A DNA stretch of 64,000 nucleotides from Candidatus Pacebacteria bacterium CG_4_9_14_0_2_um_filter_40_15 (lineage in GTDB: Bacteria > Patescibacteriota > Microgenomatia > UBA1400 > PJMF01): NCBI GenBank assembly GCA_002788675.1, contig PFRS01000005.1, positions 199,767 to 263,766 on the forward strand, given 5' to 3'. Shown one piece after another: positions 1 through 64,000 of this stretch. The position numbers were made by a program, and so were the translations under genes. The stretch's first letter is position 1. Each line of letters opens with the position of its first letter. The notes under the pieces are model-generated. The model was not told the origin of the DNA. It ran no database searches and saw nothing but the letters and a program-made list of their open reading frames with translations.

Positions 1-1006
1 GCATTAACGCTGCTACTAATAAGAAAAATGTTGCTACTGTAGTACCCAACTGAGCAGAAATTATAGCTGATTCTCCATATAAGAAACTAAGTCCTGATGC
101 TACTTCAGTACCATAGACTGTGGCACGTGCTAACACCGACATAATAATTATTGTTACTAATCCTAAAACCCAAAATACCAGAAAATGCTCTATTGAGACT
201 AATCGCCACCAGGCATTCCATCTCTGAGTATTCTGAGGGGTATCACTGAAATCATGCCCATCAATAGCTACCGGCTTACTCTCATTTGAGAATAAGGTGC
301 CAACCTTAGCAGCATACTTACCCATTCCAAAGCCTTTTTCTTTAATGTAATACGATTGAGCTAAATTCAAATTCCCACCTGCACCTGCGTAAGCAAAAGC
401 CCCAAGAAAACTAGCTATAGAAACTCCAGTTGGGAAAAACCACCAACCGTCACCTTTACCAACTAACCCCAATGCCATTTCTTGCCAATGTATGCCTTGA
501 GCCATAAAAAAGGCAATACCAAACAGCAATGGCAGACCAGCTAAGATGACAATCTTTTGGAATCGTTCCATAGTTTTATACAAGGACGACCCTGTAGACA
601 AAATTATTCCAGTAAAAAGTAATAAACCTACAGCCACAATTTTTTCAGGTAGAATTGGAAAAACGGTTGTAAGCACTTCAGAAGCAGCCGATGAAAAGCC
701 TGGTATAGACCAAGGAATAAACGTTGAAAAAATATACCAAATGGTAATAAATACACTCATGCGCCGAAACCCGAGAAAAATGCTTTCTCCTTTTGCCAGC
801 GTGTAGCGCATCACTTCAGTATTTAATACATACTGCAGTGAAACACCCAAGAGTGCACCCCACAATAACCCCAGACCATAATTAGCTGCTAAATAAGGCC
901 ATAGGATAAGTTCACCACTACCCAGTGCTAATCCGAGCAATATGAACGAAGGACCAATGGTCTTGGCGAGTGAAGGAGGTTTTTCAAGAGAATATTTTTT
1001 TAACAT
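1..1006 (-). CDS. Polytopic membrane transporter, 3' end beyond the window start; tentatively NRAMP-like divalent-metal transporter
   Basis: I translated the minus strand by hand from ATG (rc of 1004-1006): MLKKYSLEKPPSLAKTIGPSFILLGLALGSGELILWPYLAANYGLGLLWGALLGVSLQYVLNTEVMRYTLAKGESIFLGFRRMSV. There are no stops down to at least nt 750 and the hydrophobic helices are continuous. It is missing from the ORF track because it runs off the window edge. The GP-x-F...GSGE block resembles the NRAMP TM1 'GPGF...DPGN' region, but the family call is weak. Confidence 0.55.
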   Translation of the reverse strand, partial: MLKKYSLEKPPSLAKTIGPSFILLGLALGSGELILWPYLAANYGLGLLWGALLGVSLQYVLNTEVMRYTLAKGESIFLGFRRMSVFITIWYIFSTFIPWSIPGFSSAASEVLTTVFPILPEKIVAVGLLLFTGIILSTGSSLYKTMERFQKIVILAGLPLLFGIAFFMAQGIHWQEMALGLVGKGDGWWFFPTGVSIASFLGAFAYAGAGGNLNLAQSYYIKEKGFGMGKYAAKVGTLFSNESKPVAIDGHDFSDTPQNTQRWNAWWRLVSIEHFLVFWVLGLVTIIIMSVLARATVYGTEVASGLSFLYGESAIISAQLGTTVATFFLLVAALM

Positions 1007-1072
1007 TATGGCAGGTTATCTAGTAATTATTCTAGACTAGAATCAGACCCTCAGCAATAAGAACAGCTTTTG

Positions 1073-1891
1073 TTATGAACCATAACCTGAAAGCGTACAC
1101 ACGTTTGAGTCGTTATACACATTCTGCCAGGCATTTGTGTTCGCAGTTGCAGATTCAGTAGACGAGTAGCTAAATCCAAGACTACCTTCTTCTTGATTTT
1201 CTGAATACGAATCCATCTCTTCTAGAAGTGATGACGTTAATTCAGTAAGTTGCTGATCACTGAAGTAGCACTCAAATTTTCCACCGTTAGGTAATGTCTC
1301 AGTATAAAAACATCCTTTATCTTTCTGACCAATAATTTCTTTTGACTGGGTTGTGCCATCAAAAAAATGCGTGAAGGAAATTTTTCTTGGTGAACAGCTC
1401 GGTAAATCTGCTGCTAATGCCTCTACCATTTTTGCGTAATCTGTACCCACAATCATGGTTTGAGCCGAATGGGTTGACTCTTCCATAAATTCTCGTCCAT
1501 CCATTGTGCCGTACATGTCCTGCTCGGATACCATTTCAGATATTGACTCAGGCATTTCTTCCATAACTGGTACTTCAGTAGATGGAGCAAGCTGTACGGA
1601 GATTGATGTTGAGTTTGAATATCGCTGGAAAGCAAAGACTCCACCTCCCACAAGCGCTAAAAGAATTAAAAAGACACCTATATAGAGTCCGATCTTTGAA
1701 GGCTGACCTGGTACAACTGTTGGACCTTTAAGTGCAGCCAAAGCATCAAGAACAGCAGTGTCTTTCCAGCCACTTTTTTTTAAAGCTGCCTTAATTTTTT
1801 CGGTTGGTACACCTGCATTTATTTGCTCTGATATATATGATGAAAGTTGTTCTGACATGGCATTAGTATGCCACAATTTGTGGGCCGTCAC
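1073..1891 (-). CDS. Hypothetical membrane-anchored protein (cytoplasmic N-terminus, one TM, Cys-containing extracytoplasmic domain)
   Basis: 272-aa ORF. TM segment LYIGVFLILLALVGGGVFAF. The C-terminal domain has several Cys. No recognisable catalytic motif. The start may be the second Met (nt 1858). Confidence 0.5.
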   Translation of the reverse strand: MTAHKLWHTNAMSEQLSSYISEQINAGVPTEKIKAALKKSGWKDTAVLDALAALKGPTVVPGQPSKIGLYIGVFLILLALVGGGVFAFQRYSNSTSISVQLAPSTEVPVMEEMPESISEMVSEQDMYGTMDGREFMEESTHSAQTMIVGTDYAKMVEALAADLPSCSPRKISFTHFFDGTTQSKEIIGQKDKGCFYTETLPNGGKFECYFSDQQLTELTSSLLEEMDSYSENQEEGSLGFSYSSTESATANTNAWQNVYNDSNVCTLSGYGS

Positions 1892-1925
1892 GATAGTTAA
1901 AATAGAGCCTAAAATATAATCTGAG

Positions 1926-2432
1926 CTACTTCAAGAATTTTTCAGCAGCTTCCAAAAACAGAGTATCTCTCGGAACAATGTATGATCCTCCTTCTTGGTT
2001 TTGTGCAACATTAGTTGAGATTAAAGAAAGTGCCTGCTCAAACGGAAGCCAAAGTAACTCAAAGCCATCATCTCTTTCTTCCTGCGTGAATTCCGCCTCT
2101 TTCTTCTCGCCTTTTACTCTAGATAAGTAACAGTATGAAATCTGTTTCATATTCCACATTTTTCTCTGTTCTATAATCATACCAATTTCATCAATCACTT
2201 CGATCTCACATCCAATCTCTTCAATACATTCTCGTTTCAAAGCCATTATCTTCGATTCTGAATCCTCAATGCCTCCACCAGGAAGTTTGTAGTAATTCTC
2301 AGTTGTAACGTGCAAAATGGCTATATTTTTTTCAACATCAAAAACGACAGTTCTGGCTGCTTCGCGTAAAATATAACTACTGATCTCCATAATTGTTGCG
2401 TGTTGGGGATTAAGGGTGGCGAGAAGTTTCAT
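1926..2432 (-). CDS. NUDIX hydrolase
   Basis: Nudix box GGGIEDSESKIMALKRECIEEIGCEI (GX5EX7REUXEEXGU). Confidence 0.8.
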   Translation of the reverse strand: MKLLATLNPQHATIMEISSYILREAARTVVFDVEKNIAILHVTTENYYKLPGGGIEDSESKIMALKRECIEEIGCEIEVIDEIGMIIEQRKMWNMKQISYCYLSRVKGEKKEAEFTQEERDDGFELLWLPFEQALSLISTNVAQNQEGGSYIVPRDTLFLEAAEKFLK

Positions 2433-2457
2433 AATTTCTTAATGTAACTAAAAAAAA

Positions 2458-2886
2458 TTATTCTGTAGTAATAGGTGGCCTCGATGAATAATTCGTATGT
2501 CTCCACCAATCAGGGATGAACTTTAAAAAAAGTGTTGTGTCACTCTCATACACTTTTGATTGAGGAAATTTTGCATAATGAAGCTCTTTAATCTTATCTC
2601 TTTCATTCTTTTTTTGCACAAGATAGAGCGTTCCACTCAATTGCAGTGTTTGCTTCAGTTCCTCAGTTGTTCCAATAACCAGCGAAGCATGACAATGTGC
2701 GGTTTCTGTAAGCTTTTCAACTTTTTTTGTACCACTTTCTGTAAAAAAATATATTTCAAGTGGATCTGGATTACAGGAATACAACATTGCAGCAGCATGG
2801 ACTTTTTCGAGAGGTAGTGCTGTAGCCAGAACACTTGCTCGTTGACCTAACAAAAAACTCAATACTTCTTTTGGCAATGTTTTCAT
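2458..2886 (-). CDS. Pyridoxamine 5'-phosphate oxidase-like FMN-binding split-barrel protein (putative)
   Basis: 142 aa. The pattern ...RASVLATA....NP.....FFT....KK... is typical of the PNPOx-like / general stress protein 26 fold. Moderate support. Confidence 0.4.
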   Translation of the reverse strand: MKTLPKEVLSFLLGQRASVLATALPLEKVHAAAMLYSCNPDPLEIYFFTESGTKKVEKLTETAHCHASLVIGTTEELKQTLQLSGTLYLVQKKNERDKIKELHYAKFPQSKVYESDTTLFLKFIPDWWRHTNYSSRPPITTE

Positions 2887-2889
2887 ATT

Positions 2890-3279
2890 TTAAATCACTT
2901 CCACAACTTTTGCATTACTCATCTTTTCATCTGCATACTCAAAGAGCACACCGTGTTTGGATGTAGAATTATTTCTTATAGCATGTGGTAAGTTTGATGG
3001 AATTTCAAAAAGTAAGACAGTATCTTTTGACTGCATGGTAACTTCATGTGTACGATCTTCTACATCTACCCAAAATAAAGACAGGTCATCCATTGTCACA
3101 AACCACTCGGTTCGAGGATGAGAATGATTGCCAGCATAACTTCCTGGGTCAAAAAGAACAATCTGTTGATCCTTTATACGTTTTTTCTCAATTGGAAGAT
3201 CATCTGTATTTAATACCCAAACCTTTGGTTCCTGTCTTTGGTATGAATAATTGATTTTTGTTATCTTTGGTTCTGTCAT
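2890..3279 (-). CDS. Cupin-domain protein
   Basis: Two cupin motifs: GNHSHPRTEWFV (G-x5-HxH-x3-E) and IPSNLPHAIRN (P-x-G/x-xx-H-xxx-N). Confidence 0.5.
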   Translation of the reverse strand: MTEPKITKINYSYQRQEPKVWVLNTDDLPIEKKRIKDQQIVLFDPGSYAGNHSHPRTEWFVTMDDLSLFWVDVEDRTHEVTMQSKDTVLLFEIPSNLPHAIRNNSTSKHGVLFEYADEKMSNAKVVEVI

Positions 3280-3387
3280 AACGCTATCATATCAGATCAT
3301 GAGTTTTTTCAGATAGTTCATTTAGCATTGGCGTAAACGTTGTACCAAATTAAAATCTATGTAACTAACTCAAGGAAATTCCTTGTA

Positions 3388-3852
3388 TTATCTACCAGTG
3401 AAAATGCGATGCATTGCAGGGCATACACTTATAATTATTCCCACTATGAAAAAAAGTATATACAGATTGAACATTAGTTTCTTTTCAAGTTTTGAATTTG
3501 AATCTAGATGTATTAATTTTGCTAATGAAATGTGAATTACAATAAGTGAAATTAATCCAATAGTTATGCCAAAAAGTGGTAATGTTGCATTAGCTACTAT
3601 TATTGAAATTGTAAGTAAGATTAAGAGCAAGATAACGGGATTGATTTTTTTGTATGGTTTAAACCAATTGGGTGTTTGATTATCTTTTTTTAGAAAAATA
3701 ACAAGTGGAAAACCAATTGATAGCTGAACAACCATTGAAACAATCCAGCCCCCAATTACTAGATTGAATAATGAATTTTCTCCAAAAAATAAATTATAAA
3801 ATCCAATTGTGATACTGAGTATTACTAATACTAAAATTTCTTTATATTTCAT
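3388..3852 (-). CDS. Hypothetical integral membrane protein (4-5 TM)
   Basis: 154 aa, hydrophobic throughout. Confidence 0.5.
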   Translation of the reverse strand: MKYKEILVLVILSITIGFYNLFFGENSLFNLVIGGWIVSMVVQLSIGFPLVIFLKKDNQTPNWFKPYKKINPVILLLILLTISIIVANATLPLFGITIGLISLIVIHISLAKLIHLDSNSKLEKKLMFNLYILFFIVGIIISVCPAMHRIFTGR

Positions 3853-3993
3853 TATAATTGTGTGACTTTTTTCATATCAAAAATAAGTATAACAAAAAAA
3901 TTAGGTTCTAGTTTCCTGAGTCCTATGTAATCAAAGCAAAGTAGTGTCGACAACACTGCACCCAAAATCTGAACCTATTTTTGCAATTGATTG

Positions 3994-5097
3994 TTATTTA
4001 ATAACAATATTTTCAGTCATAGTCAGAAAGTCTTGTAGAAACTCAGGTGCTAGTATTGAATCATCAGCCGTGAGAGTTTTAAGGGTAAACACTATTGCTT
4101 TTTTATTAGTGATGACGTAAGCAATTGCTTCTGATTTATCAGGATTTTCATACACTTTTACTTGGTATGCTTTATTGTTATCGTAATATTTTGTTGATTG
4201 TTGTGAGTATTGGTTAAGATCTATTTTCGGTAAGTCTTCAGTTCTCATCTCTTGCCAAGTAATTATCCCATCTTGATACGATAAGTTGTTATCTTGATAG
4301 TTAAAGTTCCAATTCTTTGGAATATCTAACGCGATCCAGTTAAGTTGAAGTGGATTGGCGAACTTGAAAAATGCATCCTCAAAATTTCGTTGTGTTGTGT
4401 TTTCAGGACAATTTAATATATTTGTATAATATGGACATGTAAGTATCTTTTCAGTTCCATCTAGGTCATCCACAACTCTTGCAGTATACGAGTCTTGGTT
4501 CCAAGTTACATCAGAAAATTTCATTAACCCACTTATTTTTTCTTTTTCAATGTTAATAAATTCAAGTAAACCATTTCCTTGATTAGAATTATAATGTGCA
4601 ACCAATAAATGTTCTTCTGTCTGAGGTTGTAAAATTAATGGATAGATACGACTTTCACCATCACCTTGGTAAAATAACTCCGATGTTTTTTTTGTTGCAC
4701 GATTGTATGTATATGTTGTAAGAACTTCATTCTCTCGTAAAGTATAGATAATGTATTTACTCCCTATTGCTGCAGCTTTTAGAGGACTATATGTTTCATT
4801 TGGATATTCTTTGTAAGTGCCAATTACAATTTCATTTGTTATTGGTGAAGTTGGTGTGCTTGAAATTACGCTTGGAGCTATAGTTGACATTTGACTGAGT
4901 GGAGGTACGTGTATCCATGCACATCCACCTTCCCAGCAAATACGTTCTTCTCCTGACTGAAACGTGACAAATGTTAATTTTTTATTTCTTAAGAAAGAAA
5001 AATATAGAAGAGTAGTACTTAATGAAATAGCAATTAAAGCGAACCCAAATAATTTTAGCAAGAAGAGTTTACGCTTCATTGATTTTTTTTGTTTCAT
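3994..5097 (-). CDS. Hypothetical secreted/membrane-anchored protein
   Basis: The ORF is open to 5187, but the first 30 codons are antisense to a repeat element. The likely start is M31 (MKQKKSMKRKLFLLKLFGFALIAISL, a signal/anchor). The large extracytoplasmic domain has no recognisable motifs. Confidence 0.5.
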   Translation of the reverse strand: MKQKKSMKRKLFLLKLFGFALIAISLSTTLLYFSFLRNKKLTFVTFQSGEERICWEGGCAWIHVPPLSQMSTIAPSVISSTPTSPITNEIVIGTYKEYPNETYSPLKAAAIGSKYIIYTLRENEVLTTYTYNRATKKTSELFYQGDGESRIYPLILQPQTEEHLLVAHYNSNQGNGLLEFINIEKEKISGLMKFSDVTWNQDSYTARVVDDLDGTEKILTCPYYTNILNCPENTTQRNFEDAFFKFANPLQLNWIALDIPKNWNFNYQDNNLSYQDGIITWQEMRTEDLPKIDLNQYSQQSTKYYDNNKAYQVKVYENPDKSEAIAYVITNKKAIVFTLKTLTADDSILAPEFLQDFLTMTENIVIK

Positions 5098-5185
5098 TGT
5101 ATTTAGTTTAACACTAATCTTTTTGATTTGTCGGGTGTTTGGGACGATGTTGGAACTAATTTGAAAAGAAGCTATACTTACATAC

Positions 5186-5404
5186 ATGAAAAGTAAAAAG
5201 CCAACCTCACTGTTAAAAATATTCTTATTGTTGCTTTGTTTATTCTTCTTAGTTTTTTTTATTTTTATCTTTATGCTTTATCTTGGTTATGAACCGTTCT
5301 ACAGATGCTGGGCTGTTGCAAGACCAATATATGATGGAATGACAAACCCTCCAGCAAGATGTGAATTTTATTTTGGTATTAACGGCTCTTCATTTTTTCA
5401 ATAA
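5186..5404 (+). CDS. Small hydrophobic protein (72 aa), possible; flanked by 21-nt direct repeats
   Basis: ORF with a strongly hydrophobic N-terminal half. A TATACT -10-like hexamer lies ~15 nt upstream. There is no clear SD. It is flanked by near-identical repeats at 5137-5157 and 5421-5441. Confidence 0.3.
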   Translation: MKSKKPTSLLKIFLLLLCLFFLVFFIFIFMLYLGYEPFYRCWAVARPIYDGMTNPPARCEFYFGINGSSFFQ

Positions 5405-5583
5405 AAAGTCAGTGTCAACAGTTTGGGACGATGTTGAAACTTTTTTTGTTCAAGACCAGTTAATTTAGAGTGCTGTTTCTAGTCCGCATATTTTATCTTC
5501 AAATCTGAGATACATGGATTCGATTTTGAACTGATGTTATACTTAGTTAAGTCCTAAGTATGTAAATATAAAAACAAAAAATT

Positions 5584-6492
5584 ATGACAAGTATAGATCA
5601 AAGAGATGGTAGAAATAGGGGCATGTTAGACGCATATGATTTGCCAGAAAAAGTAGCAGCTGGCAATAAAATTTCTCAACCTGAGCTTGCTGCCACAAAA
5701 TATCAACCACAAATTTTAAAGCTTGCTGAAATGGCTTTGTCAATTTCAGATTCAAAGGGTGAGCATTATATTAGTGAGGCAGGAAATAGTCGTTATGGAT
5801 TGCAAGAAATATTTGTTGTAGAGCAAACAACAGATGGGGAAAAGATCGTATTAATCGAAGGCAAACGAGTTCAAAAATCCTTCCCTACTTGGGAACTGAC
5901 AGATAGAGATCTTGTTAAATTAGGGAATTTTTTGGGATATGTTCCAGTAACCGTTTTTTTTGCCAATTGGGAACCTGGTCTCTATAATGATCGAGATTTT
6001 GTTTGGGAGTTTAGTCAAAAAGAAGCAGATGTAAAAAGAAGGCTATCTTATATTGAAGTCTTAGTCAGAGCTGTTGGGGCAACTGTTCATCCCCAAGATT
6101 TTGATCAAGCAGTATGGGCACTAACTGCCCAACCAGACAAAAGGCAGTACTTACCTGAAGATTTACTTGAATCATACACTGAAGTTTTATTGAGCAAAAT
6201 AGGATCTGATAAGGAAGATACTCATAAATTAGTAGAGAAAATAAGAGAAAGTGTAAAACGTTTAGCACTTTTTACTAAAAATGAAGAAGAGTTTATTGTT
6301 CAGTTTTATTATGTATACGCAGATCTGAAAAAGGTAGATTTTCAAGATATTGAGCAAATAGTTGATTCACTCAGATATTTCCCATTTGTTGAAACTCTTT
6401 TGAAAAAATTTCAACATCAACCAGATGCAAATTTTAGTGATAATTTGTTAGGGGCATTAAGTAGGTTCTCAATAGAATTTTACGAAAATTAG
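5584..6492 (+). CDS. Hypothetical cytoplasmic protein (302 aa), no recognisable domain
   Basis: Long clean ORF with A-rich SD-poor upstream. It is acidic and has no TM. Confidence 0.55.
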   Translation: MTSIDQRDGRNRGMLDAYDLPEKVAAGNKISQPELAATKYQPQILKLAEMALSISDSKGEHYISEAGNSRYGLQEIFVVEQTTDGEKIVLIEGKRVQKSFPTWELTDRDLVKLGNFLGYVPVTVFFANWEPGLYNDRDFVWEFSQKEADVKRRLSYIEVLVRAVGATVHPQDFDQAVWALTAQPDKRQYLPEDLLESYTEVLLSKIGSDKEDTHKLVEKIRESVKRLALFTKNEEEFIVQFYYVYADLKKVDFQDIEQIVDSLRYFPFVETLLKKFQHQPDANFSDNLLGALSRFSIEFYEN

Positions 6493-6587
6493 TTTTGGAT
6501 TTTATAAGTTTCATGCTGTTAGCAGAGAGAAGTGCAAGCAATTTACTTACAATAGTTGGTGCATTTCAGGAAAGCTGATAAAATATT

Positions 6588-6607
6588 TACATTGATATTT
6601 CAATGTA
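6588..6607 (-). terminator. Hairpin (TACATTGA-tatt-TCAATGTA) plus U-rich tract immediately 3' of tRNA-Pro
   Basis: Perfect 8-bp inverted repeat. It is followed on the minus strand by AAUAUUUUAUC. Confidence 0.5.
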
Positions 6608-6620
6608 TTTTTACTAAATG

Positions 6621-6694
6621 TCGGGTTGACTGGACTCGAACCAGCGACCTCACGCACCCCATGCGCGCACTCTAGCCATCTGAGCTACAACCCG
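6621..6694 (-). tRNA. tRNA-Pro (anticodon GGG)
   Basis: The reverse complement folds as a cloverleaf. Acceptor CGGGUUG/CAACCCG with C1:G72 and discriminator A, which are proline identity elements. D arm GCUC/GAGU. Anticodon stem CGCGC/GCGUG with loop AUGGGGU (U33, G37). T arm GCUGG-UUCGAGU-CCAGU. No encoded CCA. Confidence 0.85.
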
Positions 6695-6722
6695 TCGTAA
6701 ATGTAGGTATTCTGACGTTACT

Positions 6723-6764
6723 ACTGTCACAGATTATGTCAGAATCTGACTGTATTATACAGTT
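6723..6764 (+). promoter_or_regulatory. Two CTGT...ACAG palindromes (ACTGTCACAG; ACTGTATTATACAGT) in the tRNA-Pro / recA divergent intergenic region; candidate operator and/or -10 elements
   Basis: There is a near-perfect 15-nt palindrome ~100 nt upstream of the recA ATG. It contains TATAAT on the minus strand, which is a possible tRNA promoter -10. Confidence 0.3.
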
Positions 6765-6867
6765 ACTCAGCTAAAGAAAATATCCAATTTCTCTATAGCA
6801 AAACATTCTAAAGTATGCTTTAGTAGTACTACAAAAAGAAATAAACCCAAAACAGCAAGGAGCATGT

Positions 6868-7917
6868 ATGGCAAAGAAAAAGGCTGACACAACAAGCACT
6901 GAACTTTCAAGTGAGCAAAATGCAAAGCAACAAGCAGTAAATATTGCAATGCAACAAATTGAAAAAGAGTTCGGAAAAGGTTCCGTCATGAAAATGGGTG
7001 AATCACTCAAAAACATGGCAACTATGCCTACCATATCGACAGGATCACTTTCACTTAACTTAGCACTCGGTGTCGGCGGATTTCCAAAAGGTCGTATCAT
7101 AGAAATCTACGGTCCTGAGGCATCAGGAAAAACTACTATTTGTTTACATGCTATTGCAGCTACCCAAAAAACTGGAGGCATTGCGGCATTTATAGACGTT
7201 GAACATGCCCTGGACCCAGTAAGAGCTCAAAAAATTGGTGTCAATTTAGATGATATGCTCATTTCTCAGCCAGATTATGGTGAACAAGCACTTGAAATTG
7301 CCGAAACACTTATTCGCTCCGGTGGAGTTGACATTATTGTAATCGACTCAGTCGCTGCACTCGTGCCAAAATCTGAAATTGAGGGAGATATGGGAGACCA
7401 TCAGATGGGTACACAAGCCCGATTGATGTCACAAGCCATGAGAAAACTCACTGCTGCAATATCTAAGACTAAAACACTTGTAATCTTCACTAACCAAATT
7501 CGTCATAAAATTGGCGTTATGTTTGGTAGTCCAGAAACAACCACTGGTGGAAATGCACTCAAATTCTATGCAACCCAGCGACTTGATATTCGAAAAATTG
7601 GTAACATCCAAGAAGGTGACCAAATTGTGGGTAGCCGACATAGAGTTAAAGTCAAAAAGAATAAAGTGGCTCCACCATTCCAGATTGCAGAGTTCGACAT
7701 GGATGACAAAGGCATCTCTATGACCGGAGACGTCATTGATATTGGTGTACAAGAGGGAATCATTGAAAAAGCTGGTAGTTTCTACAAATATGATGGCACT
7801 GTGCTCGCACAAGGCCGTGAAGCAACAAAAAAACATTTTGATGAAAATCCTGACTTTATGAAAAAAATACAAAAAGAAATTTGGGCAAAAATAAAAGAAG
7901 AAATAGCTCAAAAATAG
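6868..7917 (+). CDS. recA: Recombinase RecA
   Basis: Walker [13 protein letters not shown], the motif [11 protein letters not shown], and a conserved L2 region. SD AAGGAG lies 7 nt upstream. Confidence 0.97.
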
Positions 7918-8007
7918 TACTATCATTGAAGTAAAAATATGACTGTGCGTCGCTTTTTTTAAGCGACGCACATCTGGTATGCACACATCTAAGTACAAGC
8001 ATAGGCA

Positions 8008-8036
8008 TTGACTAACATGTGTTTAAAGAGTACAAT
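8008..8036 (+). promoter_or_regulatory. Sigma70-like promoter (TTGACT-17-TACAAT), ~285 nt upstream of rny
   Basis: Hexamers with 17-nt spacing. It implies a long 5' leader. Confidence 0.4.
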
Positions 8037-8321
8037 AAAAGCAACTGATAGTGGAGAACACTAAAGAACTAACAAGATTTTATAGAAAACCAGACAATAG
8101 AGTAAACACAAACTATGAAAAGAAACAAAGGACTAGCAGATCACTCTCAACAAGCAGGTTAATTCCTCGCTTTTGATTGTAGTGCCCTAGTTCCTATTGC
8201 CAGATTTCAATCTTCAAGTTTTTTAGCAAATATCTCCTCTTCAGCGGTGCTCTGTGCACCACGTTAAGAACGTAACTAGTGTTTTAGTGTGTGTTTTCAC
8301 ACAGTAAAACAAAGGAGAATT

Positions 8322-9920
8322 ATGTCATTATTTAGCAACTTATCGACACTGTTCGGTACTGAAGTACCAAACAGAGAAACAAGAGCAAAAAATTCCAGCA
8401 ATGTATCACCTAAATCAGATGCAACAGGTAAAGAAAAAGTAAGAAACCGACCTAAACGAAGAAGACGCAAAAATCCAAATCGTAAACCAATAAGTGCTGT
8501 AGCGGTCACAAATCAAGAGGTTGTACGCGAAGCCACTGCCCGAGCTAGAGAGATTTTAGTAGAAGCAAAAGCTGAGGCACTCTCTATCCGAAGCAAAGCA
8601 GAAAAAGATGCTCAAGAAGACCTCAAAAAGGTTGAGCAGCAGCAACGTAGTTTAGATGACAAACTTAATAGAGTTGAACAAAAACTTACCATACTCGAAC
8701 AAAAAGAAGAAAATCTTTCAAACGAAAAGCAAAAACTAACTCAACGACAGCAAGACATCGAGGAACAGAAGAAAAAAGTCATTGCAGAACTTGAAGAAGT
8801 CTCAGGTCTTACCACTGAAGAAGCAAAAGATGTGCTCTTCTCACGACTAGAAGAGACTATGTCTCGTCAACTTTCTGTCTTTATACGCGAAAAAGAAGAA
8901 CAAGCTCATGCTGAAGCAGAAGAAAAAGTTCGTGACATCCTTGTAGACGCAATGAAACATGGTGCAACCGACGAGGTACCAGAATACACTGTTTCTGTTG
9001 TTGAATTACCAAATGAAGAAACAAAAGGAAAAATCATTGGTAAAGCAGGCAGAAATATTAATGCGTTTGAACGAAGAACTGGCGTTGACCTCGACTTAGA
9101 CATGTCACCAACTGAAGTTCGTTTGTCATGTTTTGACCCAGTCCGCAGAGAAGTCGCTCGCCGATCACTCGAAAAACTCATCAAAGATGGCCGAATTCAA
9201 CCAACTCGCATTGAAGAAGTCGTTGATAAAGTTGAAAAAGACCTAGATAAAGTGCTTCTCGAAGCTGGTAAAAAACTCTGTCAAGATGTTGGCGTGTATA
9301 ATCTCCCAGTAGAACTTATGAGACTCATCGGTAGATTTAAATATCGCTTCTCATACGGACAAAATTTAATTTCCCACACTTTAGAAGAGACAAAAATTGG
9401 TATTAAAATTGCTCATGAACTTGGTGTAGATGTAAACATTGTTAAAATGGGTTGTTTACTCCACGACATTGGAAAAGTTTCTGATGAAGTCGAAGGAAGT
9501 CACGTTGAACTTGGTATTACAATTGCCAAGAGATTCAACTTACCTAAACCTGTTATCGACTGTATCGCACAACACCATGAAGATGAGCCATTCTCTGGTC
9601 CAGAACAAATGGTTGTCTATATTGCTGATGCAATTTCGGGAGCTCGTCCTGGCGCACGCTACGAAAACTATGAAGGATACGTCAAACGTCTTCAACAGCT
9701 TGAAGAAATCGCTATGCAGTATCCTGAAGTACGCCAAGCATATGCTATTCAAGCTGGTCGCGAAGTACGTGTTCTGCTTGAACCTGAAAAAAGCAAAGAT
9801 AATGATGTTACCGTTTTAAGTGTCAAAATCCGCGATGAAATCAAAGAAAAAATGACGTATCCAGGAACTGTTACTGTGACTGTTATCCGCGAGCTTCGTG
9901 GGCAAAAGATAGCTAAATAA
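8322..9920 (+). CDS. rny: Ribonuclease Y (coiled-coil, KH and HD domains)
   Basis: KH signature KGKIIGKAGRNINAFERRTG. HD domain HTLEETKIGIKIAHELG...CLLHDIGK. Start chosen at ATG 8322 (SD AAAGGAGA 6 nt upstream) rather than the in-frame 8289. There is no N-terminal TM helix, unlike Firmicute RNase Y. Confidence 0.9.
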   Translation: MSLFSNLSTLFGTEVPNRETRAKNSSNVSPKSDATGKEKVRNRPKRRRRKNPNRKPISAVAVTNQEVVREATARAREILVEAKAEALSIRSKAEKDAQEDLKKVEQQQRSLDDKLNRVEQKLTILEQKEENLSNEKQKLTQRQQDIEEQKKKVIAELEEVSGLTTEEAKDVLFSRLEETMSRQLSVFIREKEEQAHAEAEEKVRDILVDAMKHGATDEVPEYTVSVVELPNEETKGKIIGKAGRNINAFERRTGVDLDLDMSPTEVRLSCFDPVRREVARRSLEKLIKDGRIQPTRIEEVVDKVEKDLDKVLLEAGKKLCQDVGVYNLPVELMRLIGRFKYRFSYGQNLISHTLEETKIGIKIAHELGVDVNIVKMGCLLHDIGKVSDEVEGSHVELGITIAKRFNLPKPVIDCIAQHHEDEPFSGPEQMVVYIADAISGARPGARYENYEGYVKRLQQLEEIAMQYPEVRQAYAIQAGREVRVLLEPEKSKDNDVTVLSVKIRDEIKEKMTYPGTVTVTVIRELRGQKIAK

Positions 9921-9944
9921 TGGTATCATTACGATAAGGAAACT

Positions 9945-10160
9945 ATGCAAACAGGACTTCTCATCTTACAAATAGTCTTTTCGATTGGTATCGTCATAGC
10001 AGTGCTCCTTCAGCCTGAAGGAACTGGTCTCGGTTCTACTTGGGGTGGCGGTGGCGATAGCTATCACACTAAACGTGGCGTCGAAAAAGTACTGTTTTAT
10101 GCAACGATACTTATGATTGTTCTGTTCACACTAACAAGCATTCTACAGTTACTGGCATAA
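9945..10160 (+). CDS. secG: Preprotein translocase subunit SecG
   Basis: 71 aa with two TM segments and the Gly-rich loop LLQPEGTGLGSTWGGGGDS that is typical of SecG. Confidence 0.7.
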   Translation: MQTGLLILQIVFSIGIVIAVLLQPEGTGLGSTWGGGGDSYHTKRGVEKVLFYATILMIVLFTLTSILQLLA

Positions 10161-10170
10161 AAACAGCACT

Positions 10171-11583
10171 ATGCGAAAGTTCTATTGGTATTTAACTGCC
10201 TATATCAGAAAACATGGCCTTGTTGTTATTGGTTCTGTTGTTGCTGCGATACTCGTCTTTTCATTCACCATTCCAACAGTCGTAACTAAACTCGAAAAAA
10301 GCTCCTACAAATACGTAGGCGTAATTGGTGAGTATTCACTTACCACCTTACCACCATCAATAACATCAAAACTGAGTGCAGGTCTGACTCAGATTTCTGA
10401 AGATGGTACCACCGAGCCCGCTCTGGCTAAACGTTGGACCGTTGAGAACGACGGAATTACCTATCGCTTTGTCATTAAAGAAGGTATCTTCTGGCAAGAT
10501 GGAAAAGAACTTACCCCCGAAGATATCACCTACAATCTCCCCAATGTTGAGACCATAGTCACCCCAAACGATATTGTTTTCAAACTACCTGACCCCTACG
10601 CTCCATTCCCAACTGTGGTAACAGCGCCTCTGTTTAAAATTGAAAATGAAAAATACCATTTTTTCTTCACACGACCAAAACTTGTTGGCATTGGAAAATA
10701 CCACGTTGCTGACTACACCACTACGGGAAATCCCACAGCCTCACTCACGGAACTCGTTATTGATAGCCCTGATGAACGATTAGTGTATAGATTCTACCCA
10801 ACTGAAGACGCAGCTATAACTGCCTTTAAACACGGTAAGATTGATAAGATTGAAGACCTAAGTAAGCCATATGATATTTTTGACTGGGACACGTTGTCAG
10901 TCGACACAAACCTTGATCAAAATAACTATCTGGCAATCTTCTTTAATATTAGGGAGCCAATTTTTGACAAAAATGTCCGCCAAGCACTTTCATATGCACT
11001 AGCAAAACCTGATCCTGCAGTCAGAGCAATTGGACCGATTAGCGCAAACTCATGGGCGCATTTTTCTGGCGGTAAAACATACGAGAAGGATATTGATCGT
11101 GCGACCGAACGACTCCTTGATGCAATCCCTCCATTTCCACTTGAAATGAACCTCACAACAACAGCCCTCTATCAAGATGAGGCTGAGCAAATTAAAAAAG
11201 AATGGGAAGAATTTGGAGCTCATGCTTATGAGTCATGCAGAGCATTAGATGCTATAACTGACAAAGCAGAATGTGAAAAAGTGAAGATAGTTGTTACCAT
11301 AACTATTACAAACTTTCCTGACCTTTCAAATTTTCAACTCCTCCTTATTGGCCAAGAAAATCCTCCTGATCCAGACCAATATGCACTTTGGCACTCAGAT
11401 GAGGATACCAACTTTACTGGATACACCAATACTCGTATCGACAGCCTCTTAGAAAAGGGTCGTCAAACATTTGATATCAAGGAACGAACTGAAATTTATC
11501 AAGAGTTTCAACAGTTCTTTATTGAAGATGCTCCGGCAATTTTTCTGCGCTACCTCACACGGTATTCAGTCACAAGAAAATAA
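10171..11583 (+). CDS. Extracellular solute-binding protein, family 5 (Opp/Dpp-like), orphan with N-terminal membrane anchor
   Basis: ALAKRWTVENDGITYRFVIKEGIFWQDGKELTPEDITYNL matches the SBP_bac_5 N-lobe signature. No cognate permease or ATPase is adjacent. Confidence 0.55.
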   Translation: MRKFYWYLTAYIRKHGLVVIGSVVAAILVFSFTIPTVVTKLEKSSYKYVGVIGEYSLTTLPPSITSKLSAGLTQISEDGTTEPALAKRWTVENDGITYRFVIKEGIFWQDGKELTPEDITYNLPNVETIVTPNDIVFKLPDPYAPFPTVVTAPLFKIENEKYHFFFTRPKLVGIGKYHVADYTTTGNPTASLTELVIDSPDERLVYRFYPTEDAAITAFKHGKIDKIEDLSKPYDIFDWDTLSVDTNLDQNNYLAIFFNIREPIFDKNVRQALSYALAKPDPAVRAIGPISANSWAHFSGGKTYEKDIDRATERLLDAIPPFPLEMNLTTTALYQDEAEQIKKEWEEFGAHAYESCRALDAITDKAECEKVKIVVTITITNFPDLSNFQLLLIGQENPPDPDQYALWHSDEDTNFTGYTNTRIDSLLEKGRQTFDIKERTEIYQEFQQFFIEDAPAIFLRYLTRYSVTRK

Positions 11584-11606
11584 ATGTATCAAGCCAGAGA
11601 CTAAAA

Positions 11607-12632
11607 CTACAGTCTTCGGTATTTTTTACGGAGTAATTCAAATAGATAGGTTGCCCAATACTTCCAAGAAAGCGGAATATCCTGAGCAACTAAATAGGGT
11701 ACTTCGTCTCCACCAAAGCCTCGCTTGAACAGTGAAACCCCTGCAAAACGGTGTTCTGTTTCCTCTTTTGGGGCAATCCCCCAGAAGTTGTAACGACTAC
11801 ATCCACGTGCCTTTGCTTCAGCAATTGCTCTCCACTGACAAGCATAACTCCCGGGTAATTTTGCATTTCCCTCAGTTGAAACACCATAGTGGTACACTGC
11901 TTCACCGTTATAAAAAATGATAAATGCAGATGCTAATAATTCGTGTTGGTCAGAATAAGAATGCACGAGGGCAACTTGATCCGCAGCAACAAATACGTCA
12001 AACTGTGCTTCTAGAAATTCGTAGGAAAAGGGAATAAAGCCTTGTCTCTCTGCAACTTTTTTCTCCTCCTCATAAAACGCAAGTATATCTTTGGAATCTG
12101 TCGAAATTGTTGTTGTGATACCAAGTTTCTCAGACTTTCTAATTGAGGAACGGGTGTTCTTACGCATAGCAGCAAGAAGTTCTTCATCGGAAAGTGACAA
12201 ATCGAGCTGTAACGTGAGATCAGCTGTTACATGCATTGGTGCAACTAATGCTTTAATCGAAGTCAGCAGTTTTGGTGAAACTTTTTCACCAATAACTTGT
12301 GGTCTAAATCTAATAAAGACACAACCTTGATTAGTCGCTGTTTTGTAGATCTCAGCAAATAGACGTTCAACGAGCGAACTACTTTTCCAATCAACCAAAG
12401 GACCACCTGCAATAGCCATGTAGGTTCCTCTCTTCGCCGTTTCTATGATCATGCTTACTTGAGCAATAACAACGTTTTGGGAAATCGCTTGAAGACGTAA
12501 AACTTTTTTACCTATCCGTTCATTAAAAACACCCCAGTTATATGACTGAAGGAAATTAGCTTCAGGAAATTGTGCGATGCCAGATTCCCATTCTGTTTGG
12601 GTCGGCGCCCAATTAAAATCTATGCTCGTCAT
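11607..12632 (-). CDS. FemAB-family aminoacyl-tRNA-dependent peptidoglycan peptide-bridge transferase (FemX-like)
   Basis: 341 aa. The N-terminus FPEANFLQSYNWGVFNERIGKKV and the overall length/composition are typical of the FemABX (GNAT-like tandem) family. Moderate support. Confidence 0.55.
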   Translation of the reverse strand: MTSIDFNWAPTQTEWESGIAQFPEANFLQSYNWGVFNERIGKKVLRLQAISQNVVIAQVSMIIETAKRGTYMAIAGGPLVDWKSSSLVERLFAEIYKTATNQGCVFIRFRPQVIGEKVSPKLLTSIKALVAPMHVTADLTLQLDLSLSDEELLAAMRKNTRSSIRKSEKLGITTTISTDSKDILAFYEEEKKVAERQGFIPFSYEFLEAQFDVFVAADQVALVHSYSDQHELLASAFIIFYNGEAVYHYGVSTEGNAKLPGSYACQWRAIAEAKARGCSRYNFWGIAPKEETEHRFAGVSLFKRGFGGDEVPYLVAQDIPLSWKYWATYLFELLRKKYRRL

Positions 12633-13882
12633 ACATGTGCTGCCTTAATACTTGCAATAATTCTCTCGGCATCTCCACTTTCGATATTTAAATGCGTTGG
12701 TAAAGTAATAATGTGCGCTGCAAGTTTTTCCGCATTTGCTGCTGAACCGTGTGTGTACATTGAATTACACTTAAGCGTGCTGCAATCAACTGCTTTTCTA
12801 TACCATCGATCTGAAATAAATATGTTTTTGCGTTTAAGCATTTTAGCAATTGTATCTGGATTACGTACGAGTATTGGATAGCGGAGTAATGATCCACTCA
12901 TTAGTTCATCTTCTGACAGAGTAGCTGCTGAGCCGCCAAAAGCTTTGTGATATATCTGAGCAATCTCTTCCCGGTGAGCTAACTGAGTATCCACATGTTC
13001 AAGTCGATATACAATTAATGGTACAAAAGAATGTGGTAAAAGTGATGCTTTTGTTGTAGCAACAAACAATGGAGACTGGATTAAGCCTATTTTTTTTCCA
13101 ACAAAAGCCAAAAATTTTCCCAGTGTTAGCACGCTAAATCCCCAACTAAATGTAGTGCGAATAATCCAAGTCAATACAGGATACAAATGCTCTCTAATAA
13201 TTGCGCTTTGTCCAGCAGAGACTTGTAACGTAGCGTACCACTGTGCAACGTGTTTTTTTTGCTCGTGCGTGTAGGTCCTAACACAACAAGCACCTCCAGT
13301 CACGGCATCGAGAATTTTATCTCTACCAAACGAAAAGATCGTTGCATCACCAATGGTACCAACGGGATCTCCTTTTTCGGTAACAGCCCCATATCCTTGA
13401 GCTAGATCTTCGATTAAAACCAGCTTTTGTTTCTTACACCATAGAGCAATTTTTTGTATGTCAGGAACTGAACCTAATGAATACTGAACGAGTACTGCTT
13501 TGACGGGAACAGCACTTGTCTTAAATGCAACTTGCACAGTTTCTAGACTAAGATTAGCAGAAGAGTCTGCAATATCTGCATACACAGGTGTAGCTCCAGT
13601 ACGCGAAATTCCTTCTTCGACAGCAAAACAACTAAATGCTTGGGTGATCACACCATCACCTCGACCAATTGAAAATGCTTTTAGCGCACACTCGATTGCA
13701 TCACGTCCTTTATAAAAAAAGTAAGTATCTCCTTTGAACGTACTGTCAAAATACACTTTTAGTTGCGAAAATTGCTGTGAGAGATAACTCTGACTCAGAC
13801 GTGCCTGAACAAGGCCTTGAAAACTAATCAGACTATCTGTAAAAGTGTAGTTTGATCCAAGACTACTAAAAATTGGCTTCAT
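12629..13882 (-). CDS. DegT/DnrJ/EryC1/StrS-family PLP-dependent aminotransferase (sugar aminotransferase-like)
   Basis: DGVITQAFSCFAVEEGISRTGATPVYADI; KAVLVQYSLGSVPDIQKIALWCKKQKLVLIEDLAQGYGA; GDATIFSFGRDKIL (lysine of the SF..K motif). Confidence 0.6.
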   Translation of the reverse strand: MKPIFSSLGSNYTFTDSLISFQGLVQARLSQSYLSQQFSQLKVYFDSTFKGDTYFFYKGRDAIECALKAFSIGRGDGVITQAFSCFAVEEGISRTGATPVYADIADSSANLSLETVQVAFKTSAVPVKAVLVQYSLGSVPDIQKIALWCKKQKLVLIEDLAQGYGAVTEKGDPVGTIGDATIFSFGRDKILDAVTGGACCVRTYTHEQKKHVAQWYATLQVSAGQSAIIREHLYPVLTWIIRTTFSWGFSVLTLGKFLAFVGKKIGLIQSPLFVATTKASLLPHSFVPLIVYRLEHVDTQLAHREEIAQIYHKAFGGSAATLSEDELMSGSLLRYPILVRNPDTIAKMLKRKNIFISDRWYRKAVDCSTLKCNSMYTHGSAANAEKLAAHIITLPTHLNIESGDAERIIASIKAAHV

Positions 13883-13912
13883 ATTGATTTCATGTTTCAG
13901 TGATGTACTACG

Positions 13913-15385
13913 TTATTCTTTTGTTTCTTGCAAAGAATTTTGTATCCACGCTGGCATACGACCCTCTACAAGAACTATACCACTCTGGTTTTTGCTCTGC
14001 AGGAGTGAAAGTATCTCAGCTTGATCTGTCTTCATTTTAGTTCCAAGAATTGATTGCATAGTTGTTTTACCAGTTTCACCTACATACCACACCTGATCCG
14101 CTACTGTATTTAGGCGTTCTGCCAAACGTTGATGTATTTCATCTGAAGAAGTTCCTAAATCCACAATTCCTGGTGTAATAACGACCTTTTGTTTTGCAGG
14201 TAGTGTTGCCAAAAGTTCAAGCGCTTCTGTAAATCCTTTTGGATTACTACTTCCTCCATCATCAAAAATAATTCTACCAGAGCTATGTGCGTTGGAGGTA
14301 ATAAAGCTTTCAGTGGGTTGAAATGATCTAACTGCCTGTACAAGCTCGCTTTCATCAAGATACAGAGCAGCCACAGTCCAAGCCAAAGCAATATTTTGTA
14401 TGTATTGTTTACCAATAATGCGCGTGTTGATGACTTGTGTTTTATACTTAAATGACAAGTGCCCAGCTTCTGTGATATGCACATCTGAAAAAAGATCATG
14501 CCAGTTGATGACAGTATGCATAACACTTTGTGAGCTCTGTCCCCTACGAGCAATTTCTTGTGTTTCTTCACTTGAACCATTACTAAAAACTTTTTCTCCA
14601 GGTTGCAGAGCTGCTACCAATTCTGCTTTTGCAGAAATAATGTTATCTTCAGATCCAAAGAGACCTAAATGTTGTGGTGCAAACCCAGTAATTATCGCCA
14701 AGTTAGGGTGAATATATTTTGTTATCCGAGCAATTTCTCCAGGTACATAGGCAGCATACTCTATAACGGCAAATTTTTGGTTTGTGTACCCTCTTAAAAT
14801 ACTTTTTACAATTGAAAATAGAGTGTTGTATGATTTTGGCGTAGCAAATACCGTACTGTTTTGTGAAAGTAGATGACTTAATAGTGCCTTAGTACTGGAT
14901 TTCCCATAACTGCCAGTGATCCCAATCACAATAGGTTTGTGTAACATCATAAGTCGTTGTGCTTTTAGAGCCGTAATTCTAACTACGATACTTGAAATTA
15001 CTGACGTTGGTGCTGAAGCGATCAGGATAATTGCTGGAGCGCCAATGTACAAGATGAGTATCGCACTCAAAACAGCAGAAATACTTGCTGGATTTTGAAA
15101 ATCTACAATCCTTAGAGCACCTAGTAAAATTGAGAGAATTAGTAAAAAAGCTAATACCATAACCACGATTATTCGACTGGTAAGTTTAGGCCGCTTACAC
15201 CCTGCTCGAGTTAGATCGGATCGTTGTGGGATCAATCGCAAAAGTTCTTGTCTTCCTTCTGAAGAGCGTAGAAAGAGGTGCAACCGATCTAATCGGTATT
15301 CTTTCTGTTGTAAAAAAGCAAACCAACGAAGATACCGCACACAAATCCCACTTGTTAACAGTATGAGTAAGAGAAGTGTCTTCAT
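13913..15385 (-). CDS. Mur ligase family protein (MurF-like) with atypical N-terminal ~150-aa multi-TM region
   Basis: P-loop IVIGITGSYGKSSTKALLSHLL. C-terminal IFDDGGSSNP resembles the MurF DDSYNANP motif. The N-terminus carries 3-4 hydrophobic helices instead of the usual soluble domain 1. Confidence 0.6.
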   Translation of the reverse strand: MKTLLLLILLTSGICVRYLRWFAFLQQKEYRLDRLHLFLRSSEGRQELLRLIPQRSDLTRAGCKRPKLTSRIIVVMVLAFLLILSILLGALRIVDFQNPASISAVLSAILILYIGAPAIILIASAPTSVISSIVVRITALKAQRLMMLHKPIVIGITGSYGKSSTKALLSHLLSQNSTVFATPKSYNTLFSIVKSILRGYTNQKFAVIEYAAYVPGEIARITKYIHPNLAIITGFAPQHLGLFGSEDNIISAKAELVAALQPGEKVFSNGSSEETQEIARRGQSSQSVMHTVINWHDLFSDVHITEAGHLSFKYKTQVINTRIIGKQYIQNIALAWTVAALYLDESELVQAVRSFQPTESFITSNAHSSGRIIFDDGGSSNPKGFTEALELLATLPAKQKVVITPGIVDLGTSSDEIHQRLAERLNTVADQVWYVGETGKTTMQSILGTKMKTDQAEILSLLQSKNQSGIVLVEGRMPAWIQNSLQETKE

Positions 15386-15394
15386 GAAAGATGG

Positions 15395-16102
15395 TTACTT
15401 TCCAGTAATAAATTCTGCAACACAATCTGCCGTTTGTTCCGGATGAGTAAACTGTGGAGCATGTCGAGCCGAGTTGATAGTACACACCTCTGCTGTTGGT
15501 AGCGCTGCTAAAAATACCTCTACATTTGCATATGGCGTGCTTGTATCAAGCACTCCCCAAACCAACTGCACCGGACAGGTAATGTTTGAAATATCATCTC
15601 TAATTTCATCTGCAGTTATTAACTGCATCGTTTTCTTCATAACTGGACTTGCTTGTTCATAGTCATGTTCTCGAGCAATCTTATATAAAAATGTGCGCAT
15701 TGCAGGTTGTGTAGAAAGTCGCTTACCAACTTTTGCTAGTACGAAGAATACATTTCGCTTTAGTGCAGCTTTAAATGAATGATCGCGTATCCCAGCACTG
15801 GCAATAAGCACCAATTTCGCAATTTTTTGTGGATGAAGCGCCGAGTACCTAACTGCTAATTGTCCACCAAATGAATGTCCAATAAGGATGCATGACTTCT
15901 TTTGGGATAACTCTTGGTCAAGCCATGTAACATAGTCAGAAAGTGACCAAGGCTTAGTAAGCTCAGAATCCATACCAGGAATAGATAAAAATGTAGATGA
16001 AATCCCCATATTTGCTAATAAGTCCATAAAAGGTTGCCATTTAGCCTTATTTTGCCCACTTATTGCCCAGCCATGCAATATAACTACTTCGAGTTTCTTC
16101 AT
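15395..16102 (-). CDS. Alpha/beta-hydrolase fold protein
   Basis: Nucleophile elbow GHSFGG and the HGW N-terminal strand. The start is probably MKKLEVVILHGW. Confidence 0.6.
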   Translation of the reverse strand: MKKLEVVILHGWAISGQNKAKWQPFMDLLANMGISSTFLSIPGMDSELTKPWSLSDYVTWLDQELSQKKSCILIGHSFGGQLAVRYSALHPQKIAKLVLIASAGIRDHSFKAALKRNVFFVLAKVGKRLSTQPAMRTFLYKIAREHDYEQASPVMKKTMQLITADEIRDDISNITCPVQLVWGVLDTSTPYANVEVFLAALPTAEVCTINSARHAPQFTHPEQTADCVAEFITGK

Positions 16103-16243
16103 ATATAGTGTATTGTAACAGGTGCTAATTAAAGATTGCCAATTCAAACTAGATCATTATACTAAGGAGAAGGCTTCTGTTGTGCCAGCGTTCATTTGCA
16201 AAACAACGATATACACTTTATTTGATTACACAGAAAGTACTGT

Positions 16244-16978
16244 ATGAACTCAAAAACACTCGCTCTACTAGGATTAGTAATTGCTACTGTTGGACTTGTT
16301 GGTTGCACGGGACCAGCTCCGAAAGATAGCGAGGTCCTTCAATTAGAAAAAAAATCAGCTGAAACCACTACACAAGATGAAATGAACGGTGTAGAGACAA
16401 CTCTTTCAGATATTGAAGTTAATCTAGATGGTAAACCATCTGATAGTACAAATAAACAAACAACAGGAGAATCACCTATGATGGGCGAAACTGAAAAAAC
16501 ATTGGCCGATTTTAAAAAAATTGAAGCCAAGCAAGTAACAATACATACTTCAAAGGGTGATATCACTTTCGATATCTTTACCGACAAGGTCCCACTCACT
16601 GCACAAAACTTCTTAAACCTTGCTACCGATGGTTTCTATGATGGCATGGTCTTCCACCGAGTCATTGAAAATTTCATGGCCCAGGTTGGTGATCCGCTTA
16701 GTAAGGATCCAAGTAAAAAAGCCATGTGGGGAACAGGTGGTCCAGGATACGTTATTGCTGACGAATTTGTTCCAGAGCTAAAACATGATACTGCCGGCAC
16801 TGTTTCAATGGCAAATAAAGGAACACCTACCACAGGTGGCAGTCAATTCTTTATTACCTTTGAACCAACTCCTTGGCTTGACGGTCAACATACAGTGTTT
16901 GGTAAAGTCACAGAAGGACTTGATGTCCTCATGACTATCACACAAGGAGATACCATCTCCTCCGTTTCAATGAAGTAA
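16244..16978 (+). CDS. Cyclophilin-type peptidyl-prolyl cis-trans isomerase, lipoprotein
   Basis: Lipobox LVGC. Cyclophilin core [15 protein letters not shown]...GTGGPGY...GTVSMAN..GSQFFIT. Confidence 0.85.
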
Positions 16979-17021
16979 GAACGATAGTTCACATCTGAAT
17001 CATACTTTAGTAGAAAGTAAC

Positions 17022-18728
17022 ATGAAGAAAAAACGAGGATCGCATTCCAAACTTATTTTGGGAATTGTGTTAGTCCTTGTCTGCACCTTTGCTTGGATAC
17101 TTTTTAGTGCTTACTCAGCAAAACAGCTTATTGCTGCACTACGTGCACAAGATAGTGCGGCTGTGGCAAGCCACAGCCGCACCCTCAAACTTTCATCACA
17201 CACTCTTTCCATTCTGTCATTTCACAAACTCCCAACAATAGAAACTATTGATGGCATTTTGAGTATTGCCTCTAAAGCTCAACAAGCCACAGATGCAATC
17301 AAAGCAGTACAACAGTCTGCCAGTACCGAGTCGATTGACCTTACTGAGCTGTTATCGCTTGCTGTTTCTGTAGAAGACGACAGTATTCAAATTGAAAAAA
17401 ACCTACCAAACTGTAAGCTCTGTGCTCGAATTATTCCAGAAAATACTCAGAATGATGTCACGAGAGTTCTGCATACTACGCAACTCGCAGGAAATGTTGC
17501 GTCAAGTTTACAACATGGCACACATCGTTTTCTCATTCTCTTTCAAAATTCTGACGAACTACGAGCAACAGGGGGGTTCACCGGTTCTTATGCGGTCATT
17601 ACACTCATAGATGGTGTGATCCAACCTATTTCAATTGCAGATATTTATGATGCAGACGGTCAGTTTACGGGTGAGATTCCAGCCCCAAGCGGAGTGAAAG
17701 AATACTTAAGTTCAGACAGGGGACTGAGACTACCTGATGCTAACTGGGCCCCTAACTTCCCTACCAGCGCCAAACAAATCTTACAGTTTTTTGCATTAGG
17801 TGATCAAAATACATTTGATGGTGTGGTGGCAATAACAGATAGTTACTTTGAAGACCTATTAACTGTACTTGGACCAATTTGGCTACCTGATTATCAACTT
17901 ACCGTAACACCTGAAAACTTAACCTCGGTCCTAAGAAGTAATCGAGAAGACTTTTTTGCTGGTAGCATTCAGAAAAAACATCTCTTGGGACAGTTTCAGA
18001 ACCAAGTGCTCATAGCTGCTACCGATCCAGATGTTGATCCAACTGCAATACTCGCTTTGACGATCCAAAATATGCAAGCTAAAAATATTCAAGCATACTC
18101 ATCACTGGAACCACTCCAAGAGATTTTTTCAGCATTAGAGATCGATGGAAAAATGTTTACTCAGGAAGCAACCTCTTCGCTTGCCTTTGTTGAGTCCAAT
18201 GTCGGCATAAATAAAGCAAATAAACATATTGCTCGAGCCATTTCTTTGCAGAACTCAGGATCAACACTGACAGCACGTTACTTTATCGAGAACACAAACG
18301 AACCTCCGGGCAAAACACAACTACAAAACTTAGTTGATATGCCAGAAAAAGTCAGAACTGCCAGCGATGAAGCACAGCATCTTGCCTATGTTAACTACCA
18401 GCGTGTGGTATATCCAAGTTCATGGAAAATATCAAACATCGATATTCCAGGATCTGGCACACCCCAGCTACACTCAAACAATCAGTCACTTTCACCTAGT
18501 ATTGAAGTAACAGAAACTGGATTTCTTGTAGTCGTTCCAGAAAAAAACTCAACTATTGTCACCATTACATTTGATACCCGTACACCTCTCACAAACAGTA
18601 CACTTGAACTCTATAAACAGCCAGGAACAGAGCCTGTCCCTGTATGGATTGAACCACTCGGGACGACCCCCTTCAGCACCAAACCGACTCTGATACTCGA
18701 GAAAAATCATGTTACAATCATGCCATGA
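17022..18728 (+). CDS. Hypothetical protein with N-terminal TM anchor and large extracytoplasmic domain
   Basis: 568 aa with a single N-terminal helix. It resembles the anchored secreted proteins common in Patescibacteria. No catalytic motif was recognised. Confidence 0.55.
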
Positions 18729-19819
18729 AGCAAGAAACACGCGACACCATTGCCACGCTCATCGAAAAGTGGAATTCACTAAAACAAAATGTCGATGTCC
18801 TTGCACTTACTCAGCAACATTTAGATATTGAGGCCCAGACTTTTTCTGCTGATTTCTGGAACCGCAGCGATGCCCAAGCTGTGATGCGAGCCGCTTCAGT
18901 ACTTAAAGAACAGATCGAGGCCTACACGATCCTAGATACTCAGGCAGAAGAAATTACTACCTATCAGGACCTTGTCTCTGAAGATCCAGACTCTTACGAA
19001 TCAGTTGCAAAGGATCTTGATCGAGTGCTTGGAATCTTTGAAAAAAACCTTAAAAAGTTTGAACTTGCTCAATATCTTCAGGGTAAATATGATGCCAATG
19101 GCGCCATAGTTTCAATTCATTCTGGCCAAGGTGGCACCGAAGCAATGGACTGGGCAGACATGCTTAGGCGCATGTATCAGCGATACTTTGAAAAAAAAGG
19201 CTGGACTGCTCGCCTCATTTCAGAATCTCGTGGTGATGAAGCAGGTATAAAATCTGCGGAGTTCGAAGTTACTGCCAACTATGCCTATGGCTATCTAAAA
19301 GGTGAACATGGCACCCATCGATTAGTGCGTCAAAGTCCCTTCAATGCGGATAACCTCAGGCAAACCTCTTTTGCTTTGGTTGAAGTCCTCCCCATTGTTG
19401 ACGAAACCGATACTTCAATTGAATTACAAGATAGTGATCTTGAATGGAATTTTACCCGAGCTGGTGGAGCTGGTGGTCAAAATGTAAATAAAGTAAACAC
19501 TGCCGTTGAACTCACACACACACCAACAGGAATTGTAGTGAAATGCAGAGAAGAGCGATCACAAGTTCAAAATAAAGAACGAGCCCTACAAAAACTTCGC
19601 TCACAGCTAGCCTTAATTGAAGAAGAAAAACAACGCGCTGAAATCTCTAAAGAAAAAGGTGTGCATACAAATGCCAGCTGGGGCAGTCAAATTCGCAACT
19701 ATGTTCTCCATCCTTACCACTTAGTTAAAGATACACGCACCAAAGTTGAGACGAGTGATACTACGGCTGTTCTTGACGGTGATATTGACGAATTTATTCA
19801 AGCTGAAATTCAACTGTAA
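18725..19819 (+). CDS. prfB: Peptide chain release factor 2
   Basis: SPF tripeptide ([10 protein letters not shown]) and GGQ motif ([15 protein letters not shown]). It is a full-length single ORF with no +1 frameshift site. The ATGA start overlaps the stop of the upstream gene. Confidence 0.9.
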
Positions 19820-19842
19820 TCTAGTTTATACTTACAAGTACT

Positions 19843-22800
19843 GTGACCGAACGTACTACCGATACCACTGTTCAGACACCTGTTCAACTCTCAGAAACAT
19901 TTGAATCTGCAGAATCTCTTTCGCCGCTTGAATTGTATGAACAAAAACGCTTTGCTGACTTGTTTTCTGTGTTCCCAACACTTCCAGAGGCTGCAAAACA
20001 AACCACATTACAACTACTTGCTCAAAAAGAGACTGTTCGACTGCTTGCCACCTACTTTGACCTCCTTGAACTCGATGCTGCAAATCTGGAATATTTGTTT
20101 GGGAACTGTGTAACTTTTGAAACCTGTACGTATTTTTTTGAAAATCTTACCCAAACCACCTTCACCTATGATGAAATCATTGCAACGCTCTTAAAAGTTA
20201 ATACTCAATTAGTAATTCTTGCTTTTCATAACCCTACTGCATTAAGTGCAAAAACCATTGAACTTCTCTCACAAGAAGGACATGACTACTCACATACTTT
20301 TGATCGCCTCATTGATTCCTGTACTAATGATGGAAAAATCGCAATACTTACACATTGGTTAGCTACGTACGAGTACGATACATTAGAGTCATGTATTGAG
20401 AAAACAGTGCACATTCCTCGCCCCTTAGTTGACAAACTGCAATCAATTCTACCCATAGAAGATTTTTTGTTTCATGTTAGTCGTTACGAAAGTTTTGACC
20501 ATGCGTCAGTTTTTGCAAAACTTTCTAAAGCTAATAAACTCTATGAACTGTATTCGTGTGCTCGCTATTTCCCAGAATGTAGCGAGACATTTTATTCTGA
20601 ACAACTGACTGAACACCCTGAGCATGAGATACTTTTAGTTACAAACTTTTCAAATTTCAGACATGATTCAGTCTTAGCTGATATTGAGCAAAGTATCTCA
20701 GCAAACAATTCTAAACATTTTGATGCAGATCGAAAATTAAGAATTCTATTGAATGATCAAATCCCACCTTTTACTTCTGTTACAGATCAGGAAGAGCTCT
20801 TTACCCTTTTAGCAACCCCAAAAACTGTGAGTAGGTGCCTAGCAATTGCCCTATCTACAAAACATTTTAATCTGATTCCACAAAGTGAACTTTTGGTAAG
20901 AATTGCAGGAATTCAAAATGGATACAGTGCACTCTACGATCATATAACAAATCCTTCATATGAATCAGGTATTCATTCAATACCTAATTCACTCTTTCAG
21001 AAATTGTTACTATTCGGTGGCCAAGACAGCTATACTCTCTTTAACAAAACAATTTTAAGTAAAATCGATAATTGGGATCAAAAAATGACTGCACAATTTT
21101 TTGAAGCTCAAAATCTAACTGAATATATATCTTACAAGATGTACTATTTTACAGAGGTAGAGAGCGATTTCTTTATTCGTAATTTTCCAGAAACTGAATT
21201 AGCTTCTGCAGTATATCGACATATACTTTGGGCAAAAAAAGTCTTCACAAAGGACGAGGTCTTCTTTTATCTAAAAAAACACGAAGATTACTCATTTCAT
21301 CAAATGTTGACCTTTGGAAATGAATCCCTCAAAACGTACATAGGAGAGACTGCAACCGATACAGAGTTGAGAGATGCTTTTGATGTAACCACAAAAGAAG
21401 GAGAACACGCTTTTCTCTACTTCAAAAGTAAGTATGTAGTACAGTCAGAACAACTGACTGTTAGTGATCGCATTGAAATTATTTTGGCAGAAGTTCAAAA
21501 CAAAGGCACCCTGCTTTTTGAAATACTCTATAATCAACCAGATCAACTAACCTATACAGACTTACAAGATGTTCTTAAAGTTTATCCAAACCTGTTTACA
21601 TTCAACCAATTTAGTAGATTTATTCATTGCCTTAAATGGGAAACATTCCCAACATCTTTTTTTCAAAAGGTACTAGCTCAAGCAAGTAGTGATAAAAAAT
21701 TTGAAGAAATCATTAGTTGTTTGCCCTGGATTCTCACCCATCTTTCTCCAGTTGTTCGAGAGTCTTTAACAACTGAAATATCAGAAAGCATTGCTGCATG
21801 CGAGCAAAAAGATATTTTTAATATGGTGGAATACTATCTCTCAATATCACGAATTGATGTGGCAGTTTTTATTGTTTCAGAGTTTGCGAAAATACAAGAG
21901 AGCCAAGATTTTTTTCAGCTACTCAGACTCCAAGTGGGAACTGAAAAAATTTCTAAAATAATGCAAAAGCTACTTGAAGAAGAAAATTTTGAGCAAGCAC
22001 ATATACTGCAAAAAAAGAGTAATATCTTCACTCTTGATGATTCGCATCTTTCACTCCCTTCAGAAACCCCTACTGAAAATTCAAAAGATACACTTTCCAC
22101 AATTAAGCGAGATGTAGAAACTATCGATCTTTTTAAAGATTTTGGCCTCTTTTATGCACATAAGTTTTTAGAGTATGAATTAGCACAATTGCATAACCAA
22201 CTTACTTTTCCAAGAACAATTGATCATAATTTTTTGGTTACTCAGCCACAAGAATACAGCTCAACAATACATAGGGCGAGTCTCGATCATATCGAAAAAT
22301 TTTTGGAAAATCAGGCAGAAGCACATACTCAAAAAGTATTACATACCCTGACACAACAACTTGTTGTAGCAACTGATTTTCATACATTCTCACAAGATAA
22401 CTTGCGCAATACAAAAGATGCCTACCTCATGGTGCCTCAACTACCCCAACTCTTACATACTAAATCTGATCTAGTACTAGCATTACAAAAACACATTAAA
22501 GTCTATGAAAAAATTGACAGAAAAGATTGGATGATGATTGCGATGGCTGCATATAGACTCGTCCTCCCAAATGCAAAAGAAAATGCTTCATTTTTACTTG
22601 ACCTTATTACAGATCTTGAACATGGGTCTGGATTTATTTTTTCTAGAGGGTACTACGAAAAATTCACTCTCAGTGACAACGAATACTCTCATAACCAATA
22701 TCGTGCCTTTCTGAGCTTCAAATCATCATGTACTTCCTTTACTGATTGGATTTCACACCTAAGATCTCACAACTATGTCCCGGAACCCCAACTAAAAGAC

Positions 22801-22869
22801 CTAGAAAGTATTTATAAAGCAATCCAACATCTTAAAACCGCCCCAACGCGCGCAAAAGGCTATGAATAA
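19843..22869 (+). CDS. Large hypothetical cytoplasmic protein (1008 aa), no recognisable domains
   Basis: Uninterrupted 3-kb ORF, aromatic/Leu-rich, with no TM. The only N-terminal start is GTG at 19843, with no SD and TATACT 11 nt upstream. The start is uncertain. Confidence 0.55.
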   Translation: MTERTTDTTVQTPVQLSETFESAESLSPLELYEQKRFADLFSVFPTLPEAAKQTTLQLLAQKETVRLLATYFDLLELDAANLEYLFGNCVTFETCTYFFENLTQTTFTYDEIIATLLKVNTQLVILAFHNPTALSAKTIELLSQEGHDYSHTFDRLIDSCTNDGKIAILTHWLATYEYDTLESCIEKTVHIPRPLVDKLQSILPIEDFLFHVSRYESFDHASVFAKLSKANKLYELYSCARYFPECSETFYSEQLTEHPEHEILLVTNFSNFRHDSVLADIEQSISANNSKHFDADRKLRILLNDQIPPFTSVTDQEELFTLLATPKTVSRCLAIALSTKHFNLIPQSELLVRIAGIQNGYSALYDHITNPSYESGIHSIPNSLFQKLLLFGGQDSYTLFNKTILSKIDNWDQKMTAQFFEAQNLTEYISYKMYYFTEVESDFFIRNFPETELASAVYRHILWAKKVFTKDEVFFYLKKHEDYSFHQMLTFGNESLKTYIGETATDTELRDAFDVTTKEGEHAFLYFKSKYVVQSEQLTVSDRIEIILAEVQNKGTLLFEILYNQPDQLTYTDLQDVLKVYPNLFTFNQFSRFIHCLKWETFPTSFFQKVLAQASSDKKFEEIISCLPWILTHLSPVVRESLTTEISESIAACEQKDIFNMVEYYLSISRIDVAVFIVSEFAKIQESQDFFQLLRLQVGTEKISKIMQKLLEEENFEQAHILQKKSNIFTLDDSHLSLPSETPTENSKDTLSTIKRDVETIDLFKDFGLFYAHKFLEYELAQLHNQLTFPRTIDHNFLVTQPQEYSSTIHRASLDHIEKFLENQAEAHTQKVLHTLTQQLVVATDFHTFSQDNLRNTKDAYLMVPQLPQLLHTKSDLVLALQKHIKVYEKIDRKDWMMIAMAAYRLVLPNAKENASFLLDLITDLEHGSGFIFSRGYYEKFTLSDNEYSHNQYRAFLSFKSSCTSFTDWISHLRSHNYVPEPQLKDLESIYKAIQHLKTAPTRAKGYE

Positions 22870-22929
22870 CTAGCTCACTCCTAAATCCAACTGTACACAA
22901 AACCTGTTCTTTTCTGGTATACTGGACGT

Positions 22930-23520
22930 ATGCAAAAACTAAATCTCTCTGGGACCGATACACTCGAGAAAGAAACGTCGGTTGACTCTGCTGTAATTGT
23001 GGCTGATAATAGTGAATCGGAAAGCGATGGCAGTGATTATGCAGTAGAAATACCTTCTCTACGGAAAAAAGAAGCACCCATGAAAAAATCTCAAAAAACA
23101 TTCCTAACTTTTGCCTTTGTAGCAGTTCTCCTTGGTGTTGTAACTGGATTCAGTGGGTATCGTCTTTATGCAAAATCCGGAGCAATGAGTGGCAGCAAAG
23201 AAGATCTTACAATGGTTGTTGATGGCGCAATCAAAAAAGGTGCTACTTTTGGTAGTAATGACGAATCATTTAAAGATACCGCGAAGGGATATCTCGAAAT
23301 TGGAGGATTTGAAGGTGAAGGTTCACATAAACTCCTTCGTCCGGGCGGAGATAACCAAACAGTCTACCTAACCTCTTCAGTCACTGATCTCAGTGAGTTT
23401 GAAGGTATGGAAATTGAAGTTTGGGGTGAAACATTCCAAGGACAATCAGTTGGTTGGCTTATGGATGTAGGTCGAGTAAAAGTACTTGAAACCAAAGCAC
23501 AACCACCTTCAGAAGAGTAA
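22930..23520 (+). CDS. Hypothetical membrane-anchored protein (acidic N-terminus, one TM, extracytoplasmic domain)
   Basis: 196 aa. TATACT ends 7 nt before the ATG, so it is probably leaderless. Confidence 0.5.
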   Translation: MQKLNLSGTDTLEKETSVDSAVIVADNSESESDGSDYAVEIPSLRKKEAPMKKSQKTFLTFAFVAVLLGVVTGFSGYRLYAKSGAMSGSKEDLTMVVDGAIKKGATFGSNDESFKDTAKGYLEIGGFEGEGSHKLLRPGGDNQTVYLTSSVTDLSEFEGMEIEVWGETFQGQSVGWLMDVGRVKVLETKAQPPSEE

Positions 23521-23599
23521 CCTTTTTCACTCCTTTTTTATACTTTTGAAATGCACTGTATATTGTGTATTCACCTCGAGAATGTACTAGATCTTAGTA

Positions 23600-23628
23600 T
23601 TGATTGCCGACACAGAACACGCTATAGT
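23600..23628 (+). promoter_or_regulatory. Sigma70-like promoter TTGATT-17-TATAGT for ftsEX-M23
   Basis: Hexamers with exact 17-nt spacing, 12 nt upstream of the ftsE ATG. Confidence 0.45.
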
Positions 23629-23639
23629 GAGGATGTTCT

Positions 23640-24809
23640 ATGATAGTTTTTAATTCTGTATACCGCACCTTCGATCCAGATGACTCTGGTTTAAAGGATA
23701 TTTCATTTACCATTGACCCTGGTGAACTTGTTATGATCACAGGCCACTCTGGTAGTGGAAAAACTACCATCATGCGCCTGCTTACTAAAGAGTACACTCC
23801 AAATAAAGGTGAGATTAGTTTTGATGAACAAAATCTTTCCAAGATTAAAAAAAGCAAACTCCATGAACACAGACGAAAAATTGGCGTCGTCTTCCAGGAT
23901 TATCGCCTAATTCCAGAAATGAATGTCTGGGAAAATATTGCACTGCCTTTAGCCATTACCGGTAAAAAAGATACTGAAATTGCCGAGCGCGTAACAGATT
24001 TACTTAATCTGATTCAACTTCCGGAGAAAGCTCATCTCTTCCCAAGTCAGCTTTCAGGTGGAGAAGCACAACGTATTAGTATCGCTCGAGCACTTGCAAA
24101 TGCTCCTAGAGTTATTTTTGCTGATGAACCAACGGGAAATCTCGATCAAGATACCTCACAATCCATTGCTCATTTACTCAAGCAAATAAATGAATTGGGA
24201 ACAACATTGATATTTGCTACCCATGACCCCAAAGTTCTCTCGATATTTTCTGATAAACGTCATATTAACTTAAAAAATGGCACCGTCGAGTTTGATACCG
24301 GTGAAAAGAAACCAAATTCAGCTAAAAAAGACTCAAAAAATGAAGATAAAGATACTGATAAGAAAGCTTCAGAAAAAGAAGGATCCACTAATAAAAAATC
24401 AGCAAATATCACAAAAAGCTCATCTAAAGAAAGTTCTGTGAAGAGTGAAACTACTACTGGCACTTCAGAACCTGAATCAAAGGATACATCAGAAAAAGAT
24501 ACAAAAGAAGAAAAATCAGAGAAACCAGCAAAAAAATCTGGTGGCTTGTTATCTCGCTGGTTTGGCTCAAAAGAATCAAAAACTGCAACTGAAAAAACTA
24601 ATGCAGATGGAAATGATCTCGATATCGAGATGAGATTAGTCGAGACAGATTCAAAAACTGAAGACACTAAAAATGATGACAAGACATCTGTCACAATGAA
24701 GGATGAGAAAACTTCCAAAAAGATAAATACTGCAAATAAATCTGATATTGATGCAGAAAAATCTTCAAATGATACATCAAAACACAAATCATCCAAGAGC
24801 AAAAAGTAA
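23640..24809 (+). CDS. ftsE: Cell-division ABC ATPase FtsE with ~165-aa low-complexity C-terminal extension
   Basis: Walker A GHSGSGKTT, signature LSGGEAQRISIARAL and Walker B IFADEPTGNLD lie within the first ~220 aa. The remainder is a K/S/E/D/T-rich disordered tail. Confidence 0.85.
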   Translation: MIVFNSVYRTFDPDDSGLKDISFTIDPGELVMITGHSGSGKTTIMRLLTKEYTPNKGEISFDEQNLSKIKKSKLHEHRRKIGVVFQDYRLIPEMNVWENIALPLAITGKKDTEIAERVTDLLNLIQLPEKAHLFPSQLSGGEAQRISIARALANAPRVIFADEPTGNLDQDTSQSIAHLLKQINELGTTLIFATHDPKVLSIFSDKRHINLKNGTVEFDTGEKKPNSAKKDSKNEDKDTDKKASEKEGSTNKKSANITKSSSKESSVKSETTTGTSEPESKDTSEKDTKEEKSEKPAKKSGGLLSRWFGSKESKTATEKTNADGNDLDIEMRLVETDSKTEDTKNDDKTSVTMKDEKTSKKINTANKSDIDAEKSSNDTSKHKSSKSKK

Positions 24810-24812
24810 CCT

Positions 24813-25682
24813 ATGAACTCACTCACCGCCGCCCTCACCACAATCCGCAGATCTCCCTACCAGGCTTTGGTCTCGATTCTTATGGTCAGTGTTACCTTTT
24901 TTGTTGCTTATATCTTTAGTTTTTTCATTGCTGGCGCTAACGAAGTACTGAGTTACTTCGAGACGCAGCCACAAATTATTGCCTTTTTCGAACTTGAAAC
25001 CCCGAGTAGCAGCATTGATTCGCTCAAAAAAAAGATGGAGAGTCAGTGGTATGTCGATTCAGTCAAAATTGTTACCCAAGATGAAGCTCTGAAAATTTAT
25101 CAAGAAGACAATAAAACTGATCCACTCCTTCTGGAGTTAGTCACAGCTGACATTCTGCCAGCTAGTATCGAAGTAGCAGCTAAAGATCTGAATTCCCTTG
25201 TTCTTGTAAAAGATGAACTCGAAAAAGCTCCAGATATTGAAGATGTCGTTTATCAAGAAGATATTGTAAAAACACTTGGTTCTTGGACACAATCTGTCCG
25301 TATGATTGGCGCTGGTGCCATTCTCACGTTAGCAACCATTTCATTCTTAATAATCATGATTGTGGTTGCCATGAAGGCAGCACATAAACGAGGTACCATT
25401 AAAATAATGCGCTATATAGGCGCAACGTCTTGGTATATTAAGCTTCCATTTCTCCTTGAAGGCGTGCTCTATGGCATGATTGGTTCACTTCTTGGTTTTG
25501 GCGCCACTATGGCCGCTCTTATGTATGCTTCCCCTTGGGTTTCTGAATTTTTAGGTGAAGTTCACATATTCCCTATACCGCCCGAATTCTTAGCTGCCCA
25601 AGTAGGAGCTGGCACAGTAGCTGGAATGCTTCTTGGCGGCTTTGCTGGTCTCTTGGCAGTACAAAGATTAATAAAGCAGTAG
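24813..25682 (+). CDS. ftsX: Cell-division permease FtsX
   Basis: 4-TM FtsX topology with a periplasmic loop. It follows ftsE by 3 nt. Confidence 0.8.
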   Translation: MNSLTAALTTIRRSPYQALVSILMVSVTFFVAYIFSFFIAGANEVLSYFETQPQIIAFFELETPSSSIDSLKKKMESQWYVDSVKIVTQDEALKIYQEDNKTDPLLLELVTADILPASIEVAAKDLNSLVLVKDELEKAPDIEDVVYQEDIVKTLGSWTQSVRMIGAGAILTLATISFLIIMIVVAMKAAHKRGTIKIMRYIGATSWYIKLPFLLEGVLYGMIGSLLGFGATMAALMYASPWVSEFLGEVHIFPIPPEFLAAQVGAGTVAGMLLGGFAGLLAVQRLIKQ

Positions 25683-25684
25683 CT

Positions 25685-26971
25685 ATGCGAACTCACTCCA
25701 CTGGCTTTTTCCACACTTGGCCGTCACTTTTGCGGAAGTTTTCTATTGGAATTTTTGCGGCACTCTGTATTTTTTCCACACTGAGTATTACTCCAACTTC
25801 TGTTTCTGCAGAGGCATGTGACGAAAACTGTAACAAAGATGCAGATGATAGCGAATACCTCCAATGTATTTCTCGTAAGAAGGAATGTCTAGAAAAAGAA
25901 CTTTCAGTCATTTCAGATCAAAAGAACACCCTCAACAACACTATTAGCCTGATTAGTGGCAACATTAGAGTTCAAGAGATACAAATTTCTCAGACAACGG
26001 CAGAAATCCGTGCACTCGAAAAAGAAATCACCGAACTCGACCAACGCATCGGTGGCCTCAACATTTCCCTTGATCGCCTCACCTCACTGTTAGTCAATAG
26101 AATTCGCAGCCAATATAAGCGCAATCGCGTCTCACCACTAGCACTCTTTACCAAGGCAGATACTTTCAACTCATTCCTTACACAGTATAAATACATTGGT
26201 CATGCTGGTGAACAAACCGCCAAGGCCATGAGCCTCGCCGAGTCCCAACGACTACTCTATGACGATCAAAAAACACTCAAAGAGGAAAAACAAACCGAGT
26301 TCCAGGCAAAAACTAACCAATTGCAAAGTCAGAAAACCGAACTCGACCGACAAAAATCAGAACAGACCGCTATCTTGGGAGTTACCAAAAATAATGAGGC
26401 AAAGTATCAAGAACTCCTGGCTGAGGCCCAAAAAGAACTCCAACAAATTGCCGACGCTGCCAACGTAGTTATCCGTGAAGGCAATGGAGTGCCCGTTAAA
26501 AAGGGTGAAACCATTGGTACTATGGGAAATTCAGGATTCTCGACCGGAGCCCACCTGCACTTTGGCGTGTATCGTTACAGTGCAGATCAGTTTGGTCAAA
26601 CCTCAAGTTGGGGGTGGTACTATAGTAACTACGTAAATCCAATTGAAAAACTCGGACCTACATCTGTTACTTGGGATACAGGCTGTGGCCATGATCCCAG
26701 TGGCAATCAGACATCAGGAAACGGCAGCTGGCAGTGGCCAATGACATCATCACGCATTACCCAAAACTATGGTTCAAATACCTGTTACAACTGGATGTAC
26801 GGCAATAAGCCACATCCTGCAATCGATATTGTTGGCATGGGTTCTAAATCTGTCACCGCCGTTGAGGATGGCGAAGCCTACTTCTGCAGGAACTGCCTCA
26901 ATGATGGAGGTAATGGTGTTTTCGTTTTTCATAGTGACAACTACATGACTTTGTACTGGCATCTTCAGTAA
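25685..26971 (+). CDS. Peptidase M23 family murein hydrolase/activator (EnvC-like) with coiled coil and Cys-rich C-terminal domain
   Basis: Signal peptide and a long coiled coil. M23 motif GTMGNSGFSTGAHLHFGVY (HxH). There is an extra ~130-aa C-terminal domain with 6 Cys. Confidence 0.8.
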   Translation: MRTHSTGFFHTWPSLLRKFSIGIFAALCIFSTLSITPTSVSAEACDENCNKDADDSEYLQCISRKKECLEKELSVISDQKNTLNNTISLISGNIRVQEIQISQTTAEIRALEKEITELDQRIGGLNISLDRLTSLLVNRIRSQYKRNRVSPLALFTKADTFNSFLTQYKYIGHAGEQTAKAMSLAESQRLLYDDQKTLKEEKQTEFQAKTNQLQSQKTELDRQKSEQTAILGVTKNNEAKYQELLAEAQKELQQIADAANVVIREGNGVPVKKGETIGTMGNSGFSTGAHLHFGVYRYSADQFGQTSSWGWYYSNYVNPIEKLGPTSVTWDTGCGHDPSGNQTSGNGSWQWPMTSSRITQNYGSNTCYNWMYGNKPHPAIDIVGMGSKSVTAVEDGEAYFCRNCLNDGGNGVFVFHSDNYMTLYWHLQ

Positions 26972-27059
26972 CTACTTGATCAATTCAACTCCCGATTCCC
27001 CATTGATATCTTTATATTTTTTACTATCTTCACTCAGAAATAGTGCAATCCTATAACTA

Positions 27060-27088
27060 TTGACAAAGCGACTTAGTGGTGATATAGT
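27060..27088 (+). promoter_or_regulatory. Sigma70 promoter TTGACA-17-TATAGT preceded by conserved AATCCTATAAC element
   Basis: Hexamers plus an upstream element shared with three other promoters in this region. Confidence 0.5.
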
Positions 27089-27169
27089 ATGCAATAGTAA
27101 TAACAGCAGACAAGCTGATTGGAGCCTACAACCACTCCAACTAGTAGATTCTGCACAAAAGGGAAACAT

Positions 27170-27505
27170 ATGAAAGCATTAAAACTCACCTTAGCTGGTG
27201 TTCTTGCTACAGCAACAATGCTCAGCTTCTCAACTGTGGTTTCTGCAGATACAGCTGAACAGTCACAATCTGCTGACCAAAAAGTAACAGTTAAATGTAC
27301 AACTGGTTCTTATGGACAAGACTCAACTTGTGAAGCTTCTGGAGAGCAATCTCTCGAGCAATCACAAAAGATTGTCTATACCAACGTTCTTGGTAAAACC
27401 CATGAGCCTGTTGATACAGCTCTCGACTTTGGTACTGCATCTGCAGCTGCCATGAGTTTAGTAACTGGTGCTGGTGCACTCGTACTTAAACGTAAGATTG
27501 CTTAA
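27170..27505 (+). CDS. Small secreted protein with C-terminal hydrophobic segment + KRK (sorting-signal-like)
   Basis: Signal peptide MKALKLTLAGVLATATMLSFSTVVSA. C-terminus ...GTASAAAMSLVTGAGALVLKRKIA. The start is set at the second Met; the ORF track starts at 27119. Confidence 0.55.
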   Translation: MKALKLTLAGVLATATMLSFSTVVSADTAEQSQSADQKVTVKCTTGSYGQDSTCEASGEQSLEQSQKIVYTNVLGKTHEPVDTALDFGTASAAAMSLVTGAGALVLKRKIA

Positions 27506-27529
27506 TTTCAACATTTGAAGCTAATTAGA

Positions 27530-27555
27530 AAGACCCCTTAACAGGGGTCTTTTTA
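27530..27555 (+). terminator. Rho-independent terminator (AGACCCC-ttaaca-GGGGTCT + T5)
   Basis: 7-bp GC-rich stem with a U-run. Confidence 0.75.
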
Positions 27556-27601
27556 GTTGTAGATGCTATGAGCAGTTTACTCAAGAATTAGTCCCATAGT
27601 A

Positions 27602-27630
27602 TTGACATATGTTAATGATCGTGTTATAAT
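27602..27630 (+). promoter_or_regulatory. Consensus sigma70 promoter TTGACA-17-TATAAT (with upstream CCCATAGTA element)
   Basis: Both hexamers are perfect and the spacing is 17. Confidence 0.6.
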
Positions 27631-27636
27631 ACTCTT

Positions 27637-27991
27637 ATTAGTGATGCACAAGCGTCACTCGCATACAACCAACATTAAACATTTCACTCTTGGTTGTAGA
27701 ACCGCTCATACATAAAATAGACACCTGTTGACAGCTGTCAGGCATTTACGAATGCTCTTCACCTGTCAACATACCGCATCTTGGCATTAGTGCCAAATCC
27801 TGCGGGCGAGACAGAAGCTGTTTTCAGATTTATCTGGAAACTGCACCTTAACAGGTATACAGAAAAAAGAAATTTCATTTCCTCTTGTAATTGGGAAAGA
27901 CAGAATTTGGTCGTTGTGCAACCCACAATGGGCGCGTTTATTGGTTGTAGCGTGCTCATTGTGGGTTGCAGACCCAGATTTTTGTTTTTTT
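27637..27991 (+). ncRNA. Candidate ~350-nt structured non-coding RNA or regulatory 5' leader of the 28072 gene
   Basis: It is bounded by a consensus promoter and a 14-bp hairpin plus U-run. It contains multiple internal inverted repeats: CAACCAA/TTGGTTG, TGTTGACAG/CTGTCAACA, TTGGCA/TGCCAA. The only ORFs are two short overlapping ones on opposite strands with no SD. Confidence 0.3.
27917..27991 (+). terminator. Long hairpin (TGCAACCCACAATG...CATTGTGGGTTGCA, 14 bp) + U-rich tract
   Basis: Perfect 14-bp inverted repeat with a 26-nt loop, followed by GACCCAGATTTTTGTTTTTTT. Confidence 0.55.
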
Positions 27992-28071
27992 AAATTTAAG
28001 GCGGGGTCTTCCCGCCGACCTGGATCTGCATCCCGCGGACCAGGAAATATACCCTATTTACGGAGGCTCAA

Positions 28072-29223
28072 ATGAAGAAAGTACTATCTTTCATGTTCTT
28101 AGCAGTTTTATTGTCCGCGTGCCGGATCCCCGGCACTGATTTCGTTATTTTCGAAAGCATTGCTGAAGAAAGTAGCGTAATTGTAGTTGTCGAACCCACC
28201 CCAACCCCTAGCCCAACTCCTGTTGTGGCTATTGAAGACGCTGCTTTTCAATGGGTTCCCGGCGTAGATGCTCGTATTGACAATCTGTTCACTGATCCCA
28301 ACCATGCTTATGGTACCGATACCAATGTTGCATGTGGGACCCCCAACAATGCTGATGGGGTTATTATTCCAGGAGATGCTGTGTATTCAGCCGAAGATCT
28401 CCGCTACATGGAAGAAGGTGATCATGATTATCCCAATGATATCTATGTCGATTGCAAAAATTTTATCGGATGGCAACTACGCATTCTTGATCCCGAAATG
28501 CCCAAAAGCGAAACTGCCGAAGCAACTGCAACCCCGGCCGCTGAAGTTGAAAACACCGATCCAATTGGTGAAGAAGTTTTAACCGCTGATGGTACCTGGC
28601 GCGTCAAGCTGTGGCAAGATTTGTCATATGGCCCTGAACTGGGTCACAGCCGTCCTGGCTTCGGAACTTCAATTAATGAGATTGGCATCGCCGTTGGCGT
28701 TGACCTGTCCGTTATCATTGATGGTAAAGAAGTAATGCTCGGTGGTGGATGTAACCAAATCGCCGTTATGCCAGAAAGTTACGCCCGCGACGCGGGTGGG
28801 AACGACTGGGGCTACCGCTCATACCAGTTCAATCCTGAGGTCACGCAGGCCTTGGATGAACTCGTGGTGCTGAACCACGAATGGGCACGTGCGCAGATTA
28901 ACGACGAAGATTGTCCCGAACTGTCCGACGAAGAACTGCTGATTCACACCTTTGTGTTTTGGCAAGATTCTGAAGGCGTAGATCACCTCCAACCATGGCA
29001 AGAGTTCCGTCGGGCAACCGGCGAGGACAATGTCATCATGGTTCACCCGTCTGACGGGGCCATGATCGGTTGGCATTGTGGCGAAGGCGACAGCCAAGAC
29101 AACCTGGCCGACAACGGCCAGTGTTTTGTCGAGGATGTTAACTTCTGGGGTTACCTTGGTGGTGGCGTTGTCCACCCCTGGGAAGGTGAAGTCCCGGCTA
29201 ATACCGTAGACGTCACCAAATAA
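28072..29223 (+). CDS. Lipoprotein of unknown function, markedly GC-rich (putative horizontally acquired)
   Basis: Lipobox LLSAC and SD GGAGG. Codon usage is rich in GCC/GGC/CCC, with local GC visibly ~50-55% against ~38% around it. It has a Pro/Thr linker and an acidic domain. Confidence 0.65.
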   Translation: MKKVLSFMFLAVLLSACRIPGTDFVIFESIAEESSVIVVVEPTPTPSPTPVVAIEDAAFQWVPGVDARIDNLFTDPNHAYGTDTNVACGTPNNADGVIIPGDAVYSAEDLRYMEEGDHDYPNDIYVDCKNFIGWQLRILDPEMPKSETAEATATPAAEVENTDPIGEEVLTADGTWRVKLWQDLSYGPELGHSRPGFGTSINEIGIAVGVDLSVIIDGKEVMLGGGCNQIAVMPESYARDAGGNDWGYRSYQFNPEVTQALDELVVLNHEWARAQINDEDCPELSDEELLIHTFVFWQDSEGVDHLQPWQEFRRATGEDNVIMVHPSDGAMIGWHCGEGDSQDNLADNGQCFVEDVNFWGYLGGGVVHPWEGEVPANTVDVTK

Positions 29224-29370
29224 CCCTTTTCAATTCTGTATACCTATCGCCGCCAGACCACAAGTCTGGCGGCATAGCCAAAGTCAATAATTTTCACAAA
29301 GAATTGTTGCTTTTGACTATGCTCGTACAAATAAATAGTAAAAATTAAGCGCTTTGCGCGGAAAAGTACT

Positions 29371-29598
29371 ATGACAAAAATTTTAACAACACTGTTACTT
29401 TTTCTTTCACTCGTTTCGATGTCAGCATTTGGATACTTCTTTATGCTTACAAAACAAGCTGAAGTAAGAAACCAAGCTATTGCCGATTGTGCAGCAGCAT
29501 ATCGCTACAGCTTTAGTGAAAGTTCAGGAGCTACCATAACTGTTCCTGTTAGTGACAAATTTGATGAATGTTTACAACTTAAACACATCGAAAAATAA
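29371..29598 (+). CDS. Small secreted protein (75 aa)
   Basis: Signal peptide and 2 Cys, with a terminator downstream. Confidence 0.4.
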   Translation: MTKILTTLLLFLSLVSMSAFGYFFMLTKQAEVRNQAIADCAAAYRYSFSESSGATITVPVSDKFDECLQLKHIEK

Positions 29599-29614
29599 AC
29601 ATTAAAAATAAGTT

Positions 29615-29640
29615 AAAAGCCGGGTAAAACCGGCTTTTTT
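29615..29640. terminator. Bidirectional rho-independent terminator (AAAAGCCGG-gtaaaa-CCGGCTTTTTT) between convergent genes
   Basis: A GC stem flanked by an A-run and a T-run. Confidence 0.7.
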
Positions 29641-29667
29641 CGTGTTTTAAACACATTTTCATGGGGA

Positions 29668-31530
29668 TTATTCCCTTACTACCCAATTGTCTTGATTTAT
29701 GACCCATCCAGGAGCTTCTAGCTGTATATCTGGGTTCTCCCAAAAGATCTTAAAACTTACCCAATCAGAAACATCTATTGGGCCTGCTACAAAGCCACGT
29801 TCTGCACCAATACTCTTCCATTCAGGTGAAAATAAAACTGAAGAATCCATCCCAGGAATGCCCCCGACTTCAAGTTGTGTGTCCTTTTCTAGATTCCAGA
29901 GTTCTAACCAGAGCGTATTTTCGGTTCCTTTTATAACAAATTCGGGTTCAATTACTCTGAAAACCGTAAAGATGTCGCCTTCATAGACTACAGGATACCT
30001 TGACCAGAAGTGATCTATGTATGGATCTATATCACACATACGTCCCGGATAGTTTCTGCTATCGACTAAGATGTAGTCTTTAGGCTCAAATTTTTGATAA
30101 TCAGAAATTCTGAGACTAAATGATTGCCAAGATGGACAACTTTCAAAAAAGCGAAACCCCAATACATTTCCATCTCTTTCTAGAGTATTTAGGACAAAGG
30201 GTGAATACTCTTCAAGAATGGTCAGTACTTTAGCATCCTTCTCAATCATTGATTGAATACCGGTATACTCAGATTGCATGGACTCGTTCCAAAGTTCATA
30301 TGAACCAAACGAAGCATAGGCTTGAATGTACTTCCACCAACTTATCGGACCAAACCAAGTTCCCATAAGTATATCTAGAACTAACAGCAACATACCAAAA
30401 AATTGAGCAACACCGCTCTGTTTATATAACGTTCTAACCAAATCAAAGAAACTAGATGCGCCCACACCAAATAATAAAGCAGCTGGTAAAACCCAGGGTA
30501 ATGCATAGTAATCGTGCGTTCGTGTTCCCCAAGAAAGCAACGCTGTCAACAAAATACAGCTTAATACCCATGTTACTAAGACTGTTGAAGAAAATCGTGA
30601 GTTTTTTTTAACTGAAACAAACAGACCCACCGATGCAAAGAAACCGCCAAGTGGAGTGAGTAACTCACCAAATAATCTTTCAGTTCCAAAGGTAATTGGC
30701 CACTGTGTCTCCTTCCAAAATGGAAAATACCCCTTATGACCATGCATAAGCGTAAGAAAATCGGGATCTGAGCGAACCGAATCTGGAAAGGTGGCTATCC
30801 ACAGACGCCAGAGCAATAACAAAAGTAAAGGTATACCCAGTGCAAGTACTGCTTGAACCAAGAATGTAGCGACTTGTTTGTTTTTTCTGGTCCCAATAAG
30901 TACTTTTACTAACTGTTGCAGATGTTCTCCAAAAAGAGCTACAAATAAAAGTAGTCCAAAAAGTACGTAACTTGGTTTTGAAAGTATTGCCAACCCAAAT
31001 CCAAGACTCATCACGAGTAACCACTTACTATTAGTTTTAGCCTTCACCGCAGCATAGACAGATAAGGAAAATCCAAAAAGTGACAGAATATCAGGAGTAA
31101 CCGCTCTTCCCCAGAATGAAAACCCCGGAAAAAACTGCATAGCAACTGCACCAACTGCACCAGGCAAATCTGACTTAAATAACAGTCTGCCAGTTAAAAA
31201 AACAATAACTCCAATGCCACATGCAAGCAAAATGTTTACAAATCTGACTGCAACTAGACCAGTAGACACAGTCGAGACAAAACCAATGATAGCTTCATAA
31301 AAAGGCACTTCTGCTAAAAAATATCTCCCAGTGTTGGCTGGATCTGGGGCATGATAAAAGGTTGGAGCAAAAAAACTAGCTTCACCAGAGGCCAACTTTT
31401 GGCTAATTACCCAAGTATCTGTCTGCCTGAAATTGTGCCTGTCAACAAGTGGTCGCTCTATATTGTAGAGGCGCGAGAGAATACCAGCTACAAAAATACA
31501 CAAAAATACCACCCAGAATCTCTTTTTCAT
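29668..31530 (-). CDS. GT-C fold membrane glycosyltransferase, GT39/GT83 (PMT/ArnT)-like, with C-terminal soluble domain
   Basis: ~11 TM helices over 430 aa. The N-terminal region RLYNIERPLVDRHNFRQTDTW...FYHAPDP resembles the first loop of PMT_2/ArnT-like enzymes. There is a ~200-aa C-terminal extracytoplasmic domain. The start is probably MKKRFWVV. Confidence 0.45.
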   Translation of the reverse strand: MKKRFWVVFLCIFVAGILSRLYNIERPLVDRHNFRQTDTWVISQKLASGEASFFAPTFYHAPDPANTGRYFLAEVPFYEAIIGFVSTVSTGLVAVRFVNILLACGIGVIVFLTGRLLFKSDLPGAVGAVAMQFFPGFSFWGRAVTPDILSLFGFSLSVYAAVKAKTNSKWLLVMSLGFGLAILSKPSYVLFGLLLFVALFGEHLQQLVKVLIGTRKNKQVATFLVQAVLALGIPLLLLLLWRLWIATFPDSVRSDPDFLTLMHGHKGYFPFWKETQWPITFGTERLFGELLTPLGGFFASVGLFVSVKKNSRFSSTVLVTWVLSCILLTALLSWGTRTHDYYALPWVLPAALLFGVGASSFFDLVRTLYKQSGVAQFFGMLLLVLDILMGTWFGPISWWKYIQAYASFGSYELWNESMQSEYTGIQSMIEKDAKVLTILEEYSPFVLNTLERDGNVLGFRFFESCPSWQSFSLRISDYQKFEPKDYILVDSRNYPGRMCDIDPYIDHFWSRYPVVYEGDIFTVFRVIEPEFVIKGTENTLWLELWNLEKDTQLEVGGIPGMDSSVLFSPEWKSIGAERGFVAGPIDVSDWVSFKIFWENPDIQLEAPGWVINQDNWVVRE

Positions 31531-31588
31531 ATATCTATAATAGCAGTTTTTAGCCAAGTTGTCTCATATTTAATATAATCCTATAATA

Positions 31589-31617
31589 TTGACGTATTAC
31601 TGTTTCCGTGTTATAAT
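31589..31617 (+). promoter_or_regulatory. Sigma70 promoter TTGACG-17-TATAAT preceded by ATAATCCTATAATA element
   Basis: The 19-nt block ATAATCCTATAATATTGAC is identical to the one at 32468-32487. Confidence 0.55.
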
Positions 31618-31722
31618 TACCTCAAGTTAAGTAATTTTGCTTGACTGTATATCCTGAAATACTAGCGCATGCAGACGCTGCGTAATGTATTTTAGGACTG
31701 CACATTCACATAGGAGAAAAAA

Positions 31723-32412
31723 GTGAAAAGAATCTTATTGATCCTAGGGACATTCGTTCCTACAATTCTTATTCTGTTCGTCTCATCTGTGGTTTTTGCT
31801 AAACCAGCAGATCTGACAGCCACTGTGTTTGGTAGCGGTGAAACCTTTACCATTACGGTAGAAGGCGGCACAGGCCTCGAGCAAATCGAAGCCTATACAC
31901 CAAACCAATTGGTCTTTACACCGGAATGGACTTTGATCACCACTAATACATACCAGGCCGTGATCACAAGCACTACTGGCTGGGACAGCTTCACGCTGTT
32001 CTGGAAAGACCAAACCTGGGTAGATCAACATGACACCTGGGAAAATAACGGTGACGGTTTTATGGTCCGCGCTCAAACACCGCCGGCACCACAACCAAAT
32101 CCAATTACTGCAACCGTTACTGGTCAAGGTGAAAGCTTTACCATAACGGTAGAAGGCGGGACAGGAACCGAGCAATTAGAAGTGTACCGACCTGATCAGT
32201 ATGTCTTTACGCCGGATTGGACGCTAGTTACAACTGGCACCTATCAGGCGATCATAACAGACACAACGGGTTGGGACAGCTTCACGCTGTTCTGGTTAGA
32301 TCAAACCTGGGTTGATCAACATTCTACCTGGGAAGATAACGGTGACGGCTTTATGATTCGTTCACCTAAACAGGTATTTTGGTCCTTCCTTCCGTTCATT
32401 CGGAAGGACTAG
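31723..32412 (+). CDS. Secreted protein built from two tandem ~84-aa repeat domains; GC-elevated
   Basis: GTG start with SD AGGAG and a signal peptide. Repeat units share TITVEGGTG.EQ.E.Y.P.Q.VFTP.WTL.TT.TYQA.IT.TTGWDSFTLFW.DQTWVDQH.TWE.NGDGFM.R. Confidence 0.7.
   Translation: MKRILLILGTFVPTILILFVSSVVFAKPADLTATVFGSGETFTITVEGGTGLEQIEAYTPNQLVFTPEWTLITTNTYQAVITSTTGWDSFTLFWKDQTWVDQHDTWENNGDGFMVRAQTPPAPQPNPITATVTGQGESFTITVEGGTGTEQLEVYRPDQYVFTPDWTLVTTGTYQAIITDTTGWDSFTLFWLDQTWVDQHSTWEDNGDGFMIRSPKQVFWSFLPFIRKD
31819..32361 (+). repeat. Tandem direct coding repeat, 2 x ~252 nt (~80% nt identity) separated by a 39-nt Pro-rich linker
   Basis: Repeats 31819-32070 and 32110-32361 share an identical 25-mer CTGGGACAGCTTCACGCTGTTCTGG. 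Confidence 0.8.
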
Positions 32413-32426
32413 TTCTCCTCTGTGTT

Positions 32427-32468
32427 AGCCCCCGGCCTCTGAAAAGAGATCCCGGGGGCTTTCTATTT
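32427..32468 (+). terminator. Rho-independent terminator (AGCCCCCGG...CCGGGGGCT + TTTCTATTT)
   Basis: 9-bp GC-rich stem. Confidence 0.65.
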
Positions 32469-32482
32469 ATAATCCTATAATA

Positions 32483-32511
32483 TTGACAAATCACCATTTA
32501 AATGCTATACT
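32483..32511 (+). promoter_or_regulatory. Sigma70 promoter TTGACA-17-TATACT preceded by ATAATCCTATAATA element; near-leaderless transcript for GT2 gene
   Basis: The -10 ends 10 nt before ATG 32522. The track ORF start at 32483 is the TTG of the -35 itself. Confidence 0.55.
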
Positions 32512-32521
32512 TGTATCTAGT

Positions 32522-33382
32522 ATGAAACAAAAAGACACACATACACCAATAATCAGTGTCGTTATGCCTGTGCACAATGCAGCGGCGTACGTTTCCCAAG
32601 CAATTGAGAGTATTCTCAATCAAACTTTCACTGATTTTGAGTTTATTATTCTCGATGACTATTCTACCGACGATTCTCTTACGATTATTAAAAAATGGTC
32701 TAAAACAGATTCTCGCATTAAAGTCATCTCTAACACCAAAAAACCTGGTGTAAGTTCTGCGGCCAATCAGCTACATGCTGCGGCACAAGGAATGTATATA
32801 GCCCGTATGGATGCTGATGACATTTCAGAACCTACTCGACTAGAAGTGCAGCTTTTAGTTTTCAAAAAGTATCCTAAAACAGTTGCCGTTGGTAGCCAGT
32901 GTACCGTTATTGATGAAAATAACGCTACTATTGGTGAAAAAACTTTTCCTACAAAGCCTTCAGACATTAAAAAGATGTCTGGATATCTCTATCCTGTGCA
33001 ACAGCCTTCTGTGATGTTTGCTACCAAACGTATTCCATCAGATTTTGTCTGGTATGACGAATCACTTTCATCTGCTGAAGAACATGAACTCCTCTTTAAG
33101 CTTATGCAGTTTGGTGACATTCGAAACACAAAAGAATCACTTTTACAGTATCGATTACATGCAACTAATACTTCAAAAGTACATCCTAAAAAGGATTACT
33201 CAGCCATCCTGAGAGCCCGAATCACTGGATTCACTACCTATGGCGTACCACTTACAGCTAAAGCTGTAGTACTTAACATTGTTCAATTCATCTTTGTAAG
33301 CCTCTTACCTGAGAAGGCACTCTTTAGCATATTCAGCCTCCTTAGAGGCATGAACAGAAAGGAGACCGCATATGAAAAATAA
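32522..33382 (+). CDS. Family 2 glycosyltransferase
   Basis: N-terminus ISVVMPVHNAAAYVSQAIESILNQTFTDFEFIILDDYSTDDS (GT-A fold, DxD region). Confidence 0.8.
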   Translation: MKQKDTHTPIISVVMPVHNAAAYVSQAIESILNQTFTDFEFIILDDYSTDDSLTIIKKWSKTDSRIKVISNTKKPGVSSAANQLHAAAQGMYIARMDADDISEPTRLEVQLLVFKKYPKTVAVGSQCTVIDENNATIGEKTFPTKPSDIKKMSGYLYPVQQPSVMFATKRIPSDFVWYDESLSSAEEHELLFKLMQFGDIRNTKESLLQYRLHATNTSKVHPKKDYSAILRARITGFTTYGVPLTAKAVVLNIVQFIFVSLLPEKALFSIFSLLRGMNRKETAYEK

Positions 33383-34127
33383 ACAACTATTACCATCACT
33401 CTCTCTCTTTTATCCTGCATATAATGAGGCAGGAAATATTGAGGAAGCAGTAAAACAAGCACTCCAAGTGCTTCCAACTGTTGCTAAAAAATTTGAGATC
33501 ATTGTTATTAATGATGGAAGTAAAGATGCAACCTTAACTATTTCGAAGCGTTTAGCTAAGCGATATGCACCGGTTCGTGTAATTACACAAAAGAACCGAG
33601 GATATGGTGGTGCACTTAAACGTGGCTTTAAAACTGCCAAGTATGAGTGGATCTTCTTTACAGACTCAGACTTACAGTTTGACTTATCTGAACTCCAACG
33701 GTTCATACCACATACTAGAAATAATAAAATTGTCATTGGCTACCGTAAGCAGCGTGCAGAAGGTAAAAATCGACAGATGCTTGCTACTATGTTAAAAATC
33801 TGGAGTAAAGTTATCCTGGGATTCCCTTCAGGTGTAAAAGATATTGACTGTGCTTTTAAGTTAATTCATAAGTCTGTGCTCAACACAGTCGGTGAATTAA
33901 AATCAGATGGTGCTATGGTATCTACTGAGTTCTTACTAAAAACACATTTAGCAGGGTTTACCATTAAACAGCTTGGTGTAACTCATCAGCTCAGAATGCA
34001 TGGTACTCAAACGGGTAATAATCCTATGGTTATCGCTAAAGCCATTAAAGACACATTCGTACTTAAACAATCACTTGTTCAAGAGTATGTCATGCAAAAG
34101 CAAGCACAGCTTGCATCACTAGCATAA
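33372..34127 (+). CDS. Polyprenyl-phosphate glycosyltransferase (GtrB/DPM1/ArnC-like GT2)
   Basis: LSLFYPAYNEAGNIEEAV...FEIIVINDGSKDAT...QKNRGYGGALKRGF...FFTDSDLQFD matches the DPM1/GtrB polyprenol-P-sugar synthase pattern. It overlaps the upstream GT2 by 11 nt. Confidence 0.7.
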   Translation: MKNKQLLPSLSLFYPAYNEAGNIEEAVKQALQVLPTVAKKFEIIVINDGSKDATLTISKRLAKRYAPVRVITQKNRGYGGALKRGFKTAKYEWIFFTDSDLQFDLSELQRFIPHTRNNKIVIGYRKQRAEGKNRQMLATMLKIWSKVILGFPSGVKDIDCAFKLIHKSVLNTVGELKSDGAMVSTEFLLKTHLAGFTIKQLGVTHQLRMHGTQTGNNPMVIAKAIKDTFVLKQSLVQEYVMQKQAQLASLA

Positions 34128-34149
34128 TCCAGACTACAATGGGTGTGCA

Positions 34150-37100
34150 ATGATACAGCGTATTACCCAACACTTTCGACGTTTTTTTACACCTCATATT
34201 ATGCTGTTAGCCTTGTGCTGGCTTGCTATTGTGTTTACGAATTTCAATCCGGGCACTTGGCTCATTGGTTGGGATAATCTCATTCCTGAAGTAAATATTT
34301 TCCTAAACCTGTACAAAACAATCTTTTCTGCTTGGCAAAGTTGGCAAGGTCTGGGTATAGTTGGTGGCATTGCTCATGCTTCAGAACTGAGCCGAGAACT
34401 CATACTTCTCCCCTTTGCACTTATTCTTCCTGGTGAACTCATTAGATACATCTGGACTTTTGCAATGCTGTTAGTTGGAATGCTTGGTACCTACCACTTA
34501 GCACTTTGGCTACTAAAAGAGTCTAAGCATTCAACATGGATAGCCTTAGTAGTAGCTGTAGCCTATACTTTTAATTTAGCAACTATTCAAAACTTTTTTG
34601 TACCATTAGAAGCCTTCTCAACTTTTTGGGGCTTTTTTCCTCTATTTTTATTGACTGCTTTTAAGCTGGTCAAAAATCCTAGCAAAAAAAGTATCTTTTT
34701 CTTTGCGCTGATACAGTTTCTTGGAGCTTCTGCCTTTCACGTCCAAACTATGTTTATCGTGTATTCACTTGTGTTAGGTATTTTCACGCTAGCAAGTCTA
34801 ATCAGCTCTCGTGGACAAAACATTAAGGCACTTTGTGTACTTTGGATAACACTCATTCTTGTGCATTTTTATTGGCTCGCACCAGTTGGCTACTTTACCC
34901 TTACAAATGCACAGCAAACTGTGGATTCGAAACAAAATAGTATTTCCACACAAGAAGTTTTTGAATCTAATAAAGCCGCAGGATCACTTACCAATATACT
35001 CAGACTAAAGGGATATTGGTTTAACTATACAGATAGCAACCCAAATGGGACCCAGTATCTTATGGATGCATGGGAAAAACATACCAACTCACTGCCGGTT
35101 GCTGTGGGAAGTATCTTGATAAGTCTTGTTGGTATTGGGGGATATATTCTCTATCTTAGATCCTTGGATGCAGATACACATGTTCGCACAGAATATATCG
35201 TGTTCTTCCTCACAGCAACACTGCTAGCAATTTCAATGCTCACAACAGGTAAAGGCATAGTTGGGCTAGGCTATACAGTCATTACAAAATTACCGCTCCT
35301 TGGACAAGTCTTTAGAGTTCCATTCACCAAGTGGTCTGTGGTACTTTCACTCTTCATTTCAATTGGAATTGGCTATTTTCTCAGCTATGTTACTGCACAA
35401 AAAAAACTATTGGTTATGGGTGCGACAGCACTCTTTATTGCATTGGCTAGCATTTTTAGCGCAGCGCCTCTCTTTAGTGGCGGACTCTTTTATAGTAACG
35501 TACAACTTTCACTGCCCAGTGCCTATTCTCACTTATTCGAAGAACTCTCAACACAACCAACCACTAATCGGATTCTCTACCTTCCTTTTGATGACTTTTG
35601 GGGATGGATGAATCATGATTGGGGCTACCGAGGAAGTGGTTTTATTTGGTACGGAATAAAGCAACCAATCATTGACAGAAATTTTGATGTGTGGAGTGTA
35701 AGAAATGAGACACTCTACACACAACTTCAACAAACACTCCAAACCAAAAACACAGCCGAGACAGAGATTTTACTTGATAAATATGACATTTCTCTACTTT
35801 TAATCGACACCAGCATACAAGCCAATCAAAAAAGAAAACAAGAAACTGCCGATACTATTCAAGCATTAGAAAAAACTGGGTACATATCTAAAATTTGGGA
35901 AGACGACTTTCTCAGTCTCTATAAAACAACAATTGAATCAGGTGAATTACAGGTAACTCATTCAGAAGGTATCCAACCACTTGAAAAAAGACTCATTACT
36001 GATACTGTGGCATATGCTGGTAGCTACTACTTTGACTCAAATAGTCAGCTGCATCTGCCCCTACAGAATCTACTCACTGAATCAATTTCAAGTCAGCGAA
36101 TGCAAGTTCAAAATGATCAGATTGTAGTACCACTTCTGAACCAAGCATCAAAAATCACCATCCCCTCATTAGAAGGAATGAAACAAATGTATGGTATTCA
36201 GCTGATTGGAAATAAGCTCACTATTGAACCAATCGCACCTCTTCACTTGCTAGATACAAAAACAAATACAACCCGAGACATCTACTCTTTGACAAAAATG
36301 GAGTACACTTTCGATACCTTAGGAAAGAAAATTTATCTAGATATCAACGACACTCTTTTCACATTGAATGAAACTGAGTATCGACAAATTATTCTTCCAG
36401 AAATAATTTCTCAACCAGTTACCATGAAAATATCTAGTGCTGAAGATATTTCCACAGTTGATGAAAATACGTTACAAAGCACTCGATACCAAGAATTACA
36501 TGTCCCCTCAACGCTTTGGCAGGACTTGCTGAGCGAGAAAATACTTGAATCCGGACCAGATGAGCAATTGTTACTAGCAACTCTGAGTGAGCTCTTACCC
36601 TTTGACGCATCAGATACTGTTGCAAATAATTGTGATGCACTTTCTCGGGGAACTACAGCTAAACAAATAACTGACCAACATACCAGTGTGTATACTTCTA
36701 ATGATTTTGGCATCTTCTGTGATGGAAGTTCTACTCAAAAAATGCAAGCAAACCAAGACCATTTCCTAAAGATAACCGCCACTAATACAACTGGCTTGCC
36801 ACTCAGATTTTATATTAAAAATAATGCTACAGAAACTATTTTGCTAGAACAGGTACTCACTGATTCAGCTAACTACTTCTTCGTTCCTCAAGACATTTCT
36901 AACGGTAACCTATCAGTGAATATCCAAAATAAATCCACCGGAACTCTGAGTAAAAATACTCTTATAGACGTCAGTCTCCATGAACTCCCTATTCATTTAG
37001 CACTACTGGGGAAAATTAAAGTCAGTCCAGTCTCTTCAAATGCTGTTGAGACACAGTCAACAGAAGAATCGCCATCAGATCTTTCAGTATCAAAATTTAG

Positions 37101-37482
37101 TACATTCAAAATCGGTAATTTTTTATACTTCATTTCATTCGCATCTCAATCTGAACAAGAAAAAGACGCAACCCTATTGACTGTATCTCAGAGCTATGAC
37201 GCCGGATGGATCGCATTCTCTTATTCAGCATTCCCAACCCCGCTACGACATGTGGAAGTAGATGGTTGGAAAAATGGATGGGAGATTCAAAATGGAAAAA
37301 ATGCACTCTTCATACTCTATTGGCCACAATTAGGTGTCTTTTTGGGATACATTTTGCTATTTATAGTGTTAAAACACGTTTACTTAGGTGTGAAATTAGA
37401 AAAAAGTGAAAATACTCAAAAAAAACGACGGGCACGACAACTGTACCGGGTGCCTAAAAAAATTCTGGGTGGCAAAAAATAA
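34150..37482 (+). CDS. 1110-aa polytopic membrane protein: N-terminal ~13-TM domain + ~650-aa extracytoplasmic domain + C-terminal TM; putative GT-C type (YfhO/ArnT-like) glycosyltransferase
   Basis: The topology is inferred from hydrophobic helices in aa 1-440 and one near the C-terminus. It is adjacent to the GtrB-like gene. Motif-level identity is not established. Confidence 0.4.
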   Translation: MIQRITQHFRRFFTPHIMLLALCWLAIVFTNFNPGTWLIGWDNLIPEVNIFLNLYKTIFSAWQSWQGLGIVGGIAHASELSRELILLPFALILPGELIRYIWTFAMLLVGMLGTYHLALWLLKESKHSTWIALVVAVAYTFNLATIQNFFVPLEAFSTFWGFFPLFLLTAFKLVKNPSKKSIFFFALIQFLGASAFHVQTMFIVYSLVLGIFTLASLISSRGQNIKALCVLWITLILVHFYWLAPVGYFTLTNAQQTVDSKQNSISTQEVFESNKAAGSLTNILRLKGYWFNYTDSNPNGTQYLMDAWEKHTNSLPVAVGSILISLVGIGGYILYLRSLDADTHVRTEYIVFFLTATLLAISMLTTGKGIVGLGYTVITKLPLLGQVFRVPFTKWSVVLSLFISIGIGYFLSYVTAQKKLLVMGATALFIALASIFSAAPLFSGGLFYSNVQLSLPSAYSHLFEELSTQPTTNRILYLPFDDFWGWMNHDWGYRGSGFIWYGIKQPIIDRNFDVWSVRNETLYTQLQQTLQTKNTAETEILLDKYDISLLLIDTSIQANQKRKQETADTIQALEKTGYISKIWEDDFLSLYKTTIESGELQVTHSEGIQPLEKRLITDTVAYAGSYYFDSNSQLHLPLQNLLTESISSQRMQVQNDQIVVPLLNQASKITIPSLEGMKQMYGIQLIGNKLTIEPIAPLHLLDTKTNTTRDIYSLTKMEYTFDTLGKKIYLDINDTLFTLNETEYRQIILPEIISQPVTMKISSAEDISTVDENTLQSTRYQELHVPSTLWQDLLSEKILESGPDEQLLLATLSELLPFDASDTVANNCDALSRGTTAKQITDQHTSVYTSNDFGIFCDGSSTQKMQANQDHFLKITATNTTGLPLRFYIKNNATETILLEQVLTDSANYFFVPQDISNGNLSVNIQNKSTGTLSKNTLIDVSLHELPIHLALLGKIKVSPVSSNAVETQSTEESPSDLSVSKFSTFKIGNFLYFISFASQSEQEKDATLLTVSQSYDAGWIAFSYSAFPTPLRHVEVDGWKNGWEIQNGKNALFILYWPQLGVFLGYILLFIVLKHVYLGVKLEKSENTQKKRRARQLYRVPKKILGGKK

Positions 37483-37544
37483 AACAACGGGCTAGTCCAT
37501 TTCACGCTACACTTCCTGTCACTTTCACCCCCTAAACTATACAT

Positions 37545-38411
37545 ATGTTCACACAGCTTAGGGAATCCTTTGCACACCTCATGAACCGCATGGGCTCAGG
37601 CGCCGCACTCTCGCTTATTTTTTTGTTCAGCGCTCCACTGTGGGTTCAGTCAACAGCCCGGGCTGAAGTGATCGTTACGGAGATAATGTCCAATCCATCA
37701 ACGGGCACTGAATGGATTGAGCTAACTACGAAAGGAGAAGAAACAGCTGATATTAGCAACTTTAAACTGTACGATGCTGTTTCTTCTCCTTCGCTCCTAG
37801 TTACGTTTCCAGAAAATACTATTCTGCACTCAAACACTGCCTCAGTAATTGAAATTGACTCAGCCAAACTCAACAATTCTGGTGATGCCGTGGTTCTCTA
37901 TACCCCAGAGGGTACCGAAGTATTCAACATTATCTTTGAAGCCAGTGAAAAAGGCCTGAGTTGGCAAAGAACCTTAAATGTACCTGCATACTTTCAAACA
38001 GAACCAAATCCTGGCGAATTTTCTGCTGAAATTGTATCTGCTGTTCCATCACCTTCAGCAGGACCATCTCCTGTACCTTCACAACAACCTGTCTCAGAGA
38101 ATCTGCCCCAAGAAGAAAACTCCAGTTCACAAACAACTCACGAGTTGACGGAAGAACTTATAGCTCAACAAACTGCTCTAGAATCAACACTCACCACGCT
38201 CCTAGGAAGAGACACATCATTTACTTATGAGCCTTTAGAAACTAAGCAGGACGTACAATCCAACAACGCAGAACCTCAGACGTTTACTCGTAAACAACTG
38301 TTTGAACCGCCAAGATCTAGTGCTGTTTCACTTATAGGAGGTGGTATACTTATCTCAAGTGTAAGTTATATAGTCCTGTATGTTTTGGAACAAAAAGAAA
38401 TCTTTCCTTAG
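37545..38411 (+). CDS. Lamin-tail-domain (LTD) containing secreted protein with Pro/Ser linker and C-terminal TM anchor
   Basis: AEVIVTEIMSNPSTGTEWIELTTKGEETADISNFKLYD...NSGDAVVLYTPEGTEV fits the LTD pattern (I.E..NP..GD.EWIEL.N......L.G..L.D). There is a signal peptide and a C-terminal helix ISSVSYIVLYVL. Confidence 0.5.
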   Translation: MFTQLRESFAHLMNRMGSGAALSLIFLFSAPLWVQSTARAEVIVTEIMSNPSTGTEWIELTTKGEETADISNFKLYDAVSSPSLLVTFPENTILHSNTASVIEIDSAKLNNSGDAVVLYTPEGTEVFNIIFEASEKGLSWQRTLNVPAYFQTEPNPGEFSAEIVSAVPSPSAGPSPVPSQQPVSENLPQEENSSSQTTHELTEELIAQQTALESTLTTLLGRDTSFTYEPLETKQDVQSNNAEPQTFTRKQLFEPPRSSAVSLIGGGILISSVSYIVLYVLEQKEIFP

Positions 38412-38802
38412 CTCAATAAAAATTGCTGGTAAGCCGCTGTCTGTCTGGATTAATGCATTCCTACCACCTCTCCTTTGGGCAGGTGTTATTTTCTTTTTCT
38501 CATCAAGAAGTGAGCTGCCTTCAGCGTCATACTCATCCTTAGACTTTATCTTTAAAAAAATGGCTCACATCACTGTTTTTTCGGTATTGTTCATCTTTAT
38601 GGACAGAGGATTCAGAGTATATTCAAGAAATTATTCACTCAGAAAACATTGGTATTTACCGGTATTCATTTGTTTTGCCTATGCAATGAGTGATGAAATG
38701 CACCAATACTTCGTACCAAATCGGCACCAAACATTCAGAGATGTGGGGTATGATATGCTGGGTGTATTCACCATGTACCTCTATAAAACTGACCGCATCT
38801 AA
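38380..38802 (+). CDS. VanZ-like family membrane protein
   Basis: 4 TM. The conserved block AMSDEMHQYFVPNRHQTFRDVGYDMLG resembles the VanZ DE.HQ.F.P.R....D...D..G signature. Confidence 0.55.
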   Translation: MFWNKKKSFLSSIKIAGKPLSVWINAFLPPLLWAGVIFFFSSRSELPSASYSSLDFIFKKMAHITVFSVLFIFMDRGFRVYSRNYSLRKHWYLPVFICFAYAMSDEMHQYFVPNRHQTFRDVGYDMLGVFTMYLYKTDRI

Positions 38803-38910
38803 TGTTGATAAAACATGAACAACAAACACTTCCTAGACAATACTAATTCAAATAGACTACAATAGAAATACTTATATTGTCTATAATTTGCCCGTAGATC
38901 CAAGTAAAAT

Positions 38911-38959
38911 AGAGACTGAATCTTGACAACTATTTTTAGTAGATTACACTACAGTCTCT
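38911..38959 (+). promoter_or_regulatory. hup promoter (TTGACA-16-TACACT) embedded in an 8-bp inverted repeat AGAGACTG...CAGTCTCT
   Basis: The inverted-repeat arms bracket the -35/-10 region. It is a possible operator. Confidence 0.4.
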
Positions 38960-39010
38960 AACTTAAGTTTTTGAAACAAAAATAAATATAAATGGTTTAG
39001 AAAGGTCTTT

Positions 39011-39286
39011 ATGACTAAATCACAATTGGTAGACGTTATCGCAAAAAAAGCGCATCTTACAAAAAAAGCTTCCACTGAGGCAATCGAGGCTCTCTTTGAA
39101 GAGGTTACTCGTTCACTTGCAAAAGGTGACAAAGTTGTTATTTCAGGATTTGGAACTTTTTACGTGAGCCAAGTTCGCGATAAACAAGTTGTTCCATTCG
39201 GTGATGAATCAAAAAGACAAACAATCCGAGGTCACAGAGTTATTAACTTCCGTGTAGGAAAACCTCTTAAAAAAGCTGTGTGGTAA
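39011..39286 (+). CDS. hup: DNA-binding protein HU
   Basis: MTKSQLVDVIAKKAHLTKKASTEAIEALFEEVTRSLAKGDKVVISGFGTF...; matches the HU/IHF fold. Confidence 0.85.
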   Translation: MTKSQLVDVIAKKAHLTKKASTEAIEALFEEVTRSLAKGDKVVISGFGTFYVSQVRDKQVVPFGDESKRQTIRGHRVINFRVGKPLKKAVW

Positions 39287-39310
39287 ACGCTACGTTACTT
39301 TAAAAATGTA

Positions 39311-39340
39311 AGAGCCCTTCCACACGAAGGGCTCTTTTTG
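39311..39340 (+). terminator. Rho-independent terminator (AGAGCCCTTC-cacac-GAAGGGCTCT + T5)
   Basis: 10-bp stem with a U-run. Confidence 0.8.
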
Positions 39341-39394
39341 TGATCAAGATTGCTCTGAGTTAGTGCTACACTACTTGATGTATATAAAAAAAAT

Positions 39395-40195
39395 GTGTTA
39401 AAAAAATACCTTGCAATCTATCGCTACATGTTTATTCGCTCACTCCAATTTAGAACTGAGTTAGTCATTTACGTGCTCCTCGATATTCTGCCATTTTTTG
39501 TGCTCTTCTTTGTGTGGCAGGCAGCATTTTCTGGTAAAACTGAGATTAATTCATTTACGCTTCCCCAAATCACACAGTACTACTTCTTAGTAATGATTAT
39601 TGAGCGCGTCACTTCTACCTACTTTGAGAACTGGCGTGCAACAGAAATTAGAGAAGGAAAAATTGATTACTTTCTTACTCGTCCATTCTCCTACATCAAC
39701 GACGTCTTTTCAAAAGATGTAGGTGGCAAACTGGTTAGTCTTGCTATTAGTTTGCCTGGTCTGGCCGTTGCGTTTTTTTTAATTAGTTTGGTGCTCCCTG
39801 TGGCGCCACTTTCAGTGGCGCCACACCAAATCTTTATCTTCATTTTCTTTATGATTACGGGATACCTCATCCAGTTCATGATTGCGTTGTGGATTGTATT
39901 GCTTACTTTTTGGTTTGAAGGCTCATCCGGGCTTGAGCATTTTAAATGGATTTCAGTTTCACTTTTCAGTGGAGCTATGATTCCCACAACATTCATGCCA
40001 ACTTGGATTCAATCGGTGTACCAATTTTTACCACTCAAATATATTTTTGCTGTTCCGATTACCTATCTTCAAGGGACGCTTTCACTTACTCCAGGTATGT
40101 TCCTTGAATTAGCAATAGCACTACTCTGTATGTTTGGTATAACCAGAGTGTTCTGGCACTACGCGCTCTATCAATATAGTTCTGCAGGTGGATGA
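39395..40195 (+). CDS. ABC-2 type transporter permease, paralog 1 (COG4587/COG3694-like)
   Basis: 6 TM. The C-terminal YQYSSAGG motif is shared with the other paralogs. Confidence 0.6.
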   Translation: MLKKYLAIYRYMFIRSLQFRTELVIYVLLDILPFFVLFFVWQAAFSGKTEINSFTLPQITQYYFLVMIIERVTSTYFENWRATEIREGKIDYFLTRPFSYINDVFSKDVGGKLVSLAISLPGLAVAFFLISLVLPVAPLSVAPHQIFIFIFFMITGYLIQFMIALWIVLLTFWFEGSSGLEHFKWISVSLFSGAMIPTTFMPTWIQSVYQFLPLKYIFAVPITYLQGTLSLTPGMFLELAIALLCMFGITRVFWHYALYQYSSAGG

Positions 40196-40995
40196 GGTTT
40201 ACTATGAAAAAATACTGGCACCTTTTTTGGCATTTTAGAAAAGTCGACTTCATGCGCATGATGGAGTATCGAACAGACTTCGTCTTTTGGCTCATTGTCT
40301 CACTTATGTGGACTGCATTTAACTACTTCTTCTTCTTTCTTATTTTTGGAACAACTGAAAGTGTGGCTGGATGGTCACACCAGGAATTAGTAATTGTACT
40401 TTCGTTCTTTACCATGATAGACGCACTAACCTGGTCCGTGTTTTACGCCAACATGACACAATACACTCAATCTGTTTTTTCTGGTGAACTCAGCAAATAC
40501 TTACTTCAACCGGTAAGTACAATTTTTCTACTCACAACACAACGAATGAGTTACAACAACATTCCACGATTCCTCATTGGACTCATTGTATTAGTCATTA
40601 CGGCTGTAAAGATGGATATTTCCGTCTCTATGATGGAACTAGCGCTCATTGTAGTTCTTTTTATATGCGGGGCGGTTTTCATCTATTCTGGTTGGTTCAT
40701 TCTTGCCACACTCTCGCTTTGGGTAGACAAGCTGCAAAATATCAATGATATTATGCCCGGCTTCCGTCGTGTATACCAAATCCCTAGACAAGTATTCACT
40801 GGGGTAACTGCTCTCACCTTCACCTTTATTTTCCCCTTAGGCCTGATTACATCACTTCCAAGCGAAATACTCACTGGTAAAAATCCACCAGTGTTGCTTA
40901 TTCTTTATTTTATCGTAGCTACAACTTGTCTGGCTTTAACAGCACGTGCATTTTTTAAGTATTCAATTAAACAGTATTCAAGTGTCGGCGGATAA
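40192..40995 (+). CDS. ABC-2 type transporter permease, paralog 2
   Basis: 6 TM with N-terminal KKYWHLF and C-terminal KQYSSVGG. It overlaps the upstream gene by 4 nt. Confidence 0.6.
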   Translation: MRFTMKKYWHLFWHFRKVDFMRMMEYRTDFVFWLIVSLMWTAFNYFFFFLIFGTTESVAGWSHQELVIVLSFFTMIDALTWSVFYANMTQYTQSVFSGELSKYLLQPVSTIFLLTTQRMSYNNIPRFLIGLIVLVITAVKMDISVSMMELALIVVLFICGAVFIYSGWFILATLSLWVDKLQNINDIMPGFRRVYQIPRQVFTGVTALTFTFIFPLGLITSLPSEILTGKNPPVLLILYFIVATTCLALTARAFFKYSIKQYSSVGG

Positions 40996-41025
40996 CCGCT
41001 ATACTACTAAGGTAACAAAGGATCA

Positions 41026-42027
41026 ATGTCAAAACCACCAATAATCTCTATCACAAACTTAAAGAAACATTTTAAGGTCTATAAAAAGAAACCCGGACTT
41101 TGGGGTTCTATTCAATCGCTCTGGCATCGCGAGTACGAAGTTGTTAAAGCTGTTGACGGCATTTCTTTTGATATTGCTGAAGGTGAGATTGTTGGCTTTA
41201 TTGGTATGAACGGAGCTGGTAAAACTACAACGCTTAAAATGCTATCTGGGCTCTTATACCCAACCGAGGGTCAACCAAGTGTGCTAGGCTACAACCCTTG
41301 GGAACGAAAAGCATCGTTCCAAAAACAATTTGCACTGGTCATGGGACAAAAAAATCAGTTGTGGTGGGATCTTCCAGCAGTTGAAACATTTTATCTTAAT
41401 AAAGCCATCTATGAAATTCCCGACGAACAGTTCGAAAAGACACTCAAAAAATTGGTAAAACTTTTGGATGTGGAAGATATTATTCGCATTCAAGTCCGTA
41501 AACTTTCACTTGGTCAACGTATGAAGTGTGAGCTCATTGCAGCACTCCTTCACAATCCAAAGGTCCTCTTCCTAGATGAGCCAACCATAGGGCTCGATGT
41601 GGTCATGCAAAAAACACTTCGAGACTTTATTAAAGCTTACAACAAAGAATTTGGCGCAACAATTATCTTAACCAGTCACTACATGGATGATGTCAAAGAA
41701 CTCTGTGAACGTGCAATCATTATTGATCATGGTAAAAAGATCTTCGACGGAAAACTGCAAGATATTATTGATAAGTATGCTCGGAATAAAAAACTCTCAC
41801 TCGTCTTCTCAGAACCTGTTACCAAAAAAGACCTGCAAGCATTTGGTGATCTTAAAGAGTTTAGTGACGACGGTTCTCACTACACAGCTACCCTACTGGT
41901 GGCAAGAAAAAAGGCTACAGCAGTCGCAGCACAAGTCCTTTCTAAATTTCCTGTCGTAGACGTCACAATCGAAGAACCACCAATTGAGGCAATTATTAGA
42001 GAAGTTTTTTCAAAAGAAGGTTCATGA
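41026..42027 (+). CDS. ABC transporter ATP-binding protein (uncharacterised exporter family, COG4586-like)
   Basis: Walker A GMNGAGKTTTLKM, signature LSLGQRMKCELIAAL and Walker B LFLDEPTIGLD, with a C-terminal extension domain. Confidence 0.85.
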   Translation: MSKPPIISITNLKKHFKVYKKKPGLWGSIQSLWHREYEVVKAVDGISFDIAEGEIVGFIGMNGAGKTTTLKMLSGLLYPTEGQPSVLGYNPWERKASFQKQFALVMGQKNQLWWDLPAVETFYLNKAIYEIPDEQFEKTLKKLVKLLDVEDIIRIQVRKLSLGQRMKCELIAALLHNPKVLFLDEPTIGLDVVMQKTLRDFIKAYNKEFGATIILTSHYMDDVKELCERAIIIDHGKKIFDGKLQDIIDKYARNKKLSLVFSEPVTKKDLQAFGDLKEFSDDGSHYTATLLVARKKATAVAAQVLSKFPVVDVTIEEPPIEAIIREVFSKEGS

Positions 42028-42839
42028 AAACCACAACAATTAAGAAGTACTGGGCACTCCTCACAATCTCCTGGGAAAATGGGTTGGTGTATCGCATGTC
42101 AGTTTTTATGTGGCGCCTGCGGCGCTTCTTGGCCGCTGTTATGGCATTAACTATTTGGTCGACAATCTATACCAGTGCTGCTCCCGAAGCCACCACCTTT
42201 GGGTATGCCCAGTCAGACATGATCAGCTATATTTTTCTTATTTCAATTCTCCAAAGTTTGGTACTGGCAACGGCACTCAATGGCCTGGCCCAGGATGTGT
42301 ATAGCGGTGCAATCAGCAACCAACTTCTTAAACCACTAAGCCTTACAGTTTACTTAATCATGCAAGACCTTGCAGATAAACTTAAAAATGCGTCAGCGTT
42401 GCTCTTTGAAATTATTGCATTATTTCTCATCTTTAAGCCTGTAGTTCACTTGCCAGATCTTCCCACTCTTGGTATTTTTATTGTTTGGACACTGGCAGCA
42501 ATTGTCCTTAATTTCTGTATTTCACTACTCTTTGGAAGTCTTGGCTTCTGGAGTCCTGAAACTTGGGCTCCACGATTTTTGTTTTATACGTTACTCCAAT
42601 TTACTGCTGGGCAGCTTTTTCCACTTGATGTTTTACCCACAATTTTTCAAAAAGTTATGTACGCAACACCATTTCCTTATCTATCGTTTGTACAAACACA
42701 ATTATTTTTACAAAAACTCACACTATCAGAAATTCAACTTCATTCGATGGTACTCCTCGGCTGGGTTGCAGTATTAGCCTTTCTTGCACAAGGTATTTGG
42801 AAAAGGGGACTGCGTGACTATGACGCAGCAGGCAGATAA
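42024..42839 (+). CDS. ABC-2 type transporter permease, paralog 3
   Basis: KKYWALL N-terminus, 6 TM and C-terminal RDYDAAGR. Confidence 0.6.
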   Translation: MKTTTIKKYWALLTISWENGLVYRMSVFMWRLRRFLAAVMALTIWSTIYTSAAPEATTFGYAQSDMISYIFLISILQSLVLATALNGLAQDVYSGAISNQLLKPLSLTVYLIMQDLADKLKNASALLFEIIALFLIFKPVVHLPDLPTLGIFIVWTLAAIVLNFCISLLFGSLGFWSPETWAPRFLFYTLLQFTAGQLFPLDVLPTIFQKVMYATPFPYLSFVQTQLFLQKLTLSEIQLHSMVLLGWVAVLAFLAQGIWKRGLRDYDAAGR

Positions 42840-43633
42840 TGCACAGCTACACAAAATATTGGCATGTATGGAAAACTATTGCCATTAATGCACTGCAAAC
42901 AACTTTTGTAAATCGAGGATCAAACGTATTCTTTTTTATTGGGAAGGCACTACGACTTGCTTTCATGCTTCTCTTTCTTTGGATGCTTAGAAACACTGTC
43001 AAAACAATTGGCGGCTATACCAGCGATGAAATGGTTGTATTTTTTTTGGTTTATCAATTTATTGATACCGTCCCACAAATACTCTATCGTGGTGTCTACC
43101 TCTTTAGTAACCTGGTACGCACCGGTGAATTTGACTTTATGCTCCTACGACCAATCAATCCCTTATTTGGGGCTTTAACAGGCAAACCAGACATCAATGA
43201 TGCACTCTTTCTCATTCCCTCCACTGCCTTAAGCTTATGGATCATCTCACAATTATCACTAACCATAACAACTGCATCGGTAGCGCTCTTTTCGATATTG
43301 ATGCTTAATAGTATTATTCTTGCCACAGCGCTCCATATTTTAGTCCTAGTTGTCGGCATTTTAACCACTGAGGTTGATGGCGTTATATGGATGTATCGAG
43401 ATGTATCTCGAATGGCACAATTCCCTGTTTCAATCTACTTCGAGCCGCTGAGATCCCTACTCTACTTTATCGTCCCAGTAGGAATTATGGTAACTATCCC
43501 TGCTGAAGTACTTTTGGGTAAACACTCTCTGTATGTGGTTCTGTTTAGTTGTCTATTTAGTGGTGGATTCATGTTCCTTTCACTTAAACTATGGAATTGG
43601 AGTTTAACCAAGTATCAGAGTGCGAGTAGTTAA
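42839..43633 (+). CDS. ABC-2 type transporter permease, paralog 4
   Basis: TKYWHVW N-terminus, 6 TM and C-terminal TKYQSASS. Confidence 0.6.
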   Translation: MHSYTKYWHVWKTIAINALQTTFVNRGSNVFFFIGKALRLAFMLLFLWMLRNTVKTIGGYTSDEMVVFFLVYQFIDTVPQILYRGVYLFSNLVRTGEFDFMLLRPINPLFGALTGKPDINDALFLIPSTALSLWIISQLSLTITTASVALFSILMLNSIILATALHILVLVVGILTTEVDGVIWMYRDVSRMAQFPVSIYFEPLRSLLYFIVPVGIMVTIPAEVLLGKHSLYVVLFSCLFSGGFMFLSLKLWNWSLTKYQSASS

Positions 43634-43676
43634 TCACAGTGAGGCATTTGCCAATTTTTTGAATGATATAACAAAA

Positions 43677-43704
43677 CAGGCCCCGAGTTTTCTCGAGGCC
43701 TGTT
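43677..43704. terminator. Hairpin CAGGCCCCGAG-tttt-CTCGAGGCCTG between convergent ABC locus and rpsI
   Basis: 10/11-bp inverted repeat with TTTT in the loop. There is no trailing U-run. Confidence 0.4.
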
Positions 43705-43738
43705 CCAATATGCTTTGAATTGAAAATCCAAGACGCTG

Positions 43739-44263
43739 TTAACGCTTTGGAGATTGTCGTTTGCTACGAGCACTACCACCCATACCAATTTTTCGAGTTT
43801 CTTTCATTCTGTCATCTCTAGTGAGAAGTCCAGAAGGTTTCAAAAGGTTCTTGAATGTAGGATCGTATGCTACTAATGCGCGAGCAATTCCATGAATCAT
43901 TGCACCCATTTGTGCAGATGGACCAGAACCACTTACTAATACACTTACTCCAAACTTACCTTTAGTACCAGTAAGTTCAAATGGAACGTTGTATTTGCTA
44001 TGTGCATTAACAATAGTAATAAAGTATTTACCAACGACTTTACCGTTAACAACAAAATCACCACCGTCTTCGTAGATACGAACACGGGCAGTTGCTACTT
44101 TCCGACGACCAACTGCTTCAATGTACTTACCTGTAGGTAATGTAACTGATGGATCAACGGTCATTGATGTACTACTCACTACTCGAGCACGAGTAGATTT
44201 CTTACGTTTAGACTTAACGATTTTTTGTACTTTGTTGTTCTTTTTGCTTAACTTAAGTGCCAT
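43739..44263 (-). CDS. rpsI: 30S ribosomal protein S9 with ~40-aa Lys-rich N-terminal extension
   Basis: GRRKVATARVRI...; C-terminal ...RSKRQSPKR. Confidence 0.9.
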   Translation of the reverse strand: MALKLSKKNNKVQKIVKSKRKKSTRARVVSSTSMTVDPSVTLPTGKYIEAVGRRKVATARVRIYEDGGDFVVNGKVVGKYFITIVNAHSKYNVPFELTGTKGKFGVSVLVSGSGPSAQMGAMIHGIARALVAYDPTFKNLLKPSGLLTRDDRMKETRKIGMGGSARSKRQSPKR

Positions 44264-44275
44264 AGTGTTTCTCTC

Positions 44276-44695
44276 TTACTTTTTAAAGTGAGTTGCGTGT
44301 GGGTGTTCAGCTCCTGCAAAAACTTTCATACGAGTCATACGTGGACTCTGTAATTTGTTTTTAGGAAGCATGTTCTTCACAGCTTTTTCAATAATTCTCT
44401 CTGGGAAAGTTTCTCTCAGTTCACCTAAAGTGCGAACTTTCAAGCCACCAGGAAATCCAGAGTGTCTGTAGTACTTTTTATCATCCTCTTTATTGCCAGT
44501 TACAGCTATTTCAGCAGCATTGATAACTACTACGAAGTCACCTGCATCAATATGAGGAGTGTAGTCTTTTTTTTGTTTTCCGATTAATAACTCAGCAATT
44601 TCTGAAGCAAGTCGACCTAAAACTTTGTCCTTGGCATCGATAAGATGCCATTCTCGCTTCACATCACTGGTTTTTTGCATGAATGTCTTTTGCAT
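44276..44695 (-). CDS. rplM: 50S ribosomal protein L13
   Basis: WHLIDAKDKVLGRLASEIA. Confidence 0.9.
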   Translation of the reverse strand: MQKTFMQKTSDVKREWHLIDAKDKVLGRLASEIAELLIGKQKKDYTPHIDAGDFVVVINAAEIAVTGNKEDDKKYYRHSGFPGGLKVRTLGELRETFPERIIEKAVKNMLPKNKLQSPRMTRMKVFAGAEHPHATHFKK

Positions 44696-44706
44696 GATGT
44701 GTTTCT

Positions 44707-45222
44707 TTATTTAGATTCTTTCTTACTTGTCTTCTTTGCTGCAGTTGTTGCTTTTGCCTTTGCTGGCTTTTTCTCAACTACTTTTTTAGCTGGAGCTTTT
44801 TTCTCAGCAACTGCTGATGAAGCCTCAACTGTCTTGGTTGTGTTCTTAAGTGTTCCAAGAACTTCTGGCTTCTCAACGAGTGAGAGAGTCATAAGTTTGG
44901 TGTTGTCACCTCTGCGAGTACCACTTGCTTTTAATGTTGTGAAACCTGAGATTCTTTCTTTAAACACTGGAGCGATTCTATCAACGAGTGTATTTACAAC
45001 GTCACGCTTACCAAAAAAGGTGTGTAAAAGTCTTCGGTTTGCATTTGATTCAACACGAGCCTTACCAATTAATTTATCAGCAATCCGTTTCGTTTCTTTA
45101 GCTTTAGCTTCAGTTGTTGTTATTTCGCCAACTTCAATTAAAGAACGCACTAAGTTACGAAGTAACATTTTACGGTGATTAGTATCACGATTTAAGTGTT
45201 TGCCTTTTACTCTATGTCTCAT
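44707..45222 (-). CDS. rplQ: 50S ribosomal protein L17 with Lys/Ala-rich C-terminal tail
   Basis: MRHRVKGKHLNRDTNHRKMLLRNLV. Confidence 0.9.
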   Translation of the reverse strand: MRHRVKGKHLNRDTNHRKMLLRNLVRSLIEVGEITTTEAKAKETKRIADKLIGKARVESNANRRLLHTFFGKRDVVNTLVDRIAPVFKERISGFTTLKASGTRRGDNTKLMTLSLVEKPEVLGTLKNTTKTVEASSAVAEKKAPAKKVVEKKPAKAKATTAAKKTSKKESK

Positions 45223-45264
45223 AATTTCCTAGTCAGTCAGATATTCTATCAACCATTGGATAGA

Positions 45265-46209
45265 TTACTCTCCTAAACTGACTCCCTTCTTTTGCAATGC
45301 TTCATTAATCACACCAACACTCTTGCCACCGAGGTTTTTAACCTTTGAAATGGTAATTTGAGGGACACCAACGAGATCGCCCACTGTTTCAAATCCACCT
45401 TTTCTAAGCGCATTAGCAATGCGAGTTGGTAAATCGAGCTCTTCAACAGTAAGTCTTAAGACTTCTTTTTCTTCTGGTGAAAGAGCTTCAACTGGTGCTT
45501 CCACTTTAACAACCACTGGTTCGAAAACTTGTGTGAATTGTTGAGCTAAAATACGAGCAGATTGCTGCAACGCATCTAGTGGAGAAAGTGTACCATCAGT
45601 TTCAATATCTAAAACGAGTTTATCAAAGTCAGTACGTCGACCAACACGAGTTTGTTCAACCTTGTAAGATACTTTGATTACAGGACTATAAAGAGCATCA
45701 AGCATAATATCACCAATAGCTTCAGCTTTCTTTTCATCAGCAACAACGTACCCCATGCCTGTTTCAACAGTCATTTCGATTTCAAGAGTATGTTTATCTG
45801 CAACTGTAGCAATAACTTGATCAGTATTAATAACTTCAAGTCCTGCCTCAGCTTGAATATCAGCTGCCGTTACAGTAGCTGGTCCAGCAACAGAAAGACG
45901 CATTTTTGTTGCACCCTCTACACTTGAATGAACTCTAATTTGTTTAACGTTTAATGAAATTTGTAGTACATCTTCAGAAACGCCTTCAACAGTACTGTAG
46001 AGATGCTCTGCACCTTCTACACGCATACTTGAAATTGCTGAACCAGGAAGAGATGTTAAGAGTACTCTGCGAAGAGCATTTCCTAAGGTATGTCCGTATC
46101 CTTGTTCAAGTGGATTCAAGGTGATAACAGCGTGTGTATTTGATGATTCACTTTCAGAAATCTGAAAAGTAGGGCTCATAGCTGGATTTGCTTGTAAATC
46201 TGTGCTCAT
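45265..46209 (-). CDS. rpoA: DNA-directed RNA polymerase subunit alpha
   Basis: N-terminal dimerisation and C-terminal (aCTD) domains; it sits in the conserved position. Confidence 0.9.
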   Translation of the reverse strand: MSTDLQANPAMSPTFQISESESSNTHAVITLNPLEQGYGHTLGNALRRVLLTSLPGSAISSMRVEGAEHLYSTVEGVSEDVLQISLNVKQIRVHSSVEGATKMRLSVAGPATVTAADIQAEAGLEVINTDQVIATVADKHTLEIEMTVETGMGYVVADEKKAEAIGDIMLDALYSPVIKVSYKVEQTRVGRRTDFDKLVLDIETDGTLSPLDALQQSARILAQQFTQVFEPVVVKVEAPVEALSPEEKEVLRLTVEELDLPTRIANALRKGGFETVGDLVGVPQITISKVKNLGGKSVGVINEALQKKGVSLGE

Positions 46210-46296
46210 AGTTTTTTTCCTTTGTTTCTCCTCCCTCGTTTGAGGAATCTGTATACTAGGTTTATATTACTTTATATTACGTATATTTTTATTTCT

Positions 46297-46905
46297 TTAT
46301 CTTGAGTAGTACTCAACAATTAATTGTTCTTGAATTGTTTCAGCAACGTCTGATCGTTCTGGTAAACGAGCAATTTTTGCAACACCACTCTTATTTGATA
46401 ACCAATTTGGTGAAGTAACTGCCTCTGATTTAATAGCTTCAGAAACTGCTGGTATCTTCATACCTTTATTAGTTAGCGAGATAACATCGTGCACTTGCAC
46501 TCGGTATGATGGAATGTCCATTTTCTTACCGTTAACTTGAATGTGTGCATGAGAAACAATTTGACGTGCAGCAGCTCGGGTGTTAGCCCAGCCAAGTCGG
46601 TATACTACATTATCTAGTCTTCTTTCAAGTAAACTAAGCAATGCAGCACCTGTTGCTGTTGGGTTCTTAGAAGCATCTGTGTATAACTTACGAAGTTGCT
46701 TTTCAAGAATTCCATAAATGAATTTAAGTTTTTGTTTTTCTTGTAACTGAGTACCAAAATCAGATGTTTTTCGTCGAGATTTAGCTCCATGCTGTCCTGG
46801 TCGGATAGTGAGTCTTCGAGCTACTTTAAGTGGATTAGACTTCAATCCGAGGTCTTCACCAATTTTTCGAGCAAGTTTGTTACGTGGTCCTGTATATCGT
46901 GCCAT
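46297..46905 (-). CDS. rpsD: 30S ribosomal protein S4
   Basis: MARYTGPRNKLARKIGEDL. Confidence 0.95.
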   Translation of the reverse strand: MARYTGPRNKLARKIGEDLGLKSNPLKVARRLTIRPGQHGAKSRRKTSDFGTQLQEKQKLKFIYGILEKQLRKLYTDASKNPTATGAALLSLLERRLDNVVYRLGWANTRAAARQIVSHAHIQVNGKKMDIPSYRVQVHDVISLTNKGMKIPAVSEAIKSEAVTSPNWLSNKSGVAKIARLPERSDVAETIQEQLIVEYYSR

Positions 46906-46916
46906 AATGTGTATTC

Positions 46917-47321
46917 CTATTTATTGTGCTTAGCCTTACGTGGACGAGTACCATTGTGTGGATCAGGAGTCATGTCGACAATCATTCCCACACGCATACC
47001 CTGAGCCTTGAGCACTCTGAGTGCCACATCTCTTCCTGGGCCAGGTCCTTTAATGAAAACATCCATATTGCTCATGTTAAATCCACGAGCTTTATTGATC
47101 GCATTTTCAACAGTGATGGTTGCTGCGTAAGGAGTAGATTTTCTTGAACCAGAAAATCCTGCTTCTCCAGCAGTTGACCAACAAAGTACGTTACCCTGTT
47201 CGTCAGTAACACTTACTAATGTAGTGTTAAAGGTTGCAGTTACGTATAATCGTCCCTTTTGAACAGAACGAATGTTCTTCTTTACTACTTTTTTATTTTT
47301 TGTAATTCTTGTTTTAGGCAT
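46917..47321 (-). CDS. rpsK: 30S ribosomal protein S11
   Basis: Conserved S11 core and position. Confidence 0.9.
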   Translation of the reverse strand: MPKTRITKNKKVVKKNIRSVQKGRLYVTATFNTTLVSVTDEQGNVLCWSTAGEAGFSGSRKSTPYAATITVENAINKARGFNMSNMDVFIKGPGPGRDVALRVLKAQGMRVGMIVDMTPDPHNGTRPRKAKHNK

Positions 47322-47328
47322 GGGTTAT

Positions 47329-47736
47329 TTACTTCTTCTTTGCTGCTTCTAACTTAGCTGCCATTTCTTTACTCATAGAACCGACAGTGCGTCTCTTAGA
47401 ACCACCACGTGCATTACGTGAATTTGTACGTGTTCTCTGACCACGTGCTGGTAACTTCATAATATGACGTAAACCACGATAACAGCGGATACGCTTTAAA
47501 CGGTCAACGTTATCATTTACATCACGACGAAGATCACCTTCAAGCATGCGACCATCAAGAGCTCTCTGAATACGGTTAACCTCATCAGCGGTAAGATCTC
47601 TAGCTCGCTTATCTGGATCTATGTTAGCAAGTTCCAAAATGTCTGAAGCTGCCTTTTGACCTACTCCATATACAGATTGTAATGAGTAGAAAATCTTTTT
47701 ATGTTCTGGTATATCAACACCAACAATACGTGGCAT
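47329..47736 (-). CDS. rpsM: 30S ribosomal protein S13
   Basis: MPRIVGVDIPEHKKI. Confidence 0.95.
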   Translation of the reverse strand: MPRIVGVDIPEHKKIFYSLQSVYGVGQKAASDILELANIDPDKRARDLTADEVNRIQRALDGRMLEGDLRRDVNDNVDRLKRIRCYRGLRHIMKLPARGQRTRTNSRNARGGSKRRTVGSMSKEMAAKLEAAKKK

Positions 47737-47753
47737 AACGAAAATCCTTTTAA

Positions 47754-47867
47754 TTAACCTTGTCTTACTTTGTGATTTGGATCACTGCATATTACTCGCA
47801 CAACTCCCTTGCGCTTAATAATTTTGCAATGCAAACAGCGTTTCTTGACTGATGATTTAACTTTCAT
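47754..47867 (-). CDS. rpmJ: 50S ribosomal protein L36 (37 aa; below the ORF-track cutoff)
   Basis: Hand translation of the minus strand gives [37 protein letters not shown], with the C-x2-C-x12-C-x4-H zinc ribbon. Confidence 0.9.
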
Positions 47868-47931
47868 ACTAGTTTCTCTCTTTTTTTTGCCAGGCTTGAA
47901 TTCTACCTCAAATACCCGTTTTCTAAAAGTA

Positions 47932-48297
47932 CTAATTTGACTGCGAAGGCTTTTTTACCGATCTATAGGTGATTTTACACTTTTTGAGGTCATATTTTGA
48001 CACATAACCCTTGATATAATCACCAGGTAAAACCCTGATTCTAAACAATCGCATCTTTCCAACTAATGTTCCGAGCAAAGTTAACCCAATCATAGGGGTA
48101 ACTTCTGACTCAGTCACCTTCACTCTAAACATTGTATTTGGCAAACATTCTTCGACAACTCCCTCAACTTCAAATCTATCTCGATCTGCTGATTTAGTTG
48201 TTGTGGTATCTACCTGACGTTTAGCCTTTGCTGAACGCTTATGGTCTTGTACTTTTCCCATAGTTTTTTTATTTCCTTTGTCTTGGTTTGAGTCCAA
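47932..48297 (-). CDS. infA: Translation initiation factor IF-1 with basic N-terminal extension and internal insertion
   Basis: [11 protein letters not shown]...[16 protein letters not shown]...[11 protein letters not shown] matches the IF-1 S1 fold, with an extra ~10-aa hydrophobic insert ([13 protein letters not shown]) and ~45 extra N-terminal aa. Confidence 0.75.
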
Positions 48298-48384
48298 ACC
48301 GTATTCTACCTCGACTTACCATGCAAAATCAATCCACACATGCGGGGGAGGTATGTATTATAGCAAATTTTATTAAAAAAGTCA

Positions 48385-49128
48385 TTATGCTGATTGAGTC
48401 AGCACTTCAGGTCCGTTTTTTGTGATTAAAACCGTCTCTTCAAACATTCCAGAAAGAGAACCATCATCTGTTTTATATGTCCAACCATCGGAATCTTCAA
48501 CTACGTAGGCAGAACCTTCCGCATACATAACTTCAATCGCCACAGTTTGACCAACAGATAATTTCTTTTTTTTATCAGCTCGATAAGCTACACAAGGAAT
48601 TGCTGGATCCATGTGCAGTTCTTTACCAATACCATGGCCAGTTAATTGCGTAACCGCACCATAATTGTACTTTTTTAGACCTTTTTCCATCGCATAACTT
48701 ATGTCATATACTGAATTTCCAGGCTTTGCTTTTGCAATAGCAGCATCGACTATCTCACGACCTCGCTCTAAAAAAAGAGTCACTTCTTCTCGAACTGCCC
48801 CTACTGCAAAGGTTATTGTGGTATCTAGATGATAGCCATGACTAATCAGACCAACATCAATAGTAATAACATCACCGTCATCAACATACTTATGTTTAGG
48901 AATACCATGACAAAGCTCATCATTTTTCATAACACAGGTTGCCCAATCGTACCCAGGAACTGTTGAAAAACTTGGTGTATATCCGGCTGCACGGATAAGT
49001 CTTTGAGCTTCTGCTTCAATCTCTTCAAACGAAGTTCCCACTTTAGTGAAATCTTTTAAAGCAGTTTTAACTTTTCCTAGTGCTTTTCCACCAGCTCTCA
49101 TTGCTTCAATTTTTTTTGTGTCAGTCAT
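48385..49128 (-). CDS. map: Methionine aminopeptidase type I
   Basis: Conserved metal ligands are present in context (D..D..H..E..E pattern). Start taken at MTDTKKIEAMRAGG. Confidence 0.85.
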   Translation of the reverse strand: MTDTKKIEAMRAGGKALGKVKTALKDFTKVGTSFEEIEAEAQRLIRAAGYTPSFSTVPGYDWATCVMKNDELCHGIPKHKYVDDGDVITIDVGLISHGYHLDTTITFAVGAVREEVTLFLERGREIVDAAIAKAKPGNSVYDISYAMEKGLKKYNYGAVTQLTGHGIGKELHMDPAIPCVAYRADKKKKLSVGQTVAIEVMYAEGSAYVVEDSDGWTYKTDDGSLSGMFEETVLITKNGPEVLTQSA

Positions 49129-49197
49129 GTGTACTTTCAAAAACAGGCCTAGAAAACACACTGTGTTCTTCTAAGCCTGTTGCTGTAGCAGTTTAGA

Positions 49198-49743
49198 TTA
49201 TTTTGTGTTTTTCTCTATTCCAGCAACAATATCCTTAAATACTTGATCAATATCATTTTCACCATTAATTGAAACCAATTTTTTCTGTTGTCGATAAAAT
49301 TCTATCACAGGTTCAGTCATTTCATGGAATAGCTCAATACGTTTGCGGATTGCATGTACTGTTTCATCATCTCTATCACCAACTCGTCCAGCAATTCTCC
49401 ATAATGCTTCTTTATCTGATACATCAAGGAACACAACTTGGTCAACTCCACCGTTAAAGGCCTCTGCTTGCACCTCAGTTCTTGGAAAACCGTCTAGGAT
49501 GTAGCCACTGGCATATTCTGGCTTCTCAAGATAAGTGAGCATGATTTCGAGCGTCTTTTCGTCTGGAACAAGTGCTCCTGAATTGATAGTTTCTTTTAAC
49601 CATCTACCTAATGTTGACTTCTCCTTAGCCATTGATCGAAAAATGTGCCCAGATGACAAATAGGGAATATTATATTTTTCTGATAAAAAATTACCTTGTG
49701 TAGATTTTCCAGCACCCTGGATTCCGATAAGAACGATTTTCAT
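49198..49743 (-). CDS. adk: Adenylate kinase (short form)
   Basis: P-loop MKIVLIGIQGAGKSTQG. Start taken at MKIVLIG. Confidence 0.85.
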   Translation of the reverse strand: MKIVLIGIQGAGKSTQGNFLSEKYNIPYLSSGHIFRSMAKEKSTLGRWLKETINSGALVPDEKTLEIMLTYLEKPEYASGYILDGFPRTEVQAEAFNGGVDQVVFLDVSDKEALWRIAGRVGDRDDETVHAIRKRIELFHEMTEPVIEFYRQQKKLVSINGENDIDQVFKDIVAGIEKNTK

Positions 49744-49794
49744 ATGTTTCCCCACTATTATAATTCTGGACCCCACTCCAGAATTGCTGTTTAT

Positions 49795-51078
49795 TTATAG
49801 GTACTTGTCGTAGTTTTGTTCAACAAGCATACTTTCTGCCTGTTTGGACGTCTCTAAAATAACAGAGACTACGATGAGTAAACTCGTACCACTCACTGCT
49901 AAAGAACCCACATCTGTAAAGATCTGAGCAACAATCGGCAGTATTGCAATACCGCTTAAGAAGACGGCACCAATAAAAGTAATACGAATAACTACATATT
50001 CAAGGAATTTTTTGGTGGCAGCACCAGGTCGAATTCCGGCCACAAAAGCACCTGATTTTTTGAGTTCATCGGAAATATCTTCAGCGTTAAAGAACAAGAG
50101 TGCAGAGACAAATGAAAAGATAAAGACAATAGCAAAATAGGTAACAATATACAATGGAGCAGTTTGAGTGAACTGAATAGCCAAAAATTGTCCAATTGAT
50201 ACTAATTGTTGATTAGTTGATGCTAAGAAAAGTCGAGATAAGAAGGATGGAACTAACATTATGGATACAGCAAAAATAATTGGCATAACACCAGCAACGT
50301 TTACTCTAATAGGCAAATGACTTTTTTGTCCACCATATACTTTGCTTCCACGAACACGCTTTGCATACTGTATTGGAACTTTTCGAACTGCTTCGTTCAT
50401 AAACACAGTTAATGCAATCACTGCAATAAATACCGTAGCAAACGAAATAAGGGTAAAAAATTGTGACCCACCTCCACCATAGGCAATTTGTGCAAAACTT
50501 TGAGGCACTTGGCTTAAAATGCCACCCAAGAGAATCATTGAAATACCGTTACCAATACCATACACAGAAATGAGCTCGCCCAACCAGGTAATGATCATGG
50601 CACCTGCAACCAGGGTAAGTATCATGGCAACAATTGATAAAGGATCGGCGGTTTCGAGTAGCCCTTGTGATCTAAGAAGTGCAAGCACAGATAAGCCTTG
50701 AGCAACAGCCAATGGGACTGACAGAAATCGGGTATACTGATTGAGTTTTTCTCTTCCGGCCTCACCATCCTTTTGAAGCTCTTTAATTTGAGGAACAACC
50801 ATACCAGCAAGCTGCATAATAATAGATGCAGTAATATAGGGACTAATTCCCACGGCCATAACTGAAAAGTTAGATAGTGTTCCACCTGAAAAAATGTTTA
50901 GTAAACTTAAAAATTGATTTGTAGCAAATAGAGAAGTTAATTTAGCCACATCAACACCAGGAACTGGAACATGTGCTAACAATCTAAAAACGAAGAAAAT
51001 GCTTGCAGTAAAGAAGAGTTTCCTTTTCAACTCTGGATTTTTGATTATTTTGCCCAAAAAAGTTGTTATTTTGTTCAT
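49795..51078 (-). CDS. secY: Preprotein translocase SecY
   Basis: 10 TM with conserved SecY blocks. It sits between rplO and adk. Confidence 0.95.
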   Translation of the reverse strand: MNKITTFLGKIIKNPELKRKLFFTASIFFVFRLLAHVPVPGVDVAKLTSLFATNQFLSLLNIFSGGTLSNFSVMAVGISPYITASIIMQLAGMVVPQIKELQKDGEAGREKLNQYTRFLSVPLAVAQGLSVLALLRSQGLLETADPLSIVAMILTLVAGAMIITWLGELISVYGIGNGISMILLGGILSQVPQSFAQIAYGGGGSQFFTLISFATVFIAVIALTVFMNEAVRKVPIQYAKRVRGSKVYGGQKSHLPIRVNVAGVMPIIFAVSIMLVPSFLSRLFLASTNQQLVSIGQFLAIQFTQTAPLYIVTYFAIVFIFSFVSALLFFNAEDISDELKKSGAFVAGIRPGAATKKFLEYVVIRITFIGAVFLSGIAILPIVAQIFTDVGSLAVSGTSLLIVVSVILETSKQAESMLVEQNYDKYL

Positions 51079-51137
51079 TTATTACAGAACTCTCTTTAAT
51101 TGCCTTGATTGCCAGAGCACTACTGTACTATAAAAGC

Positions 51138-51575
51138 TTAAGCAATACTACCGTCGTTTTTTTCGATTATACTCTTCGCAGCTTTAGAAACAGGTACACC
51201 TTGTACAGTAACTTTTCTTGTTAACTCACCTGAAGCAATAATCTTTGCTTTTTTAAATCGTGAATCGATAACTTTTTCAAGTTTAAGAGCATCAAGAGTA
51301 ATAACATCAGCTGTCATGTTTTGAATTGCTGAAAGGGTGACTTCTGCAGTTGGGCGAACAACATTAAGTTTACCTTTACCACGAAGCATTGGTAATCTCT
51401 TAATAAGAGGTAACTGTCCACCTTCAAACCAGAGTGGCACTTTACTTCCCTGACGAGATTTATATCCCTTTGTACCTCGAGTAGAGTTATGACCACCTTT
51501 TCCAGAGCCATAGCCACGACCGATGCGCTTTTGAGATTTTGTTGTTGTTTTGTTTAGTGTTCCAAGTAATGACAT
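51138..51575 (-). CDS. rplO: 50S ribosomal protein L15
   Basis: KRIGRGYGSGKGGHNSTRGTKG. Confidence 0.9.
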   Translation of the reverse strand: MSLLGTLNKTTTKSQKRIGRGYGSGKGGHNSTRGTKGYKSRQGSKVPLWFEGGQLPLIKRLPMLRGKGKLNVVRPTAEVTLSAIQNMTADVITLDALKLEKVIDSRFKKAKIIASGELTRKVTVQGVPVSKAAKSIIEKNDGSIA

Positions 51576-51587
51576 GCTATCAAACCT

Positions 51588-52295
51588 TTATTTTTTTTCT
51601 TCAGCTACTTTTTTTTCAGCCTTTTGTGCAACTTTTGGTTTTGCTACAGTCTTTGCTTCTGCTTTTGCAGCTGCTTTTTTAACAGGCTTCTTAGCCACTT
51701 TATTAGCTGGTGATTTCTTATCTGAACTTTCTTCAGATGATTCAGCACGCTTCGCATGCTTTTCTTGTAATTCTTTTTGCTTAGATGCTTCTTCAGCTTC
51801 AACGTCTGCAATTGATTTAAGCTTAATACCCTTTAATTCAACAATTTTTTGAATTTGAGTAAGAGCTTCAAAAGTTGCATATACGCTAGATGCTTGATTT
51901 TCAGATCCTAAAATTTTGCTTGAGATATCTCGAACGCCGGCTGCTTCAACAACTGCGCGAACTGGACCACCTGCAATAACACCTGAACCCTGAGGAGCAG
52001 GCTTGAGCATAACTCGACCAGCACCTTTTTTCACCGTGATAGCAAAAGGAATAGTTGTACCATTTAAAGGAACAGTAATTAACTTCTTTTTAGCCTTTTT
52101 TATGCCTTTGCGAATTGCAGAGACAACGTCTTTAGCTTTTCCAAGTCCTACTCCAACGCGACCTTTTCTGTCGCCAACAACCATCAATACAGAAAATCCA
52201 ACATTATTTCCACCCTTTGTCTTTTTTGAGACGCGTGAAATCTGGATTACTTTCTCTTCAAATTCTTTTGGTTCTTGCTGTTTATTAGTTCTCAT
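51588..52295 (-). CDS. rpsE: 30S ribosomal protein S5 with ~70-aa Lys/Ala/Glu-rich C-terminal extension; no rpmD (L30) between it and rplO
   Basis: S5 core VIQISRVSKKTKGGNNVGFSVLMVVGD. The tail is ...KKSPANKVAKKPVKKAAAKAEAKTVAKPK... Confidence 0.9.
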   Translation of the reverse strand: MRTNKQQEPKEFEEKVIQISRVSKKTKGGNNVGFSVLMVVGDRKGRVGVGLGKAKDVVSAIRKGIKKAKKKLITVPLNGTTIPFAITVKKGAGRVMLKPAPQGSGVIAGGPVRAVVEAAGVRDISSKILGSENQASSVYATFEALTQIQKIVELKGIKLKSIADVEAEEASKQKELQEKHAKRAESSEESSDKKSPANKVAKKPVKKAAAKAEAKTVAKPKVAQKAEKKVAEEKK

Positions 52296-52298
52296 TGG

Positions 52299-52664
52299 TT
52301 ATACCTCAATACCTTTTTCTCGTAGAATTTCTGCAACTTTACTTACTCGACCGTGGTATTTATATTGTCCTCGATCAAATACGACTGTAGAAATTTTTTG
52401 TTTCTTTAATGCTGCAGCAAGTTCTGAAGCAGCGATTGCTGCTGTCTCAGTCTTTGTACCAGCATCTTTTCCACTCTTACGAAGTGCTGCATCACTTGCA
52501 GAAGCAAGAGTGAGTCCAGCATCGTCGTTTATTGCTTGGATGTAAATGTATTTGTTAGTTCTTTCAACACTAACTCGAGGTCTTGCTGCTGTACCATGCA
52601 ATTTTGTACGGACGCGCATCTTTCTCTTTTGTTGTGTTGATTTGTTATGTTTAATTGTTGGCAT
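52299..52664 (-). CDS. rplR: 50S ribosomal protein L18
   Basis: Conserved position and composition. Confidence 0.85.
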   Translation of the reverse strand: MPTIKHNKSTQQKRKMRVRTKLHGTAARPRVSVERTNKYIYIQAINDDAGLTLASASDAALRKSGKDAGTKTETAAIAASELAAALKKQKISTVVFDRGQYKYHGRVSKVAEILREKGIEV

Positions 52665-52685
52665 ATCTTATTTCCTCAGTCGATC

Positions 52686-53222
52686 TTACGCTGCTGCTTT
52701 ACCTTGTTTTCTTCGAACAACCTCATCTTCGTAGCGAATTCCTTTACCTTTGTAAGGTTCTGGAGGTCGAACTTTACGAATAATAGCTGCAACTTGACCT
52801 ACTTTTTGCTTATCAAATCCCATGATATGCACAGTGTCTTGACCCTCAACTTTAATTTCCACTCCATCAATTGGAGTGATAACTACTGGATGTGAGTAGC
52901 CCACTGAAAGTTCAACTGCTTTACCTTGTGCTTTAGCGCGATACCCAGTACCGACAAGCTTAAGCGTCTTCTTAAACCCTTCAGCAACACCAGTAATACT
53001 GTTATTTATCAAGCTTCGAACTAAACCATGAAGTGATTTAGTATGCTTTTCTTCATTTTTGCGAGTTACTTGCACGCTGTCACCTTCAACAGAAACTGCG
53101 ATCTTAGCTGGAATTTCGACGATCAATTCGCCTTTCGTTCCTTTAACCACGACAGACTTACCAGTAACAGTTACTGTAACTCCTTGTGGGATTGTGATTG
53201 GTGTTCTTCCGATTCTTGACAT
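52686..53222 (-). CDS. rplF: 50S ribosomal protein L6
   Basis: MSRIGRTPITIPQGVTVTV. Confidence 0.9.
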   Translation of the reverse strand: MSRIGRTPITIPQGVTVTVTGKSVVVKGTKGELIVEIPAKIAVSVEGDSVQVTRKNEEKHTKSLHGLVRSLINNSITGVAEGFKKTLKLVGTGYRAKAQGKAVELSVGYSHPVVITPIDGVEIKVEGQDTVHIMGFDKQKVGQVAAIIRKVRPPEPYKGKGIRYEDEVVRRKQGKAAA

Positions 53223-53243
53223 ACGTATTATTTTCTTTTGCTT

Positions 53244-53633
53244 TTACCAGATCTGACAGAGTAGTTCGCCGCCTACGTTGGCTTTGCGAGCTGCTACATC
53301 AGTCATAACGCCTTTACTTGTTGAAACAATGGTAATTCCATATCCACCCAAAGCTTTAGGGACTGCATCAGAAGGTGAGTACACCCTTCGTCCTGGCTTT
53401 GAAAGACGTTTCACGTCATTGATAGCAGGTTGTCTACCAATATATTTAAGCGTTACTACTAACATACTAAATGGCTTTTCTTCACGTACTTCTACGGAAG
53501 AGAGATAGCCCTCATTTACTAAAATATCAGCGATAGATTTTTTAACCTTTGAGAACGGTGCTTCAACGACAGTTTTACGTGCCATGTGAGCGTTCTTGAT
53601 TCGGATGATGAAATCTGCAATTGGATCAGTCAT
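53244..53633 (-). CDS. rpsH: 30S ribosomal protein S8
   Basis: MTDPIADFIIRIKNA. Confidence 0.9.
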   Translation of the reverse strand: MTDPIADFIIRIKNAHMARKTVVEAPFSKVKKSIADILVNEGYLSSVEVREEKPFSMLVVTLKYIGRQPAINDVKRLSKPGRRVYSPSDAVPKALGGYGITIVSTSKGVMTDVAARKANVGGELLCQIW

Positions 53634-53641
53634 AACTCACT

Positions 53642-53872
53642 TTACTTACTGGATTTTACTACTCCAGGTAATTCCCCTTTTAATGCTAATTCTCGGAAAG
53701 TGAGACGGCTTAGACCAAAGAATCGCATGTATCCTCTTGGACGTCCGGTCACTTTGCAACGGTTCACACCACGTGTTGAGAATTTATTCTCTTTCTTAAC
53801 ACCTGCTGCTTCGTAAGCGTTGCGTTTTGCTAGTAATTTCTTAGATTTTGCAATCTTAGACTTTTTTGCCAT
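53642..53872 (-). CDS. rpsN: 30S ribosomal protein S14 (short, non-zinc form)
   Basis: C-terminal [16 protein letters not shown]. Confidence 0.85.
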
Positions 53873-53884
53873 GTAGCAATTCCT

Positions 53885-54445
53885 TTATTTACTTTCTTCT
53901 TTTTCAAACGGCATTCCTAATAACTCTAGGAGTCTGAATGCCTGCTCGTCAGTTTCTGCTGTAGTCACAAAATTAATTTGTAAACTTCTGACGTTTTCGA
54001 TACTATCATAATTGATTTCTGGGAAAATTATCTGTTCTTCGATACCCAGACTGTAGTTGCCTTGTCCATCAAATGCAACTCTTGAAACTCCGCGGAAGTC
54101 TTTTACACGTGGAAGTGCGATTGAAATCAACTTAGTAACAAAATCCCACATTCTTTGACCTCTAAGAGTAACCATAACACCCATTGGATCACCTTCACGA
54201 AGTTTAAATCCTGCGATTGACTTCTTTGCCAGCGTAATCTGAGGCTTTTGACCAGTGATTGTCTCGAACTGTGTAACAATATTTTCCAATATTGGTTTGC
54301 GAGCACGTGGATCAACTGGGTTAGTAACTCCAATATTGAGTACTACCTTTTGTAGATGTGGCACTGCAAAAACATTGTCTATACCGAACTCTTTTTCAAG
54401 TTGTGGTACTAATTCTTGCTGGTAGGTTGTTTTCAAATCTGACAT
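53885..54445 (-). CDS. rplE: 50S ribosomal protein L5
   Basis: Conserved L5 blocks and position. Confidence 0.9.
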   Translation of the reverse strand: MSDLKTTYQQELVPQLEKEFGIDNVFAVPHLQKVVLNIGVTNPVDPRARKPILENIVTQFETITGQKPQITLAKKSIAGFKLREGDPMGVMVTLRGQRMWDFVTKLISIALPRVKDFRGVSRVAFDGQGNYSLGIEEQIIFPEINYDSIENVRSLQINFVTTAETDEQAFRLLELLGMPFEKEESK

Positions 54446-54456
54446 ATCGAGTATCT

Positions 54457-54786
54457 TTATTTCTTAGCTTCTGTTTTTGGCTCTGGTACAGCTGCACCAG
54501 TTTTCTTAAAGACACGAGTCTTTGAACCATCTTTAGCTACTTTGTAACCAATTCTGTCTACTTCACCTTTATCGTTAACAAGTGCAATCTTTGCAGTTGA
54601 TAATGCTCTTTCGACTGAAAGCTTATCACCACTTCGACCACCCATAGGCTTAACATGTTTAACATACATGTTTGCACCTTCAACAACCACGGTATTCTTC
54701 TTAGGAATAACTTTAACAATACTGCTAAGTTTACCCTTATCTTTACCGCTCGTTACTTTAACTTTGTCTCCGACTTTAAATTTCAT
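54457..54786 (-). CDS. rplX: 50S ribosomal protein L24
   Basis: MKFKVGDKVKVTSGKDKGK (KOW). Confidence 0.9.
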   Translation of the reverse strand: MKFKVGDKVKVTSGKDKGKLSSIVKVIPKKNTVVVEGANMYVKHVKPMGGRSGDKLSVERALSTAKIALVNDKGEVDRIGYKVAKDGSKTRVFKKTGAAVPEPKTEAKK

Positions 54787-54800
54787 ATATTAGTTTCCGT

Positions 54801-55175
54801 TTATAGAACTTCAGGTGCTAAACTAGCAATCTTACTATATCCTTTGTCCTTAACTTCTCGAGCAATTGGACCAAAGACACGAGTTCCTATTGGAGCATTG
54901 TTCTTTCGAGATTCAATAATAACTGCTGCGTTATCATCAAAACGTACATACTCTCCATTTGCACGGCGAGTTTCTTTGCGTGTACGAACAATTACTGCTT
55001 TAACTTTTTCACCTTTTTTAATCGTTCCATTTGCATCAGCTTGAATAACTGAAGCAGCGACGATGTCACCTACATACCCGAATCGTCTTTTTGATCCACC
55101 GTGTACTTGAATGACGCGAATTTTCTTGGCACCACTATTATCAGCAATTTGTAATACAGATCTTAATTGAATCAT
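54801..55175 (-). CDS. rplN: 50S ribosomal protein L14
   Basis: [17 protein letters not shown]. Confidence 0.95.
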
Positions 55176-55184
55176 GATGGCCTC

Positions 55185-55418
55185 TTATTTCTCAACCTTG
55201 TTAACAACTCTAAATCGCTTGGTTTTACTCACTGGAGCGCAACCTACGATGGCAACAATATCGCCTTCTTTAAGTTCCATGCCTTCGTAGTGACAAGCAT
55301 ATCCCTTGTTTCGTTTAACAGACTTACCGTAGAGTGGGTGTGCCCACATACGTTCAACACTCACCTTAGCGGTGTTGGCTGTCTTAAGCGATGTGACTAT
55401 TCCTTGTATACTTTTCAT
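55185..55418 (-). CDS. rpsQ: 30S ribosomal protein S17
   Basis: OB-fold S17 and position. Confidence 0.85.
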   Translation of the reverse strand: MKSIQGIVTSLKTANTAKVSVERMWAHPLYGKSVKRNKGYACHYEGMELKEGDIVAIVGCAPVSKTKRFRVVNKVEK

Positions 55419-55437
55419 GCATCAACCTCTCTTACGC

Positions 55438-55641
55438 TTACGCGGTTTCGAGTTCCTTTTTTCTAATAACAGTTTTCACTCGAGCTACATCATCTGCAAT
55501 CATAGCAATATGAGTGTTCTGACGACGACCAGCTTTCATTTCAAGACGTGCGCGGGCGAGTTCTTTTGATAACTCTGCGACCTGAGCTTGAAGTTCTGCT
55601 ACTGTCTTTTCTTGTAGTGCTCGAATATCATTTTGTTTCAT
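55438..55641 (-). CDS. rpmC: 50S ribosomal protein L29
   Basis: Coiled 67-aa protein in position. Confidence 0.8.
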   Translation of the reverse strand: MKQNDIRALQEKTVAELQAQVAELSKELARARLEMKAGRRQNTHIAMIADDVARVKTVIRKKELETA

Positions 55642-55644
55642 ACG

Positions 55645-56049
55645 TTATTTCTTCACAATCGTTGTTTGTACAGAAAGCTTGTGTGCTGCTTTTCTGAATG
55701 CTTCTTTTGCAATTTCTTCTGTAACACCAGCGAGTTCAAACATTACCATGCCTGGTCTCACAACTGCAACGTGTGTATCAATAGCACCTTTTCCAGATCC
55801 CATTTTTACACCAACTGGTTTACTCGTAATTGGCTTATGTGGAAACACTCTAATCCAATACTTACCAGCTCTTTTAGTCATAAAAGTAATTTTTTTACGA
55901 GCTGCTTCAATCTGACGAGAATTAACCCATCCTGAAGTGGTAGCTTGTAATCCGTAGTCACCAAAAGCTACTGTTGTACCTCTTGCGGCAACACCACGGC
56001 GTTTACCTCTAAACTCTTTTCTAAATTTGCTTTTCTTAGGCTGTAACAT
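55645..56049 (-). CDS. rplP: 50S ribosomal protein L16
   Basis: [19 protein letters not shown]. Confidence 0.95.
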
Positions 56050-56076
56050 ATCTTCGTTTCCGTGTCGGTAAAATCG

Positions 56077-56727
56077 TTAAACGATTTCTCCCTTGTTAAT
56101 CCATACCTTGATGCCTACATATCCAGAGCGAGTTGCTGCTGGAACTTGGAAGTAGTCGATGTTTGCTCGAATAGTTTGAGTAGGGACACTACCTTCAAAA
56201 TATTTTTCAGTTCGACCAATTTCTGCTCCGCCAATTCTTCCTGACAAAGCAATCTTTACTCCCTTTGCACCTGCTTGCATTACCTTTTCGAGTGCTTGAT
56301 TAATAGCACGGCGATGTGGATAACGCTTTATAAGCTGATTTTGAATGCGTTCTGCAACTAACTTTGCACTAAGGTCAGGTTTTTTGACTTCTTCAACACG
56401 CAAATCTATTTTAACTTTATCTTTTTTCACTTTTGAAACATTAAGAATTCTTTCGATTTCTTTCTTAACGAGTTCAAGATTTGATCCACCTTTTCCGATC
56501 ACAACACCTGGGCGTGAAACGTAAAGAATAACCTTGATAGCTGTGAGTGATCGTTCAATATCAACTTGTACTAAACCAGCGCTCTCAAGTTTGTTATTAA
56601 GGTATTTTCTCAGTTTGTGGTCTTCAATGACTCTATCTGAATAGTCAGCTTGGCCTGCAAACCAACGAGATTTCCAGGTAAAGGTGCTGCCCAATCTAAA
56701 GCCGGTTGGATTTACTTTTTGTCCCAT
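56077..56727 (-). CDS. rpsC: 30S ribosomal protein S3
   Basis: MGQKVNPTGFRLG and a KH domain. Confidence 0.95.
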   Translation of the reverse strand: MGQKVNPTGFRLGSTFTWKSRWFAGQADYSDRVIEDHKLRKYLNNKLESAGLVQVDIERSLTAIKVILYVSRPGVVIGKGGSNLELVKKEIERILNVSKVKKDKVKIDLRVEEVKKPDLSAKLVAERIQNQLIKRYPHRRAINQALEKVMQAGAKGVKIALSGRIGGAEIGRTEKYFEGSVPTQTIRANIDYFQVPAATRSGYVGIKVWINKGEIV

Positions 56728-56804
56728 ATCTGATTTCTTCTTCCGTTCTTTTTACTTCGGAAACTTGTATTTTACTACATGTTGCCGCTTTTTGCCTGTG
56801 CAAT

Positions 56805-57278
56805 TTATTTTTTCTTACTTACTTTTTTTGTAGCGACAGGTTTCTTTGCTGTCTTTGTTGCTACTTTCTTTTCTTCGACTGTTTCAGTCTTTTCAACTTT
56901 TGCAGCATTCTTAGCCTTCTTAACAGGTGCTGCTTCTTTTGGAACAACTCCTGATTCGAGCTCTACTGATACATGGCAAGTTCGTTTGATAATGCTATGT
57001 GCACGACCTCGACTTACAGCACGAAAACGCTTGTAACTTGGACCACCAGTAACTACTATATTTTTTAAGGTTAGATCATCAAATGTTAATCCATGATTGT
57101 TCATGGCATTTGCAATTGCCTGACGAATAACTTTCAAGACAACTATTGATGACTTGCGTTCAATAACACCAAGTTGCTTAATTGCATCTTCAAGCTTCAT
57201 GCCTTTAACAGCATTAGCAACTAAACGCACTTTAAGTGCTGTTTGTCTAGTATTTTTCTGTGTTGCTTTAATAATCAT
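56805..57278 (-). CDS. rplV: 50S ribosomal protein L22 with Lys-rich C-terminal tail
   Basis: L22 core; tail ...KKAKNAAKVEKTETVEEKKVATKTAKKPVATKKVSKKK. Confidence 0.85.
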   Translation of the reverse strand: MIIKATQKNTRQTALKVRLVANAVKGMKLEDAIKQLGVIERKSSIVVLKVIRQAIANAMNNHGLTFDDLTLKNIVVTGGPSYKRFRAVSRGRAHSIIKRTCHVSVELESGVVPKEAAPVKKAKNAAKVEKTETVEEKKVATKTAKKPVATKKVSKKK

Positions 57279-57308
57279 ACTCTGTACCTCTTATTATCCA
57301 TTCATTCT

Positions 57309-57593
57309 TTACGTCTTTGTCAGGACACGTTTCACAATCTTACCATGACCTCTGAAGTTACGTGTTGGTGCAAACTCACCGAGCTTGTGGCCAACCATGG
57401 CTTCTGAGACAAATACTTCAACAAATATTTTTCCTTGATGAACCATAAATGTATGGCCCACAAAGTCAGGAGAAATTGTACACTCACGACTCCATGTTTT
57501 AATTGCAGTCTTATCGCCAGATGCCTTCTGAAGCATAACCTTCTTCAGCATTTTTGGATCGATAAATGGTCCTTTTTTACTTGATCTTGACAT
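57309..57593 (-). CDS. rpsS: 30S ribosomal protein S19
   Basis: [19 protein letters not shown]. Confidence 0.95.
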
Positions 57594-57646
57594 ATTTTTC
57601 TCTTGTTGATTCTATCGAAGAATCGATATATTTTAACAACCTTTTT

Positions 57647-58480
57647 TTACTTAACTCTTCTATCTCTGACAATAAACTTATCAGTTCTGTGATTCTTCTT
57701 ACGTGTTTTCTTACCAAGTGCGTGCTTACCCCATGGTGTCTTAGGATACTTCATACCAACACCTGAGCGACCTTCACCACCACCATGTGGATGAGATCCT
57801 GGATGTTGAGCTGTACCTCTTACTGCAGGTCTGATACCCATAAGGCGTTTGCGACCAGCTTTTCCAATTTTTCTATTTTTCCATTCAGCGTTACCAACTT
57901 CACCAATAGTAGCTAAACAATCTGCATTTACAAGACGCATCTCTTTTGAAGGAAGTTGCAACGTTACGAACTTACCTTCTTTTGAAGCAACAACTGCTGA
58001 AGTACCTGCTCCACGAACAATCTGAGCACCTTTTCCAGGGCGTAGTTCAACATTATGCACGAACATACCAACTGGAATGTTCTTGAGTGGTAATGCGTTA
58101 CCTACTTTAGCATCAGCTGTTTCGCCAGATGTAAGTACATCTCCAACAGCTACTCCCTTAGGAGCAATAATGTAAGCCTTTTCACCGTCTGCATAATACA
58201 TTAATGCTAGGTGAGCACTTCTCATTGGATCGTATTCAAGACGCTGTACAGTAGCTGGAACACCAAATTTATTTCGTTTCCAATTAATGATACGCATTTT
58301 CTTCTTAACACCACCGCCACGATGTCGAACAGTGATTCTTCCTTGGAATCCTCGTCCTTGTCGTTTCTTGTGTCCTGAAGCTAACAGTGATTTTTCTGGA
58401 GCACCTGAATGAAGTTCAGCTCTGTCGATGACAACTTGATGTCTTCTTCCGGCGCTTGTTGGTTTTCGTGTAATTAACAT
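57647..58480 (-). CDS. rplB: 50S ribosomal protein L2
   Basis: ...[10 protein letters not shown]... Confidence 0.95.
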
Positions 58481-58493
58481 GTCTCTTCAATCC

Positions 58494-58799
58494 TTACTCT
58501 CGGATACTTTCTGAAATATCAAATAAGTTGATTTCATCACCAGCTTTGAGAGTGACGAGAGCCTTCTTTACTTTTCCGCCTGTAACTTGCATACGACGTT
58601 TACCTGTACGTTTAACAACTGGTTGATTAGTAACTGTGCGAACATTCACCACTTTAACAGGAAAAAGTTCTTCAATAGCCTCACTAATTTGATGCTTATT
58701 AGCACTTCGACTTACCTGAAAAGTATAGGTGTTCTTTTCGTTTGCCAAAGTAAGTGCTTTTTCTGTAATGATCGGTTTAACAATTGTATATGCGTTCAT
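58494..58799 (-). CDS. rplW: 50S ribosomal protein L23
   Basis: Position and size. Confidence 0.85.
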   Translation of the reverse strand: MNAYTIVKPIITEKALTLANEKNTYTFQVSRSANKHQISEAIEELFPVKVVNVRTVTNQPVVKRTGKRRMQVTGGKVKKALVTLKAGDEINLFDISESIRE

Positions 58800-58802
58800 A
58801 TC

Positions 58803-59570
58803 TTACTCGCTTTTCTTTACTGATTTTGTTTTCTTAGGGGCAGCTTTTTTTGCAACTGTTTTCTCTGGAGTTGCTTTTTTCTCAGCTGCTTTCTTTGGTG
58901 CTGCCTTTACAACAGGAGCGACCTTATCTGATTTTGAAACCATTTTTTCTTCTCTAGTAAGACGAGTTTCAAGTGCTGTAATCGCATCTGTTGTCATCAC
59001 AATTTTATTTGCTGCTGCAATATCAAATGCATTGACCAATGATGCTGTTAGTGTTGTTACGTTTGGAATATTTGAAATGGCTCTTTCAGTAACAGGGTTA
59101 CGTTTTGCTAACACAATGAGTACTCTTTTAGCTGAAGAAATAACTGGTGCCAGAAGCTCTGAAACTTCTTTGGTTTTCCCAGAAAGTTCTGTAATACCGT
59201 TAGCAACTACAATGTTTTCTGATTGTGCACTCAAAGCTGAGATAAGAGCTTTAGCTTTCATCTTTCGTGAAAGATTTAAACTCCAGTTCTCAAGTCCAGT
59301 AGGACCATGAGCTACACCTCCACCAACAAAAATTGGAGCACTTTTTGCAGCATGACGTGCATTACCAGTGCCTTTTTGTTTGTAGACTTTACGCTTTGTT
59401 AAATTAACTTCAGATCTATTTAAAACTTTACTGGTGCCCTGTCGCAGATTAGCTCTGTACACACGAATAGCTTGAGCCAAAAGTGTTGCGTTCACCTTTG
59501 CGCCAAAGATACTGTCAGATGCTGTTACTGATCCAGTTTTTCCAGTAGAGGTCAGACTAACTAATTTCAT
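58803..59570 (-). CDS. rplD: 50S ribosomal protein L4 with Lys/Ala-rich C-terminal tail
   Basis: L4 core; tail KVAPVVKAAPKKAAEKKATPEKTVAKKAAPKKTKSVKK. Confidence 0.9.
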   Translation of the reverse strand: MKLVSLTSTGKTGSVTASDSIFGAKVNATLLAQAIRVYRANLRQGTSKVLNRSEVNLTKRKVYKQKGTGNARHAAKSAPIFVGGGVAHGPTGLENWSLNLSRKMKAKALISALSAQSENIVVANGITELSGKTKEVSELLAPVISSAKRVLIVLAKRNPVTERAISNIPNVTTLTASLVNAFDIAAANKIVMTTDAITALETRLTREEKMVSKSDKVAPVVKAAPKKAAEKKATPEKTVAKKAAPKKTKSVKKSE

Positions 59571-59572
59571 AC

Positions 59573-60334
59573 TTAGGCTTCGCTTTCTGTGTTTTCAGTT
59601 GCGACTTCTTCTGCTACTTCAACTTTAGGAAGTGAAGATGCAACTCTATCAATTTCAATAGCTTTGTTTCGGCCAGTCTTACTAATCTTAAGATCAGTCA
59701 TGATAGAACCAGGAACTGGTCCACTAAGCCAAACTTCACCAGAATCTGCATCAATGTGAATGACAACGAGACCTGTGACAGTTTTAGCAACGTTACCATA
59801 GTGACCAGGCATCTTCTTTCCAGACCAAACACGACCTGGAGTTGTACCTGCACCAATTGAACCAACAGCACGATGTCTGTCAGATTGACCATGAGTCTTA
59901 GGACCGCCATGGAATCCCCAGCGTTTAACACCACCAGCAAATCCACGACCTTTTGTAATACCTTGAACTTTAACTACATCACCAATTTCGAGAACTTTAT
60001 CAACAGTAATAGTGTCACCAATAGTGACATCAGCAGCACCTTCGTACATACGAACACCACGAATTTTAGCTACACCATTAGAAAAGCCACTCTTTTCTAA
60101 TCTAGTTCTAAGTGGCTTAGTCATATTCTTCAATTTTTTTGTACCATATCCTACTTCGAGGATTGTACATGGAAGAGTATCGCGCTTTGTTGAATTCTTA
60201 TCGAGTACTGAAATTTCAGTTTTTGAAATAACATTATTATGCCCAACCTTGACTCGAGTTACAGCTAATCGCTTGCCGCTCTTGGTCCAGGCTTGAGTCA
60301 TTCCGAGTTTTGTCACAAAAATATCTGTTAGCAT
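59573..60334 (-). CDS. rplC: 50S ribosomal protein L3
   Basis: KLGMTQAW....VTRVKV. Confidence 0.9.
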   Translation of the reverse strand: MLTDIFVTKLGMTQAWTKSGKRLAVTRVKVGHNNVISKTEISVLDKNSTKRDTLPCTILEVGYGTKKLKNMTKPLRTRLEKSGFSNGVAKIRGVRMYEGAADVTIGDTITVDKVLEIGDVVKVQGITKGRGFAGGVKRWGFHGGPKTHGQSDRHRAVGSIGAGTTPGRVWSGKKMPGHYGNVAKTVTGLVVIHIDADSGEVWLSGPVPGSIMTDLKISKTGRNKAIEIDRVASSLPKVEVAEEVATENTESEA

Positions 60335-60452
60335 AGCAATAATTTTCTAATAATGTCTTTATTCTTTTGGTGTTACAGCTCTCTAGTTGATTAAACAGAG
60401 CGGTCCTTTTTCTTGTTCTCGTTACCTACGAAAACGATTTTTCCTACCCACA

Positions 60453-60779
60453 CTACATCTTGATCTGGATTGAAACTCCAGCTGGTAATTCAAGATGCAT
60501 AAGCGAATCGATTGTTTTACTTGTTGGGTTAACAATATCGATCAAGCGCTTGTGTGTTTTAATATGATAGTGTTCTTGAGCATTCTTATCAGTATGTGGT
60601 GAAACCAATATCGTAAAATCACGTTTGTGAGTTGGAAGTGGCACTGGGCCAACAACTTTTGCACCAGTTGAAAGAGCTGTTTCTAAAATCTTTCTACTTG
60701 CGGTGTCAATAACTCGATGGTCGTAAGACTTGAGTCTAACTCTAATTTTGTACGTGGTTTGTGCGGTTGTTTTTACCAT
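60453..60779 (-). CDS. rpsJ: 30S ribosomal protein S10
   Basis: [39 protein letters not shown]. Confidence 0.95.
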
Positions 60780-60870
60780 ACTGTTAAAGAATTTTTCTAC
60801 CTACTATTTTCTGTGTTTTCATGGCTTTTAACCATAGGGCGAAATTATACAATACTCTCCCCTAGAAGTA

Positions 60871-60931
60871 AACCCCGCTTTTTGAACCAAAAAGCGGGGT
60901 TTACCCTCCATCTTCGGTTCCGAAGATGGAG
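60871..60931 (-). terminator. Two adjacent perfect palindromic hairpins (AACCCCGCTTTTT-gaacc-AAAAAGCGGGGTT; CTCCATCTTCGG-tt-CCGAAGATGGAG) in the tuf-rpsJ intergenic region
   Basis: 13-bp and 12-bp perfect inverted repeats. They are likely the tuf terminator and/or an attenuator, and they are symmetrical. Confidence 0.55.
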
Positions 60932-60944
60932 AGATTACCATTCT

Positions 60945-62141
60945 CTATTTTATAACTTTACTGATTGCACCTGCACCGATGGTGTGACCACCTTCTCGGA
61001 TAGCAAAACGGAGACCCTCATGGAGAGCAACCGGTACAATAAGTTTTACACTCATCTCAGCGTTGTCGCCTGGCATAACCATTTCGACACCATCCTCGAG
61101 TTGAATTTCACCAGTTACGTCGGTAGTACCGATGTAAAATTGTGGGCGATATCCAGGGAAAAATGGCTTGTGACGACCACCTTCTTCTTTTGTAAGGATA
61201 TACACTTTAGCTGAAAACTCTGTGTGTGGAGTAGCTGAACCTGGCTTAGCCAAAACTTGACCGCGCTCAACATCATCTTTTCCAACACCGCGAAGAAGAA
61301 TACCAACGTTGTCTCCTGCTTCACCTTGGTCAAGCATTTTTCGGAACATCTCAACACCAGTAACTGTTGTCTTTGATGTTGGACGAATTCCAACTATTTC
61401 TACTTCTTCACCAACTTTTACAACACCTTGTGTAATACGACCAGTAACAACTGTTCCACGACCCTTAATTGAGAAAACGTCCTCAATTGGCATCATGAAT
61501 GGTTTGTCGAGTTCTCGAACTGGATCTGGAATGTAAGCATCTACAGTGTTCATGAGTTCCATGACTTGAGCTTGAGCATCCTTATCACCTTCAAGTGCTT
61601 TAAGTGCACTCACACGGATAACAGGTGTTGCATCACCATCAAAACCGTATTTACTGAGAAGTTCACGGACTTCCATCTCAACGAGGTCGAGAAGTTCATC
61701 GTCATCAACCATGTCACATTTGTTCAGTGCAACAACTAATTGTGGAACGTTAACCTGTTTAGCCAAGAGAATATGTTCTCGAGTCTGTGGCATTGGACCA
61801 TCAGTAGCTGCTACAACTAAGATTGCACCATCCATTTGAGCTGCACCAGTGATCATGTTTTTGATGTAGTCAGCATGACCTGGAGCGTCGATGTGAGCGT
61901 AATGTCTTTTTTCTGTCTCATACTCTAAGTGTGAGATATTAATGGTCACACCACGTGCTGCTTCTTCTGGAGCATTATCAATATCACCGTAACCCATAGC
62001 TTTGTTAATGTCTGATTTAACATTAGCTGCGAGAGTGGTGGTAATAGCTGCAGAAAGAGTTGTCTTTCCGTGGTCAACGTGACCAATGGTTCCGATGTTA
62101 ACGTGCTGCTTATTGCGCACGAATTTTTTTGCATCTGCCAT
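60945..62141 (-). CDS. tuf: Elongation factor Tu
   Basis: [18 protein letters not shown] and NKCDMVDD GTPase motifs. Confidence 0.98.
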
Positions 62142-62221
62142 ATGTTCCTCCTATAATTTGTTTTGTAACTCTTACTAACGAGTTATTATTCTACTACTTT
62201 TTACTAATAACTTCCACTGGA

Positions 62222-64000
62222 CTATGCTGATTTCTGGTCTGAAATGATCTTTTCAGTGATATTTGAAGGCACTGGTTCGTAGTGACTTGGCAACATGACT
62301 GAAGATGCACGACCTTTGGTCATACTTCGAAGTATTGTTACATACCCTTGCATCTCTGCAAGTGGAGCTAAAGCTTTAATGATAACTACATTATTACGTG
62401 TAGTTGATCCTTGAATTTGAGCACGTCGTGAACCTAAGTCACCAATAACGTCTCCCATATATTCTTCTGGTGTAGTTACTTCCATCTGCATCACTGGTTC
62501 AAGAAGGATCATACCTGCCTTTGCAGTTGCATCTTTCATACCAAGGGAACCAGCCATCTTAAAGGCGAGCTCATTTGAGTCAACTTCGTGGTATGAACCA
62601 TCATACAGAGTAACTTTAACGTCTACCATTGGGTATCCAGCTAAGAAACCGCGTTCAAGTGCTTCTTTTACACCTTGATCTGTTGGTTTAATATATTCGC
62701 GAGGAACTGAACCACCTGTGATAGCATTCTCAAACTCATATCCAACGCCTCTCTCTTGAGGTTCGATTTTGAGTAAGACGTGACCATACTGTCCACGACC
62801 ACCACTTTGTTTGATGTATTTACCTTCACCATCTGCAGCTTTTGTGATTGTTTCACGATAAGCAACTTGTGGAGCACCAACATTGGCTTCAACTCTAAAT
62901 TCACGCTTCATACGATCAATAAGAATTTCAAGATGCAACTCACCCATTCCACCAATAATGGTTTGACCAGTATCAGGATTAGATTTGATGCTATACGTTG
63001 GATCTTCATCTAAGAACTTTGCAAGCGCCATACCCATTTTTTCTTGGTCTGACTTTGTCTTAGGTTCAATAGCTAAAGAAATAACTGGATCTGCAAAAGT
63101 AATACCTTCAAGCATGATTGGATTGTCTTGATCACAGAGTGTTTGACCAGTCTTAGTTGCTTTGAGTCCAACTAAGGCAACGATCTCACCTGCACGTGCT
63201 TCAGAGATTTCTTCGCGCTCGTTAGCATGCATAAGAAGAATACGACCAACACGTTCTTTTTCACCACTGATAGAGTTATAAATATAACTTCCAGCCTTGA
63301 TGATACCTGAATAAACACGAGTGTAGGTTAATTTACCAACATGTGGGTCAGTTTGAATTTTAAATGCTAAAGCACTCATCTTTTCTGAAGGAACTAATTG
63401 GCGAGTTTCTTCTTCATGTGTTTTTGGGTTTTCACCAGTAATGTGATCAACGTCTACAGGAGAAGGTAAATACTCAACCACGGCATCCAACATTGGCTGA
63501 ACACCAGTGTTTTTGAGTGAAGAACCAGCAAACATTGGAACTAACTTGTAACCAATAACTGCTTTTCGGAGTGCAACTTTTAATGCATTTAACTCTAACT
63601 CTTCTGCATTGAAGAATTTTTCAAGTAATGCGTCATCAGTTTCAGCAATCGCTTCAACTAATTCTGCACGTAATTCTTCTGCACGAGCTTTGTATTCTTC
63701 TGGAATTGCACGAACTTCTGGTTCTGTGTCTGCTGCATTATCTTTCCAATAGAGTGCTTTTCTCTCGAGAAGTTGAATAACTCCACGGAAATCATTTTCA
63801 GCACCCATTGGCAAAACCATAACTGCAGGTTTTACACCGAATTTATCAATAACATCTTGAACAACTGCAAAGAAATCTGCACCCAATTTGTCCATTTTGT
63901 TAACAAAAACGATACGAGGAACATTATATTTATCAGCTTGACGCCAGACAGTTTCAGATTGTGACTGAACACCTTCTGAAGCATCAAGAACAGTTACACC
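62222..64000 (-). CDS. fusA: Elongation factor G, N-terminal ~100 aa beyond the window end
   Basis: The ORF continues in frame to the window edge: ...GVTVLDASEGVQSQSETVWRQADKYNVPRIVFVNKMDKLGADF... The track lists it only from an internal Met. Confidence 0.95.
   Translation of the reverse strand, partial: GVTVLDASEGVQSQSETVWRQADKYNVPRIVFVNKMDKLGADFFAVVQDVIDKFGVKPAVMVLPMGAENDFRGVIQLLERKALYWKDNAADTEPEVRAIPEEYKARAEELRAELVEAIAETDDALLEKFFNAEELELNALKVALRKAVIGYKLVPMFAGSSLKNTGVQPMLDAVVEYLPSPVDVDHITGENPKTHEEETRQLVPSEKMSALAFKIQTDPHVGKLTYTRVYSGIIKAGSYIYNSISGEKERVGRILLMHANEREEISEARAGEIVALVGLKATKTGQTLCDQDNPIMLEGITFADPVISLAIEPKTKSDQEKMGMALAKFLDEDPTYSIKSNPDTGQTIIGGMGELHLEILIDRMKREFRVEANVGAPQVAYRETITKAADGEGKYIKQSGGRGQYGHVLLKIEPQERGVGYEFENAITGGSVPREYIKPTDQGVKEALERGFLAGYPMVDVKVTLYDGSYHEVDSNELAFKMAGSLGMKDATAKAGMILLEPVMQMEVTTPEEYMGDVIGDLGSRRAQIQGSTTRNNVVIIKALAPLAEMQGYVTILRSMTKGRASSVMLPSHYEPVPSNITEKIISDQKSA

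What the first reader, a model, noticed from the sequence alone, without database searches (positions are those of the whole stretch)
31723..32412. Secreted protein made of a recent tandem domain duplication (2 x 84 aa, ~80% nt identity)
Repeats 31819-32070 and 32110-32361 encode near-identical beta-rich domains (TITVEGGTG.EQ.E.Y.P.Q.VFTP.WTL.TT.TYQA.IT.TTGWDSFTLFW.DQTWVDQH.TWE.NGDGFM.R) joined by a PPAPQPNP linker. They include an identical 25-mer, so the duplication is recent or maintained by gene conversion. The domain family is unrecognised. The position beside glycosyltransferases suggests it may be a glycosylation substrate or a carbohydrate-binding module.
Basis: seen in the sequence. 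Interest (0 to 1): 0.5.

Follow-up and report, generated by a model that had tools for sequence, protein, structure and literature searches.

The report
Orphan secreted protein, two old beta-sandwich repeats
A groundwater candidate-phyla-radiation (CPR) bacterium encodes a small exported protein made of two similar beta-sandwich domains; the duplication is real but old rather than recent, the family is almost unique to this organism, and the domain may be a distant copy of the outer tail of the sugar-transferring enzyme next door.

Summary
ORF 31723-32412 (+) encodes 229 aa: an N-terminal signal peptide, two in-frame 86-aa repeats 291 nt apart, a QTPPAPQPNPI linker and a 15-aa tail. The repeats are 75-76% identical in DNA and 78% in protein. 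The longest identical run is 24 nt, not 25.

The "recent or gene-converted" reading is not supported. Synonymous sites are saturated (dS about 1.25) and dN/dS is 0.13. Neither the 24-nt run (P=0.11) nor the best low-divergence tract (P=0.12) beats permutation. The only credible relative among 1.84 billion representative proteins is P0012, at 31% identity, and it also has two repeats.

The new lead is the C-terminal ~90 aa of the divergently transcribed GT-C glycosyltransferase. It is the best non-self match to both repeats (phmmer E=0.0017, hhalign E=8e-4). I take this as probable but unproven paralogy.

My best reading is an extracytoplasmic binding or accessory protein of this envelope-glycosylation locus, possibly itself O-glycosylated. 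It is ordinary in kind and an orphan in sequence.

The parts
31574..31593 (+). 20-mer TATAATCCTATAATATTGAC, copy 1. It overlaps the -35 hexamer of this gene's promoter. It is the start of a 54-nt promoter-region repeat (31574-31627) that is 74% identical to 32468-32521.
   Evidence: The 20-mer occurs exactly twice in the 64-kb window, even with 3 mismatches allowed; 0 are expected. It belongs to repeat family D2.
31589..31617 (+). Sigma-70-type promoter TTGACG-17 nt-TATAAT with a TG extended -10 (11 of 12 consensus matches).
   Evidence: Consensus scan. Pattern match only; not tested experimentally.
31623..31722 (+). 5' leader of about 100 nt, strongly structured, with the AGGAG Shine-Dalgarno sequence at 31712-31716.
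   Evidence: MFE is -34 kcal/mol with z=-5.2; none of 200 shuffles folds as well. No Rfam match at gathering score or at E<=1.
31723..32412 (+). ORF of 229 aa (GTG start, stop included). The mature protein is about 203 aa: 18% Thr, 5.4% Trp, no Cys, and 26 Asp/Glu against 8 Lys/Arg.
   Evidence: The identical protein is deposited as 'hypothetical protein', Candidatus Pacebacteria/Paceibacterota (NCS97054.1, PIR64073.1, PJA69149.1, PJC41718.1).
31723..31800 (+). Signal peptide (M/V)KRILLILGTFVPTILILFVSSVVFA, with the predicted cut before KPADL.
   Evidence: Read from the sequence. AlphaFold models residues 2-21 as a single helix. No signal-peptide predictor was available, so an uncleaved membrane anchor is not excluded.
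31816..32073 (+). Repeat 1 (86 aa).
32074..32106 (+). Pro-rich linker QTPPAPQPNPI.
   Evidence: Low pLDDT in the full-length model (residues 108-127).
32107..32364 (+). Repeat 2 (86 aa).
   Evidence: The model of R2 plus tail has pLDDT 70-89 over residues 1-70 and eight strands.
32365..32409 (+). C-terminal tail PKQVFWSFLPFIRKD. Its FW and (F/Y)LP(F/I)I elements align with the tail of P0012 (DFW...YLPIIF).
   Evidence: Alignments. Modelled at low confidence. It is too short for a membrane helix and has no LPXTG-type motif (read from the sequence).
32427..32469 (+). Intrinsic terminator: a GC-rich hairpin followed by a T-rich run.
   Evidence: Inverted repeat I2. Fold energy -25.5 kcal/mol, z=-4.6.
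32468..32521 (+). Second copy of the 20-mer and promoter region (TTGACA-17 nt-TATACT at 32483-32511). It drives the downstream GT2 genes, whose real ATG is at 32522.
   Evidence: Gene calls of 286 aa in public contigs.
29671..29946 (-). C-terminal ~92 aa of the adjacent GT-C glycosyltransferase. It aligns along the whole repeat at 24-25% identity and is a probable paralogue of the repeat domain.
   Evidence: BLASTP E=3e-4 (R1) and 2e-3 (R2). phmmer makes it the best non-self hit of 615 window ORFs: 14.0 bits, E=0.0017 (R1) and 12.1 bits, E=0.0059 (R2). Shuffle test P<=2e-4. The best of 615 reversed plus 4607 unrelated ORFs scores only 6.7 bits. hhalign E=8e-4 over 65 columns, but probability only 24%. 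Five-sequence alignment.
29668..31530 (-). GT-C glycosyltransferase (Pfam PMT_2 and PMT, both above their cut-offs), transcribed divergently from the ORF.
   Evidence: A 620-aa gene call from ATG 31530 in public contigs.
32522..37482 (+). Downstream operon. It holds a GT2 (32522-33382), a second GT2 resembling polyprenyl-phosphate sugar synthases such as DPM synthase, ArnC and GtrB (33372-34127), and a 1110-aa polytopic membrane protein with no family match (34150-37482).

Best explanation
The gene is a real, monocistronic gene of a CPR (Patescibacteria, 'Pacebacteria') bacterium. Its protein is probably exported by Sec. The mature ~22-kDa product is acidic, Thr- and Trp-rich and Cys-free, and consists of two Ig-like beta-sandwich domains joined by a Pro-rich linker.

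The two domains come from an old tandem duplication. They stay alike because of purifying selection on the protein, not because the duplication is recent.

The domain belongs to a tiny lineage-restricted family. It is probably a paralogue of the extracytoplasmic C-terminal beta-domain of the divergently transcribed GT-C glycosyltransferase.

I infer that the protein works outside the membrane with that glycosylation module, which pairs a polyprenyl-phosphate-sugar synthase-like GT2 with the GT-C. The most likely role is a bivalent binding or accessory module for the glycan or acceptor that the GT-C handles. Its Pro/Thr linker may also be O-glycosylated.

**Shown:** the anatomy, the age and selection regime of the repeats, the orphan status and the gene context.
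**Inferred:** export, the fold class, the paralogy with the GT-C tail and the function.
For: **Gene anatomy.** The promoter matches 11/12 consensus positions with an extended -10. There is an AGGAG Shine-Dalgarno sequence, and a terminator hairpin of -25.5 kcal/mol.

**Repeats.** They are 75% identical in nt and 78% in aa. Of the differing codons, 25 are synonymous and 19 non-synonymous. dS=1.25, dN=0.16, omega=0.13.

**Family size.** Only P0012 (31% identity over 184 aa, pairwise E=5e-12) shares the architecture of signal peptide, two repeats and tail, among 1.84 billion representatives. Per-domain scores are 26.8 and 15.6 bits for P0012, against at most 15 bits for all other hits.

**Link to the GT-C tail.** See; the figures are listed under parts.

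**Context.** The neighbours are PMT_2/PMT GT-C, two GT2 enzymes and a large membrane protein. One GT2 matches DPM synthase, ArnC and GtrB over most of its length. The synteny is identical in every public contig recovered.

**Organism.** RecA is 82% identical to a Ca. Paceibacterota MAG and 64% to Woesebacteria.
Against: - No family or solved structure gives a functional handle.
- The GT-C-tail similarity is weak. It reaches 12-14 bits, hhalign probability is 24%, and the 4-sequence profile gives only E=0.24 in the window.
- I first spotted that similarity by eye in the neighbouring gene. Ig-like repeats from unrelated proteins reach similar per-domain scores when 1.84 billion proteins are searched.
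- Adjacency to glycosyltransferases may be coincidental. GC3 of the gene is 0.47 against a window mean of 0.30 (sd 0.07). The duplicated promoter region also fits a later insertion of the gene as a cassette.
- No binding, glycosylation or expression data exist.
Confidence: 0.4

Rival explanations
1. The protein is mainly a substrate. It would be a surface or secreted glycoprotein whose Pro/Thr linker, and possibly its Thr-rich strands, are O-glycosylated during export by the adjacent PMT-type GT-C. The lipid-linked sugar would be made by the GT2 that resembles DPM synthase. This mirrors the Ppm1/Pmt protein O-mannosylation of actinobacteria.
For: - The protein has a signal peptide.
- It is 18% Thr, and the linker AQTPPAPQPNPITAT is of the Pro/Thr/Ala-rich kind that is mannosylated in mycobacterial glycoproteins (my knowledge; composition).
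- The neighbour passes the Pfam cut-offs of both PMT and PMT_2.
- One GT2 resembles DPM synthase, ArnC and GtrB.
- The lipoprotein on the other side of the GT-C (28072-29223) also carries a PTPTPSPTP linker.
- Bacterial GT-39 PMTs are widespread and little studied (PMC11727336).
Against: - PMT_2 is a broad GT-C family whose members also modify lipids and polysaccharides.
- The enzyme has no PDB relative by sequence and no GT39-specific C-terminal domain hit.
- No acceptor consensus exists to test against.
- This reading does not explain the resemblance of the repeat to the enzyme's own C-terminal domain.
Confidence: 0.25
2. The protein is a lineage-specific surface or adhesion protein unrelated to the glycosylation genes. 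It could serve host or particle attachment in an episymbiotic CPR cell. It would have been acquired horizontally as a promoter-ORF-terminator cassette that happened to land between the GT-C and the GT2 operon.
For: - GC3 is 0.47 against a window mean of 0.30, 2.5 sd above it and opposite to the ribosomal-protein genes (0.20-0.25).
- The cassette-like unit spans 894 bp and is bounded by two copies of a 20-mer/54-nt promoter region found nowhere else in the window.
- The gene has its own terminator.
- The phyletic distribution is extremely narrow.
- 7 of 11 SNPs seen in about 61 kb of near-identical contigs fall in this 690-nt gene. Six of them cluster in a 66-nt tract with 3 non-synonymous changes. 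This is typical of exposed, diversifying surface proteins.
Against: - The best non-self match in the window is the neighbouring GT-C tail. That argues against a random landing site.
- The raised GC3 is shared by some other exported proteins in the window, so it may not mean transfer.
- The SNP clustering amounts to about two independent events.
Confidence: 0.2
3. One reading: the two repeats are a recent duplication, or are being homogenised by ongoing gene conversion.
For: - Repeat identity of 78% aa is far higher than between the two repeats of P0012 (38%).
- Synonymous divergence is uneven along the repeat: pS is 0.40 in codons 1-17, 0.82 in codons 18-50 and 0.49 in codons 51-86.
- There is a 24-nt identical run.
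Against: - Overall dS is about 1.25, which is saturated.
- The identical run has permutation P=0.11.
- The best low-synonymous tract has scan-statistic P=0.12.
- The population SNPs in R2 do not move it towards R1: only 1 of the 3 positions inside the repeat does (compared).
- No copy-number variants were found.
Confidence: 0.1

Closest known systems
Tandem bacterial Ig-like domain surface proteins (Pfam Big_9, Big_12 and similar; filamin/E-set-type sandwiches)
   Same: Both have Thr/Gly-rich all-beta units of about 85-90 aa arranged in tandem on exported proteins. The only sub-threshold sequence echoes in 1.84 billion proteins are such repeats. The structural neighbours of the model are FN3, filamin and E-set domains.
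   Different: No Pfam Ig-like model scores, even at E<=1. Per-repeat scores to those proteins are at most 15 bits. This protein has only two copies, no cell-wall anchor and no enzymatic or adhesin passenger domain.
Extracytoplasmic C-terminal domains of GT-C glycosyltransferases (for example the carbohydrate-binding C-terminal modules of mycobacterial EmbC/AftD; my knowledge)
   Same: The repeat aligns end to end with the last ~92 aa of the neighbouring PMT_2-type GT-C. That region lies after the membrane domain and so outside the cell.
   Different: Here the domain is also a free-standing, duplicated, secreted protein. Homology rests on weak statistics, and neither structure nor ligand is known. 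No sequence relation to Emb/AftD modules was tested or found.
Carbohydrate-binding modules such as CBM56, and the Ig-like modules next to glycoside hydrolase catalytic domains
Sec-exported O-mannosylated proteins of Actinobacteria with the Ppm1/Pmt pair (PMC11727336; reference list there)
   Same: All the elements are present in one locus: a signal peptide, a Pro/Thr-rich linker, a PMT-family GT-C and a polyprenyl-phosphate sugar synthase-like GT2.
   Different: The organism is a CPR bacterium. The GT-C is not shown to be GT39 and has a different C-terminal region. Glycosylation of this protein is untested.

Membership tests
Any described protein family (Pfam-A, NCBIfam, PHROGs) | Score at or above the family's curated cut-off | tested here: not met
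   The whole protein and the single repeats gave only sub-threshold noise: FAD_binding_4 at 20.7 against a cut-off of 26.4, DUF5992 at 18.9 against 23.8, and NF046115 at 15.5 against 625.
Proteins with a solved structure | Sequence similarity to a PDB chain | tested here: not met
   The profile of four repeats against PDB sequences gave a best E of 0.31.
Ig-like / E-set beta-sandwich fold class | Two-sheet sandwich of 7-8 strands, superposable on Ig/FN3/filamin domains | tested here: inconclusive
Carbohydrate-binding module | Membership of a CAZy CBM family, or shown glycan binding | not testable with these tools
Recent tandem duplication / concerted evolution | Low synonymous divergence between copies, or statistically supported conversion tracts | tested here: not met
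   dS=1.25 and omega=0.13. The run test gives P=0.11 and the tract scan P=0.12.
Paralogue of the neighbouring GT-C C-terminal domain | Significant, collinear sequence similarity over the whole domain | tested here: inconclusive
   phmmer E=0.0017 and 0.0059 in the window, with decoy maxima of 6.7 bits against 14.0 and 12.1 bits. BLASTP E=3e-4. hhalign E=8e-4 but probability 24%. The 4-sequence HMM gives E=0.24.
Substrate of bacterial protein O-mannosylation (Ppm1/Pmt type) | Export signal; Ser/Thr-Pro-rich acceptor segment; a PMT-family GT-C and a polyprenyl-P-sugar synthase present; glycan detected on the protein | not testable with these tools
   The first three features are present by sequence. 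The defining one, an attached glycan, cannot be tested here.
Covalently anchored surface proteins (lipoprotein; sortase LPXTG; PEP-CTERM/PGF-CTERM type) | Lipobox Cys, or a C-terminal motif followed by a membrane helix and a basic tail | tested here: not met
   The protein has no Cys. The tail PKQVFWSFLPFIRKD has a hydrophobic stretch of only about 9 residues and no LPXTG, PEP or PGF motif (read).

The most novel reading that the evidence does not exclude
The repeat is a previously undescribed extracytoplasmic module that exists in two forms: fused to the C-terminus of a CPR GT-C glycosyltransferase, and free as a duplicated secreted protein next door. The free form would act as a soluble, bivalent partner for the enzyme's acceptor or product, for example by capturing, presenting or measuring an envelope glycan, or by tethering the symbiont to a host glycan. 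Its gene would have arrived or been rebuilt as a GC3-rich cassette with a copied promoter, and would be diversifying in the population.
Probability: 0.15. Interest if true: 0.5.

Novelty: new member of a known kind. Interest (0 to 1): 0.3.

Why it matters
CPR bacteria are uncultured, mostly episymbiotic, and full of exported proteins of unknown function. Their envelope glycosylation is essentially unstudied.

If the link to the GT-C tail is real, this locus offers a small, tractable pair for study: a ~22-kDa soluble protein plus the enzyme's own domain. It could be used to ask what these abundant PMT_2-type enzymes recognise.

Otherwise this is one more lineage-specific, Ig-like exported protein. 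The main practical result is the correction that its internal duplication is old and selectively maintained, not recent.

Tried and rejected
**Searches for more family members.**
- The word-indexed search of 5.8 billion proteins, run with the whole protein, with a 4-repeat alignment and with P0012, returned only the queries' own clusters.
- The exhaustive HMMER search returned P0012 plus repeat-rich Ig-like proteins. I rejected the latter as relatives because each repeat scores at most 15 bits and the E-values come from summing 5-24 repeats.
- Pattern scans of genome, metagenome and viral contig collections with the family alignment found nothing.
- A metagenome scan with the GT-C also found nothing, so synteny in related genera could not be examined.

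**Structure.**
- The single-sequence AlphaFold model of the whole protein was too poor to use (pLDDT 55).
- The afdb50 fold library was unavailable.

**Gene conversion.** The identical run and the low-synonymous tract were tested and are not significant. Rooting the four repeats with the GT-C tail gave no resolution beyond pairwise identities.

**Other readings considered and rejected.**
- A riboswitch or known RNA in the leader: no Rfam match.
- The 207-aa database forms as truncated variants: they are alternative start calls on identical DNA.
- The PDB sequence searches for the GT-C and the 1110-aa protein were empty.

Full report
**1. What is in the sequence.**
The ORF 31723-32412 (+) is present and encodes 229 aa from a GTG start. 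An AGGAG Shine-Dalgarno sequence lies at 31712-31716, 6 nt upstream.

A near-consensus sigma-70-type promoter (TTGACG, 17 nt, TATAAT, with TG before the -10) lies at 31589-31617. This leaves a leader of about 100 nt. That leader folds unusually well (-34 kcal/mol, z=-5.2) but matches no Rfam family, even at E<=1.

A GC-rich hairpin followed by a T-rich run at 32427-32469 (-25.5 kcal/mol, z=-4.6) ends the transcript. The gene therefore looks monocistronic.

The N-terminus (KR, about 20 hydrophobic residues, then VFA|KP) reads as a Sec signal peptide. The protein has no Cys, so it is not a lipoprotein. Export and cleavage are inferences from the sequence.

**2. The repeats.**
The repeat finder gives a single family, 31816-32069 and 32107-32360, at 76% identity with a 291-nt offset.

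In codon register the unit is 86 aa, with 194/258 nt (75%) and 67/86 aa (78%) identical. Differences by codon position are 16, 11 and 37. Of the differing codons, 25 are synonymous and 19 non-synonymous. The longest identical run is 24 nt.

**3. Age of the duplication.**
- Nei-Gojobori counting gives pS=0.61 (dS about 1.25, essentially saturated), dN=0.16 and omega=0.13.
- Permuting codon columns gives a run of at least 24 nt in 11% of trials.
- Synonymous divergence is uneven: pS is 0.40, 0.82 and 0.49 in codons 1-17, 18-50 and 51-86.
- A scan statistic for the tract poorest in synonymous changes picks codons 57-80, with 2 changes in 18 degenerate conserved codons. It is matched by 12% of permutations.

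There is therefore no statistical support for a conversion tract. The copies are old and are kept similar by selection on the protein.

**4. Relatives.**
The word-indexed search of 5.8 billion proteins found only the protein's own cluster.

That cluster holds six sequence variants seen on about 60 contigs. They are named 'hypothetical protein' of Candidatus Pacebacteria/Paceibacterota (NCS97054.1, PIR64073.1, PJA69149.1, PJC41718.1). All have two repeats. The 207-aa forms are alternative start calls on identical DNA.

The exhaustive HMMER search of 1.84 billion representatives with the two-repeat profile gave 14 hits. Only one is credible: P0012, 241 aa, from another JGI metagenome. It shares 31% identity over 184 aa (pairwise E=5e-12). 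It also shares the architecture of signal peptide, two repeats and a tail ending YLPIIF, compared with FLPFIRKD here. Its per-domain scores are 26.8 and 15.6 bits.

The other hits are large proteins made of Big_9 or Big_12-type Ig-like repeats, or of uncharacterised repeats. Each repeat scores at most 15 bits, and the low E-values come from summing 5-24 repeats. I do not count them as relatives, only as an echo of the Ig-like repeat style.

Further searches with the 4-repeat alignment, with P0012, and with pattern scans of genome, metagenome and viral contigs found nothing.

P0012's two repeats are 38% identical to each other. Identity between this protein's repeats and P0012's repeats is 30-38% for P0012 R1 and 22-28% for P0012 R2. 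Its duplication is thus about as old as the split between the two proteins. The two-domain layout is probably ancestral. However, a later re-duplication or an old homogenisation in this lineage cannot be told apart from the four sequences available.

**5. Fold.**
No Pfam, NCBIfam, PHROG or PDB sequence match exists.

AlphaFold on the whole protein without an alignment was poor (pLDDT 55) but all-beta after the signal helix.

R2 plus tail, run with the four repeats as the alignment, gave pLDDT 67 and pTM 0.60. Residues 1-70 reach 70-89, and the model has eight strands.

The domain is therefore most likely a generic Ig-like beta-sandwich with no specific family assignment.

**6. Surroundings.**
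The window is chromosomal DNA of a CPR bacterium. RecA is 82% identical to a Ca. Paceibacterota MAG and 62-64% to Woesebacteria and Shapirobacteria. The window also carries a ribosomal-protein operon, SecY, EF-Tu, RNase Y and FemAB.

- Upstream and divergent lies a GT-C glycosyltransferase that passes both the PMT_2 and PMT cut-offs.
- Downstream lie a GT2, and a second GT2 that aligns over most of its length with DPM synthase, ArnC and GtrB. These enzymes load a sugar onto polyprenyl phosphate.
- Next is a 1110-aa polytopic membrane protein without any match, followed by a lamin-tail-domain protein.

A polyprenyl-P-sugar synthase plus a GT-C is the classical pair for glycosylating something outside the membrane (established knowledge). 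What the acceptor is here is unknown.

**7. A link to the neighbouring enzyme.**
Reading the GT-C's C-terminus, I noticed the same motif pattern as in the repeat (TQLEV, LFSPEW, WVSFKIFW, NWVVR).

Tests of this resemblance:
- BLASTP aligns both repeats to GT-C residues 572-628 (E=3e-4 and 2e-3).
- Among all 615 six-frame ORFs of the window, the GT-C is the best non-self hit of both repeats by phmmer. It scores 14.0 bits (E=0.0017) for R1 and 12.1 bits (E=0.0059) for R2.
- Smith-Waterman scores exceed 5000 shuffles at P<=2e-4.
- The best score among 615 reversed ORFs and 4607 ORFs from unrelated loci is 6.7 bits.
- hhalign aligns 65 columns from the first strands to the FW motif, with E=8e-4 but probability only 24%.
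- A five-sequence alignment is collinear over the whole ~90 aa at 24-25% identity.

Against this, the 4-sequence HMM gives only E=0.24. I regard paralogy as probable, not shown.

**8. Other features of the locus.**
- *Promoter repeat.* The 20-mer TATAATCCTATAATATTGAC occurs exactly twice in 64 kb, at 31574 and 32468. Each copy spans the -35 hexamer of a promoter, one for this gene and one for the GT2 operon. The similarity continues for 54 nt at 74% identity. The promoter, leader, ORF and terminator thus form an 894-bp unit bounded by promoter copies.
- *Composition.* GC3 of the gene is 0.47 against a window mean of 0.30 (sd 0.07). It is matched only by the lipoprotein gene on the other side of the GT-C, at 0.48. 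Both features fit a later insertion, but they could equally reflect promoter reuse and composition effects.
- *Polymorphism.* All public contigs are 99.9-100% identical to the window, yet 7 of the 11 SNPs seen lie in this gene. Six of them fall in 32332-32397 of one ENA contig, and three of those are non-synonymous. This looks like an imported diverged tract and suggests that other alleles exist.

**9. Interpretation.**
- *Shown:* a real, well-signalled gene; an old in-frame tandem duplication under purifying selection; near-orphan status; an envelope-glycosylation neighbourhood.
- *Inferred:* export; an Ig-like sandwich fold; paralogy with the GT-C tail.

From these I favour an extracytoplasmic binding or accessory role tied to the GT-C. 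Two copies of a Trp-rich sandwich related to the enzyme's own outer domain would bind what that domain binds. I give this about 0.4.

The substrate model rests on the Pro/Thr linker and the 18% Thr content. I give 0.2 to an unrelated, horizontally acquired surface protein. 'Recent duplication or ongoing conversion' is largely contradicted.

**10. Verdict.**
The finding is real but ordinary in kind. It is a lineage-specific exported tandem beta-sandwich protein, already deposited as a hypothetical protein. The one new lead worth a follow-up is the resemblance to the neighbouring GT-C's C-terminal domain.

Noticed in passing
window 31623-31730 (+): The ~100-nt 5' leader of the gene folds far better than shuffles (-34 kcal/mol, z=-5.2). 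It forms two hairpins, and the Shine-Dalgarno sequence and GTG start sit in a third small hairpin. There is no Rfam match even at E<=1. All known copies are identical, so covariation cannot be tested.
   Followed up: partly
window 31574-31627 and 32468-32521 (+): A promoter region is duplicated. A perfectly conserved 20-mer (TATAATCCTATAATATTGAC, itself containing TATAAT twice) is found only at these two sites in 64 kb. The two copies bound an 894-bp promoter-ORF-terminator unit. This could mark a shared regulator site or be the footprint of a cassette insertion.
   Followed up: partly
window 32332-32397; L082 (ENA ERZ17986938) 884-949: Six SNPs, three of them non-synonymous, fall within 66 nt at the 3' end of the gene in a contig that otherwise differs at 1 position in 6.9 kb. 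A separate contig (L001) has its only difference in 8.5 kb at 32035, in repeat 1 (Thr to Pro). The gene is a local polymorphism hot spot in a near-clonal population.
   Followed up: partly
window 28072-29223 (+): This 383-aa predicted lipoprotein has an LSAC lipobox and a PTPTPSPTP linker, and no family match. Its GC reaches 0.55 and its GC3 is 0.48, in a window of 39% GC. It is the second compositionally atypical exported-protein gene flanking the GT-C.
   Followed up: no
window 32483-32525 (+) and 31530-31565 (-): The mechanical ORF start of the GT2 (TTG 32483) is actually the -35 hexamer. The real ATG at 32522 lies only about 5 nt after the predicted transcription start. The GT-C (ATG 31530) shows a similar arrangement. 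Both mRNAs may be leaderless.
   Followed up: no
window 34150-37482 (+) and 19843-22869 (+): Two very large proteins (1110 and 1008 aa) have no Pfam match. The 1110-aa one also has no NCBIfam or PDB-sequence match. It has an N-terminal polytopic region and a C-terminal membrane helix, and it sits in the glycosyltransferase operon. It may be another GT-C-like enzyme.
   Followed up: partly

What the first reader, a model, noticed from the sequence alone, without database searches (positions are those of the whole stretch)
39395..43633. ABC-2 exporter locus with four paralogous permease genes surrounding a single ATPase
The gene order is perm1-perm2-ATPase-perm3-perm4, with 4-nt or 1-nt overlaps throughout (translational coupling). 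All four permeases share an N-terminal KYW motif, six TM helices and a conserved C-terminal Y-x-S/A-A/V-G-G/R/S ending (YQYSSAGG, KQYSSVGG, RDYDAAGR, TKYQSASS). The usual COG4586/COG4587/COG3694 arrangement is one ATPase with two permeases. Here the permease pair is duplicated, implying a heteromeric or alternative-substrate exporter. The substrate is unknown; the ABC-2 family exports lipids, polysaccharides, peptides and drugs. The locus lies immediately after the glycosylation region and HU.
Basis: seen in the sequence. Interest (0 to 1): 0.5.

Follow-up and report, generated by a model that had tools for sequence, protein, structure and literature searches.

The report
One ABC motor, two permease pairs
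A tiny-genome (Patescibacteria) bacterium carries an uncharacterised ABC-2 exporter operon in which a single ATPase gene is flanked by two anciently diverged pairs of membrane-subunit genes. In its relatives such pairs come and go as units (one, two or three pairs per ATPase gene).

Summary
Five co-directional ORFs lie at 39395-43633: permease P1, permease P2, ATPase, permease P3, permease P4. All four permeases pass Pfam PF06182 (ABC2_membrane_6). They are only 20-28% identical and share no nucleotide similarity, so this is not an assembly artefact.

P1 resembles P3 (type A) and P2 resembles P4 (type B). The locus is therefore A-B-NBD-A-B.

In 20 complete loci from close relatives (Paceibacteria, ATPase at least 72% identical), 13 have four permeases, 5 have six and 2 have two. 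Three pair lineages exist: a constant downstream pair D and two optional upstream pairs, U1 and U2. A relative with identical synteny lacks exactly the P1-P2 pair. Every locus outside Patescibacteria has one pair per ATPase gene.

The P1 model (pLDDT 93) has the type V ABC-exporter fold. The ATPase carries an ABCA/NosF-like C-terminal domain.

Best reading, inferred rather than shown: one ATPase homodimer alternately powers two heterodimeric permease pairs with different substrates. The nearest characterised family appears to be the viologen exporter EvrABC (TCDB 3.A.1.141), but I could not test that by sequence. The substrate is unknown. I rate it a new variant of a known kind, of moderate interest.

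The parts
39310..39336 (.). Bidirectional terminator-like hairpin (11 bp stem, 6 G-C pairs) after the HU gene. It is the upstream boundary of the transporter operon.
   Evidence: terminator scan. HU gene at 39011-39286 confirmed by Pfam.
39395..40195 (+). P1: type-A permease of the optional upstream pair (lineage U1). PF06182, 266 aa, GTG start.
   Evidence: Pfam 89.5 bits. A-type HMM 272 against B-type 74 bits. AF2 model pLDDT 93 with type V exporter fold. The conserved M-x-K-Y N-terminus favours the GTG start over the ATG at 39428.
40192..40995 (+). P2: type-B permease of the upstream pair U1. PF06182, 267 aa. Overlaps P1 by 4 nt.
   Evidence: Pfam 142.4 bits. B-type HMM 309 against 67 bits.
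40996..41025 (+). 30-nt spacer with an AAAGGA ribosome-binding-like site 5 nt before the ATPase ATG. This is the only junction without an overlap.
   Evidence: Sequence read.
41026..42027 (+). The single ABC ATPase (NBD), 333 aa. NBD core about residues 1-251, plus a C-terminal alpha/beta domain about residues 254-329.
   Evidence: ABC_tran 93.8 bits. DrrA-like subfamily 206.6 bits, below its 312 cut-off. Nearest solved sequences are ABCA3/ABCA1/ABCA4 NBDs. AF2 pLDDT 83.7. Full-length fold matches TM_1403, NosF and ABCA NBD plus R-domain, TMq 0.66-0.78.
42024..42839 (+). P3: type-A permease of the constant downstream pair (lineage D). PF06182, 271 aa. Overlaps the ATPase by 4 nt.
   Evidence: Pfam 70.8 bits. 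A-type HMM 314 against 61 bits. Falls in the D clade that contains only Patescibacteria.
42839..43633 (+). P4: type-B permease of the downstream pair D. PF06182, 264 aa. Overlaps P3 by 1 nt.
   Evidence: Pfam 123.2 bits. B-type HMM 328 against 58 bits. D clade.
43676..43703 (.). 12-bp hairpin with one mismatch (ACAGGCCCCGAG-TTTT-CTCGAGGCCTGT) between P4 and the convergent rpsI gene. Likely the downstream operon boundary.
   Evidence: Sequence read. Not called by the scan because it has no T run. rpsI/rplM on the minus strand.

Best explanation
The locus is one operon encoding a type V (ABC-2 fold) ABC exporter system of the PF06182 / COG4586-4587-3694 kind. The source is a Paceibacteria (Patescibacteria/CPR) genome.

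**Shown:**
- There is one ATPase gene and four intact PF06182 permease genes.
- The permeases form two A-B pairs: P1-P2 (lineage U1) and P3-P4 (lineage D).
- The two pairs are deeply diverged.
- Relatives gain and lose A-B pairs as units. Combinations D, U1+D, U2+D and U1+U2+D all occur, always around one ATPase gene.

**Inferred:**
- Each A-B pair forms a heterodimeric membrane domain, and the ATPase forms a homodimer.
- The same ATPase dimer docks alternately on P1-P2 or on P3-P4. This would use the elements conserved in all permeases: the N-terminal K-Y interface helix, the G-x5-L-x2-P coupling segment between TM2 and TM3, and the C-terminal Y-x-S/A-A-G tail.
- The cell would thus make two transporters with different substrate pathways from one motor. 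Relatives with six permeases would make three.

P3-P4 is the core transporter and P1-P2 is an accessory specificity module. The substrate is unknown. By analogy with the only characterised family member, and with the fold class, it is most likely an amphipathic or cationic small molecule or a lipid-like envelope compound, moved outward.
For: **Gene content and typing**
- ORFs and Pfam assignment.
- A/B typing and pairing: P1-P3 E = 8e-11 and P2-P4 E = 6e-14. Each A/B HMM scores 270-330 bits on its own type and 58-75 bits on the other.

**Pairs behave as units**
- A-type and B-type neighbour-joining trees are congruent. Both give three clades in Patescibacteria, D, U1 and U2, so the pairs co-evolve and move together.
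- Among 20 complete Paceibacteria-like loci: 9 are U1+D, 4 are U2+D, 5 have six permeases and 2 have D only. There is always a single ATPase gene.
- L005 keeps the synteny (large membrane protein, LTD, VanZ, HU), but HU is followed directly by the ATPase. This is a clean presence/absence of the P1-P2 unit.

**One pair is the norm outside Patescibacteria**
- All those loci that show their permease genes have one pair per ATPase gene. When the system is duplicated there, the ATPase is duplicated too (L070: NBD-A-B-NBD-A-B).

**All four permeases are constrained**
- dN against L003 is 0.18-0.23 with dS saturated. The ATPase has dN 0.086.

**Conserved positions**
- Positions conserved in at least 70% of 85 A and B permeases are Y5, R20, G88, L94, P97, F172, W254 and Y261, plus prolines 197, 213 and 221.
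- Going by the type V topology, the elements predicted to be cytoplasmic score highest in mean conservation: C-terminus 0.50, TM4-5 loop 0.43, coupling segment 0.41. The TM helices score 0.27-0.33.

**Fold**
- P1 matches Wzm, KpsM, TarG, NosY, ABCG2, ABCH and PmtCD.
- No second related ATPase lies within the window. The only other ABC ATPase is FtsE.
Against: - No physical evidence exists for any complex. Stoichiometry and partner choice are inferred from gene order and phylogeny.
- Only 64 kb of this genome and about 6 kb on each side in relatives were seen. A second ATPase of this family elsewhere in the genome cannot be excluded.
- Higher conservation of the ATPase than of the permeases is normal for any ABC system. 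It does not specifically support sharing.
- Conservation of the cytoplasmic elements is also expected simply from common ancestry.
- I assigned the membrane sides from the helix order of the model and the known type V topology. I did not measure them on coordinates.
- The Foldseek E-values for the permease are weak (4e-3 at best), although every top hit is a type V exporter.
- The trees are simple neighbour-joining trees without support values.
Confidence: 0.6

Rival explanations
1. Combinatorial assembly. The four permeases mix freely (A1-B1, A1-B2, A2-B1, A2-B2) on the one ATPase dimer, giving up to four transporters rather than two fixed ones.
For: All A and B types share the same conserved docking-type motifs. 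All five genes sit in one operon and would be made together.
Against: The A and B trees are congruent. A and B of a lineage are always adjacent and are gained or lost together; no locus has an unpaired A or B of a lineage. This argues for dedicated partners.
Confidence: 0.15
2. Redundant or dosage duplicates. Both pairs transport the same substrate, and the extra pair only adds capacity or robustness.
For: Both pairs are in the same operon, so there is no obvious differential regulation.
Against: The paralogues are only 20-28% identical, as far apart as homologues from different phyla. The TM helices are among the least conserved regions. Distinct lineages U1, U2 and D are each maintained under constraint across many genomes. 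Long-term retention of such divergent copies in 1-1.4 Mb genomes is hard to explain by redundancy.
Confidence: 0.1
3. The P1-P2 pair uses a different ATPase encoded elsewhere. Its position next to this ATPase is then only a matter of insertion site.
For: Only part of the genome was seen. In the neighbour-joining trees, U1 groups nearer the single pairs of Chloroflexi and Deinococcus than the D pair does, which would fit horizontal acquisition.
Against: In every Patescibacteria locus examined, the extra pairs lie directly beside the single ATPase gene. This holds upstream in Paceibacteria, as A-B-A-B-NBD in a Magasanikbacteria genome, and as NBD-A-B-A-B in another lineage. No ATPase gene ever accompanies them.
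Confidence: 0.1
4. Glycan or teichoic-acid exporter belonging to the neighbouring glycosylation region, in the manner of Wzm/Wzt or TarGH.
For: A PMT-like GT-C and two GT2 genes lie 5-10 kb upstream. The permease fold resembles Wzm, KpsM and TarG.
Against: The permeases match PF06182, not PF01061. The ATPase C-terminal domain resembles ABCA/NosF regulatory domains rather than the Wzt carbohydrate-binding domain. The HU gene and a strong terminator separate the operon from the glycosyltransferase genes. The synteny conserved in relatives is LTD-VanZ-HU-transporter-rpsI, not glycosyltransferases.
Confidence: 0.05

Closest known systems
EvrABC viologen exporter of Synechocystis PCC 6803 and TCDB family 3.A.1.141 (Ethyl Viologen Exporter / DUF990 family)
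   Same: One ATPase plus two different permeases of the DUF990 kind, with no fused domains. TCDB calls this the DUF990 family (PMC5417439). That DUF990 is the old name of PF06182 rests on my memory. Homologues of evrABC have been noted in Patescibacteria bins (PMC10469934).
   Different: EvrABC has a single A/B pair. Here there are two pairs, and three in some relatives, around one ATPase gene. I could not test direct sequence similarity to EvrA/B/C, because the sequences were not retrievable with these tools. The substrate here is unknown.
natA-like / COG3694 / COG4587 three-gene operons of Firmicutes controlled by ppGpp riboswitches
   Same: The same three-component make-up. The paper states that the function is unknown (PMC6003355). 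Firmicute loci L028 and L029 found here have the NBD plus one A and one B.
   Different: No riboswitch or any other Rfam family lies upstream of the operon here. Those operons have one pair, not two.
Shared (multitask) ABC ATPases: MceG with the YrbEA/B permease pairs of Mce1-4 in mycobacteria; MsmX/MsiK/MsmK with several sugar importers; FhuC in S. aureus
   Same: One ATPase energises several different heterodimeric permease pairs (titles and abstracts of PMC9947336, PMC7658222 and PMC10147376, listed). This is the working principle proposed here.
   Different: Those are importers or Mce systems of other folds. Their ATPase gene is usually unlinked from the permease operons. Here the system has a type V exporter fold and all partners sit in one operon.
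Type V ABC exporters with solved structures (Wzm-Wzt, KpsMT, TarGH, NosFY, ABCG2, ABCH-9C, PmtCD)
   Same: The permease model has the same fold, with TM-scores of 0.5-0.64. The ATPase with its C-terminal domain superposes on NosF and on ABCA NBD plus R-domain.
   Different: No sequence-level relative of the permeases has a solved structure. Most bacterial examples have homodimeric membrane domains, whereas this family always has two different permeases.

Membership tests
Pfam PF06182 ABC2_membrane_6 (ABC-2 clan) | Full-length match to the family HMM above the gathering score (22 bits) | tested here: met
   P1 89.5, P2 142.4, P3 70.8 and P4 123.2 bits. Each covers profile positions about 1-229 of 229.
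Pfam PF06182 ABC2_membrane_6 (ABC-2 clan) | Type V ABC-exporter membrane fold: N-terminal interface helix, six TM helices, re-entrant helices between TM5 and TM6 | tested here: met
   P1 only. AF2 pLDDT 93.1, pTM 0.89. All top Foldseek PDB hits are type V exporters, although the E-values are weak. The other three permeases are inferred by homology.
TCDB 3.A.1.141 EVE / DUF990 family (EvrABC) | Permeases of the DUF990 (= PF06182) family | tested here: met
   for PF06182. The family name 'DUF990 family' comes from PMC5417439. The equivalence DUF990 = PF06182 is from memory.
TCDB 3.A.1.141 EVE / DUF990 family (EvrABC) | One ATPase plus two non-identical permeases (A and B types) | tested here: met
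   A/B typing. Here the A-B unit is present twice.
TCDB 3.A.1.141 EVE / DUF990 family (EvrABC) | Direct sequence similarity to Synechocystis EvrA, EvrB and EvrC | not tested
   The Evr sequences could not be fetched with the available tools. No source annotation among the hits used the name.
TCDB 3.A.1.141 EVE / DUF990 family (EvrABC) | Export of viologens / quaternary ammonium cations | not testable with these tools
   Needs transport or resistance assays.
Shared-ATPase ABC systems (MceG/YrbEAB, MsmX, MsiK type) | More permease pairs than ATPase genes available to them | tested here: inconclusive
   One ATPase gene serves 2-3 pairs in every Patescibacteria multi-pair locus. Whole genomes were not scanned for further ATPases.
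Shared-ATPase ABC systems (MceG/YrbEAB, MsmX, MsiK type) | Physical or functional dependence of each permease pair on the same ATPase | not testable with these tools
   Needs pull-down, genetics or multimer modelling.
Wzm/Wzt- or TarGH-type glycopolymer exporters | PF01061-type permease forming a homodimer, an ATPase often carrying a substrate-binding C-terminal domain, and genes embedded in a glycan synthesis operon | tested here: not met
   The permeases match PF06182 only and come as two types. The C-terminal domain resembles ABCA/NosF regulatory domains. The operon is separated from the glycosyltransferase genes by HU and a terminator.
ppGpp-riboswitch-controlled natA/COG3694/COG4587 operons | ykkC subtype 2a (ppGpp) riboswitch in the 5' leader | tested here: not met
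   The Rfam scan of the window finds only one tRNA. The leader between terminator and start is only 58 nt.

The most novel reading that the evidence does not exclude
Paceibacteria carry, at a fixed chromosomal site between HU and the rpsI-rplM-rplQ-rpoA block, a modular ABC-2 system. One highly conserved ATPase acts as a common motor for interchangeable permease-pair cassettes (D always, U1 and/or U2 optionally). The cassette repertoire sets which compounds these reduced-genome, host-dependent cells can move across their membrane, for example host-derived lipids or envelope precursors. As far as I know, this would be the first in-operon shared-motor architecture described for type V ABC exporters. 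It would also be a compact way for minimal genomes to diversify transport.
Probability: 0.3. Interest if true: 0.6.

Novelty: new variant of a known kind. Interest (0 to 1): 0.4.

Why it matters
**An uncharacterised family.** PF06182 transporters are widespread but almost unstudied. I found one characterised member (EvrABC) and no solved structure.

**A natural experiment in partner choice.** The Paceibacteria loci hold one ATPase gene with one, two or three co-evolving permease pairs. This makes a basic question directly testable: how does an ABC ATPase recognise several membrane partners?

**A clue to transport in minimal genomes.** These bacteria have genomes of about 1 Mb (contigs of 1.0-1.4 Mb carry the locus) and, from general knowledge of the group, depend on other cells. 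It is notable that they retain four to six permease genes for a single system. The ATPase is 73-91% identical among the 120 best database hits. Both points suggest an important envelope or nutrient-exchange function. If the pairs have different substrates, cassette content could serve as a genomic marker of niche or host.

Tried and rejected
- **Assembly artefact or recent tandem duplication: rejected.** There is no nucleotide similarity between paralogues, and the locus recurs on many independent contigs.
- **'Some of the four are not ABC-2 permeases': rejected**.
- **NCBIfam for the permeases: uninformative.** The only hit was a sub-threshold drrB match for P1.
- **Profile searches of the PDB with A-type and B-type alignments.** There was no significant solved relative; the best was ABCH at E = 0.05.
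- **Rfam scan for a riboswitch upstream: nothing**.
- **Promoter scan: no enrichment over shuffles**, so it was not used.
- **dN/dS: not usable as a ratio.** dS is saturated even against the closest relative, so only dN values are reported. One search failed on a file path.
- **Literature searches.** Searches for PF06182, ABC2_membrane_6 and the COG numbers gave five papers. The only one I read for this (PMC6003355, the ppGpp riboswitch paper) calls COG3694 and COG4587 functionally unknown. The 'Patescibacteria ABC-2' search yielded nothing on this locus: I read only the top hit, which mentions generic ABC-2 K-numbers.
- **Prosecka et al. 2009 (EvrABC): not held in the library**.
- **Profile search with the A-type alignment, hoping for source names such as 'viologen exporter'.** Only generic ABC-2 names came back.
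- **Link to the glycosylation region: considered and rejected**.

Full report

Yes.
- P1: 39395-40195, GTG start, 266 aa
- P2: 40192-40995, 267 aa
- ATPase: 41026-42027, 333 aa
- P3: 42024-42839, 271 aa
- P4: 42839-43633, 264 aa

Three junctions overlap: P1/P2 by 4 nt, ATPase/P3 by 4 nt and P3/P4 by 1 nt. P2 and the ATPase are separated by 30 nt containing an AAAGGA site. Coupling is therefore not present throughout.

An 11-bp-stem terminator-like hairpin at 39310-39336 follows the HU gene. A 12-bp hairpin at 43676-43703 lies between P4 and the convergent rpsI gene. The five genes thus look like one operon.

All four permeases match Pfam PF06182 (ABC2_membrane_6) over the whole profile, at 70.8-142.4 bits against a cut-off of 22. 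The ATPase matches ABC_tran. Its nearest NCBIfam subfamily is DrrA-like, below that model's cut-off.

The quoted C-terminal endings are exact. The N-terminal motif is K-K-Y-L in P1 and K-Y-W in the other three.

**2. Paralogy**

The four permeases are 20-28% identical, with no nucleotide similarity beyond chance. The duplication is ancient and not an assembly artefact.

BLASTP pairs P1 with P3 (E = 8e-11) and P2 with P4 (E = 6e-14). I built HMMs from homologues in related loci. They separate two types cleanly: type A (P1, P3) and type B (P2, P4). Each HMM scores 270-330 bits on its own type and 58-75 bits on the other. The locus is A-B-NBD-A-B.

**3. Organism and synteny**

The ATPase is identical to a protein annotated in NCBI as Candidatus Pacebacteria (Patescibacteria/CPR). 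It occurs on many metagenome contigs carrying the same five genes.

Upstream lie a PMT-like GT-C, two GT2 genes, a 1110-aa membrane protein with no Pfam hit, an LTD protein, VanZ and HU. Downstream, on the other strand, lie rpsI, rplM, rplQ, rpoA, rpsD, rpsK and rpsM.

The block LTD-VanZ-HU-transporter-rpsI-rplM-rplQ-rpoA is conserved in relatives whose longest contigs reach 1.0-1.4 Mb.

**4. Comparative genomics**

I scanned one genome per species and metagenome contigs with the ATPase. I added context look-ups and typed all ORFs with the A and B HMMs.

*Close relatives.* Twenty non-redundant loci have an ATPase at least 72% identical to the window's, with both flanks visible:

| Permease genes | Loci | Which |
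|---|---|---|
| Four | 13 | window, L003, L009, L010, L011, L012, L013, L025, L053, L054, L056, L093, L095 |
| Six | 5 | L006, L008, L062, L092, L094 |
| Two | 2 | L005, L057 |

*Other Patescibacteria.*
- L016 (Magasanikbacteria): A-B-A-B-NBD
- L017: NBD-A-B-A-B
- L018, L019, L021 and L024 (Woesebacteria): plain NBD-A-B

*Outside Patescibacteria.* Every locus that shows its permease genes has one pair per ATPase gene. These include two Chloroflexi, Deinococcus, Bdellovibrionota, Alkaliphilus, a Bacillota MAG and a Granulosicoccaceae MAG, plus several unassigned metagenome contigs. L070 has two complete cassettes, NBD-A-B-NBD-A-B, so there the ATPase is duplicated along with the permeases. One Verrucomicrobiales locus (L022) showed the ATPase with no recognisable permease and was not followed up.

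*Trees.* Neighbour-joining trees of A-type and B-type permeases are congruent. Each shows three clades in Patescibacteria:
- **D:** P3/P4-like. It is the pair directly downstream of the ATPase in all Paceibacteria-like loci, and it contains only Patescibacteria.
- **U1:** P1/P2-like. It lies upstream and groups nearest the single pairs of Chloroflexi and Deinococcus.
- **U2:** a third pair, lying between U1 and the ATPase when both are present.

The combinations found are U1+D (9 loci), U2+D (4), six permeases (5) and D alone (2). Four of the six-permease loci are U1+U2+D. In L062 both upstream pairs look U1-like.

L005 has the same upstream synteny as the window, but HU is followed directly by the ATPase. 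This is a clean presence/absence of the P1-P2 unit between close relatives: the ATPase is 80% identical, P3 68% and P4 77%.

**5. Constraint**

Against orthologous loci the ATPase is 74-90% identical, while the permeases are 30-76% identical. Against the closest relative, L003, dN is 0.086 for the ATPase and 0.18-0.23 for each permease, with dS saturated. All four permeases are therefore maintained by selection, and none looks degenerate.

**6. Structure**

*Permease.*
- An AlphaFold2 model of P1, built from 115 aligned sequences, has pLDDT 93.1 and pTM 0.89.
- It shows an N-terminal helix (residues 2-17), six long helices and short helices between the fifth and sixth.
- All leading Foldseek hits in the PDB are type V ABC exporters: ABCH-9C, Wzm, KpsM, TarG, NosY, ABCG2, ABCG5/8 and PmtCD.
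- TM-scores are 0.5-0.64, but E-values are no better than 4e-3.
- Profile searches find no solved sequence relative of the permeases.

*ATPase.*
- The model has pLDDT 83.7 and an NBD core plus a C-terminal alpha/beta domain at residues 254-329.
- Over its full length it best matches TM_1403, NosF and the NBD plus regulatory domain of ABCA1, ABCA3, ABCA4 and ABCA7, with TMq 0.66-0.78.
- By sequence its nearest solved relatives are ABCA NBDs.

**7. Conserved positions**

Across 85 A and B permeases, the positions identical in at least 70% of sequences are (P1 numbering):
- Y5 in the N-terminal helix and R20 at the start of TM1
- G88, L94 and P97 in the segment between TM2 and TM3
- F172 in the TM4-5 loop
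- P197, P213 and P221 in the region between TM5 and TM6
- W254 and Y261 at the C-terminus

In the known topology of type V exporters, the N-terminal helix, the TM2-3 segment, the TM4-5 loop and the C-terminus face the cytoplasm and the ATPase. This is established knowledge, and I applied it to the helix order of the model. I did not measure it on coordinates.

Mean conservation is highest in those segments (0.41-0.50) and lower in the TM helices (0.27-0.33). This fits a common docking surface with diverged translocation paths. It is not proof, because shared ancestry alone would produce a similar pattern.

**8. Mechanism**

*Shown.* There is one ATPase gene and two (elsewhere one or three) co-evolving A-B pairs. 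All are intact and constrained, and the pairs are gained and lost as units.

*Inferred.* Each A-B pair forms a heterodimeric membrane domain. The ATPase homodimer serves each pair in turn. This gives two transporters that share a motor and differ in substrate.

This follows from the universal two-plus-two architecture of ABC transporters. It also has a precedent in shared ATPases such as MceG, MsmX and FhuC (papers listed).

I put this at about 0.6. The rivals are:
- free mixing of A and B subunits (0.15)
- redundancy (0.1)
- a second ATPase elsewhere serving P1-P2 (0.1)
- a glycan exporter tied to the neighbouring glycosyltransferases (0.05)

The last is contradicted by the Pfam family, the type of C-terminal domain, the terminator and the conserved synteny.

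**9. Comparison with the known**

The COG3694/COG4587 plus natA-like three-gene operon is recorded as functionally unknown in the ppGpp riboswitch paper (PMC6003355). No such RNA is present here.

[quoted passage not shown] Homologues of evrABC were noted in Ca. Microgenomatia bins (PMC10469934).

That DUF990 is the former name of PF06182 rests on my memory. I could not fetch the Evr sequences, so membership is supported by domain family and subunit composition only.

I found no paper describing loci with several permease pairs around one ATPase gene in this family.

**10. Verdict**

The finding is correct and its interpretation holds, with refinements. It is a lineage-typical, modular variant of a known but poorly studied ABC-2 family. 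The substrate is unknown, and the shared-motor mechanism is inferred, not shown. I rate it a new variant of a known kind, with interest 0.4.

Noticed in passing
window 23640-26971 (+): An FtsE-like ABC ATPase that is unusually long (389 aa) is followed by FtsX (FtsX_ECD plus FtsX) and an M23 peptidase. This is an FtsEX-EnvC-like division module. It is the only other ABC ATPase in the window.
   Followed up: partly
window 19843-22869 (+) and 34150-37482 (+): Two very large ORFs (1008 and 1110 aa) have no Pfam hit at all. The second is conserved in synteny upstream of LTD-VanZ-HU in relatives.
   Followed up: no
window 39395 vs 39428: Public gene calls disagree on the P1 start: GTG for 266 aa, or an internal ATG for 255 aa. 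The M-x-K-Y N-terminus conserved across A-type permeases supports the GTG start. Many database entries of 255 aa are therefore probably truncated.
   Followed up: yes
L092 1712-2857 and 4553-4987; L095 7183-7551; L008 7786-9040: In relatives, unrelated genes are inserted inside the transporter locus. L092 has a 381-aa minus-strand ORF between the U1 and U2 pairs and a NUDIX gene between U2 and the ATPase. L095 has a DUF559 gene between A and B of the downstream pair. L008 has a 1.25-kb gap between A and B.
   Followed up: no
L096-L099, about 3400-6650: In four similar contigs that resemble the Bdellovibrionota locus L027, the single-pair NBD-A-B cassette sits inside the cell-wall (dcw) gene cluster, between murE/murF-type ligase genes and ftsI/rsmH. 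An Abhydrolase_2 (phospholipase/carboxylesterase) gene directly precedes it. This may hint at an envelope or lipid-related substrate for the family.
   Followed up: no
L070 2001-7336: Two complete cassettes lie in tandem (NBD-A-B-NBD-A-B) on an unassigned metagenome contig whose ATPase is 50% identical to the window's. Here the ATPase was duplicated with the permeases, in contrast with the Patescibacteria solution.
   Followed up: no
L016 2714-6978 and L017 5998-10159: Other Patescibacteria lineages reach two pairs per ATPase with different gene orders: A-B-A-B-NBD in a Magasanikbacteria genome and NBD-A-B-A-B in another. This suggests rearrangement or independent origin of the multi-pair state.
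   Followed up: partly
and record titles: Several Patescibacteria genomes carrying this locus are labelled 'Pseudomonadales', 'Gammaproteobacteria' or 'Vitreimonas' in their public records. Their ATPases are 55-90% identical to the Pacebacteria one, and L003, L005 and L094 also share its LTD/VanZ/HU synteny. These are probably taxonomic mislabels.
   Followed up: no
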